Positions 1 through 61,559 are shown, counted from the stretch's first letter. The stretch: 61,559 nucleotides of DNA from Rikenellaceae bacterium DTU049 (GCA_001513285.1 LFTI01000013.1:1-61559); one strand, 5' to 3'. Notes: generated by a model from the sequence alone, not told the origin. Program-made: numbers and translations.

Positions 1-530
1 TTTCTCATTGCTCGTTTCATTTCTCTGACACTTGAATATTTTCTACCCTTTTCAGAATAATCCATCAGCAATTCGTCTATTTCTACTATGCCAAAGAAAT
101 TAACATTTTTGTCAAAATTCTTTAATGCAGCGAGGATTTTGTGTCGCCAGGCGAAGCTTGTTGGCAGACTTATGCCAACCTCTCTAGCACAAGCTCTGAG
201 ACTTTTGCCAGCAACCATACAGCGAATATACTCGAGCATAAGTTGAGATTTTTGCAATCGATAAACAAAAGTGCCAGTAGTAATCCTGAATTGTCTGCCA
301 CAGTGCTTACAACGATAATTTTGCATACCTTTTTGTTTACCATTTTTTACAATATCGTTGCTACGACAGTTTGGACATAGTGGAGGAGTGCTTTGAATTT
401 TTAAACCTTGGTAATCTACTACGTCAGCTTCGTTCTGTAGTAGGAAATCGTAGAGATTATCGAAGAAGGCTTTTGAGTCTTCCTTACTCATGCCCAGGTG
501 TTCATTAATATTATTAAATAAAGTCTTCAT
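1..530 (-). CDS. IS1595-family (ISXO2-like) transposase, N-terminal 176 codons, partial
   Basis: Hand translation of the minus strand from ATG 530..528 gives MKTLFNNINEHLGMSKEDSKAFFDNLYDFL...CPNCRSNDIVKNGKQKGMQNYRCKHCGRQF...GKSLRACAREVGISLPTSFAWRHKIL...VEIDELLMDYSEKGRKY. This is collinear with the 329-aa transposases at 28660 and 49615. It is absent from the ORF track because it has no stop inside the window. Confidence 0.8.
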   Translation of the reverse strand, partial: MKTLFNNINEHLGMSKEDSKAFFDNLYDFLLQNEADVVDYQGLKIQSTPPLCPNCRSNDIVKNGKQKGMQNYRCKHCGRQFRITTGTFVYRLQKSQLMLEYIRCMVAGKSLRACAREVGISLPTSFAWRHKILAALKNFDKNVNFFGIVEIDELLMDYSEKGRKYSSVREMKRAMR

Positions 531-601
531 AAATATTGATTTTTTGGCAAATATACATAAAAATTTTTATATGATATTAATATCATTAATTACTTTAAAC
601 A
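1..601 (-). mobile_element. IS1595-family insertion sequence, diverged paralogue of the copies at 28.6 and 48.6 kb. Truncated by the window edge, so only its left end is present.
   Basis: The minus-strand transposase ORF runs off the window. The 22-nt end sequence at 580-601 (revcomp tgtttaaagtaattaatgatat) is followed inward by a tatatttg box and then the ATG at 530. Confidence 0.7.
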
Positions 602-665
602 TAAAATAATGATTATCATATCCCATAAATCAACCTTCGCAATAATTCAACTCATATTTTTTAAA

Positions 666-673
666 TATTTTTG
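666..673 (+). promoter_or_regulatory. Bacteroidota-type -7 box (TAnnTTTG) upstream of guaA
   Basis: tatttttg lies 18 nt upstream of the ATG at 691. The same motif recurs upstream of many genes in this window. Confidence 0.4.
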
Positions 674-690
674 TAAATAAATTTTTTATA

Positions 691-2214
691 ATGGATAAAA
701 TCATAATTCTTGATAATGGCTCTCAATATACTCAATTGATAGCTCGTAATATTAGAGAGGCAAATGTTTATTGTGAAGTTTTACCTTGGTTCGAGGAGAT
801 CATTTCTTTTGATAACATTAAAGGTATAATACTAAGTGGTAGTCCTTATTCCGTTAATGATGATCAGGCACCTACTCCTAATTTAGAAAATTATATTGGA
901 AAAATTCCAATTCTAGGTATTTGTTATGGTGCTCAATATATGGCAAAATATTTTGGTGGAGAAGTGGTGAAAACTTCTATTTCTGAATATGGACCTCGTA
1001 AGCTATCGTTTGTAGACAGTAGTAGTTTATTATTTAAAAATGTTAAATCTGAATATATTGTTTGGATGTCTCATAGTGATACTATTGTTAGTATTCCTCA
1101 AAATTTAAAAATTAATTGTTCTACGGATGATGTTAAAATAGCTGGTTTCGAAGATTATTCTCAAAAAATTTATGGTGTTCAGTTCCATCCTGAAGTGTAT
1201 CACAGTGTGATTGGTAAAGATGTTTTAAAAAATTTTTTAGATATTTGTAATGTTTCTTATGATTGGACACCTTCTTATTTTATTAAAAAGACAATTGAGG
1301 ATATTAAAAATCTAGTAGGAGATGATGAAGTTGTCATAGGACTGTCTGGTGGTGTAGATAGTACTGTAGCCGCAACACTTATTAATCAAGCTATTGGTGA
1401 TAGATTGCATGGGATATTTATTGATACTGGACTTTTGAGAAAAAATGAATTTAGTGAAGTTTTAGAAAATTATAAACGTATTGGAATTAATGTGAAGGGG
1501 ATTGAAGCTTCAGATATATTTCTTTCTCGTCTTGCTAATGTTATTGATCCAGAAGAAAAAAGGAAAATTATTGGTAAAACTTTTATAGATATTTTTGAAA
1601 ATGAAGCAAAAAAAATCAATAATGTTAGATGGTTAGCTCAGGGAACTATTTATCCCGATGTTATAGAGTCTGCTGTTAATAATATTTCAGCTAAGACTAT
1701 TAAATCTCATCATAATGTTGGTGGGCTTCCAGAAAAGTTGAATCTGAAATTATTAGAACCTCTAAGAATGCTTTTTAAAGATGAAGTTCGTAAAGTTGGT
1801 AATGAGTTAGCTATACCTTCAGATTTAGTCAATAGACATCCTTTTCCTGGTCCTGGCTTAGCTGTTAGGATAATTGGCGATATTACACTTGATAAAATTA
1901 AAATTCTGCAAGAGGTTGATGATATTTATATTAAAATGTTGAAAGAGAATGATTTATATGATGAAATCTGGCAAGCTTTTGCTGTACTTTTACCTATAAA
2001 AAGTGTTGGTGTTATGGGCGATGAACGTAGCTATGAGAATGTGATAGCTCTACGTGCAGTTAATTCAGTAGATGGTATGACTGCAAATCCTTTTGCTTTT
2101 CCATTTGATTTTTTAGCAAGTCTAGCTAATGAAATTATTAATAAAGTAAAAGGTGTAAATAGAGTAGTATATGATATTAGCTCTAAACCACCTGCTACTA
2201 TTGAATGGGAATAA
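691..2214 (+). CDS. guaA: GMP synthase (glutamine-hydrolysing)
   Basis: Class-I amidotransferase N-terminus (ILGICYGAQ, FHPEV), PP-loop SGGVDS, and the C-terminal PPATIEWE typical of GuaA. Confidence 0.95.
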   Translation: MDKIIILDNGSQYTQLIARNIREANVYCEVLPWFEEIISFDNIKGIILSGSPYSVNDDQAPTPNLENYIGKIPILGICYGAQYMAKYFGGEVVKTSISEYGPRKLSFVDSSSLLFKNVKSEYIVWMSHSDTIVSIPQNLKINCSTDDVKIAGFEDYSQKIYGVQFHPEVYHSVIGKDVLKNFLDICNVSYDWTPSYFIKKTIEDIKNLVGDDEVVIGLSGGVDSTVAATLINQAIGDRLHGIFIDTGLLRKNEFSEVLENYKRIGINVKGIEASDIFLSRLANVIDPEEKRKIIGKTFIDIFENEAKKINNVRWLAQGTIYPDVIESAVNNISAKTIKSHHNVGGLPEKLNLKLLEPLRMLFKDEVRKVGNELAIPSDLVNRHPFPGPGLAVRIIGDITLDKIKILQEVDDIYIKMLKENDLYDEIWQAFAVLLPIKSVGVMGDERSYENVIALRAVNSVDGMTANPFAFPFDFLASLANEIINKVKGVNRVVYDISSKPPATIEWE

Positions 2215-2267
2215 AATATTTACAATAAAAAAGCTTTTTATGTCTATTAATTTGGTATATCTAATTA

Positions 2268-2440
2268 GGCGTTTAATTAATAACTAAATTATTACTTGTT
2301 CATTCTCGGTTGTAACTATATTTTTTTTGAGTATAATTGATTTTTATTAAATTTCTATTTGCTTTATTTTTCTTTGTCAACTCAGCAAAGAAAAGTGACA
2401 AAAGCAAAGTCTTCGCCGGTGAAATGCGGATTTGACAAAG
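2268..2440 (+). repeat. Intergenic repeat family A, copy 1 (~170 bp; head ggcNtttaattaataactaaatt, internal hairpin ttttctttg/caaagaaaa)
   Basis: Aligns by eye with 9331-9482, 13511-13620, 45461-45605 and, in reverse, 40726-40800. Confidence 0.75.
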
Positions 2441-2461
2441 AGATTTTAAAATTATCAAATT

Positions 2462-2644
2462 ATTGTTTAAATTAATTAATGATATCTGATTAATAATTTT
2501 TTAATACTTAAACCCTTTATTAATAAATATTATTTAGAAATTATTTTTTAAAATTAAATTTTTATAGAATCTCTTTATAATTTAGAATTATAGAAACATT
2601 AATCAAAATATTTTTAAATTAAAATATCATTACTTAATTTAAAC
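2462..2644. mobile_element. MITE family B, copy 1 (183 bp, ~22-nt terminal inverted repeats)
   Basis: Left end ttgtttaaattaattaatgatat, right end atatcattacttaatttaaac. Same length and ends as copies at 9118, 13300 and 57680. Confidence 0.75.
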
Positions 2645-2666
2645 TTTTTTAAAAGATTATTTATCT

Positions 2667-2720
2667 AATTTACTTTTCTTTGTCAACCACACAAAGAAAA
2701 GTCTCCGCTAGGGTAATGCT
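2667..2720 (+). repeat. Repeat family A, tail fragment with hairpin (cttttctttgt caaccac acaaagaaaag tctccgct)
   Basis: Same module as 45556-45612. The sequence after it (to ~2800) also parallels 45750-45830. Confidence 0.7.
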
Positions 2721-2861
2721 ATAGTTTACTAATTATTGAAAAGGTATTCAAAGGTATTCTTTTAATATGAAAAGTTGAAAAAGACTTTATTATCTATACA
2801 ACTATTTTAATTTAGAAAATTTAATATTTTATAATTAATTAATGAAAGAAAATCTAACACA

Positions 2862-4214
2862 TTAAAAAACTCCAATTCCATTTAAAAATACTAATAATAT
2901 TACTATTGGTGAAATATATTTCACTATAAAGAAAATTACAGGCCTTAGTGCTAAAGTGAATTTTTTATGTACACCATATGAAAGTTCTTCATAAAAAATA
3001 TCTTTTTTCAAATACCAGCCTACATATATCATAATTAGTAACCCACCAAGAGGAAGCAAAATATTCGATGATAAATAATCAAAGATATCAAAGATATACA
3101 TTTTGTTTCCACTTGCTGTTGTTAAAAATATATTTTGAAAAGTATTCCAAGATAATGTTGTAAAAACGCCTAAAATTATTACTGAAATTGTAGTTAATAT
3201 AGTTGATAATGTTCTAGACCAGTGCAATTCCTCTTTTAGTACAGCTACTATTACTTCTAATAATGAAATCGAAGAGGAGATGGATGCTATTAATAAAAGA
3301 ACAAAAAATATTGTTGAGAAACCTGCTCCCCATGGCATTTTTTCAAAAATAGCTGGCAAAGTTATAAAAATAAGTCCTGGCCCCTGATCAGGAGCTGCAT
3401 TGAATGAAAACAAGGTAGGAAATATCACAAAACCTCCTAATATCGAAACCATAATATCTGTCATGGCTGCTGATGTACTAACAAAGTTTAAATTTTCATT
3501 TTTTTGTATATATGAACCATATGTTAACATGGCTCCCATTCCAATGCTAAGTGAAAAAAAAGCTTGTCCCATTGCTGCCAAAAATGTCGTTCCTGTAACT
3601 TTACTAAAATCTGGTTTTAAGAAAAAATTAACTCCACTACCTGCACCCGGTAATGTAACAGCTCTAATTACTAATATTATCAACATTAACACTAAGGTTG
3701 GTATCATAATTTTAGAACAATTTTCTATCCCTTTTTTTACTCCTCCTAATATGATTGCTGCTGTTAATAGCAGAAAAACTATTTGCCATAATAATGGTAA
3801 AAAACTGTTATCTTTAAAATTTAAAAAATAATTTTGATAGTCTGTATGAAATACTTCTCCATTAATGCTAGCATAAATATAATGAATCGTCCAGCCGCCT
3901 ACAGTACTGTAAAATGTTAATATTAAAAAGGCTGCTAATAGACCAATAATACCAATTATTATAGAACTTTTAGGTCCTAATTTTTTAAAACTTCCTATAA
4001 CATTAGCTTGTGCTCGCCTGCCTAACATCATTTCAGACATTAAAAGTGGTACACCTAATATTAAAACAATTAAAATATAGATTATTAGGAAGGCACCACC
4101 ACCATTCTGACCAGCTACATAAGGAAATCTCCATATATTACCTAATCCAACTGCAGAACCTACAGCAGCTGCTATTATGCCAAATGTTGAAGTAAAATTT
4201 TCACGATTAGACAT
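2862..4214 (-). CDS. Sodium-dependent transporter, neurotransmitter:sodium symporter (SNF/NSS) family
   Basis: N-terminal GLGNIWRFPYVAGQNGGGAFLI signature and about 11-12 hydrophobic segments. Confidence 0.9.
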   Translation of the reverse strand: MSNRENFTSTFGIIAAAVGSAVGLGNIWRFPYVAGQNGGGAFLIIYILIVLILGVPLLMSEMMLGRRAQANVIGSFKKLGPKSSIIIGIIGLLAAFLILTFYSTVGGWTIHYIYASINGEVFHTDYQNYFLNFKDNSFLPLLWQIVFLLLTAAIILGGVKKGIENCSKIMIPTLVLMLIILVIRAVTLPGAGSGVNFFLKPDFSKVTGTTFLAAMGQAFFSLSIGMGAMLTYGSYIQKNENLNFVSTSAAMTDIMVSILGGFVIFPTLFSFNAAPDQGPGLIFITLPAIFEKMPWGAGFSTIFFVLLLIASISSSISLLEVIVAVLKEELHWSRTLSTILTTISVIILGVFTTLSWNTFQNIFLTTASGNKMYIFDIFDYLSSNILLPLGGLLIMIYVGWYLKKDIFYEELSYGVHKKFTLALRPVIFFIVKYISPIVILLVFLNGIGVF

Positions 4215-4265
4215 ATGTAAAATTTTTTCACAAACTTATAAAAATTTTTAAAAATTAATAAAATC

Positions 4266-4535
4266 TTGATTCTATAAAGTTTGTTATGAGTAAATTATTT
4301 ATCTGTCCAATTGTTGTTATTTATTAGTCCACAAATGCACACAAATGATCACAAATTAAAAATCAAGGTTAATAAGTATAGTAGTTTAGCAAGATATTAG
4401 TTGTAAATTAATTAACAAATGTACTAAAAAAACTAAATAATTAGTATTAATTTGTGTAAATCTGTGTATAAAATTATTGACATTGAAGGTTTGTTATTTA
4501 TTGTCCATAAATGCAAACAAATTATAAATCAATGT
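4266..4535 (+). repeat. Repeat family C, copy 1. Shares the left end of MITE family D and contains CACAAAT motifs phased every 10 bp.
   Basis: cacaaat starts at 4330, 4340 and 4350, with an inverted aatttgtgtaaatctgtg at ~4449 and a second direct block at ~4500. The left end ttgattctataaagtttg resembles the D-family TIR. Confidence 0.65.
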
Positions 4536-4546
4536 TGAAGGGTTTT

Positions 4547-4921
4547 TCAATTTATATCTAATTCATCCCAGTATTCCACTGCTTTTCTCAAATGTGGGAT
4601 AACAATAGTCCCACCCACTAAGTTAGCTATAGACAGTGCTTCCATTATTTTTTCAGTTGAGATTTTTAATTCAAAACATTGTTCTAAATGATATTTTACG
4701 CATTCATCACAACGCAATACTAGTGATGTGCATAGTCCAATCAGTTCTTTGGTTTCTCTATCTAAAGCTCCATCGGTGTATGCTTGTTTGTCTAAGCTAA
4801 ATATCCTATTGATAACTAAATTATTTTTTTCGAATATTTTTTCATCTAATTTTTTTCTAATTTCTCTTGCTGATTTTATTTTTGTATTCATAATTGATAT
4901 TATAACTTGTTTTTTGTCCAT
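4547..4921 (-). CDS. Carboxymuconolactone decarboxylase (AhpD-like) family protein
   Basis: ALDRETKELIGLCTSLVLRCDECVKYHLEQC carries the CxxC motif typical of the CMD/AhpD fold. Confidence 0.75.
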   Translation of the reverse strand: MDKKQVIISIMNTKIKSAREIRKKLDEKIFEKNNLVINRIFSLDKQAYTDGALDRETKELIGLCTSLVLRCDECVKYHLEQCFELKISTEKIMEALSIANLVGGTIVIPHLRKAVEYWDELDIN

Positions 4922-5436
4922 GTTTCATAATGAAATATCAACCCATTCTCTTCATAATTGTCTGAATGTTCTATCTTTTGCCAATTTTTAATTATATTAT
5001 TGTAATCTGGTAAAAATGTATCACAATCAAAAATGTCATGAATAATAGTCAAATACATTTTAGAGACAAATGGCAAAGCTTGTTTAAAAATAGTTGCTCC
5101 ACCAATAATGAAATATTCTTTATCTTTTTGTAATTTATTATATAAGTTTTCCCATGATGGATATGAAATTAAATTTTCTTGATTAAGATTTAATGATTTT
5201 GATAATACAATATTTAGTCTGCCTGGCAGGGGTTTTTTAGGTAGAGATAAATAAGTATTTTTGCCCATAACTATTGGATTGCCCATAGTAATTTCCTTAA
5301 ATCTTTTGAGATCTGATGATAAATGCCAAGGCATGTCATTATTTTTACCTATACATAGATTAAGGTCATGAGCCACAATTATTGACCAATGATAATTAGA
5401 TAATTTATTTATTAATTCTTCTGTTAATTCTTCCAT
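4900..5436 (-). CDS. folA: Dihydrofolate reductase
   Basis: IGKNNDMPWHL..DLKRFKEITMGNPIVMGKNTY.SLP..PLPGRLNIVLS. It overlaps the downstream CMD gene by 22 nt and lies next to thyA. Confidence 0.9.
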   Translation of the reverse strand: MEELTEELINKLSNYHWSIIVAHDLNLCIGKNNDMPWHLSSDLKRFKEITMGNPIVMGKNTYLSLPKKPLPGRLNIVLSKSLNLNQENLISYPSWENLYNKLQKDKEYFIIGGATIFKQALPFVSKMYLTIIHDIFDCDTFLPDYNNIIKNWQKIEHSDNYEENGLIFHYETWTKNKL

Positions 5437-5586
5437 ACCAATTATTATTAAGCTATTAATTCTACAATATTTCTTAATTACATCTAATCAAGCTACACTT
5501 TCACTCTGTCCCTATTTTGTCTTATTTTTTTTTCATACAATCAACTTTTTACCAAGTCAACAAGTCTCCCCCTCTCCTTATCCTAA

Positions 5587-6381
5587 TCACACTGCTACGT
5601 CAGCTTTAATAGAAGGATGAGCTTGATAATTGATAATTTCGATATCTTCAAATTTGAAATCATCAATATTTTTAATATCAGGATTTAATTTTAGTTGTGG
5701 TAAAGGAAAAGGTTCACGAGATAATTGTAGTTTGGCTTGTTCAATATGATTTAGATATAAATGCACATCACCAAAAGTATGAATAAACTCACCTACTTGC
5801 AGTCCTGTCACTTGTGCAATCATATGTGTAAGTAGTGAATATGAAGCAATATTAAAAGGTACACCCAAAAAAACATCAGCACTACGTTGATATAACTGAC
5901 AAGAAAGTTTATTATTAACTACGTAAAATTGGAATAAAACATGGCAAGGGGGCAATTTCATCTCAGAGATTTCAGCTACATTCCATGCACTCACTATCAA
6001 GCGTCTACTATTAGGATTTTTAATTATTTCATTAATGACCCATGATAGTTGATCTATAACTTTACCATCTTTTCCTTCCCATCTACGCCATTGTTTCCCA
6101 TAGATTGGACCTAAATCACCATTTTCATCTGCCCATTCATCCCATATACTCACATTATTATCATGTAGAAATTTAATATTTGTATCACCGTGTATGAACC
6201 ATAATAGTTCATAAATTATGCTTCTTAAATGCAATTTTTTAGTAGTTACTAATGGAAAGCCTTTTTGAAGATCAAAACGCATTTGATATCCAAAGACACT
6301 CCTAGTACCGACTCCCGTGCGATCATTTTTTTCTATTCCATTATCTAAAATATATTGTAATAAATCTAAATATTGTTTCAT
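5587..6381 (-). CDS. thyA: Thymidylate synthase (ThyA type)
   Basis: [19 protein letters not shown], the active-site PPCH..FQFYV, and C-terminal ...IKADVAV. Confidence 0.97.
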
Positions 6382-6393
6382 TCTATGATATTA

Positions 6394-7641
6394 TTATACG
6401 TGTACATTTTCGAAATCTGCTGGATTATGTTTATGTTTAAAAAATATTGCAAAAGCAATAGTAACTATTAATGAATAAATAGCGAAACTTAACCAGGTTT
6501 GGTGCCACATAATTTCTCCATTTGTTACAAAGAATTTCTCTATAACTACACCACTCAATAAGCTACCTGTTAATGCCCCTAATCCATTGGTCATAAGCAT
6601 AAATAATCCTTGAGAGCTGGCACGAATGGCTGGCTGTACTTGAGTTTCTACAAATAAAGAACCAGAAATATTGAAAAAATCAAAAGCCATTCCATAAACT
6701 ATGCAAGACAAAATAATCATCCACAATCTATCAGTGGGATTGCCATAAGCAAATAATCCAAACCTCAATACCCATGCTACCATACTCATGAGCATTACGT
6801 TTTTAATACCATATCTTTTCAAAAAAAATGGTATAGCAAGTATAAATAATGCTTCAGATATCTGTGAGATAGACATTATAATTGCTGGGTATTTTACTGC
6901 TAGAGAGTTAGCATATTCAGGTATTTTAGCAAAATCATGTATAAAAGTATCGCCATATGCATTAGTTAATTGTAATGAAACTCCTAGTAGAAATGAGAAA
7001 ACGAAGAAAAGAGCCATTTTGGTATTTTTGAATAATTTAAAAGCATTTAATCCAAGAGCTTCGGTTAGATTTGCTTTTTTGCCTTTGCCTAGAGGAGGGC
7101 ATTTGGGTAATGTAAATGAATATAAAGCTAAAAATAATGATGATCCAGAAGCAATGTAAAATTGTATTGGTGAAGTTTCTACTTGCAATAGGCTCACTGT
7201 CCATAGAGCTATTATGAAACCTATCGTTCCAAAAACCCTTATAGGTGGATATGTCTTTACCAAATCCATTTTTGCATTCTCTAATGATGTATAGCTAATA
7301 GTGATAGCTAACGAAATCGTCGGCATATAAAAGCACATATTGAGTAACATTACCCAGAAAAATACTATAGGACTATTAATAGATGGTAGAATAAAAAGTA
7401 AAATAGCACCACAAAGATGAAATAAAGCGTATAATTTCTCAGTATTCAACCATTTATCAGCAATAATTCCCGCTATAGTAGGCATAAATAAAGAAGCTAT
7501 TCCCATCGTAGAGAATACTAATCCAAATTCTGTAGGTGTCCATCCTTTGTATTGAAACCAGAATGCTCCTAACGTTAAAAGCCATGAACCCCAGATAAAA
7601 AATTGAAAAAAGTTCATGATAATTAATCTAAATCTTAACAT
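6394..7641 (-). CDS. MFS transporter, nucleoside:H+ symporter (NupG/XapB-like) family
   Basis: The N-terminus FFQFFIWGSWLLTLG resembles NupG, with 12 predicted TM segments. Lies in a thyA-folA nucleotide-metabolism context. Confidence 0.7.
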   Translation of the reverse strand: MLRFRLIIMNFFQFFIWGSWLLTLGAFWFQYKGWTPTEFGLVFSTMGIASLFMPTIAGIIADKWLNTEKLYALFHLCGAILLFILPSINSPIVFFWVMLLNMCFYMPTISLAITISYTSLENAKMDLVKTYPPIRVFGTIGFIIALWTVSLLQVETSPIQFYIASGSSLFLALYSFTLPKCPPLGKGKKANLTEALGLNAFKLFKNTKMALFFVFSFLLGVSLQLTNAYGDTFIHDFAKIPEYANSLAVKYPAIIMSISQISEALFILAIPFFLKRYGIKNVMLMSMVAWVLRFGLFAYGNPTDRLWMIILSCIVYGMAFDFFNISGSLFVETQVQPAIRASSQGLFMLMTNGLGALTGSLLSGVVIEKFFVTNGEIMWHQTWLSFAIYSLIVTIAFAIFFKHKHNPADFENVHV

Positions 7642-7649
7642 ATGGTTTG

Positions 7650-8297
7650 TTATTTTTGTTCTCTTCTTTTTATTTCATCTCTTATCAATGAGGCTAATTC
7701 ATATAGCTCGCCTTCTACACATTTATCTAATAATATTTTTAAATCTTCTATAGACAATATTTCTAATCTTTTTTTAATAAATTGAGGATCTAGATCTTTA
7801 AATTTTTCTAATGAAAAGTCTTGAATAACGTCATAAGTATTTTCTTCTATGTCACTATCATATTCATTTTTTTGTATCTCATATTTATTCTCAAAAATAT
7901 TACCAACCTCATCTAATATATGCTCATAAACAAAAATCGGTACATTAGCTCGCAGAGCTATAGCTATACAATCTGATGGACGTGCATCTATTCTTTTTAA
8001 TTGCCCATTATATTCGATAACTAAATAAGCATAAAAAATACCTTCATCATATTTATAGATCAGAACTTCGACAATTCTTATATCTATTTCTTTAATTAAT
8101 TGAATAAATAAATCGTGAGTCAAAGGACGAGGATAAGATATTTTTTCTAAAGCAATAGCTATAGATTGAGCTTCTGCCACACCTATTAACATTGGTAGAG
8201 TGCGATTACCATATTTCTCTATCAATATAATTGCATAAGCATTTATAGACGGACTACTAGGCATTAGCCCACTAACTTCAAGCTCTATCTTTGACAT
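7650..8297 (-). CDS. Bifunctional nuclease (DUF151/BFN) family protein with C-terminal UVR-like helix
   Basis: PMLIGVAEAQSIAIAL...RPLTHDL....DARPSDCIAIALRANVPIF matches the BFN pattern. The C-terminus ELYELASLIRDEIKRRE resembles a UvrB/C motif. Confidence 0.75.
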   Translation of the reverse strand: MSKIELEVSGLMPSSPSINAYAIILIEKYGNRTLPMLIGVAEAQSIAIALEKISYPRPLTHDLFIQLIKEIDIRIVEVLIYKYDEGIFYAYLVIEYNGQLKRIDARPSDCIAIALRANVPIFVYEHILDEVGNIFENKYEIQKNEYDSDIEENTYDVIQDFSLEKFKDLDPQFIKKRLEILSIEDLKILLDKCVEGELYELASLIRDEIKRREQK

Positions 8298-8358
8298 TTA
8301 TTATTTTTATGTTACAAAGATAATTAAAAAATTATAAAGTAGTTTAAAAAAATTTTTT

Positions 8359-8640
8359 AGGCTCTGTAATGTTTATTATAGGTAAATTATTTAGGTTAAT
8401 TATTGTTGCTATTAGTCCACAAATGGACACAAATGGGCACAAATTATAAATTAAAGTTGATTAGTTTAGTAGTTTATGAGTTGAGGAGTTTTGTGAGATA
8501 TAAGTAGAAAATTAATTAACAAATTCATTCAAAAAGTTAAATCATCAGTGTTAATTTGTGTAAATCTGTGGATGAAATTATAGACATTGCGAGTTAGATA
8601 TTTATTGTCAACAAATGCACCCAAATGAGCAACAATAATA
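8359..8640 (+). repeat. Repeat family C, copy 2 (CACAAAT phased at 10 bp)
   Basis: cacaaat starts at 8418, 8428 and 8438, with an inverted ttaatttgtgtaaatctgtgg at ~8550. Collinear with 4266-4535. Confidence 0.65.
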
Positions 8641-8691
8641 GATTCAATCCCAAAATCTTTTAATCCCAAAAATCATGGTTCAGACAATAAA

Positions 8692-8948
8692 GAGGTAATA
8701 AGTGGTTAATGATTAGTGATTAGTGATGGATGATGAGTGAAATGGAGAAGTTTTTATAAGCTAATTAGTGAAAAAACTAAGCATATCCTCACTATCTCTC
8801 TCAGTCATCAATTCTCCATTTATCCTTTTCTCTCCGTCACCCCCTCTCCCCATCACCTCGTTCTCTGTCTCCCATCAACTAATCAACTTTTCAACTTCAT
8901 CACCTATTCTCCCAGTCTCCCCATCACCTATCACCTATCACTTATCAA
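8692..8948. repeat. Tandem degenerate heptamer/octamer array with opposed arms: purine-rich arm 8692-8750, linker 8751-8782, pyrimidine-rich arm 8788-8948
   Basis: The left arm has units of type NNGTGAT. The right arm is the complement type (ctcccca/tcaccta/tcacctc...). The linker aagctaattagtgaaaaaactaa recurs reversed at 25836-25858 and in variant form at ~60899-60920. Confidence 0.8.
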
Positions 8949-9117
8949 TAATAAAGAAAGAGGTATGGGCTTTGGCCCAGAAAGATAATTTTCCTTTACC
9001 TTTTATTTCCCCTGAAAAAGTTGCATAAATTACTTGAATTTAGTTGGAATATATGAGAACTTTTAAAAATTTTTCTATCTGTCTGTTATTAAACAATTTA
9101 CAAAATAAAATAATTAT

Positions 9118-9300
9118 TTGTTTAAAATAAGTAATGATATTTAGTTAATTGTTTTATCTATTTTAAATTCATTATTTATGAACATTTAATAGGAATATTT
9201 TCTAAAATATTAATTTTTAATAATTTTCTTTATAATCTATAATACAAAAAGTATTAATAGTAATTTAATTAAATTCATATATCATTACCTAATTTAAACA
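9118..9300. mobile_element. MITE family B, copy 2 (183 bp)
   Basis: Ends are tttgtttaaaataagtaatgatat and atatcattacctaatttaaaca. The interior is highly similar to copy 3. Confidence 0.8.
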
Positions 9301-9330
9301 TTTATTAGAATTATTAATTTTTATTTATTA

Positions 9331-9482
9331 AAGCGTTATATTAATAACACATTAATAACTATATTTCATATAAGTATCATTGATTTTTATATAAATTTAT
9401 ATTTAATTTACTTTTCATTGACAATCAAACTAAGAAAAGTAACAAAAAAAATGTTTCCGCTGGAGATATGATTTGATAAAAC
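9331..9482 (+). repeat. Repeat family A, copy 2 (degenerate hairpin)
   Basis: ...attaataactatatttcatataagtatcattgattttt...tttacttttcattgacaatcaaactaagaaaagtaacaaaaaaaatgtttccgctggagatatgatttgataaaac aligns with copies 1 and 4. Confidence 0.7.
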
Positions 9483-9621
9483 TGCTATTTAGTCATCTCA
9501 TAAAAAGTTAAAACCTCATATTTCCAGATGATTATCCCCAAAAACGATTGATTAAATAGATAATAATTTTTAATCCTTTGAATAATATTTTATATTAATT
9601 TTGCAAACTAATAAAATTTAT

Positions 9622-10395
9622 ATGAAGCTTATTGATATTAAAAAATCTAATGGTATAGCACTTATCACTGGTGCATCTAGTGGAATAGGTGAGGCTTTTG
9701 CTAAAGAATTAGCTGCTATGAAACATGATATTACATTAGTAGCTCGACGACAAAACAAATTAGAACAATTAGCGAAAGATCTAAGGGAAAAGTATGAGAT
9801 AAATGTAAATATAATTATAGCCGACTTATCTACTGAACAAGGTATGGAAAGCATAGAAGAATATATTATAAACACACCAAATTTAGATTTACTTATTAAT
9901 TGTGCTGGATTTGGGCTACGTGGCGATTTTAATAATTTAACTAAGGATCAAATTTCCCAAATAATAGATGTACATACGAAATCGTCTACAAGATTTTGCA
10001 GAGCAGCGATACCTGTGATGAGGGATAGAGGTTATGGTTACATAATAAATGTTTCTTCTTTAGCTGCTTTTTTCCCTTTTAAAGGTAGTGCTATCTACGT
10101 AGCTACTAAAATTTATTTAGTTTATTTTTCTAAAGCTATACAAAAAGAAGTGAGAAAGTATAATATAAAAATTCAAGCTTTATGTCCAGGTGTTACTAAT
10201 ACTGGTTTTCACTATACAGAAGCTTTTAAAGATTTCGATCGTTCTACTGTACCAAAATACATGTGGATGCAACCTGATATTGTAGCCAAAAAGTCTCTAA
10301 AAGTCTTGAAAAATAAAAAAGTTGTTTATATTCCTGGATTTAAAAATAAAGTTATTGGTGTGCTAACTCAAATTGGGAATCTTTTTGCTCCCTGA
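9622..10395 (+). CDS. SDR-family short-chain oxidoreductase
   Basis: TGASSGIG Rossmann motif and YVATK catalytic motif. Start moved from the TTG at 9601 to the in-frame ATG at 9622. Confidence 0.85.
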   Translation: MKLIDIKKSNGIALITGASSGIGEAFAKELAAMKHDITLVARRQNKLEQLAKDLREKYEINVNIIIADLSTEQGMESIEEYIINTPNLDLLINCAGFGLRGDFNNLTKDQISQIIDVHTKSSTRFCRAAIPVMRDRGYGYIINVSSLAAFFPFKGSAIYVATKIYLVYFSKAIQKEVRKYNIKIQALCPGVTNTGFHYTEAFKDFDRSTVPKYMWMQPDIVAKKSLKVLKNKKVVYIPGFKNKVIGVLTQIGNLFAP

Positions 10396-11821
10396 TCATC
10401 CATAAAAGTATGAAAGTAATTAATGCATTTATTACTAGCACTTCCCAACCGACATAAAATTGAAAATTAGTTTTTAATATTTTCATTATTGCAAATGAGC
10501 ATAAAGGACTAAATAATACTACTTGCCAAATACTGCCACCATCTATATTTGCTTTTGTTAATATGCCAAAAGCAAATAATCCAAGTAGTGGACCATAAGT
10601 ATATCCAGCTATAGTAAATAATGTATCTAAGATAGCTTTGTTATTTGCTGTATAGAATATCATTATTAAAATAAACATTCCTAATGAGACGCCCCATTGT
10701 ATTAGCATTCTATATTGTTTAAGCTTTTTATTTGATTTTATCTTTTTGGGTAAATCTAATAAATCTATAGTAATAGAAGTAGTAAGTGCTGTGAGTGCGG
10801 CATCTGTACCAGAAAAAGATGCTGCTATCAATCCTATGAAAAATATTATGCCTACTAATTGATTCATATAATAAAATGACACAGTGGGAAATAAATAATC
10901 AGAGGTTTGCAAAGCACCTATATTTACGTAGTCTGCATATAAATATAAAGAGCCACCAAGTAAGAGAAATATGAAATCTACTATTGCTAAAATTATACTG
11001 AAAACCAACATGTTTTTCTGAGAATTTTTAAGTGTAGAAATGGATAAATTTTTTTGCATCATTTCTTGATCTAAACCAGTCATAGAGATAGTTATAAACA
11101 TGCCGCTTATTAATAATTTTGCCCAAAAGTTTTTAGAAGCTGGATTATTATCAATAATATAAAAATAGCTACTATTAAAAACATTATCTAATAACCCATT
11201 CACATTTGTATTCATAAATTGAGCTATAAAATATATTGTTAATAAAATAGAAGCTATCATAAACGTTGTCTGAATAGTATCTGTCCACACTATCGTTTTA
11301 ACACCTCCGACTAAAGTATATCCATGAATTATGAGTAAAAAAATGACTGTACTTAACCAAAATGATATTCCAAAATTACTTAATACAAATGTTTGTAAAA
11401 TTACTATAACTATAAACATTCTTAATGAGGCACCTAATGATCTAGAAATTAAAAAAAGCCATGCTCCAGACTTTTGTGCTTGAATGCTAAATCTGTTTTT
11501 TAAATATTCATATATAGATGTAACATTATTTTTATAATATATTGGTAATAATACAAAAGCTATAACAAAATAACCTAAAATATATCCTACAACAACTATT
11601 AAATAAGTAAATCCAGTTTCCCCTACAAAGCCAGGTAGAGATAAGAAAGTTACTCCAGTCAGAGAAGTACCTATCATTCCATAAGCTACTAAATACCATG
11701 GTGCTTTTCTATTAGATAAAAAATATGATTCATTATTAGCTTTTCTAGATGTCAGATATGCTGCTAAAAATAGTACAAAAACGTAAAAAATAAAAATTAC
11801 TAATAAAAGAGTAGGATTCAT
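10352..11821 (-). CDS. Sodium:solute symporter (SSF) family transporter
   Basis: Polytopic membrane protein of ~13 TM segments with SSF-like organisation. Its 3' end overlaps the convergent SDR gene by 44 nt. Confidence 0.8.
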   Translation of the reverse strand: MNPTLLLVIFIFYVFVLFLAAYLTSRKANNESYFLSNRKAPWYLVAYGMIGTSLTGVTFLSLPGFVGETGFTYLIVVVGYILGYFVIAFVLLPIYYKNNVTSIYEYLKNRFSIQAQKSGAWLFLISRSLGASLRMFIVIVILQTFVLSNFGISFWLSTVIFLLIIHGYTLVGGVKTIVWTDTIQTTFMIASILLTIYFIAQFMNTNVNGLLDNVFNSSYFYIIDNNPASKNFWAKLLISGMFITISMTGLDQEMMQKNLSISTLKNSQKNMLVFSIILAIVDFIFLLLGGSLYLYADYVNIGALQTSDYLFPTVSFYYMNQLVGIIFFIGLIAASFSGTDAALTALTTSITIDLLDLPKKIKSNKKLKQYRMLIQWGVSLGMFILIMIFYTANNKAILDTLFTIAGYTYGPLLGLFAFGILTKANIDGGSIWQVVLFSPLCSFAIMKILKTNFQFYVGWEVLVINALITFILLWMIREQKDSQFELAHQ

Positions 11822-12011
11822 TTTTTTTGCAAAAGTAAAAAAGCAAAATAAATATAAAAAATTTTTTAGAGTGATAATAGTAATTTAGTATTTTCTTTGA
11901 AAATTTCTAATATAAAATTTATTAGCAGTTTTATAAAAGAAAATTGGGGAACAAAAATTACTTGTCCCCCAAATTGAAAAAAAATTTAATATTTATGAAG
12001 TAAATTTAGTT

Positions 12012-13151
12012 TTAATAATCACCGCTCCCTTTAAGAGATATAGGCATATGAAGCATTACAATGTCTTCATTTTCATTTTCTTCTGCCGGTGTTATTATTA
12101 TAGCTGTATTAGGTTTATTCATCAAGATGTTAATATTATCACAGTCTAAATGTTGCAGCATTTCCATAAAAGTTTTACTATTAAAAGATATTTCCATATC
12201 TTCTCCTTCGTATGTACATTGTAATTTTTCTATACCTTCATTAGCATATTCTTCGTCATTACCAGTGAGAGTGATTTCTTGCCCTTCAATATGCATTTTT
12301 ACTTGATTAGTAGCTTTATCAGTGAAGACACTAACACGTTTTAATGCAGCAATAAAATCTTCTTTACCAATTAAAAGCTTATTTTCGAAACTAGGTGGTA
12401 TCACTCTATCATAATCTGGAAATACACCTTCGAGTAGTTTGCAAGAAATAATAATATTCTCAAACTCAAAAGATACATTGGTTTCATTAAAATTAATAGT
12501 TACATCTGTGTCTTTGTCTAATAAATTTCTAAGCAATTGCAGTGGTTTTCTTTTAGAAACAAAATTAAAATTATCATCAGTATCTATATTAAATCTCCTA
12601 TAACGAACTAATCTATGACTATCAGTAGAAACTACATTTAGCATATTATCTTTAAAATCAAAATTGATACCAGTAAGTATTTGTCTGTAATCTACAGGAG
12701 CAGCACAAAAAAGAGTGTATTCAATAGATGTAGATAAAATACTACTATTTAGCACTATGCTTGTAGCATCAGGTATTTGAGGCATTGTAGGATAATTACC
12801 TGCATCCATTCCTACCATACGATATACACCATTACCAGCAGATATAGTAATTTGGTAATTGTTTTCACCAGTAGTATCTAAATTGAATGCAATAGGGATA
12901 GACGGTACATTTTTCAAATAATCTTGTAATAATTTTGATGGTATTACTAGCTCTCCTTCTCCATCGCTTTCAATAAGATTTATAGTAATGCTAGCTCTCG
13001 TATCACCGTCTGTTGCCGTTATTGTTAGATTATTATTACTTACAGAAAATAGAAAATTTTCTAAAATTTTCACTACATTATTAGCAATGGGAACACTGCT
13101 AACACTATTAATTGCTTTACTTAATTCAGCATTTGAGACAATAAATTTCAT
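12012..13151 (-). CDS. dnaN: DNA polymerase III beta sliding clamp
   Basis: MKFIVSNAELSKAINSVSSV..., ~380 aa, three-domain clamp pattern. Confidence 0.9.
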   Translation of the reverse strand: MKFIVSNAELSKAINSVSSVPIANNVVKILENFLFSVSNNNLTITATDGDTRASITINLIESDGEGELVIPSKLLQDYLKNVPSIPIAFNLDTTGENNYQITISAGNGVYRMVGMDAGNYPTMPQIPDATSIVLNSSILSTSIEYTLFCAAPVDYRQILTGINFDFKDNMLNVVSTDSHRLVRYRRFNIDTDDNFNFVSKRKPLQLLRNLLDKDTDVTINFNETNVSFEFENIIISCKLLEGVFPDYDRVIPPSFENKLLIGKEDFIAALKRVSVFTDKATNQVKMHIEGQEITLTGNDEEYANEGIEKLQCTYEGEDMEISFNSKTFMEMLQHLDCDNINILMNKPNTAIIITPAEENENEDIVMLHMPISLKGSGDY

Positions 13152-13228
13152 ATTTTAAAATTTTGACTTCAAAATTACATTAAAAATTTATATTGATAAA
13201 AAAATATTTAATAAAAATAATTTAATTT

Positions 13229-13275
13229 GGCTTTTAATTAATAACTAAATTGTTACTTATATATATCTGTTACTA
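13229..13275 (+). repeat. Repeat family A, head fragment
   Basis: ggcttttaattaataactaaattgttactt matches the heads at 2268 and 45461. It is interrupted just before MITE B copy 3. Confidence 0.6.
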
Positions 13276-13299
13276 AGAACTTTACATAATAATATATTA

Positions 13300-13483
13300 T
13301 TTGTTTAAATTAAGTAATGATATTTATTTACTAATTTAAATTCTTTTTTTATCACTATTTATAAACATTTTATAGAAATATTTTCTAAAATTTTAATTTT
13401 TAATCATTTTCTTTATAATCTAAAATACAAAAAGTATAAATTGTTATTTATTTAAATTTATATATCATTATTTAATTTAAACA
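13300..13483. mobile_element. MITE family B, copy 3 (184 bp)
   Basis: Ends are tttgtttaaattaagtaatgatat and tatatcattatttaatttaaaca. Confidence 0.8.
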
Positions 13484-13510
13484 TTTATTAAAATTAAAAA
13501 TTTTTATTTA

Positions 13511-13620
13511 TTTAATTATTTAATTAATAACTAAAATATTTCTGGTTCATTCACATTAATAACTATATTTCTTATGAGTGTAATTTTATTTTTTAATAAA
13601 TTTCTATTTAATTTACTTCT
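13511..13620 (+). repeat. Repeat family A, copy 3 (truncated before the hairpin)
   Basis: tttaattatttaattaataactaaaatatttctggttcattcacattaataactatatttcttatgagtgtaatt...aaatttctatttaatttactt. Confidence 0.65.
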
Positions 13621-13746
13621 AAATTCGAGTAATTAATGCAACTTTATAAAAAGCATAATTCAACTTTAAAAGATTTATTTTGTCAAGTTTCATAATCTAA
13701 TTACTTTCGCATTAATGTATTTTATAATCAAAAAATTTTTTAAAAT

Positions 13747-14325
13747 ATGAAAAAAATTTTTGTATTAGTTATTTTAATGTTACTATTTTTCACTGCAAAA
13801 AGTCAAAATTCAGATATGTTGAGTTTTGGTTCAGATTTAAAAAGGACCTTTAATCTAGGTGGTGAATTGGGTTTGACAATTGGTACCAATACTAGTATTA
13901 TGGTGTCTGCTAGAGGATCTTATAATTTTAATAATTTTATAGCTTTAGGATTAAATCCGTTTTATTGGTTTATACAGTCTAATTATTATTATCCAGCTAC
14001 AAGCATACATATGACAGGAATGAGAGTGTTTTTAGATTTTTCAATTTTTAAAATGTTATATTTGCACTGTGAATTTGAGGAGTTGCTTTATAAAGCACCA
14101 TCATTAGATTATCCATATAATAAAATTTGGTATACTTCTGAAAATTTATTGATAGGTCCTGGCATTAGGCAACCAATTTCATCTAATTTTTATGCTTATT
14201 TAGAAGTGTTATGGAATCTTAATGAAAATATGAACTCTATCTATTATAGTCCAGTTATTAGAGCTGGTGCTATTTATGTGTTTCCACAAACATTAAAGAG
14301 GAAAAAGTCAGATTTGGAGGAGTAA
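13747..14325 (+). CDS. Hypothetical exported protein, possibly a small outer-membrane beta-barrel
   Basis: Signal peptide MKKIFVLVILMLLFFTAKSQ, alternating aromatic/small residues, and a C-terminal aromatic-rich strand (RAGAIYVF). Confidence 0.5.
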   Translation: MKKIFVLVILMLLFFTAKSQNSDMLSFGSDLKRTFNLGGELGLTIGTNTSIMVSARGSYNFNNFIALGLNPFYWFIQSNYYYPATSIHMTGMRVFLDFSIFKMLYLHCEFEELLYKAPSLDYPYNKIWYTSENLLIGPGIRQPISSNFYAYLEVLWNLNENMNSIYYSPVIRAGAIYVFPQTLKRKKSDLEE

Positions 14326-14979
14326 AAAAGCATTATCTTTTAACCATTTTTTAGCTTTTTTATAATCAGGATATATACTTTCTACTTGTTGCCAAAATTT
14401 GCGAGAATGATTATCAACTTTGAGATGAATGAATTCGTGAATGATTACATAATCTAAAACTTCTATAGGAGCCATTATTAGCCGCCAATTAATATTTATA
14501 TTACCATTATATGAGCAAGATCCCCAGCGTGTTTTAGCATTACTAATTTTTATTTTTGAATATTGAAAATTATAATTATGGGCGTAATATTCAGCTCTAG
14601 ATTTGATTACTTTAGCAGCCTCATCTTTGTACCAGTTAGTGAAAACTTCTTTAGCATTTGCTAAGCAATATTTTGATAAATAAAAATTGTCATTTAGAGT
14701 AAGTAAATTGTCGTAATCATCTACAATTTTTAAAGGATAATATTTACCTAAATAGAGGAATTCTTCACCTTCAGTGAAAGTTAATATTTTTTTATTTCGT
14801 TCAATGATTTCTGATTGTTTAGTTTCTAACCAGTGTTGATGTTTTAAGACAATATCGTTGATTTCTTTTTTGCTTAGTGTGAGGGGAGCTCTCACTATTA
14901 GTGTACCATCATTTTTTATTTGAATAGAGACAGTTTTTCTTTTAGAACGAACGATCTTATCAATTTTGATATTTTTCAT
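14308..14979 (-). CDS. YgjP-like (DUF45) M48-type metallopeptidase
   Basis: ISNAKTRWGSCS....INWRLIMAP.EVLDYVIIHEFIHL..DNHSRKFW contains the HExxH zinc motif in the DUF45 arrangement. Confidence 0.8.
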   Translation of the reverse strand: MKNIKIDKIVRSKRKTVSIQIKNDGTLIVRAPLTLSKKEINDIVLKHQHWLETKQSEIIERNKKILTFTEGEEFLYLGKYYPLKIVDDYDNLLTLNDNFYLSKYCLANAKEVFTNWYKDEAAKVIKSRAEYYAHNYNFQYSKIKISNAKTRWGSCSYNGNININWRLIMAPIEVLDYVIIHEFIHLKVDNHSRKFWQQVESIYPDYKKAKKWLKDNAFLLLQI

Positions 14980-14989
14980 AAAAAATTTT

Positions 14990-15219
14990 GGTTCTATAAC
15001 GTTTATTTAGATTAATTATTTTACCACAAAGGGCACCAAGATATTGCACAAAGTTCACAAAGTATCATTTATAAGACTTTTAATTCCATCATTCTCTGTG
15101 TTCTTTGTGCCTCCTTTGAGAACTTTGTGGTTAATATTTAACTGTCCAGTAATAAATAAAATTCATTTTTATAAAATTACTCTTTTTTAATCTTTACTCA
15201 TATAAAACGTTATAAAACC
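14990..15219 (+). mobile_element. MITE family D, copy 1 (~230 bp; TIR ggttctataacg / cgttataaaacc)
   Basis: Terminal inverted repeats extend to aaaattttggttctataacg / cgttataaaaccaaaatttt. Internal opposed blocks are ccacaaagg..cacaaagttcacaaag versus ctttgtgcc..gaactttgtgg. Confidence 0.8.
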
Positions 15220-15307
15220 AAAATTTTTTAACAAAATTAAAAATAATAAATAAAAAAAGTGGCAACCAAAAGGCTGCCACTTTTATAGTTATTATGAAAA
15301 CAAAAAA

Positions 15308-17191
15308 CTATTTAGTGTTATCTTCTTCATTATTATTTAGTTGCTCTTTAATATCATCAAAGATACCTAGATCTGCTAAAGTAGTATGAGTAGATGAATT
15401 TTCTGATTTTGTAGATTTGGTCTTTTTAGGTTTAGGAGTTTCCCATGTTTTAGTATGAGAAACAGTAATTTTTTTAGCATCTTTATTGAATTCAACTATC
15501 ATAAAATCTAGAATTTCATCAGCTTTTGCTTTAGATTTATCTTCTTTAATTAATTGTCTAGCAGGTGCATATGCTTCCATACCATATGGTAATTCTATGA
15601 CTGCACCTTTATCTTTACGCATTTCGATAATTTTACCTTGATGTACAGAATCTGGAGTAAAAATAGATTCATAAACATCCCATGGATTTTCATCAATTTG
15701 TTTATGACCTAAGCTTAATCTACGATTATCAGTATCTATTTCTAAAACGACAACTTCTAATTCATCACCTATTTTACAAAATTCTGATGGATGTTTGATT
15801 TTTTTAGTCCAAGAAAGATCGCTAATATGAATTAAGCCATCTACACCCTCTTCTAATTCGACAAAAACACCAAAAGTAGTGAAATTGCGTACAATAGCTT
15901 TGTGTTTAGAACCTACTGGATATCTTTCTTGAATATTCACCCATGGATCAGGTAAAAGTTGTTTGATACCGAGAGACATTTTGCGTTCTTCTCTATCAAT
16001 AGATAAAATAATAGCTTCTACAGTATCACCTACATTAAGAAAATCTTGAGCAGAGCGTAAATGCTGAGACCAAGACATTTCAGATACATGTATTAATCCT
16101 TCTACACCTGGAATAATCTCTACGAAAGCACCATAATCAGCTATAGCTACTACCTTGCCACTAATTTTATCACCAGCTTTGAGATTTGGATCTAATAAAT
16201 CCCAAGGATGAGGGGTCAATTGTTTCAACCCAAGAGAGATACGTTTTTTTTGCTCGTCGAAATCTAATATTACAACATTTAATTTTTGCCCGAGTTGTAC
16301 AATTTCTTCTGGATGATTTATTCTGCCCCAGCTAAGATCTGTAATATGTATTAACCCATCTATACCGCCTAAATCGATAAATACACCATAAGAAGTAATA
16401 TTTTTGACCTCACCTTCTAAAACTTGACCTTTTTCTAATTTAGAAATAATTTCAGATTTTTGAGCTTCTATTTCTTCTTCTATTATAGCTTTATGAGAGA
16501 CTACAACATTTTTAAATTCTTGATTAATTTTTACAATTTTGAAATCCATTGTAGTACCTACAAAAGCATCATAATCTTTAATAGGTTTAACGTCTATCTG
16601 ACTGCCGGGTAAGAAACATTCTATGCCATACAGATCCACGATGAGACCACCTTTAGTTCTCGATTTTATATAGCCTTGTACAATGGCATTAGCCTCGTAT
16701 AATTCATTTATCTTGTTCCATGCTGAAAGTATTCTAGCTTTTTTATGAGATAAAATTAATTGTCCAGTGCCATCATCTTGACTTTCTACATAAACTTCGA
16801 TTTTATCACCTACCTTCAAATCTGGATTATAACGCACCTCATTGAGAGGAATCACACCGTCTGATTTGTAATTAATATTTACAAATACCTCTCTCTCTCC
16901 AAATCCAATAACTGTACCTTCGATAATTTCCTTATCTTGTAGTACATTCATTGTCTTGGTGTATTTCTCTTCTAATTTTTGTCTATCGTCATCACGATAG
17001 TCCTTTGTCTCCATTATTAGAGCATCCCAATCAAAATCTTCTGAGGATTTTGTTTCTGTATTTGCTACCTTTGTTTCATTAGTAGATACATTTTCCTGGG
17101 GATTAATTTCCTCACTTTCATTAGTGATTTCTGGTGTTTGTTCAACCTTGTTTAAATTTTCTTCTGGTTGATAATTAATTTCATTTTCCAT
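15308..17191 (-). CDS. rpsA: 30S ribosomal protein S1
   Basis: Six S1 repeats (G.V......GVFV.L..G..GL.H.S), with acidic N-terminal and basic C-terminal extensions. Confidence 0.95.
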   Translation of the reverse strand: MENEINYQPEENLNKVEQTPEITNESEEINPQENVSTNETKVANTETKSSEDFDWDALIMETKDYRDDDRQKLEEKYTKTMNVLQDKEIIEGTVIGFGEREVFVNINYKSDGVIPLNEVRYNPDLKVGDKIEVYVESQDDGTGQLILSHKKARILSAWNKINELYEANAIVQGYIKSRTKGGLIVDLYGIECFLPGSQIDVKPIKDYDAFVGTTMDFKIVKINQEFKNVVVSHKAIIEEEIEAQKSEIISKLEKGQVLEGEVKNITSYGVFIDLGGIDGLIHITDLSWGRINHPEEIVQLGQKLNVVILDFDEQKKRISLGLKQLTPHPWDLLDPNLKAGDKISGKVVAIADYGAFVEIIPGVEGLIHVSEMSWSQHLRSAQDFLNVGDTVEAIILSIDREERKMSLGIKQLLPDPWVNIQERYPVGSKHKAIVRNFTTFGVFVELEEGVDGLIHISDLSWTKKIKHPSEFCKIGDELEVVVLEIDTDNRRLSLGHKQIDENPWDVYESIFTPDSVHQGKIIEMRKDKGAVIELPYGMEAYAPARQLIKEDKSKAKADEILDFMIVEFNKDAKKITVSHTKTWETPKPKKTKSTKSENSSTHTTLADLGIFDDIKEQLNNNEEDNTK

Positions 17192-17239
17192 TCATGTTTT
17201 CTCCTTTCTTGAAAAACTTGTTCTCAAGTTTTTTGTTTG

Positions 17240-17247
17240 CAAAGGTA
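17240..17247 (-). promoter_or_regulatory. -7 box (TAnnTTTG on the minus strand) upstream of rpsA
   Basis: The plus strand reads caaaggta, ~50 nt upstream of the rpsA start. Confidence 0.4.
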
Positions 17248-17282
17248 TAAAAAATTTTTTATTTAGTAATAATAATTTTAGT

Positions 17283-17522
17283 GGTTCTATAAAGTTTATT
17301 GTTAGTAAATTATTTAGATTAATTATTTTACCACAAAGGACACAAAGATATTACACAAAGTTCACAAAGTGACATTTTAATCTTTTAATCTATCATTCTC
17401 TGTGTTCTTTGTGCCTTCTTTGAGAACTTTGTGGTTAATATATAACTATCCAATAACAAATAAAATTTATTTTTATAAAATTACTCTTTTAAATCTTTAC
17501 CCACTCAAAACGTTATAGAACC
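17283..17522 (+). mobile_element. MITE family D, copy 2 (~240 bp)
   Basis: ggttctataaag...cgttatagaacc, collinear with copy 1 and in the same orientation. Confidence 0.8.
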
Positions 17523-17553
17523 AATTTAGTTATCAATTAATCGCCTAATTCGA

Positions 17554-18576
17554 TTAATCTAATACTGAGAATTGATGTAAAAATTTAATATCGTTTTCTG
17601 AAAATAACCTTAAATCATTTACAGAGAATAAAAGATTGGTAATGCGTTCTATTCCCAATCCAAAGGCAAATCCAGTGTATTCATCTGAATCAATACCACA
17701 ATTTTTTAAAACATTAGGATGTACCATGCCACAACCTAAAATTTCTACCCACCCCGTATTTTTACAAAAGCTACATCCTCTACCACCACATAAATTACAA
17801 GAAATATCCATTTCTGCTGATGGTTCTGTAAATGGGAAATATGAAGGACGAAGCCTTATTTTAGTATCTTTATCAAAAAGACTTTGAGCGAAATACTCCA
17901 AAGTATCTTTCAAATCAGCAAAAGATACATTATGATCTACATATAATCCTTCTATTTGATGAAAAAAAACATGTGAACGTGATGAAATAGCTTCATTTCT
18001 ATAGACTCTTCCCGGGAATATATATCTGATAGGAGGTTTTTCTTTTTCCATTAGTCTGATCTGCACACTAGACGTATGCGTACGTAAAACTATATCTGGA
18101 TTTTTTTCTATAAAAAAAGTATCTTGCATATCTCTAGCAGGATGATCTGGTGGGAAATTTAATGCAGTGAAATTATGCCAGTCATCCTCTATTTCTATAT
18201 CTTCAGCTACATCGTAACCTATACGAGCAAAGATATTGATAATTCTATTTCTGACTATACTAATTGGATGTAAACTAGATGAATGAAACAACTGGGCTGG
18301 CCTACTAAAATCAATTTTAGATGTAGGTGCTTGTGATTTACTTTCTAATTCTTCTTTTTTAGTATTTATAAAATTTTGTAATTGATTTTTTAGATCATTT
18401 AATTGCTTACCATAAATTTTTTTTTCTTCTGGTGGTAAAGTTTTAAATTCATCAAATAGTGCATTTAAAACACCTTTTTTACCTAAATAGTAGATTCTAA
18501 TTTGCTCTAGTTCATTTAGATCTTTTGCATTTAATTGCTTAATATCTTCAAATATTTTATCAATTTTTTCTTTCAT
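17554..18576 (-). CDS. pheS: Phenylalanine--tRNA ligase alpha subunit
   Basis: HP....MQDTF....LRTHTS.VQ.R, FPGRVYR, and class-II motif 3 GFAFGLGIER. Confidence 0.95.
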   Translation of the reverse strand: MKEKIDKIFEDIKQLNAKDLNELEQIRIYYLGKKGVLNALFDEFKTLPPEEKKIYGKQLNDLKNQLQNFINTKKEELESKSQAPTSKIDFSRPAQLFHSSSLHPISIVRNRIINIFARIGYDVAEDIEIEDDWHNFTALNFPPDHPARDMQDTFFIEKNPDIVLRTHTSSVQIRLMEKEKPPIRYIFPGRVYRNEAISSRSHVFFHQIEGLYVDHNVSFADLKDTLEYFAQSLFDKDTKIRLRPSYFPFTEPSAEMDISCNLCGGRGCSFCKNTGWVEILGCGMVHPNVLKNCGIDSDEYTGFAFGLGIERITNLLFSVNDLRLFSENDIKFLHQFSVLD

Positions 18577-18606
18577 AAAATAATAATTTATGCAATGTAA
18601 AGGCAG

Positions 18607-19263
18607 TTACTTAGTTTCAACTATTTCAATTGTAAATTTTACATCTTGCAGAGGCCTATTATTTCTATCTGTTGGTAAACTTGCTATTTTATCTACTACA
18701 TCCATTCCAGATATTACTTCTCCAAAAACAGTATATTGGCCATCTAAATGTGGAGAGCCACCTATAGTAGAATAAATTTGTTTTTGTTCATCAGTAAATT
18801 TGAAACCTCTCTGTTCTAGCATATTCAATTCATCCATATTGAATTTACGACCTTGAACTATATAAAATTGACTGCCGCTACTTTCTTTTTTTGGATTTAC
18901 ATTATCCGACATTCTAGCTGCTGCGATGGCGCCTCTTTTATGGAAATATTCTTGTACGTACTCGAAAGGTATTGTATAGTCTGGCCCACCATTGCCAAGC
19001 ATTTGTCCTGGTTTAGCGTTTTTACTCTGAGGATCTCCTCCTTGTATCATAAAATTAGCTATTACTCTATGAAAAAGTAAGCTGTCATAATATCCAGATT
19101 TTATTAATTTAACGAAATTGTCTCTGTGTAATGGCGTTTTGTCATATAATATGGCTTGTATATCGCCGTATTCTGTGCGAATTACTATCTTTACAGATTG
19201 AGAACTAAGTGTGCTAATTGCAGAAAATAATATTATCATAATTATAATTAATTTAGATTTCAT
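18607..19263 (-). CDS. Peptidyl-prolyl cis-trans isomerase, cyclophilin type, exported
   Basis: FHRVIANFMIQGGDP and GSQFYIV motifs, with an N-terminal signal peptide. Confidence 0.9.
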   Translation of the reverse strand: MKSKLIIIMIILFSAISTLSSQSVKIVIRTEYGDIQAILYDKTPLHRDNFVKLIKSGYYDSLLFHRVIANFMIQGGDPQSKNAKPGQMLGNGGPDYTIPFEYVQEYFHKRGAIAAARMSDNVNPKKESSGSQFYIVQGRKFNMDELNMLEQRGFKFTDEQKQIYSTIGGSPHLDGQYTVFGEVISGMDVVDKIASLPTDRNNRPLQDVKFTIEIVETK

Positions 19264-19390
19264 ATTTTAATAATTTTTTCGAACAAAATTAATATTTTTT
19301 CATGAAATACAAAAAAAGTCTGAACTGGGATTTGTTATATTAGTGGAATAGTAGTTATCTCACGGGGTAAAGAAAGAGCTATGAGCATTA

Positions 19391-19446
19391 GCTATCTACT
19401 ATCTACTCATTACTCACTACTTTCTACTATCTACTCACTACTATTT
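19391..19446. repeat. Tandem heptamer array (CTACTMW units)
   Basis: gctatctactatctactcattactcactactttctactatctactcactactattt shows clear 7-bp periodicity. Confidence 0.75.
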
Positions 19447-19518
19447 AAAACAAAAAATTAAAAAATTTTAATTTATTTTAATCATCAATTAAATATCTAT
19501 TTGTAATTTTGCCACATT

Positions 19519-20640
19519 ATGATTGCGATAAATTTAACTAATCCATTGACTATAAGTTTATTAATTGTACTTTTTCTGATAATTATATATTATTTAGTAA
19601 TTTTTGTACGTTTAGTATTTTATAAAGCAAAGAAAAATAGTACATATCCTCCTGCTAGTATTATTATAGTTGCTAAAGATGAAAGCTATAATCTAAAAAA
19701 AAATTTACCATTCATTTGTGAGCAAAAATATCCTAATGAATATGAAGTATTAGTAGTAGATGATAACTCTACTGACGACACTGAGGATATCATTTGCAAT
19801 TTTAAAAATAAATATGTTAATTTAAATTATTTAAAATTAGAAAATAATATAATAAACTCATACAGAGGTAAAAAATTCCCTTTATCTATAGGCATAAAAA
19901 ATTCTAAATATGAATATTTATTGCTTAGTGATGCAGATTGTAAACCTACTTCAGATTTATGGTTAATGAAGATGATGGAATCATATGCTCCACAGACAGA
20001 ATTAGTTCTTGGTTATGGTAAATATGAACAAAGAAAAGGTTTTTTGAATATTTTAATTCGTTGGGATACATTTATACATTCAGTTATGTATTTCTCGGCA
20101 GCATTGTGGGGATTCCCCTACATGGGTGTAGGAAGAAATCTTTCTTATAAAAAAGAATTATTTTTTAAGGTTAAAGGTTTTGTAAACCATATGCATTTAA
20201 TGTCTGGTGATGATGATTTATTTATTAAAGAAGCAGCTAACAAAAAGAATACTGCTATTTGCATAGACCCACAAGCTCATACTGTATCTAGAAATCCACA
20301 AACATTAAAAAAATATTTCATACAGAAAAAACGTCATTTCAAAAGTTCTTCGCATTACAAATTAGGTGCTATTACATATTTAGGTCTTATGCATTTGCTG
20401 GAAATATTATTCCCAATTTTGATAATTTTACAGATAGTTTTATTAAAATCATATTTATTCCCATTAAGTATTTTCATATTTAAAGCTATAATACAAATAT
20501 TGATATTATATAAAATTAATAATAACTTAAAAGAAAAAAATTTAGTAATTTTAGCTCCAATATTAGATTTTTTGAATTCAGGAATATTACTCGTTTTTTA
20601 TATAATTAGTATTTTTAAAAAAGAAAATAAATGGAAGTAA
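19519..20640 (+). CDS. Family 2 glycosyltransferase, membrane-associated
   Basis: VVDDNSTDDT and SDADC (DxD-like) motifs, N-terminal TM segment plus C-terminal TM segments. Confidence 0.8.
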   Translation: MIAINLTNPLTISLLIVLFLIIIYYLVIFVRLVFYKAKKNSTYPPASIIIVAKDESYNLKKNLPFICEQKYPNEYEVLVVDDNSTDDTEDIICNFKNKYVNLNYLKLENNIINSYRGKKFPLSIGIKNSKYEYLLLSDADCKPTSDLWLMKMMESYAPQTELVLGYGKYEQRKGFLNILIRWDTFIHSVMYFSAALWGFPYMGVGRNLSYKKELFFKVKGFVNHMHLMSGDDDLFIKEAANKKNTAICIDPQAHTVSRNPQTLKKYFIQKKRHFKSSSHYKLGAITYLGLMHLLEILFPILIILQIVLLKSYLFPLSIFIFKAIIQILILYKINNNLKEKNLVILAPILDFLNSGILLVFYIISIFKKENKWK

Positions 20641-20656
20641 ATTTTGTTAATTATTT

Positions 20657-21241
20657 ATGAAAAAAGATAAAAAATACATTGATAATTTAGTAACTAATGC
20701 ACAACGAGGTGATAGCATAGCTTTTACTACTTTAATGAATATTTATAAAGATGGTTTGTATTTTTTTATTGTCAAAATGATAGGAGATAAGGTAGAAGCT
20801 GAGGATATACTAATGGAAACTTTTTATAAAGCATTTGTGAACATTTCTTCTTATTCATTCGAATATGCTTTTAGCACTTGGATATATACTATAGCCAAAA
20901 ATAATACTATCGATTATATACGTAATGCTAAAAAAAATGTATTGCATAATTGTAAATCAGATGTATTGTCTGATGAATCTAGAAGTTTCATCAATGATTT
21001 AGCAGAAGATAACAAAAAAGAACCAGACAATATAGTAATAAATAGAGAAGAAAAAGAGGTAATAAGGAATTATATTTCATTGCTAAAACCTCACTATCGT
21101 ATTCTAATAGAAAAATTTTATTTTGAAGAAAAAAGATATGATGAAATTGCAAAAGAGCTTAATTTGCCTATAGGAACTGTAAAAGGCAAACTGCATAGAG
21201 CTAGAAAAATTATTAATAATTTTTTAAGACAAAATACTTAA
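20657..21241 (+). CDS. RNA polymerase sigma-70 factor, ECF subfamily
   Basis: Region 2 (AEDILMETFYKAF....FSTWIYTIAKNNTIDYIR) and region 4 HTH (RYDEIAKELNLPIGTVKGKLHRARK). Confidence 0.85.
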   Translation: MKKDKKYIDNLVTNAQRGDSIAFTTLMNIYKDGLYFFIVKMIGDKVEAEDILMETFYKAFVNISSYSFEYAFSTWIYTIAKNNTIDYIRNAKKNVLHNCKSDVLSDESRSFINDLAEDNKKEPDNIVINREEKEVIRNYISLLKPHYRILIEKFYFEEKRYDEIAKELNLPIGTVKGKLHRARKIINNFLRQNT

Positions 21242-21365
21242 ATAAATCAATTAATTATATAATATTAAATATAAAAATAGTAAATATTTGTATTTATTAT
21301 TTTTTAAAAATAAGCATTTTATCGATTTAATATTAAATTTGTAAAGAATAAAATAAAGGTAAAAA

Positions 21366-24300
21366 ATGGAAAATAAAAAACTTGTGCCCAATTTTTTGTT
21401 TGAGGTTAGCTGGGAAGTGTGTAATAAAGTTGGTGGTATATATACTGTATTATCTACCAAAGCATATAAATTAGAAGCTATGCTAGGCTCGCAATACATT
21501 CTGGTAGGTCCTGATATTGTAAAAGATGCTGCAAATGAAAGGTTATTTATACAGGATGATGGATTATATCATAAATGGGTAAAAAAAGCTAGAGAGGATG
21601 GTCTAAAAATCAGAATTGGAAGATGGCAAACCAAAGGTAATCCTATAACTATTTTAGTAGATTTTAGACATTTATTTGATCAACGCGACAAAATATTCAC
21701 AGATTTATGGATAAAATATAAATTAGATTCTTTATATGGAGGTTGGGATTATATAGAGCCAGCATTATTCGGTTATGAAGCTGGTAAGGTAATACATCAT
21801 TTCTATGAACATCATGTAACTGCTCAGGATAAAATAGTAGCTAATTTTCATGAATGGCTTACTGGAGCTGGTATTTTATATTTAGAAGATAAAGTTCCAC
21901 AGGTAGGTACTGCTTTTACTACTCATGCTACCACTTTAGGGCGTACTATTGCTGGTAATGGCTTGCCATTATACAATGAATTAGCTAATTATGATCCACA
22001 GCAAATGAGTAAACAATTTAACATTATTTCTAAATATTCAATGGAGAAATGTGCAGCTAATAATGCCGATGCATTCTCTACTGTATCTCCTATTACTGCT
22101 AATGAATGTAATTATTTCCTAGGCAAACAACCAAGTATTATTACCCCAAATAGTTTCGATATAGACGTTGTACCTAAAGATGAAGAATATGACAAAATAA
22201 AAGCTACATCTCGTGAAAAAATTATTAGACTTTTCAAAGCCACATCAGGTGCACAAGCAGAGAATCCTTTACTAGTTTTGATATCTGGTAGATATGAAAT
22301 GCGCAATAAAGGTATAGATTTATTCATTAAATCATTAAGTAAATTAAAAAATCAAAATCCTAATCGTAATATATTTGCTTGTATAGCAATACCATCAGGA
22401 ATTCAAGGACCTATACATGATGTTTTAGATGCTTATAATAATGATACTACCTCAGAGCATAAATATTTAACTTCGCATTATTTAAATGATGAAGATACAG
22501 ATCCTATAATTAATGCTTTTAGAAATGAAGGTTTACTCAATCAGGATGATAATCCCGTAAAAGTATTATTTATTCCTAGCTATTTAGATGGTAATGATGG
22601 CCTTTTAAATATTTCTTATTATGAATTTCTCATGGGGTTTGACCTAACAATTTTCCCATCATATTATGAACCGTGGGGCTACACTCCTATGGAGAGTACA
22701 GCATTTGGTATTCCTACTCTTACGACAACTTTATCAGGTTATGGTAATTGGGTGAAATCACTTAATTATGACACCGCTGAATATATTAGAATCGTTGACA
22801 GAAATGATTATAATGATGATGAGGTAATGGATAACATTACCAATTACATCAGAGAACACTTACAGCTAAATGATGAGCAAAGGATTTCATTAAGAAATAA
22901 ATGCTGGCAAATAGCTAAATTGGCTCATTGGGATAATTTTATTAATTATTATTTTGATTTATATGATATAGCTCTTAAAGAATCTGAAAAAAGAATTGTT
23001 CAATATTATTTCAAAACTGTAAAAGATTATGTCGTTACTAGCCCAAAGGAGATAGATGTAGCAGAATGGAGAAAAGTTTTTGTAAAACCAGAGTATCCAC
23101 AATCATTATTACCACTTGTAGAATTAACGCAAAACCTATGGTGGACTTGGGATGATGAAGCTACTGAATTTATGAAAAACATAAATCCTGTCTATTGGGT
23201 AAAATCTGATTATAATCCAATAGCAATGCTCGAAATGATGTCTTATGATGAGATTATTAATTTATCACAAGATAAATCTTTTATTGAGAAATTAAATGCA
23301 ATCTATAAAAGATTCAAAGACTATATGAGTTTATCTCCATACAAAAAAGATGATAAATTAGTTGCCTATCTATGTATGGAATATGGAATACATTCTTCTC
23401 TAAAAATTTATAGTGGTGGGTTAGGAATATTAGCTGGTGATTATCTAAAAGAAGCTAGTGATAGTAATTTTCCCATTGTTGCCTTTGGATTACTTTTTAG
23501 ATATGGTTATTTTAAACAAGTCTTATCTCGTTTAGGTGAGCAAATAGCACAATATATTCCGCAAAAATTCACTAATTTACCCATAATAGCAGTGAGAGAT
23601 AGTAATGATGAATGGATGAAAATACAATTACCATTTCCTGGTAGAAATGTTTTTGCTAAATTATGGCAAGTAAATGTAGGTAGAATACATTTATATTTAT
23701 TAGATACTGACATAGAAGAAAATGAAGATGAGGATAAAGAAATAACAGCTAGACTATATGATGCAAATTGGGAAATGAGGCTAAAACAAGAATATTTATT
23801 AGGGTTTGGCTCTATATATGCTATGCGTGCTATGGGCATTAGTCCTAATATTTTTCATTTGAATGAAGGTCACGCAGCATTTGCTAATATTGCGAGATTG
23901 AGATATTATATTAAAGAGCAACATTTACCTTTTCAGCATGCTTTAGAAATAGTTCGTAAATCATCAATTTTTACAACACATACACCTGTACCTGCAGGTC
24001 ATGATAAATTTTCTGAAAATCTAATGCGTGCATATTTTGCTCATATACCAGAAACACTCGATATTAGTTGGGATGAATTTATGGATCTCGGTAGAGTAAA
24101 ACGTACTGATGAAGAGTTTTCTGTAACACATTTAGCTATTAAAACTTCTGTATATGTAAATGCTGTTAGTAAAATTCATAAAAATGTTACTTGCGACATG
24201 TTCAAAGATCTTTATAGAGGATTTTTTAATAGTGAACTTTTTATTGATTATGTAACTAATGCTGTGCATCCCAAAACATGGATGTGTGGAGCTTGGCAAA

Positions 24301-25601
24301 AAGCATTTATGAGTGTTGCTGGTAATGAATTTTTCGAGCATATGCACGAGAATCACGACTATTGGAAATTTATTGATAAACTAAAACCTTTAACTATTTG
24401 GAAACTCAAAACAGATCAGAAACATGAACTTTATGATAAACTTGTTGAACGTTTAGCTAAGCAAATGCCTCAGAGACAAGAATTACCTGGTCAAATAATT
24501 CATACTTTAGAAGAACTAAATACAACACCAGAAATTTTAACTATAGGTTTCGCTCGTAGATTTGTTACTTATAAACGTGCTCATTTGCTATTTATCGATT
24601 TGAAGCGTTTAGAAAGTATCGTAAATAATCCTCAATATCCTGTACGTTTCATTTTTAGTGGTAAAGCTCATCCATCAGATAAAGCTGGCGAAGATTTAAT
24701 AAAAAGAATTATTGAGGTTTCTAGACTACCAGAATTTATTGGTAAGATAATTTTTGTTGAAAATTATGATACAGAATTTGCTAAATTACTTTTAAAAGGT
24801 GTAGATGTATGGCTCAATACGCCTACTAAACCTTTAGAAGCTAGTGGTACCTCTGGAATGAAAGCAGTTATGAATGGCACTTTGAACTTTAGTGTGCTTG
24901 ATGGTTGGTGGGCAGAAGGCTATGTACCTGGTGGTGGTTGGGCTCTCAGACAAGAAAATACTTATGATGATCCTGATCTTCAAGATCAATTAGATGCCGA
25001 AATGATATATAGTATTTTAGAAGATGAAATAGTACCAACTTTTTATGAAAGAGATAGTGAAGGTGTACCTCAAAAATGGGTAGAAATGATTAAAAATGCT
25101 TATTTCCACATTGCGCCTCATTTCATCACTAAACGTATGCTCCTAGAGTATGATAATAAATTCTACAATAATTTATTTGATTATTATAAAACTCTTTCTG
25201 ACAATGATTACCAGAATCTTTTCAGATTTATATCTTGGAAAAGAAAGATTTATCGTAATTGGGATGAAATAAAACTAGAAAATATCGAAATGTTTGATAG
25301 CTCTAAACATCATCTGCCTCTTGGTGATAAATTTTATGTGAAACTAATAATAGATCTCAAAGAATTAAAACCAGATGATGTAATAATAGAATTAATTTTT
25401 GGTAAAAAAGAAGAAGGCCGTATAGTAGATATAGCGTTTACTAAAGCATTTGATTTTGTTAGCTGCCAAGGTCCTAAAGCTATTTATGAATGTACTATAC
25501 CTATGGAGCAAAGTGGTGTTTATAATTTCTCTATTAGATTGAGACCACAGCATCCTTTATTAGCTCATAAACAAGATTTCTACTTAGTACGCTGGCTATA
25601 A
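21366..25601 (+). CDS. Fusion protein: GT3-type glycogen synthase (N-terminal ~550 aa) plus GT35 alpha-glucan phosphorylase (C-terminal ~850 aa)
   Basis: The N-terminus FEVSWEVCNKVGGIYTV is the eukaryote-like GT3 signature. The C-terminal half has GGLGILAGD and the PLP-lysine region EASGTSGMKAVMNG. Confidence 0.85.
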   Translation: MENKKLVPNFLFEVSWEVCNKVGGIYTVLSTKAYKLEAMLGSQYILVGPDIVKDAANERLFIQDDGLYHKWVKKAREDGLKIRIGRWQTKGNPITILVDFRHLFDQRDKIFTDLWIKYKLDSLYGGWDYIEPALFGYEAGKVIHHFYEHHVTAQDKIVANFHEWLTGAGILYLEDKVPQVGTAFTTHATTLGRTIAGNGLPLYNELANYDPQQMSKQFNIISKYSMEKCAANNADAFSTVSPITANECNYFLGKQPSIITPNSFDIDVVPKDEEYDKIKATSREKIIRLFKATSGAQAENPLLVLISGRYEMRNKGIDLFIKSLSKLKNQNPNRNIFACIAIPSGIQGPIHDVLDAYNNDTTSEHKYLTSHYLNDEDTDPIINAFRNEGLLNQDDNPVKVLFIPSYLDGNDGLLNISYYEFLMGFDLTIFPSYYEPWGYTPMESTAFGIPTLTTTLSGYGNWVKSLNYDTAEYIRIVDRNDYNDDEVMDNITNYIREHLQLNDEQRISLRNKCWQIAKLAHWDNFINYYFDLYDIALKESEKRIVQYYFKTVKDYVVTSPKEIDVAEWRKVFVKPEYPQSLLPLVELTQNLWWTWDDEATEFMKNINPVYWVKSDYNPIAMLEMMSYDEIINLSQDKSFIEKLNAIYKRFKDYMSLSPYKKDDKLVAYLCMEYGIHSSLKIYSGGLGILAGDYLKEASDSNFPIVAFGLLFRYGYFKQVLSRLGEQIAQYIPQKFTNLPIIAVRDSNDEWMKIQLPFPGRNVFAKLWQVNVGRIHLYLLDTDIEENEDEDKEITARLYDANWEMRLKQEYLLGFGSIYAMRAMGISPNIFHLNEGHAAFANIARLRYYIKEQHLPFQHALEIVRKSSIFTTHTPVPAGHDKFSENLMRAYFAHIPETLDISWDEFMDLGRVKRTDEEFSVTHLAIKTSVYVNAVSKIHKNVTCDMFKDLYRGFFNSELFIDYVTNAVHPKTWMCGAWQKAFMSVAGNEFFEHMHENHDYWKFIDKLKPLTIWKLKTDQKHELYDKLVERLAKQMPQRQELPGQIIHTLEELNTTPEILTIGFARRFVTYKRAHLLFIDLKRLESIVNNPQYPVRFIFSGKAHPSDKAGEDLIKRIIEVSRLPEFIGKIIFVENYDTEFAKLLLKGVDVWLNTPTKPLEASGTSGMKAVMNGTLNFSVLDGWWAEGYVPGGGWALRQENTYDDPDLQDQLDAEMIYSILEDEIVPTFYERDSEGVPQKWVEMIKNAYFHIAPHFITKRMLLEYDNKFYNNLFDYYKTLSDNDYQNLFRFISWKRKIYRNWDEIKLENIEMFDSSKHHLPLGDKFYVKLIIDLKELKPDDVIIELIFGKKEEGRIVDIAFTKAFDFVSCQGPKAIYECTIPMEQSGVYNFSIRLRPQHPLLAHKQDFYLVRWL

Positions 25602-25610
25602 ATATTTAAT

Positions 25611-25858
25611 GACGAGACTGGGTGACTGGGAGATGGGGAGACGAGGTGACTGGGAGAATAGGTGATGGGTGATAAGTGATAAATGATGGGGAGACTAGGT
25701 GACGGGGAGACGAGGTGATAAGTGATGAGTGATAGGTGATTAGTGATAAGGAGACTGGGGGACGGGGAGACTTGGTGATTGGGAGAAATGGAGACGAGGT
25801 GACTTGGAGAAGATGAGAAAAAATAAGGAAAGGTTAGTTTTTTCACTAATTAGCTTTA
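25611..25858. repeat. Tandem degenerate octamer/heptamer array (NNGGNGAY / NNGTGAT units) plus conserved terminal linker
   Basis: tgggtgac tgggagat ggggagac gaggtgac tgggagaa taggtgat gggtgat aagtgat aaatgat ggggagac... The linker ttagttttttcactaattagctt is at 25836-25858. Confidence 0.85.
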
Positions 25859-25888
25859 AACACATATTTCGATTAATTATATTTTTTA

Positions 25889-25896
25889 TATATTTG
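25889..25896 (+). promoter_or_regulatory. -7 box TAnnTTTG upstream of the lysine-ketoglutarate reductase gene
   Basis: tatatttg lies 18 nt upstream of the ATG at 25914. Confidence 0.4.
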
Positions 25897-25913
25897 CAAT
25901 TAAATAGTAAGAT

Positions 25914-27212
25914 ATGATATTAGGTATAAGAGAAGAGAATAAATATCCAAGTGAGAAACGCGTAATATTAATACCAGAACATGTGGAACAACTTATAAAA
26001 AAGGGCTATACAGTATTAGTACAAAGTTCCAATAAAAGAATTTATTCAGATGAAGAATATGAAAAAGTTGGTGCCAAGATTGTAAATTCTTTAGAAAAAG
26101 CAGATATTATAATTGGTATTAAAGAGATACCAGAAGAGGAGATTTATCCAAATAAGATATATTTATTTTTTTCTCATACTATTAAAGGGCAAAAACATAA
26201 TATGCCAATGTTACGGGAATTAATAAAACAGAAAGCAACATTATTAGATCATGAAAGAATAGTAGATGATTTCGGTAAAAGATTAATATTTTTTGGGAAA
26301 TTTGCTGGCAATGCAGGATTAATAGATACTCTATGGATGATAGGTAAAAGATTAAGTAAAAGTGGTATCAGTAATCCATTTGAAAAAATTAAACGTGCAT
26401 ATGAATATTCATCTGTCGAAAAAGCTAAGGAAGCACTTTCGCAAATAGGTACAGATATATTAACTAAAGGATTACCAGATTCTTTATCACCTTTTATTAT
26501 TGGCATAACTGGATATGGGAATGTAAGCAATGGTGTGCAAGAAATGCTAAGCTTTTTGCCTACTAAAGAAATTTTACCAGAGGAGTTACTCCATTTTTCT
26601 CAATTACCTGATTCTACACATAATATTTACAAAGTTGTTTTTTATGAAAAAGATATGGTTCAGAGAAAAGATGGAACACCATTTAATCTAAACGATTATT
26701 ATTCTCATCCAGAAAATTATGAGAGTATTTTTCAACAGTATTTACCTTATTTAAATCTTTTAATACATGCTTCATATTGGGATAAAAGATATCCACGTGT
26801 AGTAGAGGAACAATTTATTATAGATAATTGGCAAAAACCTAATTTCAGACTTTTGGGTATAGGTGATATTTCTTGTGATATTAATGGCGGAGTAGAAATA
26901 ACTAAAATTGCTACAGAAATTTATACTCCTGTATTAGTTTATAATCCTAGCTCAAAAGAGTATACTATAGACCTATATTCGGATGGTATCCCTGTGATGG
27001 CAGTAGATATATTACCCGCCGAACTTCCATTAGATGCTAGTCAATATTTTTCTAAATGTTTACTACCTTTTGTAGAGGCAATGCTAAAAGCTAATTGGGA
27101 TAAAAAATTTGAAAAATTACAACTCCCTAATCCACTAAAGAAATCTATAATATTATATAAGGGTCAGTTTACACCAGATTATAAATTTATGGAAAATTTT
27201 ATTTCAGACTAA
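25914..27212 (+). CDS. Lysine-ketoglutarate reductase-like enzyme (saccharopine dehydrogenase, L-lysine-forming; AlaDH/PNT fold)
   Basis: The N-terminus ILGIREENKYPSEKRVILIPEHVEQLIKKGYTVLVQSSNKRIYSDEEYEKVGAKI resembles the LKR domain of AASS-type enzymes. It is followed directly by an SDH-type gene. Confidence 0.7.
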   Translation: MILGIREENKYPSEKRVILIPEHVEQLIKKGYTVLVQSSNKRIYSDEEYEKVGAKIVNSLEKADIIIGIKEIPEEEIYPNKIYLFFSHTIKGQKHNMPMLRELIKQKATLLDHERIVDDFGKRLIFFGKFAGNAGLIDTLWMIGKRLSKSGISNPFEKIKRAYEYSSVEKAKEALSQIGTDILTKGLPDSLSPFIIGITGYGNVSNGVQEMLSFLPTKEILPEELLHFSQLPDSTHNIYKVVFYEKDMVQRKDGTPFNLNDYYSHPENYESIFQQYLPYLNLLIHASYWDKRYPRVVEEQFIIDNWQKPNFRLLGIGDISCDINGGVEITKIATEIYTPVLVYNPSSKEYTIDLYSDGIPVMAVDILPAELPLDASQYFSKCLLPFVEAMLKANWDKKFEKLQLPNPLKKSIILYKGQFTPDYKFMENFISD

Positions 27213-27232
27213 TCAAAAAAAAAATTATAAAT

Positions 27233-28546
27233 ATGAAATCTATTTTAATAATTGGTGCAGGTTTATCTGCTAAAGTATTAATAAATTATCTATCAAAGCA
27301 AGCTAAACAAAATGATTGGAAAATAACGATAGCTGAACAAAACTTACATGCTATAGAATATATTGATTTACCCAAAATACAACTAGATGTCACAGATGAC
27401 AAAGCTAGGTATGAATGTATTAAAAATTTTGATGTGATAATCTCTATGGTGCCTGCACGTTTTCATTTTTTAATAGCAAAAGATTGCTTGGCACTGGGCA
27501 AACATTTATTTACAGCTTCCTACATTTCACCAGAGATGAAAGCAATTGAAAAAGAAGTAAAAGAAAAAAATTTATTATTTTTAAACGAATGTGGATTAGA
27601 TCCAGGACTCGATCATATGTCTGCAATGAAATTAATACATAATATTAAACATAATGGTGGTGAAATATTGGAATTTGAAAGCTCTACGGGAGGCTTAGTA
27701 GCACCTGAGTATGACAATAATCCATGGAATTATAAATTTACATGGAATCCTAGAAATGTTGTTCTCGCTGGTATGGAACCAGCAAAATATTTAGATAATG
27801 GGAAATATAAATATATACCATATCATCGTATTTTTCAATGGACAACAAACATCAAGGTTGCTGGATTAGGTGATTTCGAAGTTTATCCTAATAGAGATTC
27901 TCTGAAATACAGATATATCTACGGTTTAGAAAATGTTAAAACTATGCTAAGAGGTACAATTAGACGACCTGGCTATTGCAAATCATGGAATGCCTTTGTA
28001 CAACTCGGGCTCACTGATGATAGCTATGAAATAGAAAATATTGATAAAATGACATGGAAAGAACTTATATCCGCATACCTGCCAAATATTCCGGATAAAT
28101 CTATCGAAGACAATTTTTGCGATTATCTTGGCATAAATCGCAATAGTCAAGAATTTAATAAATTTGAATGGTTAGAAATATTTACAGAAAAACCAGTAGG
28201 TTTACAAAAAGGTACTCCCGCTCAAGCTTTACAACATTTACTCGAGGAAAAATGGAAATTGGAAGTTAATGACAAGGATTTAATCGTTATGCAACATAAT
28301 ATTGGCTATAAAATCAATGGAGAATATCATAAAATCAAATCTACGTTAACATATACAGGAAAAGATCAAATTAATACAGCTATGGCAGCAACAGTAGGAT
28401 TGCCATTGGCAATAGCAATAGATTTATTTATGCAAGGTAAATTACAAAAGACAGGAGTATTGCTGCCAATAGAACCTGATATTTACGAGCCGATATTAAA
28501 AAAATTAGAAGAATTTAATATTAAGTTTGTAGAAGAAGAGATTTGA
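27233..28546 (+). CDS. Saccharopine dehydrogenase (L-glutamate-forming type)
   Basis: Rossmann ILIIGAGLSAKVLINYL and GLDPGLDHMSAMK, characteristic of the Sacchrp_dh NADP-binding and C-terminal domains. Confidence 0.8.
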   Translation: MKSILIIGAGLSAKVLINYLSKQAKQNDWKITIAEQNLHAIEYIDLPKIQLDVTDDKARYECIKNFDVIISMVPARFHFLIAKDCLALGKHLFTASYISPEMKAIEKEVKEKNLLFLNECGLDPGLDHMSAMKLIHNIKHNGGEILEFESSTGGLVAPEYDNNPWNYKFTWNPRNVVLAGMEPAKYLDNGKYKYIPYHRIFQWTTNIKVAGLGDFEVYPNRDSLKYRYIYGLENVKTMLRGTIRRPGYCKSWNAFVQLGLTDDSYEIENIDKMTWKELISAYLPNIPDKSIEDNFCDYLGINRNSQEFNKFEWLEIFTEKPVGLQKGTPAQALQHLLEEKWKLEVNDKDLIVMQHNIGYKINGEYHKIKSTLTYTGKDQINTAMAATVGLPLAIAIDLFMQGKLQKTGVLLPIEPDIYEPILKKLEEFNIKFVEEEI

Positions 28547-28556
28547 ATAAGAAGTT

Positions 28557-28592
28557 AAAGAATAGCAATATTTTTCAATATTGCTATTCTTT
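28557..28592 (+). terminator. Perfect 16-bp stem / 4-nt loop hairpin, probable intrinsic terminator of the saccharopine dehydrogenase gene
   Basis: aaagaatagcaatatt tttc aatattgctattcttt lies 11 nt after the stop. The right arm ends in a T-rich run. Confidence 0.6.
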
Positions 28593-28603
28593 AATTAATA
28601 TTT

Positions 28604-29685
28604 ATGTTAAACTTTTCATGTTAAATATTTTTATTAATTTTGTAAAAAATATAAAAATTATGGAATATTCAATTGAAAACATAGAAAAAATCCTGGCTCT
28701 GACCAAGGAGGGCAAACGTGAATTCCTAGATAATCTCTATGAATTCCTCAATGAGAATAGATTGACAGCATTAGATTATCAGAGAATAAAGATTTTATCA
28801 ACAGCTCCCATTTGCCCTAGGTGTGATTGCGAATATGTAACTAAAGCTGGTGTGAGTGATGGCAGACAAGTCTATAAATGTAAAAAATGTGGCTATAGAT
28901 TCAGAGAAACTGCAAAATCACTTGTCTATTATTCGCATAAATACTACCTTTTAATGGATTATATAAAATGTATGTTAGAAGGTAAAAGTCTTAGGGCTTG
29001 TGCTAGAGAAGTTGGCATCAGTTTACCAACAAGTTTCAAATGGAGACATAAAATTCTATCTGCCATTCGAGGATTAGAGGGAGGAATTAGTTTCTCTGGA
29101 ATAACAGAAGCTGATGAGCTATTAATGCAATATTCAGAAAAAGGTCGCAAATACAAAACTCTAGAAGAAAAAGAGCAAGCTATGAATACTGTCCATCCTA
29201 ATGTTGCTGTATTGGTAATGACAGATAGGGAAGGTAATTTGCTTTTCAAACACATTGGAGAAAATAGAGTCCAGAATAGTCAGATAAAAGAAGAGCTAAA
29301 GCGAAGAGTATCAGAGAAAAATTTGATATGTTTTAAGCCAAATGAAGAGTTCACGCAAGCAGTGAAAGAATCACCAAGCAAAAAAGTATTAGTAAGACGT
29401 AAAACAAAGGGATTAGCAGTTTATAGTGTAAATGTAGCAGAGAAAAAGATCACTAATTTTCTAATTTGGATGATGAGATTCAGAGGAGTAGCAACAAAGT
29501 ATTTGCAGAACTACCTTATGTGGTTTGTAGTGATGAATAAGTACTTGAAAGATGAGGTAGAGTCAGACATTGGGCGACTATTAAACTTGTCATCACACGA
29601 TAGGTGGGCGTGGGAGCGGTATTTTAGATTAATGAAGTTGAAATATTAAATATCATGTAAAGTTTAACAAAAATGTTGTTTATAT
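28604..29685 (+). mobile_element. IS1595-family insertion sequence, complete copy 1 (1082 bp)
   Basis: Boundaries are set by where similarity to the inverted copy at 48590-49671 begins and ends. Imperfect IRs are tgttaaacttttcatg (28605-28620) and catgtaaagtttaaca (29654-29669). Confidence 0.85.
28660..29649 (+). CDS. IS1595-family (ISXO2-like) transposase, 329 aa
   Basis: Zinc ribbon CPRCDCEYVTKAGVSDGRQVYKCKKCGYRF, HTH GKSLRACAREVGISLPTSFKWRHKIL, and catalytic region starting ITEADELLM. Start set at MEYSIENIEK, which is shared with copy 2. Confidence 0.9.
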   Translation: MEYSIENIEKILALTKEGKREFLDNLYEFLNENRLTALDYQRIKILSTAPICPRCDCEYVTKAGVSDGRQVYKCKKCGYRFRETAKSLVYYSHKYYLLMDYIKCMLEGKSLRACAREVGISLPTSFKWRHKILSAIRGLEGGISFSGITEADELLMQYSEKGRKYKTLEEKEQAMNTVHPNVAVLVMTDREGNLLFKHIGENRVQNSQIKEELKRRVSEKNLICFKPNEEFTQAVKESPSKKVLVRRKTKGLAVYSVNVAEKKITNFLIWMMRFRGVATKYLQNYLMWFVVMNKYLKDEVESDIGRLLNLSSHDRWAWERYFRLMKLKY

Positions 29686-29748
29686 ACCCCCTCCCCTTAT
29701 TCTCAAATCACTAAAACTTATTTCACTTAATAGTTATAGCTCTCCCAT

Positions 29749-30000
29749 TTATTCAGCCTTCCCATCACTTCCATCTTCTAACTGTTTTATGATCTTGCTT
29801 ACCTCTTCTTCGGTATTTCTTAATTTATCTCTGCAATATTTAATCAATTCTGCTGCTCTTTGCACTTTGGGTAATAGCAAATCAATTGTAATATCACCTT
29901 GTTCTATCTCTGATACTATCTTTTGTAGCTCATTAAAAGCTTGTTCATAGCTCGTGGGTAAATTTAATTCTTCATTATTCATGATTTCTATTTTTTTCAA
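29749..30000 (-). CDS. xseB: Exodeoxyribonuclease VII small subunit
   Basis: SYEQAFNELQKIVSEIEQGDITIDLLLPKVQRAAELIKYCRDKL, overlapping xseA in an operon arrangement. Confidence 0.9.
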   Translation of the reverse strand: MKKIEIMNNEELNLPTSYEQAFNELQKIVSEIEQGDITIDLLLPKVQRAAELIKYCRDKLRNTEEEVSKIIKQLEDGSDGKAE

Positions 30001-31495
30001 CTTTTTTAATTTCTGCTTGGAAGTATTTTTTATAACCTTCTATAATTACTTCATCTCTAACATTTACATTATCTTCTGTTATAATTTTATTATCTTTTTT
30101 CATAATTAAATAACCCATTTTCTGTATATGCTTTGGATCAGACAATTCTATGATTTTTTGTGTTTCTTTAATATTTGTCCTAGACTCATTCATAAATTGC
30201 TTTATATTAAAGATAATAAAATTTTTTATTTCTTCGATTTGTGTTTGCTCATTTTTAATTATAAATGGAGTTTTATGTTTTATTATTAATGTATTATTAT
30301 AAAATTTTGCAGTTATAGAATTAATATAGATTTTTGAATTATTAGAAATATTAAAATAACTTTTTTGTAGCGTGTTGTAGGATTGTTCCAATTTAGATTT
30401 TAATATATTTTGCAAATTATGTACGATTTTGACTAAATTAAATGAGGATTTATTAATATTTGAATTAATAATATTAGAAAATGAGTTTATAGTTTTATCT
30501 AAATTTGATTGGTATGAATAAAGTTGAGCAGATGTATTGCGCAAAATTGAAAATTGTAGATTTTTAATTCTATTTTCATAATTTTTTTGTTGTTGGTTAA
30601 TAATATTTGTTAATTTATCTGCAATATTTAATAAATTATTTTCGAATTCTGCAGTTTTATCTATAATATAATATCCTAGATCTGTAGGAGTGATAGCCGA
30701 ATAATGTGCCACCATATCACTAACTGTTTGATTAGTAGAATGGCCGATTCCTGTTAATACTGGTAATGGGAAAGTAGCAATAGCTTTTGCTAAAGAATAA
30801 TCATTATATGCCGTCAAGCCTATCTCTCCACCTCCACCTCTTACTATCACTACTACATCATAAAAATCTTTTTTAATACTGATAATTCTTAGTTGCTCTA
30901 GAATGCTTTCAATAGCTTTTTCACCTTGTAAAATTGCAGGAAAAAGATTGTATTTATATTTATATGAGTAATCATTATTTGCTAATACACCAATGAAATC
31001 ATTAAAACCTTTACTTGTTTCAATGGAAATAATTGCTATTCTTTGTGGTACAAGAGGAAAAGGGATTTTTTTGTTAGCATCATAGATACCTTCTTCTTTT
31101 AATTTTTTAATAGTAAGTAATCTTTCTTGTTCTAGAATACCTTGAGAGTATGTGGTGTCTACGTCTAATATTCTAAGGCTAAGACCATATACAGGGTGAT
31201 AAGTAACTAAGCATTTAGCTAAGACTCTAATGCCATCTTTCATTTCTGTGCCCAGGACTTGCATAAATTTTCTTTGAATAGCCACAAAATCGCTAGACCA
31301 AATGATACCACGCATTTGAGCAACTATTTTATTTGTTGTTTCATCTTTTTCTACAAGTTCTGGATATGCATGTCCAGTACGGTACAGATTTATTTTCTGT
31401 ATGTCCATTAGTACCCAATAGCTACTAGTAAAATTTTGATTAATAATAGTAGTAATCTGGTTAGACAACTGTTTAAGAGTTATAAAATTTTCCAT
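29975..31495 (-). CDS. xseA: Exodeoxyribonuclease VII large subunit
   Basis: N-terminal OB-fold region and catalytic VIVRGGGG...GIGH motifs. Start moved from the TTG at 31504 to the ATG at 31495. A caaagtta box sits at 31502-31509. Confidence 0.9.
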   Translation of the reverse strand: MENFITLKQLSNQITTIINQNFTSSYWVLMDIQKINLYRTGHAYPELVEKDETTNKIVAQMRGIIWSSDFVAIQRKFMQVLGTEMKDGIRVLAKCLVTYHPVYGLSLRILDVDTTYSQGILEQERLLTIKKLKEEGIYDANKKIPFPLVPQRIAIISIETSKGFNDFIGVLANNDYSYKYKYNLFPAILQGEKAIESILEQLRIISIKKDFYDVVVIVRGGGGEIGLTAYNDYSLAKAIATFPLPVLTGIGHSTNQTVSDMVAHYSAITPTDLGYYIIDKTAEFENNLLNIADKLTNIINQQQKNYENRIKNLQFSILRNTSAQLYSYQSNLDKTINSFSNIINSNINKSSFNLVKIVHNLQNILKSKLEQSYNTLQKSYFNISNNSKIYINSITAKFYNNTLIIKHKTPFIIKNEQTQIEEIKNFIIFNIKQFMNESRTNIKETQKIIELSDPKHIQKMGYLIMKKDNKIITEDNVNVRDEVIIEGYKKYFQAEIKKVEKNRNHE

Positions 31496-31556
31496 ATATT
31501 GCAAAGTTAAGATAAAAAATTTTATTATTTTTGCACCTCAATAAAATTTAGGTTAT

Positions 31557-33326
31557 ATGAGTGCTAAAACTATTAAAATAAGAGATTTAACTTTGCGAGA
31601 TGGTCAGCAAAGTTTATTCGCTACTAGAATGAGTCAAGAACAAGTAGATAGGACCTTACCATTTTTCAAAGAAGCACATTTCTATGCAATGGAAGTATGG
31701 GGCGGAGCAGTTCCAGACAGTATTATGAGATTTTTAAATGAGGATCCGTGGAATAGGTTAAAAAAAATAAAAGAAGGCATTGGTGAAGCTAGCAAATTAA
31801 CTGCTCTATCTAGAGGTAGAAATTTGTTTGGTTATAATCCATATCCTGAATGGGTTATAGAAGGGTTTATCAAAAATGCTATTGCTGATGGTGTAGATAT
31901 TTTAAGGATTTTCGATGCATTAAATGATCTAGATAATTGTAAATCTTCAGTAGAATATTGCAAAAAATATGGTGCTATAGCAGATGGTGCTATTTGCTAT
32001 ACAGTAGATCCAGTTTTAGAACCTAAAAATTTCTTTGATAAAATATTGCATAGAAAGCAAAATAAAATCTTCACTACAGATTATTTTGTTAAGAAAGCAA
32101 AAACTTTCGAATCAATGGGTGCTAATATGGTTACTCTAAAAGATATGGCTGGATTAGTAACTCCTAAAGCTGCTTATGATATTATTTCTGCTTTCAAAAA
32201 AGAGCTATCTATACCCGTAGATTTTCATTCTCATAGTACTCCTGGATATGGGTTAGCTTCTACACTATCTGCTATTATTGCTGGTGCTGATATCATTGAT
32301 ACTAATTTATTCCCTTTCGCTGGTGGACCAGCAGCAGCATCTTTCGAAATAGTTTATCATTTTTGCAAAAAGCTAAATATCGATGTAGAAGCTGATATTT
32401 CTGTAATTCCTAAACTGCAAGAAATATTGATGGATATTCGCAAAGAGTTGAAGGCTTATGATCAATATCCTAATAATTATCCTAAAATGTTTGATCCTCA
32501 AAATCCTAATTTACCTGCTGAGGTAGAAAAATTATTTGATAATGCTATTAACCTTACTTACAAAAATAAATTTGATGATGCTTTAATAGTTTGTCAACAA
32601 ATAGAAGCATATTTTAATTTCCCAGCTCCTGATGAAGCAGTGAGAGATGCTCAAATTCCAGGTGGAATGTACACTAATATGACTTCACAATTACAACAAT
32701 TAAAATTAGAACATTTATTGCCTCGAGTGTTAAAAGCAGTGCCAAAAGTAAGAATAGATGCAGGCTGTGTACCATTAGTAACTCCTACAAGTCAAATAGT
32801 TGGTAGTCAAGCTGTCAATTGTATCTTAGATGAAAATAAAGATCTCCCATGGTACACTACTAAAAATACACAATTTATTAAATTAGTCGAAGGTGCTTAT
32901 GGTAAAACTCCTGTACCAATAGATCCTAAATTTAGAAAACTTATTACTGGTAGCGAACAAGAAAAACCTTATGACACTAGTACATATATGCCATTTCCTA
33001 ATAAAGAATTTCCTGAATATGGTAATAGAAAATTGTATAATAATGAAAAAGAACAATTGCTACTAGAACTTTTTCCTAATGTAGCCGAAGATTTTTTAAA
33101 GAAAAGAGTAGAATTAGAATATAAGAAAGAAAATGAAACAAAATTAAAAGAGCTCGAATTAAAAGAACAAAAAAAACGTGAAGCTATTCAAAAAGAAAAA
33201 GAAAAATATGCTAATATGACTCCAGAAGAGAAACAACAAAGATTATTATTTGGTTTATATAATTACTGGTCTATACAATTAGAAGACATTGGCGAGAGTA
33301 ATTATGATGATTATGATCTCAATTGA
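31557..33326 (+). CDS. Oxaloacetate decarboxylase alpha / transcarboxylase 5S-like carboxyltransferase subunit, with no recognisable biotinyl domain
   Basis: IRDLTLRDGQQSLFATRM...AMEVWGGA (HMGL-like TIM barrel) and HSHSTPG. The C-terminus is a K/E-rich coil with no AMKM biotin motif. Confidence 0.75.
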   Translation: MSAKTIKIRDLTLRDGQQSLFATRMSQEQVDRTLPFFKEAHFYAMEVWGGAVPDSIMRFLNEDPWNRLKKIKEGIGEASKLTALSRGRNLFGYNPYPEWVIEGFIKNAIADGVDILRIFDALNDLDNCKSSVEYCKKYGAIADGAICYTVDPVLEPKNFFDKILHRKQNKIFTTDYFVKKAKTFESMGANMVTLKDMAGLVTPKAAYDIISAFKKELSIPVDFHSHSTPGYGLASTLSAIIAGADIIDTNLFPFAGGPAAASFEIVYHFCKKLNIDVEADISVIPKLQEILMDIRKELKAYDQYPNNYPKMFDPQNPNLPAEVEKLFDNAINLTYKNKFDDALIVCQQIEAYFNFPAPDEAVRDAQIPGGMYTNMTSQLQQLKLEHLLPRVLKAVPKVRIDAGCVPLVTPTSQIVGSQAVNCILDENKDLPWYTTKNTQFIKLVEGAYGKTPVPIDPKFRKLITGSEQEKPYDTSTYMPFPNKEFPEYGNRKLYNNEKEQLLLELFPNVAEDFLKKRVELEYKKENETKLKELELKEQKKREAIQKEKEKYANMTPEEKQQRLLFGLYNYWSIQLEDIGESNYDDYDLN

Positions 33327-33437
33327 TAATTAGTCTCAAAATCATTGTGAATTAATTATTTGTTGTATAATAAATTAGGTTTAATTTTTTTGATAAAAAC
33401 TAATATTTTATTACTTTTGCAATAACAATATCATTTT

Positions 33438-34403
33438 ATGATAGGTAGAAGAATTTTGAGAATTAAAGTATTACAGAGTGTCTATGCGTTTCATTTATCA
33501 GAGAATAACGATTTACCTTCTGCTAGAAATTCATTAATTAAAAGTATTGATGATCTTGTAAGAATTTTTTTTATAAATATTTATTTTTTTATAAATTTTA
33601 TTAAGTTTTATAAAGAAAGACTCGAAAAAAATAAAGAAAAATTTTTCCCTTCTGAAGATGATATTAATCCTAACACTGTCATTATTGATAATGTTTTTAT
33701 TAATGATTTATTACATAATGAAAATTTGAAAAGTGGTCTTGATAATTTATCTCTAGATTTTCCTTTTGAAAGTGATTTATTCTGGGATGTATACAAAAAA
33801 ATCAAAGATTGGTATATTTATCAAAATTTTATCTCTAAAAATTTTTATACATTAGAAGATTATCAAAAATTTTATTCAAAGTTTTTTAAACAATTTATTG
33901 CTTTTCATCCATTACTAAAATCTTATTTAGAATCTGGCAATATCTCATGGAGTGATGATCAGAATAATATGGCTCTGATTACTTATATGTGGTTAAAAAA
34001 TTATAATCCTCAGAATAATGAATCTAAACTACCTCCACAACCATTTAAACCAATAAAAAACATTGGTGATGAAGACGATAAAGAATTTGTAAAAACGCTT
34101 TTTGATAATACTATCCTAAACAAAAACAAATGGGATGAAGAGATTCAAAAACATGCTCAAAATTGGGAATTGCATCGATTAAATCTTTTAGACCGTTATA
34201 TTATTCATCAAGCTATGACAGAGATCGTTTATTGTCCTACCATTCCTATTAAAACTTCTATAGATGAATACATTGAAATTGCTATTCAATTTTGTACTGA
34301 AAAAAGTCATCTTTTCATTAATGGACTCTTGCAAGCTATCATAGATGATTATAATAAACAAGGCCTAATTAATAAAACTGGTAGAGGATTAATAAGTAAT
34401 TAA
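33438..34403 (+). CDS. nusB: Transcription antitermination factor NusB (long Bacteroidota form)
   Basis: N-terminal RRILRIKVLQSVYAF and C-terminal W.LHRLNLLDRYIIHQAMTEI......IDEYIEIA..F.....LFINGLL. Confidence 0.8.
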   Translation: MIGRRILRIKVLQSVYAFHLSENNDLPSARNSLIKSIDDLVRIFFINIYFFINFIKFYKERLEKNKEKFFPSEDDINPNTVIIDNVFINDLLHNENLKSGLDNLSLDFPFESDLFWDVYKKIKDWYIYQNFISKNFYTLEDYQKFYSKFFKQFIAFHPLLKSYLESGNISWSDDQNNMALITYMWLKNYNPQNNESKLPPQPFKPIKNIGDEDDKEFVKTLFDNTILNKNKWDEEIQKHAQNWELHRLNLLDRYIIHQAMTEIVYCPTIPIKTSIDEYIEIAIQFCTEKSHLFINGLLQAIIDDYNKQGLINKTGRGLISN

Positions 34404-34409
34404 TCTTTT

Positions 34410-35051
34410 ATGAATAAAAAAGAATCTTTAGATAATATTTTGACAATTTTTGACAAAATAAATCCTAATCCTAAAACAGAATTAATTTATAAAGATGAAT
34501 ATCAACTGACAGTAGCTGTCATACTCAGTGCTCAATGTACTGATCAAAGAGTAAATATCATTACAAAAAATTTTTTTAAAAGATTCCCCGACTTTAAAAC
34601 TTTGTCATCAGCAACTATCGATGAAATCTTTGAACTAATAAAATCATGCTCCTATCCAAATAACAAAGCTAAATATTTAAAATCATTAGCAGATGAATTG
34701 ATGGACAAATATAATGGCATTTTACCTGTGAATTATGTAGAATTACTTACTCTATCAGGTATCGGACCTAAAACTGCCAAAGTGATTTTAAATGTTTTAT
34801 ATGATGCTCCTACCATACCTGTAGATACGCATGTCAAACGTGTAGCCACCAGATTAGGTTTCGTTAAAGACAAAGATACTCCCTTAAAAATTGAAAAAAT
34901 TCTATTAGAATTAGCTCCCCCAGAATATGTTAATCGAATACATCACTGGTTTATATTACATGGCAGATATGTGTGTACAGCTAAATCTCCCAAATGTATT
35001 AATTGTCCAATTTCTAAATATTGTGATTATTTTATAAAAAATTTCTCGTAA
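34410..35051 (+). CDS. nth: Endonuclease III (DNA glycosylase/AP lyase)
   Basis: HhH-GPD LSGIGPKTAKV, catalytic VDTHV.RV, and 4Fe-4S cluster C..KSPKC..CP....C. Confidence 0.92.
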   Translation: MNKKESLDNILTIFDKINPNPKTELIYKDEYQLTVAVILSAQCTDQRVNIITKNFFKRFPDFKTLSSATIDEIFELIKSCSYPNNKAKYLKSLADELMDKYNGILPVNYVELLTLSGIGPKTAKVILNVLYDAPTIPVDTHVKRVATRLGFVKDKDTPLKIEKILLELAPPEYVNRIHHWFILHGRYVCTAKSPKCINCPISKYCDYFIKNFS

Positions 35052-35072
35052 ATTTGTAAAAATAATAATATT

Positions 35073-36113
35073 ATGAAAAAATATGTGTTGGTAACTTTTT
35101 TTAATTTCATTACTATATTAGTTTTCACTCAGATACCTAATGGATATTATGATAATGCTCAGGGCAAATATGGACAAGAGCTTAGAGTGGCTTTATATAA
35201 TATTATAAAAACTAATGTAACAACTATTAGCTATGACCAATTATGGGATGCATATCCTAGAACTGATAAGAAACCAAATGGTAAAGTATGGGACATTTAT
35301 AGTGATATTCCTAATGGCACTCCACCATATGAGTATACATTTTTCGCAGATCAATGTGGTAATTATACTGGAGAAGGTGTTTGCTATAATAGAGAACACA
35401 CTGTACCAAAAAGTTGGTTTAATGAAGCCTCACCCATGTATAGTGATCTTTTTCATGTTTTACCTACTGACGGTTATGTGAATAGTATGCGAAGCAATCA
35501 TCCCTATGGCAAAGTAGGAAATGCAACCTGGACTTCTGAGAATGGTAGTAAACTTGGTAGTTCTGCAACTAGTGGATATTCTGGCACTGTCTTTGAACCT
35601 ATAGATTCCTTCAAAGGTGATGTAGCACGTATATATTTCTATATGGCTACTAGATATATGGACAAAATAGCTAATTGGACTGGTGAAAGTTTCCAAAATA
35701 GTGATTTATCTTCTTGGGCAAAAAATTTATTCCTGCAATGGCATCAGCTCGATCCTGTTAGTAGTAAAGAAAGAAAAAGAAATGATTCTGTTTATGTAAT
35801 CCAGCATAACAGAAATCCTTTTGTAGATCATCCTGAATGGGTTAATGACATCTGGGGGCCATCAGCCTCTATAAATAATTATGATTTTATTGCATATTTA
35901 TACACTACTAGTGACGCTATAAATGTTAATTTTGTGAATACTTTTGATAATTTGACGATAAAATTATTCTCTATACAAGGCCAACTAATTTATGATGCAG
36001 AAATAAATAATTCAAATAATTTTATCATTCCTATAACTTTCAATCAAGGAGTATACATTTTGACCATATATAATGACCAAAATATTTATACTGAAAAAAT
36101 CGTAATTGAGTAA
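35073..36113 (+). CDS. Secreted endonuclease I family nuclease with T9SS C-terminal sorting domain
   Basis: Signal peptide; YNREHTVPKSWF...DLFHVLPTDGYVNSMRSNHPYG matches the endonuclease I pattern. The last ~75 aa (LTIKLFSIQGQLIY...GVYILTIYNDQNIYTEKIVIE) resembles a type A T9SS CTD. Confidence 0.8.
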   Translation: MKKYVLVTFFNFITILVFTQIPNGYYDNAQGKYGQELRVALYNIIKTNVTTISYDQLWDAYPRTDKKPNGKVWDIYSDIPNGTPPYEYTFFADQCGNYTGEGVCYNREHTVPKSWFNEASPMYSDLFHVLPTDGYVNSMRSNHPYGKVGNATWTSENGSKLGSSATSGYSGTVFEPIDSFKGDVARIYFYMATRYMDKIANWTGESFQNSDLSSWAKNLFLQWHQLDPVSSKERKRNDSVYVIQHNRNPFVDHPEWVNDIWGPSASINNYDFIAYLYTTSDAINVNFVNTFDNLTIKLFSIQGQLIYDAEINNSNNFIIPITFNQGVYILTIYNDQNIYTEKIVIE

Positions 36114-36752
36114 ATGCCTTTAGTTTATTATAATAAGATTTCTAATGGACTAGAATTGGGTATTTGGCATATCACCGAGAGTGTAGATGAATTGCTTAAA
36201 TATTTATATTTGAATAAAGAAGAATTTGCTACACTATACTCTTTTAAAAGTGAAAAAAGAAAAAAACAATGGATGAGCTATAGAGCTTTGATCAGAACTT
36301 TAGTACAAACTGACTTTATTTATCGTATTTATTATGATGAAAATAATAAACCTTATTTAGTAAATCCACCTAGATCTATTAGTGTGAGCCATACAGATAA
36401 CTACTCGGCAGTACTAATAAATGAAAATGTTAATGAAATTAGAGGATTAGATGTAGAGAGGCTCTCCGAAAAAGCTTTTAGAAATAAAAACAAATTTCTC
36501 ACTGATGAAGAAATTAATTTATTACCTATTGATAATTTGTATTTTTATAGCACTTTATTCTGGTCTGCTAAAGAATCTGTTTATAAAAAATTAAATATCC
36601 CTAATATTTTTCTGAAATCAAATATTAAAATCGAAAATATAGATTTTGATAATAATATTATTAATGCCAAATTATTTTATAAAGATATTATTGTAAAAAT
36701 AAATGTTTTTTGGTCTATTTATGATTCTATGGTGATAACATATACTGACTGA
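36114..36752 (+). CDS. 4'-phosphopantetheinyl transferase (Sfp type)
   Basis: GLDVERL and WSAKESVYK motifs. The ATG directly abuts the stop of the nuclease gene. Confidence 0.75.
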   Translation: MPLVYYNKISNGLELGIWHITESVDELLKYLYLNKEEFATLYSFKSEKRKKQWMSYRALIRTLVQTDFIYRIYYDENNKPYLVNPPRSISVSHTDNYSAVLINENVNEIRGLDVERLSEKAFRNKNKFLTDEEINLLPIDNLYFYSTLFWSAKESVYKKLNIPNIFLKSNIKIENIDFDNNIINAKLFYKDIIVKINVFWSIYDSMVITYTD

Positions 36753-36835
36753 GAAATTGGAGACTGGGAGAGGGGGAGAAATATCAAAAATATGGGATAG
36801 TTTAAAAATATAAGATTTATTCTTTATAAAAAAGT

Positions 36836-36874
36836 AATTTATTCAAAAATATTCATTAATTTTACATAATAAAA
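36836..36874 (+). promoter_or_regulatory. 39-bp promoter-like direct repeat, copy 1 (near-consensus -7 box taatttta at 36857-36864)
   Basis: aatttattcaaaaatattcattaattttacataataaaa is identical to 40808-40846 except for one position. In both copies an ATG follows the box at 19-20 nt. Confidence 0.55.
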
Positions 36875-36883
36875 ATATTTTTT

Positions 36884-37543
36884 ATGCACACCGCCAAGGA
36901 GCTAGACAACGAGACCAGTTATACATATTTCGGGGCGAGATATTATGATAGTGAGCTGAGTGTGTGGCTGAGCGTGGATCCGATGAGTGATAAGTATCCA
37001 TCGCTATCGCCATATTGCTATACTGCGAATAATCCAATAATTTTAATAGACCCAGATGGCCGGGCTTGGAAACCTACAACATCAGATGATAAACCAAATG
37101 GTTATGTATGGGTGCCAGAAGGAATATATGAAGCCAAAGTTGGACTGCATAATGGAAATTACACTGCTTTAAGAATGGGCGATGTTGGAACAACAGATTT
37201 TAGCAATAATAGAATAGAATTAGGTACCGAAAATCCAGCTTACAGCGATGGTAGAACCTATGCTACTGGTATCAATATTCATAAAGCGGGTAAAAAAAAC
37301 TTTACTGGGGTTGACATGTATAGAAAGCCCGTTTCAGCAGGATGTATCTTAATAGATATTAATAACTGGAGTAGTTTTATTGGACACTTCAATAATGATG
37401 CTCAGAAAAACAATACAGTAAGTGTTAGTATATCCAGGACTTATAGAAAACCATTAAATTATAATTGGACAACGCCAGTATTTGATCCTCCAATAAATAA
37501 TAACATGATAGATAATACCAGGGTTGTAATACCAGGGTTGTAA
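36884..37543 (+). CDS. Orphan RHS C-terminal module: RHS-core remnant (~60 aa) plus toxin domain with a YkuD/L,D-transpeptidase-like H-x17-S-x-G-C motif
   Basis: SYTYFGARYYDSELSVWLSVDPMSDKYPSLSPYCYTANNPIILIDPDGRAW is the RHS repeat-associated core ending in DPxG. The tail has VPEGIY...INIHKAGKKNFTGVDMYRKPVSAGCILID. Confidence 0.8.
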   Translation: MHTAKELDNETSYTYFGARYYDSELSVWLSVDPMSDKYPSLSPYCYTANNPIILIDPDGRAWKPTTSDDKPNGYVWVPEGIYEAKVGLHNGNYTALRMGDVGTTDFSNNRIELGTENPAYSDGRTYATGINIHKAGKKNFTGVDMYRKPVSAGCILIDINNWSSFIGHFNNDAQKNNTVSVSISRTYRKPLNYNWTTPVFDPPINNNMIDNTRVVIPGL

Positions 37544-37564
37544 AACCATATAGGAGATAAAACC

Positions 37565-38077
37565 ATGAATATAAAAATTTTAACATACATAATTTTTTGT
37601 CTTTTAAGCATAAGTGCAATGGGACAAACGAATAATAATATCAACCAATTAAATGATGAAGGCAAAAAAGAAGGCTTATGGATTGAAAATAATGGATTAA
37701 TAGAAGCATATTACAAAGCCGGTTTAAAAGATGGGATTTTTAAAGCCTATAACCGTAAAAATGGGAAATTGTCTGTATTTGGCGAATTTACCGAAGGCAA
37801 GAAATCTGGGACATGGTATTATTTTGACGAAGCAAGCATTCTTCTTTTTACAGAAACGAATATTGAAAAGAATACTAAATATACAATAATGCGAGATGAT
37901 GGCGTGGAAATTACCCCCTTGTTTACATCTTATGTAATAGACTATTATCCCAATGGCTATATAAAAGCAGAAGGCAGAGTATTGTATGATGAAGATGTCC
38001 AAATACATTCTTTTGAAACTGGAACGTGGAAGTACTATAACAAGCAAGGAGAATTAGTACAGACAAAAGAACATTAA
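37565..38077 (+). CDS. Exported MORN-variant repeat protein (YwqK-type antitoxin family), candidate immunity protein for 36884-37543
   Basis: Signal peptide; repeats GKKEGLWIE.., GLKDGIFKAY.., GKKSGTWYYF.., ETGTWKYYNKQGEL. Lies directly downstream of the toxin ORF. Confidence 0.7.
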   Translation: MNIKILTYIIFCLLSISAMGQTNNNINQLNDEGKKEGLWIENNGLIEAYYKAGLKDGIFKAYNRKNGKLSVFGEFTEGKKSGTWYYFDEASILLFTETNIEKNTKYTIMRDDGVEITPLFTSYVIDYYPNGYIKAEGRVLYDEDVQIHSFETGTWKYYNKQGELVQTKEH

Positions 38078-38198
38078 AATAACGAAGCACCAATTGAGAC
38101 TTTTTTATTTTAAAACTTAGTCGTCCCGTCCAACAAATCCTTAATCCGTTTTTTGGTCAGCATAGAGTTGATAATTTTTATTACAAAAAGTTTTAACC

Positions 38199-38749
38199 AT
38201 GAATAAAAAATATTTAATAATTATGTTAGTCTTAGCTACCATGATTATATCTTGTTCTACTAATATGAGTACAATTAATAATATCAATAATAAACAGTTT
38301 AAACAACTAAAAAAGTTACACCTAAAACTTATTACATATATTACAAAAAATTTGTAAAAAATTATCGTAATATAATATTAAATGATATATTAGAGGAAAA
38401 ACGATATAAACAACTTTATATAACAGAGATTATAAATCAAATGGATTTAACCAAATATTATGGATATATTTTAGCAGATAATATTGTAGCATATAGTTTC
38501 AATATTGATTTAATGAACAATGTTTTTTATTGGGACAAAATATTGCTTACTGAATATAATAAAAATAATATTTATAATGTTTTTTTTAATGATAATAATT
38601 TCTCCATACTGCGAAATAAGTTTAATCATTCATCTATAGTGTATGATGCTGGATATATATTTTTGCTTAAAATAGTATTTAATAATAAAATTAATATTGA
38701 AACTATTTCTTTTTATGATTTTTCAGAGAATAAAATAATTTATGAATAA
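38199..38749 (+). pseudogene. Lipoprotein gene split by a frameshift at an A6 tract (38309-38314), candidate orphan immunity gene
   Basis: A 52-codon ORF at 38199-38357 (MNKKYLIIMLVLATMIISCSTN..., lipobox) overlaps the upstream open extension (from 38303) of the frame of ORF 38441-38749. One extra A in the tract would join them into a ~183-aa lipoprotein. Confidence 0.5.
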
Positions 38750-38790
38750 ATTTGTATGGTAAATATAAATAATAAAAATAAAACATAATA

Positions 38791-39195
38791 ATGAAAAGTA
38801 TGTATTTACGCAATATTATGATTATAATTTTTATAATATTTATTATAATTATTATTTTTATTTTAAGTTATAATTCACCAAATTTGAATGAAAAAGAGCT
38901 AAAAAGATGTTTTATTAATAAAACAAATATTAGTATTGATGATACTTTCATTATTAGTAAATATGAAAACACAGGTCTTTCAATGTATGATTACTCAGAA
39001 ACTTACTATATAAAAGTTACAGATAATGACTATACAAATATTTTAAAAGAAATTAAATTGAAATATAAAAATTGGATAAAAAATTCAAAAGGTTATGAGT
39101 TATATATACCTCAGAATAAATCTAATGATACCTGTTTTGCATTTCAAATAGATACTATAAATAAATTTTTAATAATTTCAATTATTGAAGAATAA
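38791..39195 (+). CDS. Hypothetical membrane-anchored protein (candidate orphan immunity protein)
   Basis: N-terminal hydrophobic anchor IMIIIFIIFIIIIIFIL. No recognisable domain; position is within the RHS-CT array. Confidence 0.45.
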   Translation: MKSMYLRNIMIIIFIIFIIIIIFILSYNSPNLNEKELKRCFINKTNISIDDTFIISKYENTGLSMYDYSETYYIKVTDNDYTNILKEIKLKYKNWIKNSKGYELYIPQNKSNDTCFAFQIDTINKFLIISIIEE

Positions 39196-39964
39196 AATTG
39201 TAAGGTATTTTTTGATGAGATATAAATATTTTCAAAACATAAAATATATTTTCAAAGTTAATTTGTTTGTTAACCAAAGGAATACTGAGTTAGATATTGA
39301 GTCAAACTATACATACATTGGAGCTTTATATTATGATAGTGAGCTGAGTGGGTGGCTGAGTGTGGATCTGATGAGAGATAAATATCCATCGATATCGCAA
39401 TATTACTATACTGCGGATAATCCAATGGTGCTGGTAGATCCGAATGGGATGCTAATAACAGATTATTATGATATTAAAACAAGTGAACATCTCGAACATA
39501 TAGATGATGTTATAGTTGAAGCAATAGCAATTAAAAATATTGTTTATGATGTTTTAGAAAATCGTTCAAATGTATCTGAAAAATCTATAAATGAAATAAA
39601 TAAATCTACTGCTATATATGGCTATGGTTCCAAAAATTATAATATTGCTTTATCTGAGGGTAAAGGATATAATGCAAATGAATACAGTATTTCTCGACAT
39701 AATGCAGCCAGAAAAGGAGCTATGATGGGTATGCTAAATCGAAATAATAAATTAGATTATAGTCAAGGCGCATATTTTGAGGAAGGCTCAATTTATTTAG
39801 AAAATTCTACAAAATATAATACTAATTTTTTTAATAAACTTGGACATGGTACCACAATAGGATCATATCGTAATAAAAATACATTTTCTTATACTACAAA
39901 GATTGGAGGTACCCCGTTTATGAAATATAATCAAGATCTTTATCCTAAAAAAACATGGCCATGA
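39185..39964 (+). CDS. Second orphan RHS C-terminal module: core remnant plus unrelated toxin tail of unknown fold. The true start is uncertain.
   Basis: NYTYIGALYYDSELSGWLSVDLMRDKYPSISQYYYTADNPMVLVDPNGML. The handle DNA at 39329-39426 is ~91% identical to 36941-37038 by hand alignment, and the tail has no similarity to module 1. Confidence 0.65.
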   Translation: MKNKIVRYFLMRYKYFQNIKYIFKVNLFVNQRNTELDIESNYTYIGALYYDSELSGWLSVDLMRDKYPSISQYYYTADNPMVLVDPNGMLITDYYDIKTSEHLEHIDDVIVEAIAIKNIVYDVLENRSNVSEKSINEINKSTAIYGYGSKNYNIALSEGKGYNANEYSISRHNAARKGAMMGMLNRNNKLDYSQGAYFEEGSIYLENSTKYNTNFFNKLGHGTTIGSYRNKNTFSYTTKIGGTPFMKYNQDLYPKKTWP

Positions 39965-40614
39965 TAAAATATATTTTTAATTTATTTTTAATTTTTAATT
40001 TTATTAGTCATTCATGCTATGCAAATTTATTTGAAAATCCTATAATAAAAGATACATTACAAATAAAAGAAATAGATGAAGGTTACTTAATATATTTAGA
40101 TGATGTTAATATTATCAAACTTGTTAATGATTCTACTAATGTAACATATCTAATTTTACAAGACAAAAATAAAGTTAAATTAGATTTTTATATAATTCCT
40201 CCATATTTAACAGGTGCATATCTATTAAATTTAGATGAATTTGGAAAGGTTTTAGCTCTTGAAAGTTATTCAGTGGGAACTAGTGGTTTAAGTGCTAATA
40301 TAATCAATGTAAGTCTAATTTTCTTAAATAATCATAATAATAATAAAGTTTTATCATACAATTCATTTTGTGGTGGCATTGAACTGTTATTTAAAGATGA
40401 TAATAAATTTTTATTGAATATTTATGATTATAATGGGATAGATAATAATAATGTAACTTATTGCTTAAATATTTTTGAATTAACAAAAGATTGCTTTAAA
40501 CGAACTGATTCACTGCCAAAATGTTATATTGACACAGAAGATAAACAATTAAAATTTTATGATAGATGCAATTGTTCGACATTATATAAGCCATACATTT
40601 TATTTAGAGAATAA
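39955..40614 (+). CDS. Hypothetical exported protein, candidate immunity protein for 39185-39964
   Basis: Signal-peptide-like N-terminus MAMIKYIFNLFLIFNFISHSCYA. Overlaps the toxin stop by 10 nt, suggesting translational coupling. Confidence 0.5.
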   Translation: MAMIKYIFNLFLIFNFISHSCYANLFENPIIKDTLQIKEIDEGYLIYLDDVNIIKLVNDSTNVTYLILQDKNKVKLDFYIIPPYLTGAYLLNLDEFGKVLALESYSVGTSGLSANIINVSLIFLNNHNNNKVLSYNSFCGGIELLFKDDNKFLLNIYDYNGIDNNNVTYCLNIFELTKDCFKRTDSLPKCYIDTEDKQLKFYDRCNCSTLYKPYILFRE

Positions 40615-40633
40615 TAATCAATATTCAAATTAT

Positions 40634-40693
40634 AAAGAGCTAGATAAAAAGTGCAGTTATATGTATTTTGCATCGAGATATTATGATCCATAG
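40634..40693 (+). pseudogene. Third RHS-core handle remnant, truncated after YYD
   Basis: aaagagctagataaaaagtgcagttatatgtattttgcatcgagatattatgatccatag translates to KELDKKCSYMYFASRYYDP*. This parallels KELDNETSYTYFGARYYDS of module 1. Confidence 0.6.
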
Positions 40694-40725
40694 ATTAATT
40701 AAACTTATTATTTTTAAAAAACTTC

Positions 40726-40800
40726 TTGTCAAATCATTTCCCTAGCGTATACCATTCTTTTGTTACTTTTATCTGTTTGGTTGACAAAGAAAAGTAAAAT
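40726..40800 (-). repeat. Repeat family A, hairpin/tail module in reverse orientation
   Basis: The revcomp reads ttttacttttctttgtcaaccaaacagataaaagtaacaaaagaatggtatacgctagggaaatgatttgacaag. Confidence 0.7.
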
Positions 40801-40807
40801 ATATAAA

Positions 40808-40846
40808 AATTTATTCAAAAATATTCATTAATTTTACCTAATAAAA
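40808..40846 (+). promoter_or_regulatory. 39-bp promoter-like direct repeat, copy 2
   Basis: aatttattcaaaaatattcattaattttacctaataaaa, with the taatttta box at 40829-40836, 19 nt before the ATG at 40855. Confidence 0.55.
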
Positions 40847-40854
40847 TTTTATAT

Positions 40855-41382
40855 ATGAAAAATATATTATTTTTTATAATAGTTTTATTTACTTTTCCTT
40901 TCAATCTGTTTTCGCAAAATAAAAATCATGATAGTATCTGTGAGGATGCTATATATGTAAAAACAGATGATTATGAAGGTGTAATATTTGGACCTAAATG
41001 TTTAAAACGTCTATTAATAAAAGATGGAGATACAATAGATGAACCTAGATGGATACCTACAATGCAAGATATAGAAAATGCTGAAAAATTAATTAGAAAA
41101 TATGTAACAAAAAAATCTAAACATCATTTAGTAAATCAAGGTAATGGATGTCCGATAATATATCAAAATTTTGACAAATATGTTCGTCAATATTATGGTA
41201 CTTATAACAAAAAAGGTCAAAAAATATTAGAGGTTAATTTTTTATGGAGAGAATATGCTTATGAAACGGAATGGAAATGTGTTCGTTTAATGATATTTGA
41301 TGGTTGTAGCTTTTATTGGGATATAAGTGTAAATATGAATAAGAAAAAATGTTTTGATTATTGGGTAAATGGAATTGGATAA
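40855..41382 (+). CDS. Hypothetical secreted cysteine-containing protein (possible orphan immunity protein)
   Basis: Signal peptide MKNILFFIIVLFTFPFNLFSQ. No recognisable domain. Lies at the distal edge of the RHS-CT array. Confidence 0.5.
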   Translation: MKNILFFIIVLFTFPFNLFSQNKNHDSICEDAIYVKTDDYEGVIFGPKCLKRLLIKDGDTIDEPRWIPTMQDIENAEKLIRKYVTKKSKHHLVNQGNGCPIIYQNFDKYVRQYYGTYNKKGQKILEVNFLWREYAYETEWKCVRLMIFDGCSFYWDISVNMNKKKCFDYWVNGIG

Positions 41383-41482
41383 ATAATAAATATAAAATGT
41401 CATTATTTTCAACTAATTTAAAAAGAAGTTAGCTATTTTTTGAAGGATATGAATAGTAGTTTAATATAGTTTCTACATTTTA

Positions 41483-41690
41483 CTTCAACTTTTAAACTCA
41501 TCAACTTATCAACCCTATTACCTTTTATCTATCATCTATTACCTATCACTAATCACTAATAACCTATCTCCACGTCTCCTCGTCTCCTCATCTCCCAGTC
41601 ACCTTTTCTCCCCCTCACCCCATCTCCCCATCTCCCAGTCACCCTGTCTCACTAATCACCTACTAACCTTTAACCCATTAAACCATAATA
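41483..41690. repeat. Tandem degenerate octamer/heptamer array, pyrimidine-rich strand up
   Basis: The phase is clean in 8-nt units: tccacgtc tcctcgtc tcctcatc tcccagtc accttttc tccccctc accccatc tccccatc tcccagtc accctgtc. Confidence 0.85.
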
Positions 41691-41762
41691 AAAACCTAAT
41701 TTATATGTATTATTTTTTTGTTAAATTAATTAATTGTAAATTTGCTAAAAAATACAAGAGAT

Positions 41763-42869
41763 ATGAAATATACACCATTTACAAAGATTCATGAAAGCCT
41801 AGCAGCTAAAATGGTAGAATTTGCAGGCTACTATATGCCTATACAGTATACTGGCATTCAGGAGGAACATATTGGAGTTAGAGAAAAAGTTGGCGTATTT
41901 GATGTTTCTCATATGGGAGAAATATATATTAAAGGACCAAATGCATTAGATTTTGCTCAATATGTAACATCTAACGATGTAGCAGCTCTCAAAGATGGCA
42001 AAGTGCAATATTCCTGCTTCCCAAATGGCAAAGGAGGCATAGTAGACGATTTGCTTGTTTATAGAATTAATGAACAAGAATATTTATTAGTAGTAAATGC
42101 CGCTAATATTGAAAAAGATTGGAATTGGTTATGCTCTCATGCTCCAAAATTTAATATAGAAATCAATAAAAATTTAATTAATGATTCAGATAATACTGCA
42201 CAGTTAGCCATTCAGGGACCATTGGCTATGAAAGTAATGCAAAAAATTGTTGCTGAACCTATTACTGATATGCCTTATTATACTTGGCAATGGGTTACAT
42301 TAGATAGTATAAAAAATGTTTTACTTTCTACAACTGGATACACTGGTAGTGGTGGTTGCGAAATATATTTCAATCCTAAATATGCTGAACAAATTTGGCA
42401 AGCTATTTTCGAAGCTGGTAAAGATGAAGGCATAATACCCGTAGGCTTAGGTGCTCGTGATACTTTAAGGTTAGAAATGGGATTTTGCTTATATGGCAAT
42501 GATATAGATGATACTACTTCACCTTTAGAAGCTGGACTAGGATGGATAGTGAAACTAGTGGATCATAAAAATTTTATCGATAAAGAATTTTTATTAAAAC
42601 AAAAACAAGAAGGATTAAAAAGAAAACTTGTTGGCTTTGAAGTGATTGATAAAGGAATACCTAGACATGAATATCAAATTTGTGATAATAATGGCAATGT
42701 AATAGGTAAAGTAACCTCTGGCACCTTTGGCCCATATGTTAAAAAAGCTATTGGCATGGGCTATGTGCCTATTGAATACTCAAAACCAGATACAGAAATC
42801 TTTATAAATATTAGAAATACTTTAGCCAAAGCTATTGTCGTTAATTTGCCATTTTATAAAAATAAATAA
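41763..42869 (+). CDS. gcvT: Glycine cleavage system aminomethyltransferase (T protein)
   Basis: [25 protein letters not shown]......[17 protein letters not shown]. Start moved from the TTG at 41742 to the ATG at 41763. Confidence 0.93.
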
Positions 42870-42926
42870 GTTAAATATTAGCATTTACATGCTATAAATT
42901 GATTTTATTAAAGGGATTTTAAGATA

Positions 42927-44594
42927 CTAAAATCCCTTTAATATTTTATTTCCTTTTAATGAAAAAACCATTTCTCCATCTATGAATGTAGCTATGGAAT
43001 ATGTATTGCCTAGCTCCTGCGGTGTAGCATTCATAATATCATTATTTATGATCACAAAATCAGCTTTTTTACCTATTTCTAAACTTCCTAATTGTTTTTC
43101 TGAAAAATTAGCATATGCACCATAATATGTCATACCACGCAGAGCTATATCTTTAGTGAGAGCTTGACTTGGTTGGAAACCTCCTGGAGGATAAGCAGAA
43201 ATGTTTTGTCTATAAACTGCTGCACAAAAATTTATATATGGATTTAATGGAGATACTGGAAAATCTGTACCTATTGCTATAATATTATTTTGCAAAAATA
43301 AATCTTTGTAATTATAAGCATTCTCTATTCTATTGCCAAGTCTAGATTTAGCCCATTCCATATCTTCTATAGCATGTATGGGTTGCACAGATGGTATTAT
43401 TTTATATTGTCCAAATTTTTGAATATCATTTGGATTTATTACTTGACAATGTTCTATTCGCCAACGCAAATCATTGTTATTATCTAAATATTTAGAATAC
43501 CAATTAATCATAGTGCTAACGGCAGCATCTCCTATAGCATGCGTAGCAATTTGGTAGTTATGAGCAATACATAATTGAGCAATAGAATCAAATTCAGTTT
43601 CGTTTAATAAAAAAATTCCTTTATTATTACTATCATCTGAATATGGTTCCCAAAGATATGCTCCACGACTTCCTAAAGCACCATCTGCGTACAATTTTAC
43701 TGATCTTACTATAATTTTATCATTATTATAAATCCCTTGTGTCAATATTTCATTAATATTTTCATTGTTTAAGGTTAACATACCAAAAACTCTTAGTTTC
43801 CACTTATTTATTTTTTGTAATGAATCTAAAAGATATATATCATTATAATTAATACCTGCTTCAGTAATAGAAGTGATGCCATATTGAAAGGCTTGCTCTT
43901 GTAGCTTAAGTAGTGAACTGACCTTAGCACTCACAGGAAGTGGAGGAATGTATTTTTCTACTAAAGTCATAGCATTATCTATCAGAATACCCGTTAATTC
44001 ATTATTTATTTTTTCGATAATACCATTTTCTATTTTTGTTTCTTTGGTAATGTTAGCTAGACGCAGGGCTGCATCATTAGCCAATGCTGCGTGTCCATCT
44101 ACTCTTTTCAAATAAACTGGTATATCTGGAAAATATTTATTTAACAATTTATTATTAGGCATTTGCATATTGGGAAATAAATTTTGGTCCCAACCTCTAC
44201 CATAAATAAATTTCATATCGGGATGTTGCCTTAGATATATTTGGATTCTTTCCACCATTTCATCTACGCCTCTAACGCCTGTGAGGTCTATGGGCTCCAT
44301 TTCAGTACTATAACCGATTAGATGGCAATGAGAATCTATTATTCCAGGTATTATTGTAGTACCTTGTAGATTGATTTTCTTTTTAGCTTTCCATTTTTTT
44401 AGTAATGTGTCAGAATCTCCTATATCAATAATTTTATCACCTTTAATGGCCATAGCACTTACTAAATCGTTATTTTCATTAGCAGTATATATTTTACCAT
44501 CATAGAATAACCAATCTGCTTGTTTCATAATTTTGCAACTTGATAATAATGCTAATAGCAAAATAAATAATAAATATCTAAATTTTTTCATCAT
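42927..44594 (-). CDS. Amidohydrolase-family metal-dependent hydrolase (YtcJ-like), lipoprotein
   Basis: PGIIDSHCHL metal-binding motif and lipobox LLSSC. Start moved from the TTG at 44612 to the ATG at 44594. A caaattta box sits at 44610-44617. Confidence 0.8.
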   Translation of the reverse strand: MMKKFRYLLFILLLALLSSCKIMKQADWLFYDGKIYTANENNDLVSAMAIKGDKIIDIGDSDTLLKKWKAKKKINLQGTTIIPGIIDSHCHLIGYSTEMEPIDLTGVRGVDEMVERIQIYLRQHPDMKFIYGRGWDQNLFPNMQMPNNKLLNKYFPDIPVYLKRVDGHAALANDAALRLANITKETKIENGIIEKINNELTGILIDNAMTLVEKYIPPLPVSAKVSSLLKLQEQAFQYGITSITEAGINYNDIYLLDSLQKINKWKLRVFGMLTLNNENINEILTQGIYNNDKIIVRSVKLYADGALGSRGAYLWEPYSDDSNNKGIFLLNETEFDSIAQLCIAHNYQIATHAIGDAAVSTMINWYSKYLDNNNDLRWRIEHCQVINPNDIQKFGQYKIIPSVQPIHAIEDMEWAKSRLGNRIENAYNYKDLFLQNNIIAIGTDFPVSPLNPYINFCAAVYRQNISAYPPGGFQPSQALTKDIALRGMTYYGAYANFSEKQLGSLEIGKKADFVIINNDIMNATPQELGNTYSIATFIDGEMVFSLKGNKILKGF

Positions 44595-44694
44595 AATTGT
44601 TTTATTGCACAAATTTATAATAAAGTTCCCAATGTTGTTTTAAAAACTTTTTTAATTTTGTAATATAATCTTAGCAAATTATTATTATTATTAA

Positions 44695-45438
44695 ATGATT
44701 ACAAAAAAAGAAATTCAATTTATCAAAGATTTACAATCCAGGCAGATAAGAAATGATTTAGGGATGTTTATTGCTGAAGGTCCAAACCTTGTTAATGATT
44801 TATTACAAAGAGGTAACAAATATTATAAAATATATACTACTGTAAATTATTCTTTTTTATACAATTTATCATCAGTAGAAATTATCACAGCAAAGGAATT
44901 AGAACGTATTAGCTCAATGAAAACACCAAACAGCATTTTAGGCATTTTTTATCAGAAACAAACTATTACTTTAAATGAAATGCAGAAATGTGATAATCTA
45001 TTGATATTAAATGACATACAAGATCCTGGGAATATGGGTACTATTTTAAGAACGGCTGAATGGCTAGGATATTTTAATATTATTTCTACATTAAATTCTG
45101 TAGATTTATATAATCCTAAAGTTGTACAATCTAGCATGGGTAGTGTAGTTGGTATAAATATGATTTATTTAAATTTAGATAAAATCAATAATTTGTGTTA
45201 TTCACACACATTGTTAGCTACAGATACAGAAGGTGAAGATATACGAGAAGTAAAAATATCTGGACCTTTTGCACTCATTATAGGTAATGAAGGCAATGGT
45301 ATAGATGAAAAATTGCAATCTATGGCTACAAAAAAAATAAAAATTCCTAGAAAGAATGTAACTAATTTACCAGAATCATTGAATGCGGCTACTGCAGCTG
45401 CTATATGTATGTGGCAGCTAAATATTTTGAATTCTTAA
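44695..45438 (+). CDS. TrmH/SpoU-family RNA 2'-O-methyltransferase
   Basis: DIQDPGNMGTILRTA, IGNEGNGI and LNAATAAAI motifs. Confidence 0.88.
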   Translation: MITKKEIQFIKDLQSRQIRNDLGMFIAEGPNLVNDLLQRGNKYYKIYTTVNYSFLYNLSSVEIITAKELERISSMKTPNSILGIFYQKQTITLNEMQKCDNLLILNDIQDPGNMGTILRTAEWLGYFNIISTLNSVDLYNPKVVQSSMGSVVGINMIYLNLDKINNLCYSHTLLATDTEGEDIREVKISGPFALIIGNEGNGIDEKLQSMATKKIKIPRKNVTNLPESLNAATAAAICMWQLNILNS

Positions 45439-45460
45439 TCTAAATAATATAATTGAATTA

Positions 45461-45605
45461 GGCATTTAATTAATAACTAAATTATTACTGGTTAATCCTT
45501 GGTTATAGCTATATTTCTTATGACTATAATTGATTTTAAATAAATTTCTACTTAATTTACTTTTCTTTGTCAACTACACAAAGAAAAGTAACAAAAGAAA
45601 AGTCT
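45461..45605 (+). repeat. Repeat family A, copy 4 (hairpin at 45560-45588)
   Basis: ggcatttaattaataactaaattattactggtt...tttacttttctttgtcaactacacaaagaaaagtaacaaaagaaaagtct. Confidence 0.75.
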
Positions 45606-45746
45606 CCGCTGGGGAAATGATTTGATAAAACTACGCAATCACCTCTGGGGGTTTACAAACTCGCAAGCATTAGCTTGCTCAAACAGTGTAAACCCTTTTA
45701 CCCTACACGGCTTGCTTGTTTTATTACAAATCATTTCCCAATGCGG
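45606..45746 (+). other. Comparatively GC-rich nested-hairpin element (candidate structured RNA or miniature palindromic insert) embedded in repeat A copy 4
   Basis: The outer inverted repeat ccgctggggaaatgatttg (45606-24) pairs with caaatcatttcccaatgcgg (45727-46). The middle stem is gggtttaca (45649-57) with tgtaaaccc (45687-95). The inner hairpin is gcaagc atta gcttgc (45663-78). An alternative partner gcttgc at 45710-15 is followed by ttgtttta. Confidence 0.4.
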
Positions 45747-45984
45747 TATTGTGAGAGCTTACTAATTATTGTATAGATAGTCTTTTAATACAAAAAGCTC
45801 ATAAAGACTTTATTATCTTAACACCTATTTCGATAATATAAATTATATCCTATTATTCAAAATTTTAACAGCTTTACATTGATTTTTGAAATTATATTTA
45901 TCATTTTTATAATACACTATTTTAGTTTTAGTAAATTTGTAAAAAATTAATAAAATAGACAATAATTAATAAGCTAAATAAAAA

Positions 45985-47187
45985 ATGAAAAAAGGTAATG
46001 AATTGAGGCCTCATATTGGGATATATGGGAGAAGAAACTATGGTAAAAGTTCATTAATAAATAAAATCACTAAACAAGATATAGCTATCGTGAGCGATAT
46101 AGCTGGTACTACTACTGATATAGTGAGAAAAGCTATTGAAATTTTTCAAATAGGTCCTGTGGTGATGATAGATACTGCGGGCATAGATGATACAGGCGAA
46201 CTGGGTAAGCTACGTGTACAAAAAACATTAGAATCTTTAGATTTAATCGACTTTGCTATCTTACTAATAGCATATAATACTTTCGATGAAATAGAAAAAA
46301 ATTTAATAAGTGAATTTAAAAATCGTAATGTTCCATTTATAATAGTACATAATAAATCGGATATAGAACCATTATCTCCAGATTTAAAAAATAAACTCGA
46401 GCAAAACTATCATGTACCTGTGATTGATTGCTCTACTAAAAATGATGATTTGCAGTCACTAATAGATTTATTGAAATTATATATTCCCGAGAGTGCTTTT
46501 AAAACTCCAAATGTTATTGGAGATATTGTAAATCCTGGTAGTATAATTCTTTTGATAACTCCAATAGATTCAGAAGCTCCTGAGGGCAGATTAATATTAC
46601 CTCAAGTACAAACTATTAGAGATGTTTTGGATAATGACTCTATCGCTATAGTTTGTAAAGAGACTGAAGCTGAACAAGTTATCAAAACTATATCTCCAGA
46701 ACCTTCACTAGTTATCACCGATAGTCAAGTTTTTTCTTTTGTAAATAATATTATTCCAGAGCACATTTTATTAACGTCATTTAGCATATTATTAGCCAGT
46801 AAAAAAGGTGAATTTAATTATTATGTAAAAGGCACACCATATATCGATGAGTTAAAAGATAATGACAAAATTCTTATTCTTGAAAGTTGTACTCATGAGG
46901 TAACCTGCGATGACGACATAGGAAGGGTTAAAATACCAAGATGGCTATCTGAATATACGGGCAAAAAATTAGAATTCAAAATAGTTAGCGGTTTAGAAAA
47001 TATTAAAAATATCAACAATTATGCTATGGTAATACAATGTGGTGGTTGTGTAGTTACTCGTAAACAATTGGAACTAAGATTGAGACCAGCAATAGATGCT
47101 GGCATACCTGTATCTAATTATGGCATGACAATAGCATACACTAAAGGTATTTTTAAACGAGCTATTCAACCTTTTGTAAAAAATTAA
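45985..47187 (+). CDS. hydF: HydF-like [FeFe]-hydrogenase maturation GTPase
   Basis: G1 GRRNYGKSSLIN, AIVSDIAGTTTD, DTAGIDD. C-terminal cluster ligands are CTHE...DDIGRVKIPRW ... QCGGC. Confidence 0.75.
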   Translation: MKKGNELRPHIGIYGRRNYGKSSLINKITKQDIAIVSDIAGTTTDIVRKAIEIFQIGPVVMIDTAGIDDTGELGKLRVQKTLESLDLIDFAILLIAYNTFDEIEKNLISEFKNRNVPFIIVHNKSDIEPLSPDLKNKLEQNYHVPVIDCSTKNDDLQSLIDLLKLYIPESAFKTPNVIGDIVNPGSIILLITPIDSEAPEGRLILPQVQTIRDVLDNDSIAIVCKETEAEQVIKTISPEPSLVITDSQVFSFVNNIIPEHILLTSFSILLASKKGEFNYYVKGTPYIDELKDNDKILILESCTHEVTCDDDIGRVKIPRWLSEYTGKKLEFKIVSGLENIKNINNYAMVIQCGGCVVTRKQLELRLRPAIDAGIPVSNYGMTIAYTKGIFKRAIQPFVKN

Positions 47188-47220
47188 ATTTTATTATTTT
47201 ATGAAAAATTATAAAAAATT

Positions 47221-48483
47221 ATGAAAAAGAAAAATTTGTATATCAATATTGGCTCACTAATAGGTGTTAGCGATTTATATCCTAAAAGGCCACTAAAAGG
47301 AGCAGAAATGAGTAGAATAGATAAATTAGATAATGCTTATTTATCTATAGCAGGAGACACTATTGTTGACTATGGACAAATGAATGATTTAGGCAATATT
47401 GCAGAAATTTATAATAATTATGATAATATATATGATGTTAAAAATCAATTTATTGTTCCAGGCTTTATAGATACCCATACTCATATAGTTTTTGCTCAAT
47501 GGAGAGAGGAAGAGTTTATAATGAAATTGCAAGGATATAGTTATGAAGAAATAGCTAAAAAAGGTGGTGGTATATTAAACTCTGCCAAAAAAGTGCAAAC
47601 AACCTCTGAAGAAGAACTTTTTGATGCTGCATTAAAGAGAATTAATGAGGTTATAAATTATGGAACAGTAGCTTTAGAGATCAAAAGTGGTTATGGGCTT
47701 TCTCTAGAAAGTGAATTAAAAATGTTGAGAGTTATTAAAAGATTAAAAGATTACACTAAACTTCCTATCAAATCTACTTTTCTCGGAGCACATGCAATAC
47801 CGATGGAATATAAAGAAAATAGAAATGAATATATTGATTTAATAATTTCTAAAATGCTACCAGCCGTTGCTGATCAAGGTCTCGCTGAATATGTAGATGT
47901 ATTTTGTGATGAAGGTTTTTTTACATTAGAAGAGACAGATAATATATTGAATGCAGCAGTTAAATATGGCTTAAAACCAAGAATACATGTAAGTGAAATG
48001 AGTAATAATGGTGGCGTGCAATTAGGAATAGCTCACCATGCTGTATCTGTTGATCATTTAGAACGTATAGAAGATGAAGAAATAAGTGCATTGCTACTTA
48101 GCAACACTTTACCAACAGTTTTACCACAAGTTTCATTTTTCCTTAAAATACCATTCGCTCCTGCGAGAAAAATGATAGATGCTGGTCTACCACTAGTAAT
48201 AGCTAGTGACTATAATCCAGGTACTAGCCCATCTGGTAATTTACAATTTGCTATTGCTTTAGCTACAATTTATCAAAAATTATTACCTGTCGAAGCTATC
48301 AATGCTATTACTTATAATGCTGCTTATGCATTAGAAATAGAAAATCAACTTGGCAGCATACAAAAAGGTAAAAAAGCATCTTTTCTAATTTTAAATTCTG
48401 ATGTCAAAAATTTAGATTTCATCCCATATCATTTTGCTTCTAATAAAGTAGAGAAAGTGATAATAAACGGGGAGATTAGATAA
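47221..48483 (+). CDS. hutI: Imidazolonepropionase
   Basis: PGFIDTHTH.VFA..R..EF......Y.EI...GGGI and DYNPGTSP motifs. Confidence 0.9.
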   Translation: MKKKNLYINIGSLIGVSDLYPKRPLKGAEMSRIDKLDNAYLSIAGDTIVDYGQMNDLGNIAEIYNNYDNIYDVKNQFIVPGFIDTHTHIVFAQWREEEFIMKLQGYSYEEIAKKGGGILNSAKKVQTTSEEELFDAALKRINEVINYGTVALEIKSGYGLSLESELKMLRVIKRLKDYTKLPIKSTFLGAHAIPMEYKENRNEYIDLIISKMLPAVADQGLAEYVDVFCDEGFFTLEETDNILNAAVKYGLKPRIHVSEMSNNGGVQLGIAHHAVSVDHLERIEDEEISALLLSNTLPTVLPQVSFFLKIPFAPARKMIDAGLPLVIASDYNPGTSPSGNLQFAIALATIYQKLLPVEAINAITYNAAYALEIENQLGSIQKGKKASFLILNSDVKNLDFIPYHFASNKVEKVIINGEIR

Positions 48484-48589
48484 AAAATACTTACAATGCT
48501 AATCACATTGTAAGTATGGGATAGATTAATGGTAAGGATATAATAAACATTTTTTTTAAATTTTAAGGGAGGTGAAGGAGGTAACAGAG

Positions 48590-49671
48590 ATATAAACAAT
48601 ATTTTTGTTTAACTTTACATGATATTTAATATTTTAACTTCATCAATCTAAAATACCGCTCCCATGCCCATCTATCGTGAGATGACAAGTTTAATAGTCG
48701 CCCAATATCTGATTGTACCTTATCTTTCAAATACTTATTCATCACTACAAACCACATAAGATAGTTCTGCAGATACTTTGTTGCTACTCCTCTGAATCTC
48801 ATCATCCAAATTAGGAAATTAGTGATCTTTTTCTCTGCTACATTTACACTATAAACTGCTAATCCCTTTGTTTTACGTCTTACTAATACTTTTTTGCTTG
48901 GTGATTCTTTCACTGCTTGGGTGAACTCTTCATTTGGCTTAAAACATATCAAATTTTTCTCTGATACTCTTCGTTTTAGCTCATCTTTTATTTGACTATT
49001 CTGAACTCTATTTTCTCCAATGTGTTTCAAAAGCAAATTACCCTCTCTATCTGTCATTACCAATACAGCAACATTAGGATGGACAGTATTCATAGCTTGC
49101 TCTTTTTCTTCTAGAGTTTTGTATTTGCGACCTTTCTCTGAATATTGCATCAATAGCTCATCAGCTTCTGTTATTCCAGAGAAACTAATTCCTCCTTCTA
49201 ATCCTTGAATTGCAGATAAGATTTTATGTCTCCATTTAAAACTCGTTGGTAAACTGATACCAACTTCTTTTGCGCAGGCTCTTAAGCTTTTACCTTCTAA
49301 CATGCATTTTATATAATCTATTAAGAGGTAGTATTTATGCGAATAATAGACAAGTGATTTTGCAGTTTCTCTAAATCTATAGCCACATTTTCTACATTTA
49401 TAGACTTGTCTGCCATCACTCACACCAGCTTTAGTTACATATTCGCAATCACACCTAGGGCAAATGGGAGCTGTTGATAAAATCTTAATTCTCTGATAGT
49501 CTAGAGCTGTCAATCTATTCTCGTTGAGGAATTCATGGAGATTGTCTAGGAATTCACGTTTGCCCTCTTTTGTTAGAGCCAGTATTTTTTCTATGTTTTC
49601 AGTTGAATATTCCATAATTTTTATATTTTTTACAAAATTAATAAAAATATTTAACATGAAAAGTTTAACAT
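48590..49671 (-). mobile_element. IS1595-family insertion sequence, complete copy 2 (1082 bp), inverted relative to copy 1
   Basis: Collinear with 28604-29685 with scattered substitutions. The same IRs are present (catgaaaagtttaaca at 49655-49670). Confidence 0.85.
48626..49615 (-). CDS. IS1595-family transposase, 329 aa
   Basis: MEYSTENIEK...; differs from copy 1 at about ten residues in the supplied translations. Confidence 0.9.
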   Translation of the reverse strand: MEYSTENIEKILALTKEGKREFLDNLHEFLNENRLTALDYQRIKILSTAPICPRCDCEYVTKAGVSDGRQVYKCRKCGYRFRETAKSLVYYSHKYYLLIDYIKCMLEGKSLRACAKEVGISLPTSFKWRHKILSAIQGLEGGISFSGITEADELLMQYSEKGRKYKTLEEKEQAMNTVHPNVAVLVMTDREGNLLLKHIGENRVQNSQIKDELKRRVSEKNLICFKPNEEFTQAVKESPSKKVLVRRKTKGLAVYSVNVAEKKITNFLIWMMRFRGVATKYLQNYLMWFVVMNKYLKDKVQSDIGRLLNLSSHDRWAWERYFRLMKLKY

Positions 49672-49683
49672 TAAGTTTTGTTT

Positions 49684-49717
49684 GTTAGGTATAAATTATT
49701 AATAATTTATACCTAAC
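49684..49717. repeat. Perfect 34-bp palindrome abutting the left end of IS copy 2
   Basis: gttaggtataaattatt/aataatttatacctaac. Confidence 0.7.
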
Positions 49718-50093
49718 ATTCCTTTTTTAATCAACCTCTTTTATACTCATTTATTCCTCCTACCTTTTATCCTCTACGATTATTTTATCCTTTATTAATT
49801 ATTATTCTCTTTTGTATTATTCTATCTTTTATTCTTATTACTATTATTAATATTTATTTACTTTTTCTTCCATTTTATAATTGTAAATTATGTAGTGAAT
49901 TTTAATTTTTAATTAAATTTTTTTGGATAATTTATTGTATATTTGCATTAATTTTTTATTAAAAAAATAGGGTGCTTTTAATGGGGATAGATAAGATCAA
50001 AAAAGATTTATATTTATTGAAATTAAGTTATGAATTATGTATCATTTATTAAAGACAATATTTTAAAAACATTGATTAATTTTAATTAAAATT

Positions 50094-52370
50094 ATGGCGG
50101 ATATATATACAAAGGAATTAAATGAAGAGCAATTAAATGCTGTAAAATATTTAGATGGCCCAATGATGATCATAGCAGGTGCTGGTAGTGGAAAAACTCG
50201 TGTACTTACTTATAAAATCTTATATTTATTAGATCATGGTTTCAAACCAGATAATATTATGGCTCTTACATTTACTAATAAAGCTGCTAATGAATTAAAG
50301 AGTAGAATACATAAATATGCTGGTGATAAAAAAGCTAGAGCTATCGCTGCTGGCACTTTTCATAGTGTTTTTTCGAAAATTATTAGAAAAAATGCTGAAT
50401 TAATCGGACATACTAGCAGTTATACTGTCTTTGACACTGAAAACACTAGAAGTTTACTAAAAGATATTATTAAAGATATGAGGGTCAGTGAGAGGCATAA
50501 GGCAGATCTAGTACAAACTCGTATTTCTCAAGCTAAAATGATGCTTATAGACCCGTATGATTATGCAGAAAATCAAGAAATGATTATTGATGATACTAAA
50601 TTTGGGCAACCTCATGTCGTTGATATTTATTTGGAATATTGGCAGAGATGTAGAAGGATGAATGTATTAGACTTTGATGATTTGCTACTTTTTACCTATA
50701 AAATCTTTAATAATTTTCCTAATGTACTTAGAAATTATCAGGATCAATATACTTATGTTTTAGTTGATGAGTATCAAGATACCAATTATGCTCAATATGC
50801 TATCGTGAAGCAATTAGCTGATCTCAACGAGCAACTTTGTGTCGTAGGAGATGACTCACAAAGTATTTATTCTTTTCGTGGTGCTAATATTGGTAATATT
50901 TTTCAACTGAAACAAGATTTTCCTAATTTGAAAACTTTTATCCTTACTCGTAATTATAGATCAACAAAGCGTATAGTAGATGTATCTAATAATTTGATTA
51001 GTTACAATAAGGCAAAAATTGAAAAAAAAATCGTTACTGATAATGAGTTAGGAGAACCTATTGCTATATTAACTGCTGATAATGAGCATGAGGAAGCTCG
51101 TAAAGTTGTTAGCAATATTTTTCAGGTAATTCAAAATTATCATTATGATTACAAGGACTTTGTTATTTTATATCGTGTAAATGCACTATCTCGTGCTCTA
51201 GAAGATGAGCTCAGACGTTTGAATTTACCTTATCGTATTTATGGTGGTATGTCTTTTTATGAAAGAAAAGAAATTAAAGATGTTTTAGCTTATTTTAAAT
51301 TTATTTGTAATTCCAATGATTTAGAATCTTTTAAACGTATAATTAATTTACCTCCTCGTGGCATTGGCAATACTACTGCTCTTAAATTACAAGAAGCTTT
51401 TTATACCAATAGTGATTTAACTTTTAGCACATTATTATCGCATATCGACGAATATGAATTAGATATTAGTAAGCCTACTCAACTGCGAATAAAAACCTTT
51501 CATGCTTCTATGGAAAAGTATAGACTAGTATTGGATCAGCTAGACGCTTTCACTATGGCTAAAGCTATTATTTATGAAACTGGTTATTACAAATATGCTG
51601 AAGCTGATAGCCACGAAAGAGCAGAAAACTTGGATGCTTTATTATCTGGTATTAGGGATTATACTGAACATTTCGAGGAAGAAAATGATGGCATGTTCCC
51701 AACACTTCAAGATTATTTAGCAGTTATTTCTCTCATTACTTCTAATGATGATATAGACGATGATAATGTGATTTCTCTCATGACTATTCATAATGCTAAA
51801 GGATTAGAATTTGATAATGTGTTTGTTGTTGGTGTAGAGGAAAATGTCTTACCTCATTTCAATAGTTTGATGGATGCTAGAGCTATAGAGGAGGAAAGAC
51901 GTACATTTTATGTCGCTATTACTAGAGCTAGAAAAAGATTGTATATCAGCTTTGCTATGACACGTTTCAGCAAAGGTGTTGTACGTTTTAATGAACCTAG
52001 TAGATTCATTTTCGAGATGGATAATGAACATTTCAATGCTCAATCTCAAAAATTATTTCTCAATAGTAAATATCAGCAAAAAAGTTTACCAAATAATTTT
52101 AATCATAATTATACTAAAAAATCTAATAATGATAAACCAAAAAGACTCCCAGATAAAAATGAGATAGATACTAAAGACAAAACTTTTGTCCTTGGTATTA
52201 AATTACTTAAAAAATTAAAAGAAGGAATGGTCATAGAGCATAATAAGTTTGGTATTGGTAAAATAGTGAGTATTGAAGGTAATAATTCCGAAGCTAAAGC
52301 TGTTGTAGATTTCGAAAATGCTAGCAAAAAACATATTATTCTTAAATTTGCTAAAATTAGAATCCTTTAA
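50094..52370 (+). CDS. UvrD/PcrA/Rep-family ATP-dependent DNA helicase
   Basis: Walker A AGAGSGKT, motif II VDEYQDTN, TIHNAKGLEF, YVAITRAR. Confidence 0.92.
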   Translation: MADIYTKELNEEQLNAVKYLDGPMMIIAGAGSGKTRVLTYKILYLLDHGFKPDNIMALTFTNKAANELKSRIHKYAGDKKARAIAAGTFHSVFSKIIRKNAELIGHTSSYTVFDTENTRSLLKDIIKDMRVSERHKADLVQTRISQAKMMLIDPYDYAENQEMIIDDTKFGQPHVVDIYLEYWQRCRRMNVLDFDDLLLFTYKIFNNFPNVLRNYQDQYTYVLVDEYQDTNYAQYAIVKQLADLNEQLCVVGDDSQSIYSFRGANIGNIFQLKQDFPNLKTFILTRNYRSTKRIVDVSNNLISYNKAKIEKKIVTDNELGEPIAILTADNEHEEARKVVSNIFQVIQNYHYDYKDFVILYRVNALSRALEDELRRLNLPYRIYGGMSFYERKEIKDVLAYFKFICNSNDLESFKRIINLPPRGIGNTTALKLQEAFYTNSDLTFSTLLSHIDEYELDISKPTQLRIKTFHASMEKYRLVLDQLDAFTMAKAIIYETGYYKYAEADSHERAENLDALLSGIRDYTEHFEEENDGMFPTLQDYLAVISLITSNDDIDDDNVISLMTIHNAKGLEFDNVFVVGVEENVLPHFNSLMDARAIEEERRTFYVAITRARKRLYISFAMTRFSKGVVRFNEPSRFIFEMDNEHFNAQSQKLFLNSKYQQKSLPNNFNHNYTKKSNNDKPKRLPDKNEIDTKDKTFVLGIKLLKKLKEGMVIEHNKFGIGKIVSIEGNNSEAKAVVDFENASKKHIILKFAKIRIL

Positions 52371-52385
52371 TATTTATGTAATATT

Positions 52386-52877
52386 TTATTGTTTTTCTTT
52401 TTCAAAAATTTGAGCATTGCTTATTTTGTTATTTTCTATTTTTATTTTTACAAGTGTGATTTTTTGATGAAATCCATATTTACCTGCTGCACCTGGATTA
52501 ATAAAAAGCCATTTATATTTTTTATCATAAATTATTTGTAATATATGTGAATGTCCCGCTATCACTAGATCTGGTCTATATTCTATAATCTTTGTTAGTA
52601 TATCTTTTTGATATTTATTTGGACGGCCGATTATATGTTTTATATAAATTTTAACTCCTTCTCTCTGAAAAAATAATTCTTCAGAGGTACTTTGCTTTAT
52701 CTTACTATCGTCAATGTTACCAAATACTGCATATGTAGGTGCTATGTCTCTCAGTTCATTCAATATTTTAATGTCGCCAATATCTCCTGCATGCCAAATT
52801 TCATCACAATCATTAAAAAAATCTTTTGATTCTACTGGTAGATTACCATGAGTATCACTTAATATTCCTATTAACAT
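52386..52877 (-). CDS. YfcE/MJ0936-family metallophosphoesterase
   Basis: ILSDTHG, HAGD, GNID, GHSH motifs in canonical order. Confidence 0.85.
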   Translation of the reverse strand: MLIGILSDTHGNLPVESKDFFNDCDEIWHAGDIGDIKILNELRDIAPTYAVFGNIDDSKIKQSTSEELFFQREGVKIYIKHIIGRPNKYQKDILTKIIEYRPDLVIAGHSHILQIIYDKKYKWLFINPGAAGKYGFHQKITLVKIKIENNKISNAQIFEKEKQ

Positions 52878-53199
52878 TTATAAATCGATAAAAATTACTT
52901 TATTAACAAAATTAGGAAAAATTATATAAATAGTGATTTAATTGTATAAAAATTATTAATTTACTTTAATATAATCAATTTAAAAAATGTTATTTATCAA
53001 TAAATATATCAACATATAACAATATAAAATATGATAAAATAATTTTATTGAATATTGAAAAAATATAATTATTTATAAATCAATGTATTAGAAAAAATAT
53101 ATAATAATATTTGTAAAAATGGCAAATAATAAAAAATTAAATGTTTTTAATAATAAGATAAAAAATTGTAATTTTGAAAAAAACCAAAATAAAAAAGCT

Positions 53200-54546
53200 A
53201 TGACAGATTATAAAAAGATTGTCGATGATTTCATGGTTAATGTAATAGCCAGAAATCCAGGTGAGAATGAATTTCACCAAGCAGTTAGGGAGATTGTTGA
53301 ATCTTTAGTCCCTTACATTGAGGAACATCCTAAGTACAAACAAGCCAAAATATTAGAGAGAATGGTTGAACCAGAGAGAGTGGTAATGTTTAGAGTGCCT
53401 TGGATGGATGACAAAGGTGAAATACATGTAAATAGAGGATTTAGAGTAGAAATGAATTCTGCTATTGGTCCTTACAAAGGTGGTTTACGTTTTCATCCTA
53501 GTGTTAATTTGAGTATTATGAAATTTTTAGCTTTTGAGCAAGTATTTAAGAATTCTCTTACTACTCTACCTATGGGTGGCGGTAAAGGTGGTTCAGATTT
53601 CGATCCACGTGGTAGATCTGATGCAGAAATAATGCGTTTTTGCCAATCATTCATGAATGAACTTTTTAGATATATTGGTCCAAATACTGATGTACCAGCA
53701 GGTGATATTGGTGTAGGTGCTCGTGAGATTGGTTATCTCTTTGGCCAATACAAACGTATTAAAAATGAATTTACTGGAGTACTCACTGGTAAAGGTTTAG
53801 AATATGGTGGTAGTGTTATTCGTCCTGAAGCGACTGGCTTTGGTGTTGTTTATTTTACTCAAGAAATCCTCAAAACTATGGGAATGGATATTAAAGGTAA
53901 AATTGTTGCCATTTCAGGTTTTGGTAATGTAGCTTGGGGTGTTGCTAAAAAAGTTGCTGAATTAGGTGGTAAAGTTGTTACCCTATCTGGCCCTGATGGT
54001 TATATCTATGATCCTAATGGTGTAATTGGAGAAAAAGTTGATTACATGGTAGAAATGAGAATGTCTGGTAGAGATAAAGTTCAAGATTATGCTGATAAAT
54101 TTAAAGTAGAATTTCACGCTGGTCAAAAACCATGGAGTGTACCTTGTGATATAGCTATACCTTGTGCTACTCAAAATGAAGTAGGTATAGAAGATGCTAA
54201 AAATATTGTGAAAAATGGTGTTAAATGCTATGTAGAAGCTGCTAACATGCCTACTACTCTAGAAGCTATGAAGTATATACAAGAAAATAATATTCCTTTT
54301 GGCCCTGCTAAAGCTGCAAATGCTGGTGGTGTAGCTGTTTCTGGTTTAGAAATGACTCAAAATGCTATGCACATTAGCTGGACACCTCAAGAGGTTGATA
54401 ATAAATTACATGAAATCATGATTAATATTCACAATACCTGCTTAAAATATGGTAAAGAAGGTGATAAAGTTAATTATGTAAAAGGTGCTAATATTGGCGG
54501 ATTTGTTAAAGTAGCTGATGCTATGATAGCTCAAGGACTTGTTTAA
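53200..54546 (+). CDS. gdhA: NADP-specific glutamate dehydrogenase
   Basis: GPYKGGLRFHPSV and LPMGGGKGGSDFDP motifs. Start set at the internal ATG (MTDYKKIV...), giving a typical ~448-aa GdhA. The upstream 27 codons are low-complexity and overlap a near-consensus -7 box. Confidence 0.93.
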   Translation: MTDYKKIVDDFMVNVIARNPGENEFHQAVREIVESLVPYIEEHPKYKQAKILERMVEPERVVMFRVPWMDDKGEIHVNRGFRVEMNSAIGPYKGGLRFHPSVNLSIMKFLAFEQVFKNSLTTLPMGGGKGGSDFDPRGRSDAEIMRFCQSFMNELFRYIGPNTDVPAGDIGVGAREIGYLFGQYKRIKNEFTGVLTGKGLEYGGSVIRPEATGFGVVYFTQEILKTMGMDIKGKIVAISGFGNVAWGVAKKVAELGGKVVTLSGPDGYIYDPNGVIGEKVDYMVEMRMSGRDKVQDYADKFKVEFHAGQKPWSVPCDIAIPCATQNEVGIEDAKNIVKNGVKCYVEAANMPTTLEAMKYIQENNIPFGPAKAANAGGVAVSGLEMTQNAMHISWTPQEVDNKLHEIMINIHNTCLKYGKEGDKVNYVKGANIGGFVKVADAMIAQGLV

Positions 54547-54569
54547 TCCATTTAAATAATATTTTATTA

Positions 54570-54603
54570 AAAGGCTTTGTGCAAAGCACAAAGCCTTTTT
54601 TAT
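54570..54603 (+). terminator. Rho-independent terminator of gdhA
   Basis: aaaggctttgtgc aaa gcacaaagccttt followed by tttttat. Confidence 0.8.
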
Positions 54604-54650
54604 TTAAAAAAATTTTTTATTTTTGATGTTTTTTTTAACAAAATAAAAAG

Positions 54651-56183
54651 ATGAAAATAATTATTCCTAAAGAAATAGATCCCAACGAAGATAGGGTCGC
54701 TATTTCACCTAAAAATATCTCAAAATTAAAAAAACTGGGATATGAAGTTTATATTCAATCTAATGCAGGGCTAAAAGCCAAATACACTGATGAGCATTAT
54801 TTAAATGCTGGTGCTATTATTATTAAAAGTGCTGAAGAGTTGTATTCTATCGCTGACATTGTTTTTAAAGTGCAGCCTCCTAATGACCAAGAAATTAATT
54901 TGATGAAAAGTGGTACTTTAGTATTATCTTATTTATATCCAGCTCTCAATCAGCAGCTTTTAGAAAAATTAGCTGAGAAAGGAATTAATGCTGTAGCCAT
55001 GGATGCAAAACCACGTATTTCTCGAGCTCAAAAAATGGACGTACTTTCCTCTATGTCTAATATTGCTGGCTACAGAGCAGTAATAGATGCTACGTATCAC
55101 TTTGGTAGATTCCTAAATGGACAAATAACTGCTGCTGGTAAAGTAGATCCTGCTAAAGTGCTCGTAATAGGAACTGGTGTAGCAGGATTAGCTGCTATAG
55201 GTACAGCTAAATCATTAGGTGCTATCGTTAGAGCTTTTGATACTAGAAAAGAAACAGCTGAACAAATTCAATCTATGGGTGCCCAATTTATTACTGTTGA
55301 TATTGAAGAGGATGGATCTACTGAATCGGGTTATAGCAAAGAAATGAGCGAAGCTTTTATTAAAGCTGAATTAGATCTTTTCAAAAAACAAGCTCAAGAA
55401 GTTGATATTATTATTACTACGGCTCAAATACCTGGTAAAGAAGCTCCTAAATTATTATTTGAAGATCATGTAAATGCTATGAAACGTGGCTCTGTGATTG
55501 TTGATTTAGCTGCTCCTACTGGTGGTAATTGTGTTTTGACTAAAAAAGATGAAATTATAACTACTGATAATGGGGTTACTATTTTAGGAAAAGTTAATAT
55601 GATGCCTACTCAAGCCAGCTATTTATATGGTAATAATTTAATTAATTTTATCGAAGAGCTCGGCACTGCTGATAATTTTAATATTAATATGGATGATGAT
55701 GTTATCAAGCGTGCTATGGTAGTGTATAATGGCAAAGTAAATTGGCCTCCAGAGCCCTTACCAGTTAGTGCCAAAAAACCTATTATTTCTAAATCTATTG
55801 AGCAAGAGTCTCTATCTAAAGCTAAAAAGGTACGAAAACAGTTGATAACTAATGCAATTTCTCTCATTGTTGTGGGTATTTGTTTATTTTTCTTAGGTAA
55901 GGTAGCTCCTCCAGATTTTATGAGGCATATAACTGTCTTTGTTTTAGCAATATTTGTTGGATGGAATGTAATATGGAATGTAACTCATGCATTACATACC
56001 CCTTTGATGTCAGTTACTAATGCTATCAGTGGGATTATAATTATTGGTGGACTGCTGCAAATGCAAGCAAATATTACAGATACCAAATCTATTTTAGCCT
56101 TTATTTCAATATTAATTGCTTGTATTAATATTGTAGGTGGTTTTTTAGTTACTTATAGAATGTTAAAAATGTTTAAAAAATAA
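54651..56183 (+). CDS. pntA: NAD(P) transhydrogenase alpha subunit (with fused membrane domain)
   Basis: AlaDH/PNT domains, [22 protein letters not shown], and a C-terminal four-helix TM region. Confidence 0.93.
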
Positions 56184-56191
56184 TTTAGTTT

Positions 56192-57574
56192 ATGATATCA
56201 GCAGAAATACAAACAGCAGCATATTTATTTGCTTCTATATTATTTATTTTAAGTCTCTCTGGTTTATCTAATCAAGAATCAGCTAAAAGAGGAGTTATCT
56301 ATGGCATTATTGGCATGGTAATAGCAGTTGTAGCTACTTTATTAGGTAATATCCATGGATATGCTTACATTATTATTGCGATGTTAATAGCATCTGTAAT
56401 TGGTATATTAGTAGCTAGAAAAGTGCAGATGACGGCAATGCCACAATTAATAGCTATGTTACATAGTTTCGTTGGGTTGGCAGCAGTTTTAGTAGGATAT
56501 GGTTCATATATAGATCCTAAAACATTAGATTTATTAAGTGCTGAAAGAACAATTCATTATGTAGAAATATATCTTGGAGTTTTTATAGGTGCTATTACGT
56601 TTACTGGTTCATTGATAGCATGGGGTAAATTAACAGGAAAGGTAACTCCCAAACCTGTTGTTTATAAGGGTAAAGATATTATTAATATATTATTATTAGT
56701 AGTATCTGTAGTTTTAGGTGTATTTTTTGTACAAGCTACAGGAGTTGATGGTATGCCTTATTTAGCTATAATGACCGCTATAGCTGCATTTTTTGGCTTA
56801 ATGTTAGTAATGGCAATAGGTGGTGCAGATATGCCTGTAGTTATCTCTATGCTAAACTCTTTGTCAGGATGGGCAGCAGCAGCTTCTGGCTTTACGCTTG
56901 GGAATGATTTATTGATAGTTACTGGAGCTTTGGTTGGTAGTTCAGGTGCTATTCTTTCTATTATTATGTGCAAAGCTATGAATAGATCTTTTTTTGCAGT
57001 AATATCAGGTGGTTTCGGTCAAGAGGTTAAAACTGGTGCTAAAATTGAAGGGAAAGTTACTTCAATTACACATGATGAGGCAGCAGAATGGTTAAAAGAA
57101 GCTCAGTCTATTGTTATCGTTCCAGGATATGGTATGGCTGTAGCTAAAGCTCAGTATCCTATTCATGACCTTGTAGAGAAACTTAGAAAAGAAGGGAAAA
57201 CTGTAAAATTCGGTATCCACCCAGTTGCAGGCAGGCTACCTGGTCATATGAATGTTTTATTAGCAGAGGCAAATGTACCTTATGATATTGTACTAGAAAT
57301 GGATGAGATTAATCCAGAACTACCAGAAACGGATGTAGTATTAGTAATCGGTGCTAATGATACTGTGAATCCTGGTGCTCAGGAAGATCCTTCTAGCCCT
57401 ATATATGGTATGCCAGTAATAGAGGTTTGGAAAGCTAAAAGAGTTATTGTTATGAAACGATCTATGGCTGTCGGTTATGCAGGTGTAGAAAATCCATTAT
57501 TCTATAAAGAAAATACTGCTATGTTTTATGGTGATGCTAAAGAAAGCGTAGAAAAAATAAATTCACTTTTATAA
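56192..57574 (+). CDS. pntB: NAD(P) transhydrogenase beta subunit
   Basis: N-terminal TM domain and C-terminal dIII with [10 protein letters not shown] and [18 protein letters not shown]. Confidence 0.95.
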
Positions 57575-57679
57575 ATATAATTTTTTATTTTATTTATAGA
57601 TATGAATGTTTGTATGAAAACTTTTTGAAATATCTTCTATCTATCATATATTAAGCATTTTTACAAAATAACATATTTA

Positions 57680-57862
57680 TTGTTTAAAATAATTAATGAT
57701 ATTTAATTATTTATTTTTAAAAGGTTTAAACTATTATTAATAAAGATTTTATACGAATATTTATTAAAATTAATGATATTTAATATTTCTTATAATAGAT
57801 ACAATTTAAAAAGTGTAAACAATAATTTATTTAAATTAATATATCATTACTTAATTTAAACA
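57680..57862. mobile_element. MITE family B, copy 4 (183 bp)
   Basis: Ends are ttgtttaaaataattaatgatat and atatcattacttaatttaaaca. The left TIR differs from the IS end at 580-601 at 1 of 22 positions. Confidence 0.8.
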
Positions 57863-57930
57863 TTTATTTAATTAATTTTATAGTTTGTTTTTTAATTAAA
57901 ATTTATTCAATAAAAGTATTTTCTTTAAAT

Positions 57931-57957
57931 CAAAAAGAGCCTCAAAAATGAGGCTCT
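57931..57957 (-). terminator. Rho-independent terminator of the rpsB-tsf operon
   Basis: The minus strand reads agagcctca tttt tgaggctct followed by ttttt. Confidence 0.75.
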
Positions 57958-57998
57958 TAATGAAAAAAATTATTATTATGAAAAAATAGTCGATTAGT

Positions 57999-58832
57999 TT
58001 ATGATCCTAGAGCAAATCTATAAAATTTAGTAACTTTAATTTCTGGATCAATAGATTTAATATAATCATTAACATTTTTGTCATTTTCCATGATGTATTC
58101 TTGGTTAAGAAGAGTACTTTCCTGGTAAAATTTATTTAATCTGCCTTGAGCGATTTTTTCGATTAGATCTTCTGGTTTGCCTTCTTTTCTAGCTAATTCT
58201 CTAGCTACATCTAACTCTTTATCTATAACATCTTGAGAAACATCACTTTTGTCAATAGCTATTGGATTCATAGCAGCTATTTGCATAGCTAAATTATGAC
58301 CAAGTTCTTGAGCTTTTTCAGAAGATTTAGATAGTCCTATTAGAGCACCTACACGGCCATTATGGTGATTATAACCAATTACTAAAGGAGCTTCAATATA
58401 TTGATAATGGGAAATTTGAATTTTTTCGCCACATTTTCCCATGTAGTTATTAATACTTTGCTCTACGGTAAAACCGTTAATAGTTGCTTTCAAAAGATCT
58501 TCTAATGATTTTATTTTATTTTGTAAAGCTATGTTTGAAATATCATTTGCTAGATTAACAAATTCTTCATTTTTAGAAACGAAATCTGTTTCGCAATTGA
58601 GCATCATGATAATACCAAAAGATTTATCATCAGATATTTTAGTAATTACTATACCTTCATTGGCAGATCTATCAGCTCTATTACTAGCGACTTTTTGACC
58701 TTTTTTTCTTAAAATTTCTATAGCTTTATCGAAATCACCTTCGGCTTCTTCTAAAGCTTTTTTACAATCCATCACACCTAACCCAGTGAGATCACGAAGT
58801 TTATAAACATCTTTTGCACTAATGTTTGACAT
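57999..58832 (-). CDS. tsf: Translation elongation factor Ts
   Basis: V..LR..TG.G.MDCKKAL.EA.GD.DKAIE.LRKKG UBA-like N-terminus. Lies 4 nt downstream of rpsB. Confidence 0.95.
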   Translation of the reverse strand: MSNISAKDVYKLRDLTGLGVMDCKKALEEAEGDFDKAIEILRKKGQKVASNRADRSANEGIVITKISDDKSFGIIMMLNCETDFVSKNEEFVNLANDISNIALQNKIKSLEDLLKATINGFTVEQSINNYMGKCGEKIQISHYQYIEAPLVIGYNHHNGRVGALIGLSKSSEKAQELGHNLAMQIAAMNPIAIDKSDVSQDVIDKELDVARELARKEGKPEDLIEKIAQGRLNKFYQESTLLNQEYIMENDKNVNDYIKSIDPEIKVTKFYRFALGS

Positions 58833-58836
58833 ACAA

Positions 58837-59670
58837 TTATTCCTTTTTTCTTGTTCTACGTTGTTTATTTCCTTTTCCTTCTTCTTCTGCGTCTACAGAA
58901 GCTTCTATAACTTTAATTTTCTTTTCTTTTAATTTTTCTTCGCTAAATTCTTCATCTTCTTTTTCAGCATCTTCCATAGCACCTATTCTTTCATTGAGAC
59001 CTTTTTTCACTGATTCTACGAAACTTTCTAAAATTGTTTGGATAGATTTAGCAGCATCATCATTAGCTGGTATAGGGTAATCAACTAATTGAGGATTAGT
59101 ATTAGTATCTATGATAGCGAAAACAGGGATATTTAATTTATGAGCTTCAGCTACAGCTATATGTTCTTTTACAATATCAACTACAAAAATAGCACTCGGC
59201 AGACGTACCATATTTACTATTGATCCAAAAGTTTTTTCTAATTTAGCTCTTTGTCTAGCTAGTTGTAGTCTTTCTCTTTTAGAAATATTAGAAAAAGTAG
59301 GATCATTCATCATTTTGTCAATTTGCTGCATTTTTTTGATAGATTTTCTGATAGTAACAAAATTAGTAAGTAATCCACCAGGCCAGCGTTCAGTAATATA
59401 TGGCATGTTAACACTTTTTGCAGCATTGCCTATAATTTCTTTTGCTTGTTTTTTTGTACCTACAAATAATATTTTTTTGCCTGAACGACCTAAATTATAA
59501 CCAGCTTGATTAGCTTCTTCTAATTTTGCTAGTGTTTTATTTAGATCTATAATATGTATCCCATTTTTTTCCATAAAAATATATGGAGCCATATTAGGAT
59601 GCCATTTACGAGTTAGATGTCCAAAATGACATCCAGCTTCTAGGAGTTGATCAAATGTTAATTGTTCCAT
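58837..59670 (-). CDS. rpsB: 30S ribosomal protein S2 (with acidic/basic C-terminal extension)
   Basis: LLEAGCHFGH..RKWHP.M..YIF...NGIHIIDL. Confidence 0.96.
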   Translation of the reverse strand: MEQLTFDQLLEAGCHFGHLTRKWHPNMAPYIFMEKNGIHIIDLNKTLAKLEEANQAGYNLGRSGKKILFVGTKKQAKEIIGNAAKSVNMPYITERWPGGLLTNFVTIRKSIKKMQQIDKMMNDPTFSNISKRERLQLARQRAKLEKTFGSIVNMVRLPSAIFVVDIVKEHIAVAEAHKLNIPVFAIIDTNTNPQLVDYPIPANDDAAKSIQTILESFVESVKKGLNERIGAMEDAEKEDEEFSEEKLKEKKIKVIEASVDAEEEGKGNKQRRTRKKE

Positions 59671-59779
59671 TTATTATTTTTTTTGTTTACATTCCTTAAT
59701 TATTTCAATTATTGAGTAGCACAATATAAATTTTGTAGTCTCAATAATTTGGATACTAAACTTTGATATTTCATCAGCA

Positions 59780-60175
59780 TTAACGTTTAGAGAATTGATT
59801 CTTTTTACGTGCTTTGGGTTGACCAGGTTTTTTACGTTCAACCATACGAGAATCTCTCGTTAAAAGTTTATGTTTCTTTAATATGGGTTTGAATTCTGGA
59901 TTTTCTTCTACTAAAGCTTTAGCTATAGCTAAACGTAAAGCTTCAGCTTGTCCTTTTATACCACCGCCATCCAATCTACCTTTTACACTATATTGTCCTA
60001 ATGTTTCAGTTAATTTTAATGGTTGCTCTACAATATAATGCAATGATAATGAAGGGAAATATTCTTTATAATCTCTATTATTAATAATAATCTCTTGCTT
60101 ACCATCTTCTGCTTTTATCAGACGTATTCTAGCAATAGCTTCTTTTCTTCTACCAGAAATTATTTTATTATCCAT
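59780..60175 (-). CDS. rpsI: 30S ribosomal protein S9
   Basis: GRRKEAIARI...GGG..GQAEA.RLAI.KAL... and C-terminal KKPG..KARKK.QFSKR. Confidence 0.96.
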   Translation of the reverse strand: MDNKIISGRRKEAIARIRLIKAEDGKQEIIINNRDYKEYFPSLSLHYIVEQPLKLTETLGQYSVKGRLDGGGIKGQAEALRLAIAKALVEENPEFKPILKKHKLLTRDSRMVERKKPGQPKARKKNQFSKR

Positions 60176-60181
60176 GCTCTA

Positions 60182-60637
60182 CTATTTTATTTTATTAATA
60201 TCAATTATTTTAGGTGTTTGTGCTTGATGAGGATGCTCTGCACCTGCATAAACATGTAAATTTTTAAAAATTTGTCTTCCTAATCTATTTTTAGGTAACA
60301 TACCTTTGACAGCATGTTCTACTAAAAAAGTAGGTTTACGTTTAATTATGTTTTCTGCTGATTCTCCACGTTGACCATGTGGATAACCTGTATAATGATA
60401 ATACATTTTTTGATGAAATTTATTACCAGTTAAAACTACTTTATCAGCATTAATAACTATCACATTATCACCACAATCTACATGAGGTGTATATCCAGGT
60501 TTGTGTTTTCCTCTTAAAACATATGCTACTCTTGATGCTAATCGCCCTAGAGTTTGACCAGCTGCATCTACTAATACCCATTCCTTATTCACTGTCTGAG
60601 CATTCAAATGTACCGTTTTATAACTTAATGTATCCAT
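60182..60637 (-). CDS. rplM: 50S ribosomal protein L13
   Basis: W.LVDA.GQ.LGRLAS.VA..LRGKHKP.YTPHVD.GD.V.VINA. Confidence 0.96.
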   Translation of the reverse strand: MDTLSYKTVHLNAQTVNKEWVLVDAAGQTLGRLASRVAYVLRGKHKPGYTPHVDCGDNVIVINADKVVLTGNKFHQKMYYHYTGYPHGQRGESAENIIKRKPTFLVEHAVKGMLPKNRLGRQIFKNLHVYAGAEHPHQAQTPKIIDINKIK

Positions 60638-60666
60638 TGATTTAATTTTTCAACATTTTTGGTTTG

Positions 60667-60674
60667 CAAAAGTA
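60667..60674 (-). promoter_or_regulatory. -7 box (TAnnTTTG on the minus strand) upstream of rplM-rpsI
   Basis: The plus strand reads caaaagta, 30 nt upstream of the rplM ATG. Confidence 0.4.
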
Positions 60675-60726
60675 ATAATTTTTTTTCTAACAAAAAAATT
60701 TTATTTTAAATCTTTTTTAAATAGAA

Positions 60727-60951
60727 ATTTTGGAAAAAAGTTATTGTCCACAAATGAACACAAATAAAAAAATAAGGTTGATTAGTTGATGAGTGATAGA
60801 TAATAGAGTTGATAAGTTGAAAAGTTGATGAGTTTAGTATTTCAGAAATAAATAGTTGATCATTGATAATTGATGGCCGATAGATTAAAGTATTTATAAG
60901 TTAATTAGTGATAAAACTAATTTTTACATACTCAAAGCGTTATAGAATCGA
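60727..60951 (+). repeat. Mosaic repeat (family C/D derivative): CACAAAT block, GTTGAT-type heptamer array, conserved linker and D-type right TIR
   Basis: ttgtccacaaatgaacacaaat; gattagttgatgagtgatagataatagagttgataagttgaaaagttgatgag; tataagttaattagtgataaaactaa; caaagcgttatagaatcg. Confidence 0.65.
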
Positions 60952-60967
60952 ATAAATTTATAAAAAA

Positions 60968-61477
60968 TTATTCTTTAGTTTTATCAGGTAAAGGAGTTGG
61001 TTCACTTTTAGAAATTTCCATTTCTATCAGATTAGCTTTAGATTGAGAAGATTTTTTATTAAAATTGCTAGACTTGGTATTATAATACTGCGAAGCTTTA
61101 TCATCACCAGCATATACTGGTGGAGTAGGAGGTGCAGATTTTTTCTTTATTTGCAATGTTAATAGTTGTTGCCAGCTTGGAGGATTAGTTGTCAAGTTTT
61201 CTAATCTTTGGATTAATTGATTTATTTCTGATTTTTCCTTAGCATCAGTGATATTGTTTAGAGGTAGGTCTGGAATTACAAGAAAATTTTCATAAGTGTA
61301 AACTATAATATCAACAATAGATTTAGCTTCTATTGAACTCACTTGGACATTTAATATTTGAGGATTAATTTTTAAATAGGTGCCGATTCTAGCTTTAGCA
61401 TCGTCATTGATTGGATTTTGCCCATTTAAAAAAATGCTCAAAAATAAAATTACATTTAATAAAAATAACTTTTTCAT
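60968..61477 (-). CDS. Hypothetical exported protein
   Basis: Signal peptide MKKLFLLNVILFLSIFLNGQ and a Ser/Lys/Pro-rich C-terminus. No recognisable domain. Confidence 0.5.
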   Translation of the reverse strand: MKKLFLLNVILFLSIFLNGQNPINDDAKARIGTYLKINPQILNVQVSSIEAKSIVDIIVYTYENFLVIPDLPLNNITDAKEKSEINQLIQRLENLTTNPPSWQQLLTLQIKKKSAPPTPPVYAGDDKASQYYNTKSSNFNKKSSQSKANLIEMEISKSEPTPLPDKTKE

Positions 61478-61559
61478 ATATTTATCTTTTTAATTCTACA
61501 ACGTGAAGCTGATGACCATAGTAGCTCATACCTCCATTAGGATAATAAACTCTAAGCTC

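Follow-up and report, generated by a model that had tools for sequence, protein, structure and literature searches.

A probable satellite array of orphan rhs toxin tails and exported immunity-type genes, partly decayed, in a Bacteroidales MAG

When the C-terminal ends of Rhs proteins lie in tandem beside small exported ORFs, is the locus a store of toxins, a store of immunity genes or a remnant of both? The question is raised by an island of about 4.5 kb (36.8-41.4 kb) in the AT-rich genome of Rikenellaceae bacterium DTU049, analysed here within a stretch of 61,559 nucleotides (hereafter the window). Its ORFs, lettered A to I, all lie on the + strand between an ACPS gene and gcvT, and its GC content is 25.7%, versus 28.7% for the window. 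A preliminary description of this DNA, as 5'-truncated orphan Rhs C-terminal modules beside exported immunity-type genes, is borne out. The reading that we favour, with a probability of roughly 0.6, is that the island is a satellite orphan rhs-CT/immunity array of a Bacteroidales MAG, now partly decayed. It would have been put together from cassettes taken from the main rhs array of the species before partial decay set in, and its present role, if any, would be that of an immunity bank.

The modules are recognised by the end of the RHS core, referred to below as the handle. A six-frame translation of the window has exactly three occurrences of the core motif [YF].[YF]..[RL]YYD with its downstream sequence (36920, 39308 and 40658), always on the + strand, in agreement with the three core ends first described. 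Two copies match the TIGR03696 model (Rhs_assc_core; model length 76, curated cutoff 32.5 bits): copy 1 (ORF 36884-37543) scores 56.1 bits (E=3.9e-15, model positions 20-75 of 76), and copy 2 (ORF 39185-39964), at 32.7 bits (E=8e-8), is barely at the cutoff. Handle A (36884-37059, + strand) comprises the last ~58 RHS-core codons and ends in NPIILIDPDGR. The second copy, leader plus handle F (39215-39454, + strand), aligns by tblastn with shell residues 427-530; its leader retains decayed shell-proximal codons (39230-39283), and in the handle proper (39284-39454) core residues are mutated, GARYYD to GALYYD and SVDPM to SVDLM, the copy in strain L002 being more canonical. Copy 3 (40634-40693, + strand; repeat family D3) has no TIGR03696 match, and only its DNA and peptide similarity and the motif expression reveal it. 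This stub H is truncated, as had been claimed, to 20 core codons, KELDKKCSYMYFASRYYDP, which close with YYDP and a stop, with DNA 78% identical to copy 1 over 54 nt. It is the leftover of a lost next cassette; in two related loci (L012 and L013) a complete orphan toxin comes after the homologue of ORF G.

The handle DNA had been called GC-rich and homogenised against a master rhs gene. The first point is correct for handle A, which has 44% GC against 28.7% for the window, a value reached by only 0.4% of 171-nt windows. The second is contradicted by the series as a whole: GC falls from 44% in handle A to 39% in F and 30% in H, versus 51% in the handles of the main rhs array, and identity to the ten main-array handles is 75-94% for copy 1 (most 84-94%) and 67-82% for copy 2. 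A fall in both measures from copy 1 to copy 3 indicates decay, not homogenisation.

Neither ORF A nor ORF F has a YD-repeat shell ahead of the core in the same protein; ORF A begins at TIGR03696 position 20, and ORF F keeps only ~25 decayed shell-proximal codons. Nor is there a shell or delivery gene in the window, as originally noted: a 3246-aa SpvB/TcdB/RHS protein and a VgrG, used as tblastn queries, match only two of the handles, and PAAR-size ORFs were scanned within +/-10 kb of the island. Both the genes within that distance and the window's large ORFs have housekeeping functions or encode IS1595 transposases. ORFs A and F are therefore fragments, not Rhs proteins. As for the master rhs gene that had been postulated elsewhere, a large array with the same handle does exist (L007), carrying ten handles and located ~150 kb from the island on the same 694-kb MAG contig. 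It holds 5'-truncated shells of 716 and 730 aa, and a search for a full-length master gene in this genome found only these. The island thus does not lie downstream of a full-length rhs gene, the nearest rhs array being the one ~150 kb away. In a related MAG (L016), a similar orphan array follows a master gene, which encodes the 3246-aa protein.

The two tails attached to the handles are mutually unrelated, as first supposed, and each has a conserved neighbour. Tail A (37060-37543, + strand) was said to carry a YkuD-like catalytic motif. No family-level sequence match was found in Pfam (including YkuD), NCBIfam or PDB-sequence searches; the structure of an intact homologue offers weak agreement. 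The AF2 model of this homologue, P0002 (pLDDT 82), gives L,D-transpeptidases as its top nine Foldseek hits, all weak (E=0.013-0.13, TM-score <=0.40). The motif H202-x17-S220-A-G222-C223-I is nearly invariant in 40 homologues, with Ala where the L,D-transpeptidase motif HXX14-17-(S/T)HGCh (PMC9638812) has His before Gly. Tail A is described here as an L,D-transpeptidase-like (Tlde1-like) toxin domain with a 69-codon in-frame deletion. Relative to the intact cassette in L008, 207 nt (69 aa) are missing at a junction (37112-37121) that consists of a 10-nt microhomology, GTGCCAGAAG; H-x17-S-A-G-C is kept and three confidently modelled strands are taken out. In an alignment of homologues only the window copy and P0001, a strain variant of it, show this gap, and eight of nine other homologues have the full segment, a further homologue, P0016, having its own shorter gap in the deleted region. 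ORF B (37565-38077, + strand; 170 aa, signal peptide) is the candidate cognate immunity protein, and an 80%-identical full-length homologue lies directly 3' of the intact toxin P0002 in L008-L011. Its description as a MORN-repeat protein falls below threshold, the MORN-variant (YwqK-like) signal being weak: ORF B has no MORN match, its L008 homologue scores 18.5 bits against MORN_2 (cutoff 29.6), and PDB matches are at chance level. The dN/dS ratio is 0.65 for tail A versus 0.27 for B, from few substitutions. Metagenome 3300025618 contains both an intact cassette of this type and a locus of the window type.

Tail F (39455-39964, + strand) is a toxin domain that belongs to an unannotated family and has a 52-codon in-frame deletion, the junction of which (39543-39559) also lies at a microhomology. 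The deletion removes the FEMIAATLYAEA block and with it the Glu (E14) that is invariant among 23 diverse family members. The family comprises 133 representative clusters, and its members are C-terminal in a VgrG and in long proteins, the largest of 3332 aa. Assignment of tail F to the SleB/CwlJ cell-wall hydrolases was considered and rejected: neither single sequences nor profiles gave a Pfam or PDB match, and hhalign against an approximate CwlJ query sequence gave a probability of 0.3%. ORF G (39955-40614, + strand; 219 aa, signal peptide), whose start overlaps the F stop codon, encodes the candidate cognate immunity protein, and full-length homologues of G (77% and 40% identity) lie directly 3' of intact F-type toxins in L012, L013 and L014. 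Between strains, dN/dS is 0.9-1.4 for F versus 0.47-0.75 for G, again from few substitutions. The adjacency of B and G to intact versions of the two tails on other contigs indicates that the toxin/immunity pairing initially proposed is real. The deletions, each between short direct repeats, would have disabled both toxins. One toxin is L,D-transpeptidase-like and all of the immunity candidates are exported, so the toxins probably act in the periplasm, the former as a peptidoglycan enzyme.

It might be asked whether the short products, each consisting of an ATG, a handle and a tail, are functional in their own right, for example as toxins with a different route of export or loading, instead of being rhs fragments. 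The upstream element of ORF A (copy 1; 36824-36883, + strand), which contains a 39-nt repeat at 36836-36874 and runs up to the ATG, aligns with the regions 5' of P0002 in L008 and of the 272-aa and 269-aa orphans in L007. The junction of element, ATG and handle recurs 5' of other orphan modules, and at least four cassettes that differ in their tails share the conserved element and an ATG at the same handle codon, which favours this view. Among database homologues of ORF A, the best 120 are likewise all short (127-384 aa), although short lengths would be seen in any case, given the surplus of orphans over master genes and the limited length of metagenome contigs. The translations show neither a signal peptide nor any other delivery domain, too little of the core is left to make up a shell, and the tail in this window is itself deleted, all of which makes independent function very improbable.

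The remaining genes are of the immunity type. Five exported small ORFs had been counted, and signal-peptide, lipobox or TM-like N-termini, judged by eye from the translations, are indeed present in those at 37565, 38199, 38791, 39955 and 40855; the number of small ORFs is six if 38199 and 38441 are taken separately, and these two are fragments of one frameshifted gene. That gene, C/D (38199-38749, + strand), encodes a lipoprotein and has been split by a 1-nt loss, with A6 at 38309-38314 where the intact copy has A7 in a pairwise alignment. It is 91% identical at the nucleotide level to L007 17297-17908, where, within the main array, the intact copy (183 aa) lies 3' of an Rhs toxin of the M91 type, and the region is identical in the six strain copies compared. 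ORF I (40855-41382, + strand; 175 aa, signal peptide) has no toxin upstream here, and is 79-85% identical in amino acid sequence to L007 6458-6982 and L008 2574-3080, each 3' of an M91-type module. By similarity, I and C/D correspond to immunity genes of the M91-peptidase Rhs toxins in L007 and L008. ORF E (38791-39195, + strand; 134 aa, N-terminal TM anchor) also has no upstream toxin module and gave no family match in HMM searches; an 86%-identical homologue lies 3' of a toxin/immunity pair in an rhs orphan contig (L037), a position that makes E a candidate immunity-type gene.

Strains and relatives differ in the cassettes they carry at this site, and the breakpoints fall at the handle and at a recurring inter-cassette element. 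Copy 2 of this element (40726-40854, + strand) consists of a dispersed intergenic repeat, the core of which is a hairpin-forming inverted repeat, followed by a 39-nt repeat (40808-40846) that is 97% identical to that at 36836-36874, and then the ATG of ORF I. It aligns with inter-cassette regions in L008 and L007, and the window has further copies at 2308-2451, 2605-2702, 9355-9483 and 45500-45630. The handle behaves as the recombination joint that it had been suggested to be: strain L091 and the window are unrelated 5' of handle codon 3 and near-identical 3' of it, and L091 has another 5' end joined there, together with two additional exported genes. Other cassettes follow the same ACPS gene in L092, L093 and L098, and between strains A-E is invariant, with 4% divergence and a mosaic pattern in the F-G-H segment. 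Homologous recombination at the handle and the inter-cassette repeat could shuttle cassettes between the island and the main array.

Such exchange, visible between strains, is what would be needed if the island were a silent stockpile of reserve cassettes that recombine through the handle onto a master rhs gene and so switch the deployed toxin. The 75-94% identity of handle A to the main-array handles and the documented activation of a Salmonella orphan by recombination (PMC3967940) are consistent with this idea. Both tails have nevertheless lost conserved core segments found in intact homologues, decay is evident in the sequence and GC of handles F and H, the search for a full-length master gene in this genome found none, and ~150 kb separates the island from the main array, so that a stockpile is improbable. 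A usable store of toxins is also at odds with the frameshift in C/D and with two immunity-type genes (E and I) that have no upstream toxin. On the reading preferred here, that of a partly decayed satellite array, the island would be unable to supply working toxins.

What is left intact are four exported immunity-type genes, B, E, G and I, and it may be selection that keeps them, their products neutralising Rhs toxins delivered by neighbours with intact cassettes. If instead the whole island, immunity genes included, were the neutral remnant of an old rhs array, then the C/D frameshift, stub H, the toxin deletions, the high AT content of most cassettes (18-27% GC) and a between-strain dN/dS for G that lies not far under 1 (0.47-0.75) would all be accounted for, and the entire island could be on its way out. 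Yet in each of the six strain copies compared all four genes are full-length, as they are in homologues with 40-86% identity, dN/dS for B, G and I against more distant homologues is 0.26-0.36 (few substitutions), and related strains retain different immunity-rich arrays at the same site. Pure debris is consequently unlikely, if far from negligible. One of the five immunity-type genes, C/D, is broken, and selection on immunity is thus not uniform.

A more elaborate proposal, which we regard as doubtful, is that the site 3' of the ACPS gene captures immunity genes without a recombinase, with the portable module of inter-cassette repeat, ATG and RHS handle serving as both recombination joint and expression signal. 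Incoming toxins would be systematically disarmed in-frame, translation still reaching the overlapping immunity gene, and tail F and ORF G would represent an undescribed periplasm-acting toxin/immunity family on Rhs and VgrG proteins.

The island is another member of a familiar type of locus, and not a new system. In the orphan rhs-CT/rhsI modules of Enterobacteria (Salmonella Typhimurium LT2, PMC3967940), a 5'-truncated rhs likewise keeps core homology, a variable tail and a small immunity gene, and cassettes move by recombination at the shared core. Unlike these, the island lies ~150 kb from the main rhs array and not directly 3' of a master gene, both of its tails are internally deleted, several immunity genes are without a toxin, one class of module has its own ATG and conserved upstream element, and the master gene of a relative is a 3246-aa SpvB/TcdB/RHS and not a PAAR-Rhs.

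The AID-1/2 and rAID-1 clusters of gut Bacteroidales (bioRxiv 10.1101/471110) are also co-directional arrays of orphan immunity genes, some of these genes being pseudogenised; their GC is low, intergenic sequence is repeated and content varies between strains. The rAID-1 trait of at least two co-directional low-GC genes with repetitive intergenic sequence is present in the island. What defines rAID-1 is that the cluster has, at its 5' end, a gene for a XerD-like tyrosine recombinase (bioRxiv 10.1101/471110), and none was seen among the genes within +/-10 kb of the island or the window's large ORFs. The island differs further in being apparently not on a mobile element, in having toxin remnants that bear RHS handles interleaved in it, and in having immunity genes that relate to Rhs toxins and not to known Bacteroidales T6SS effectors.

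Finally, individual components have their own parallels. The Tlde1 family of T6SS L,D-transpeptidase effectors includes the best, if weak, structural match of the intact tail-A homologue (Tlde1a, PDB 7uo3, E=0.013; PMC9638812), the H-x17-S-A-G-C-I of that homologue fits the L,D-transpeptidase motif except for Ala in place of His, and the partner is exported in both cases; tail A is fused to an RHS core and not free-standing, the window copy lacks 69 residues, and the partner is MORN-like (below threshold), not Tldi1-like. Orphan cdiA-CT/cdiI arrays similarly consist of tandem displaced toxin-tip/immunity pairs with a short conserved recombination junction, but their carrier is CdiA with VENN, whereas here it is RHS with a DPxG junction, and the secretion route is different.

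The island at 36.8-41.4 kb is well supported as a satellite array of orphan rhs modules whose toxins are disabled. It holds two disabled toxins (ORFs A and F), one handle stub (H), and one broken and four intact immunity-type genes. Its neighbours are a phosphopantetheinyl-transferase (ACPS) gene, which ends at 36752, and gcvT, which starts at 41742. Only housekeeping genes are found within 10 kb on either side. The same locus is present at 98.5-99.2% identity in contigs of two "Bacteroidales bacterium" MAGs and in several metagenome assemblies; one contig carrying it, from GCA_036679165.1, is 694 kb long. Two genes upstream of the island, at 35073-36113 (+), lies a gene for a protein of the Endonuclease I family that has a C-terminal T9SS sorting domain (Por_Secre_tail); this gene is split into two ORFs in MAG GCA_035401865.1.

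A six-frame search of the window for the peptide pattern of the end of the RHS repeat-associated core (the handle) gave exactly three matches, at 36920, 39308 and 40658, all on the + strand, confirming the threefold occurrence reported in the preliminary description. TIGR03696 (NCBIfam, cutoff 32.5 bits) matches two of them, in ORF A (36884-37543) with 56.1 bits and in ORF F (39185-39964) with 32.7 bits, a score barely at the cutoff. Copy 3, 20 codons long, is a stub that runs to YYDP and a stop; it has no HMM match and 78% DNA identity to copy 1. The claim that no rhs shell or VgrG gene lies elsewhere in the window also held, as tblastn with a 3246-aa SpvB/TcdB/RHS protein and a VgrG detected nothing in the window beyond the two longer handles, and its large ORFs are housekeeping genes, among them a 1411-aa ORF at 21366-25601 (+) in which a glycogen synthase (GT5/GT4) N-half is fused to a DUF3417/alpha-glucan phosphorylase C-half. 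Rfam and tRNA scans of the window were both empty, which leaves no tRNA attachment site there. Within the island, a sigma-70 scan, to which Bacteroidetes promoters are foreign, found 46 sites versus 46.2 expected from shuffles, and a terminator scan found none, no more than in shuffles.

Of the 2450 database homologues of ORF A, the best 120 are without exception short Bacteroidales proteins (127-384 aa) labelled "RHS repeat-associated core". In an alignment of tail-sharing proteins, 69 residues are missing from the window tail and from its strain variant P0001; the segment is full in eight of the nine other homologues aligned, the ninth (P0016) having its own shorter gap there. In the DNA the deletion comprises 207 nt and lies between two copies of GTGCCAGAAG. 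The intact form of the toxin is P0002 (296 aa), whose AlphaFold model, built with 40 homologues, has a confident toxin domain (mean pLDDT 82). L,D-transpeptidases account for all of the nine top PDB matches to this model, the first being the T6SS effector Tlde1a (7uo3_A; E=0.013, probability 0.85, TM 0.40). The residues H202...S220-A-G222-C223, nearly invariant among tail-A homologues, fit the L,D-transpeptidase motif HXX14-17-(S/T)HGCh (PMC9638812) except for an Ala replacing His. These observations lend weak support to the YkuD-like motif read earlier in this tail, which has no match in Pfam or NCBIfam. The window tail keeps the His/Cys motif and has lost three confidently modelled beta-strands, from which we infer that it probably cannot fold into an active enzyme. 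The shortness of the best homologues might otherwise suggest functional stand-alone short proteins, a reading that we consider highly improbable. The C-terminus of ORF A also differs from that of intact P0002, and a 14-nt tandem repeat, TAATACCAGGGTTG (x2.6), is present at its 3' end (37513-37548).

Tail F, common to thirteen close homologues, has a deletion of its own. A 52-residue segment (156 nt), present in all more distant homologues, is absent in the window tail and its nearest relatives; the deletion lies between short direct repeats, with its junction at 39543-39559. A profile of intact F-type tails detects 133 cluster representatives (counted at 50% identity) in 1.8 billion proteins. 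They are C-terminal in long proteins (900-3300 aa) and in the VgrG P0232, and the F-type domain is therefore a genuine polymorphic-toxin domain. It has no Pfam, PDB or annotated phage/plasmid match; tblastn against phages and plasmids gave hypothetical proteins only, plus one chance-level phage match, and the AlphaFold model of an intact F-type toxin is poor (pLDDT 43), with meaningless Foldseek matches (E>1). Nine residues are invariant in 23 diverse members, including the Glu of a YAE block, and this block is removed by the window deletion. A SleB/CwlJ-like hydrolase, considered for tail F on account of the motif LAxTLYAEA...ENR, was rejected, with Pfam, PDB profile searches and hhalign all empty. 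Handle F is decayed (GARYYD to GALYYD, SVDPM to SVDLM), and dN/dS of F between strains is 0.9-1.4, on few substitutions.

Both toxins are paired with partners in their intact forms. An 80%-identical homologue of ORF B (170 aa) directly follows intact P0002 in four contigs, and 77%- and 40%-identical homologues of ORF G (219 aa) directly follow intact F-type toxins in three. This conserved adjacency supports a putative immunity role for B and G; a PDB search with B gave chance-level matches only. Both toxins of the island are disabled by in-frame deletions, and a usable toxin stockpile, as first proposed, is improbable. An Rhs-borne Tlde1-like toxin with a MORN-like partner, and an unannotated F-type toxin domain on long proteins and a VgrG, are both worth testing; neither alters the current picture of Rhs biology.

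The remaining small ORFs resemble partners from other cassettes. C (52 aa) and D (102 aa) are one gene; over both, the DNA is 91% identical to that of one lipoprotein gene (183 aa), which is intact in the main rhs array, directly 3' of an Rhs toxin of the M91-peptidase type. The break, one A lost from an A7 run, is common to six of six strain copies compared. ORF I (175 aa), which no toxin precedes here, is 79-85% identical to genes 3' of M91-type toxins in the main array and in another contig with intact pairs (L008), and ORF E (134 aa) has one homologue, in an rhs orphan contig. Judged by eye from the translations, the ORFs at 37565, 38199, 38791, 39955 and 40855 carry a signal peptide, lipobox or TM anchor; the export-type N-termini described earlier thus stand, but the 38199 ORF is a fragment of the broken gene.

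The main array, 20 kb long (L007), lies about 150 kb from the island locus on the same 694-kb contig. Besides ten handle copies, it contains orphan toxins (M91, M23, JAB1 and other types), with a small exported gene after every one of them, and two shell genes that lack their 5' ends and encode 716 and 730 aa. The 716-aa fragment corresponds, in a related MAG with 91-99% identity over shared segments, to the 3' end of the gene for a 3246-aa protein. This protein combines an N-terminal hydrophobic segment with SpvB, FG-GAP, TcdB-mid and RHS-repeat domains, and an orphan array of the same sort follows its gene. The rhs core thus recurs elsewhere in the genome, in these handles and truncated shells. 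As to a full-length master gene, the N-terminal 1000 aa of the 3246-aa protein retrieved nothing from the 694-kb contig (best match 72% identical), which is weak evidence against one, since rhs genes assemble badly. At the start of the main array (234-857), a 207-aa ORF with an HU-like N-terminus and a toxin-like domain (..LTLKEANEWYRNGNGEPLFVDASKIDL..) looks like a chimeric toxin remnant; the same domain is the tail of a 342-aa Rhs orphan at 929-1957 of contig L037.

A comparison of strains indicates how cassettes may have reached the island. One strain contig (L091), 98-99% identical, contains two additional exported genes, placed between ACPS and A, and its copy of A runs upstream into rhs codons (..NYKFTAKELDNE). 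In the window, an ATG stands at the codon of this junction, with a 60-nt element upstream; downstream the two are near-identical and have the 69-aa deletion in common. The position of the junction at the handle is direct evidence that the handle acts as a recombination joint. The same arrangement of element, ATG and handle is found ahead of three or more further orphans, whose tails are unrelated. The 3' part of the element is a 39-nt direct repeat (36836-36874 and 40808-40846). The 5' part of the element, at 40726-40820, contains an inverted repeat and is itself a dispersed intergenic repeat of about 100-130 nt, present at four or more further places in the window (2308-2451, 2605-2702, 9355-9483, 13559-13618 and 45500-45630, in both orientations). 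The best-preserved copies have an inverted-repeat core of about 11 bp per arm (..CTTTTCTTTGT..ACAAAGAAAAG..). This repeat is the inter-cassette sequence of rhs arrays in four contigs (L007, L008, L012 and L092) and, having no Rfam match, is not a known RNA.

GC-rich 8-nt periodic arrays (GGAGACNN/GGTGACNN) are found between genes at 8831-8947 (-), 25616-25811 (+), 36759-36779 (+) and 41514-41654 (-), with 22 pattern matches versus none in shuffles, often beside 7-nt GTGATAA runs. They were considered as borders of the island, on both sides of which they lie in inverted orientation, yet their presence at two other intergenic sites marks a genome-wide repeat. Their length varies between strains, as four other strain contigs have 96 nt more in the array at 36759. 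IS1595-family transposases are encoded in two full copies, 28543-29649 (+) and 48626-49657 (-), and one partial copy, 9-551 (-), and are 57-64% identical to that of L008; the full copies, inverted, bracket a 19-kb segment containing the island and housekeeping genes.

The handle DNA had been described as GC-rich and as homogenised against a master rhs gene. The first point is correct, as handle A reaches 44% GC in a window of about 29%, a value that only 0.4% of the 171-nt stretches of this sequence attain. The second is not favoured. Against about 51% GC in the handles of the main array, F and H have 39% and 30%; at the DNA level, A is 75-94% and F 67-82% identical to those of the main array. 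This gradient looks like progressive drift toward the AT-rich genome composition once a cassette had left the main array.

Within the species, A-E are invariant, but F-G-H is a mosaic with 4% divergence and three or more haplotypes. Relatives whose flanks are 92% identical have different cassette sets after ACPS, rich in toxin remnants and exported small genes. In one of these, other toxins at the same site (L092, 5244-6340) are likewise reduced to remnants: a 233-aa ORF has "MITAKEL" fused to the final portion of a toxin resembling the 272-aa orphan of the main array, and to an exported protein, and the 130-aa C-terminal half of a JAB1-type toxin precedes its intact 161-aa partner. Neutral debris, into which the broken genes and the handle stub would fit, is an unlikely though not negligible explanation. 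At a probability of roughly 60%, what is kept would be immunity against Rhs toxins delivered by neighbours, given that four exported genes have stayed intact across strains, dN/dS of B, G and I is below that of the toxin remnants, relatives again have immunity-rich arrays at this site, and one metagenome (3300025618) contains both the intact P0002 cassette and the window-type locus. Under the immunity reading, cassettes would leave the main rhs array, small in-frame deletions would then disarm their toxins, and the exported immunity genes would persist and vary between strains. The locus would thus illustrate a late stage in the life of polymorphic-toxin cassettes, in a Bacteroidales lineage that is uncultured and found in many metagenome assemblies, and it fits the view that side-arrays provide orphan immunity more than spare weaponry.

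Among known systems, the island appears to work like the orphan rhs-CT/rhsI modules of Enterobacteria (PMC3967940), and differs from classical rhs orphans in its placement far from any rhs gene. Membership in the rAID-1 class was rejected, as the adjacent XerD-like recombinase that defines it was not found among genes within 10 kb on either side or the large ORFs of the window. The island likewise appears to work in the manner of the orphan immunity clusters of gut Bacteroidales (bioRxiv 10.1101/471110).
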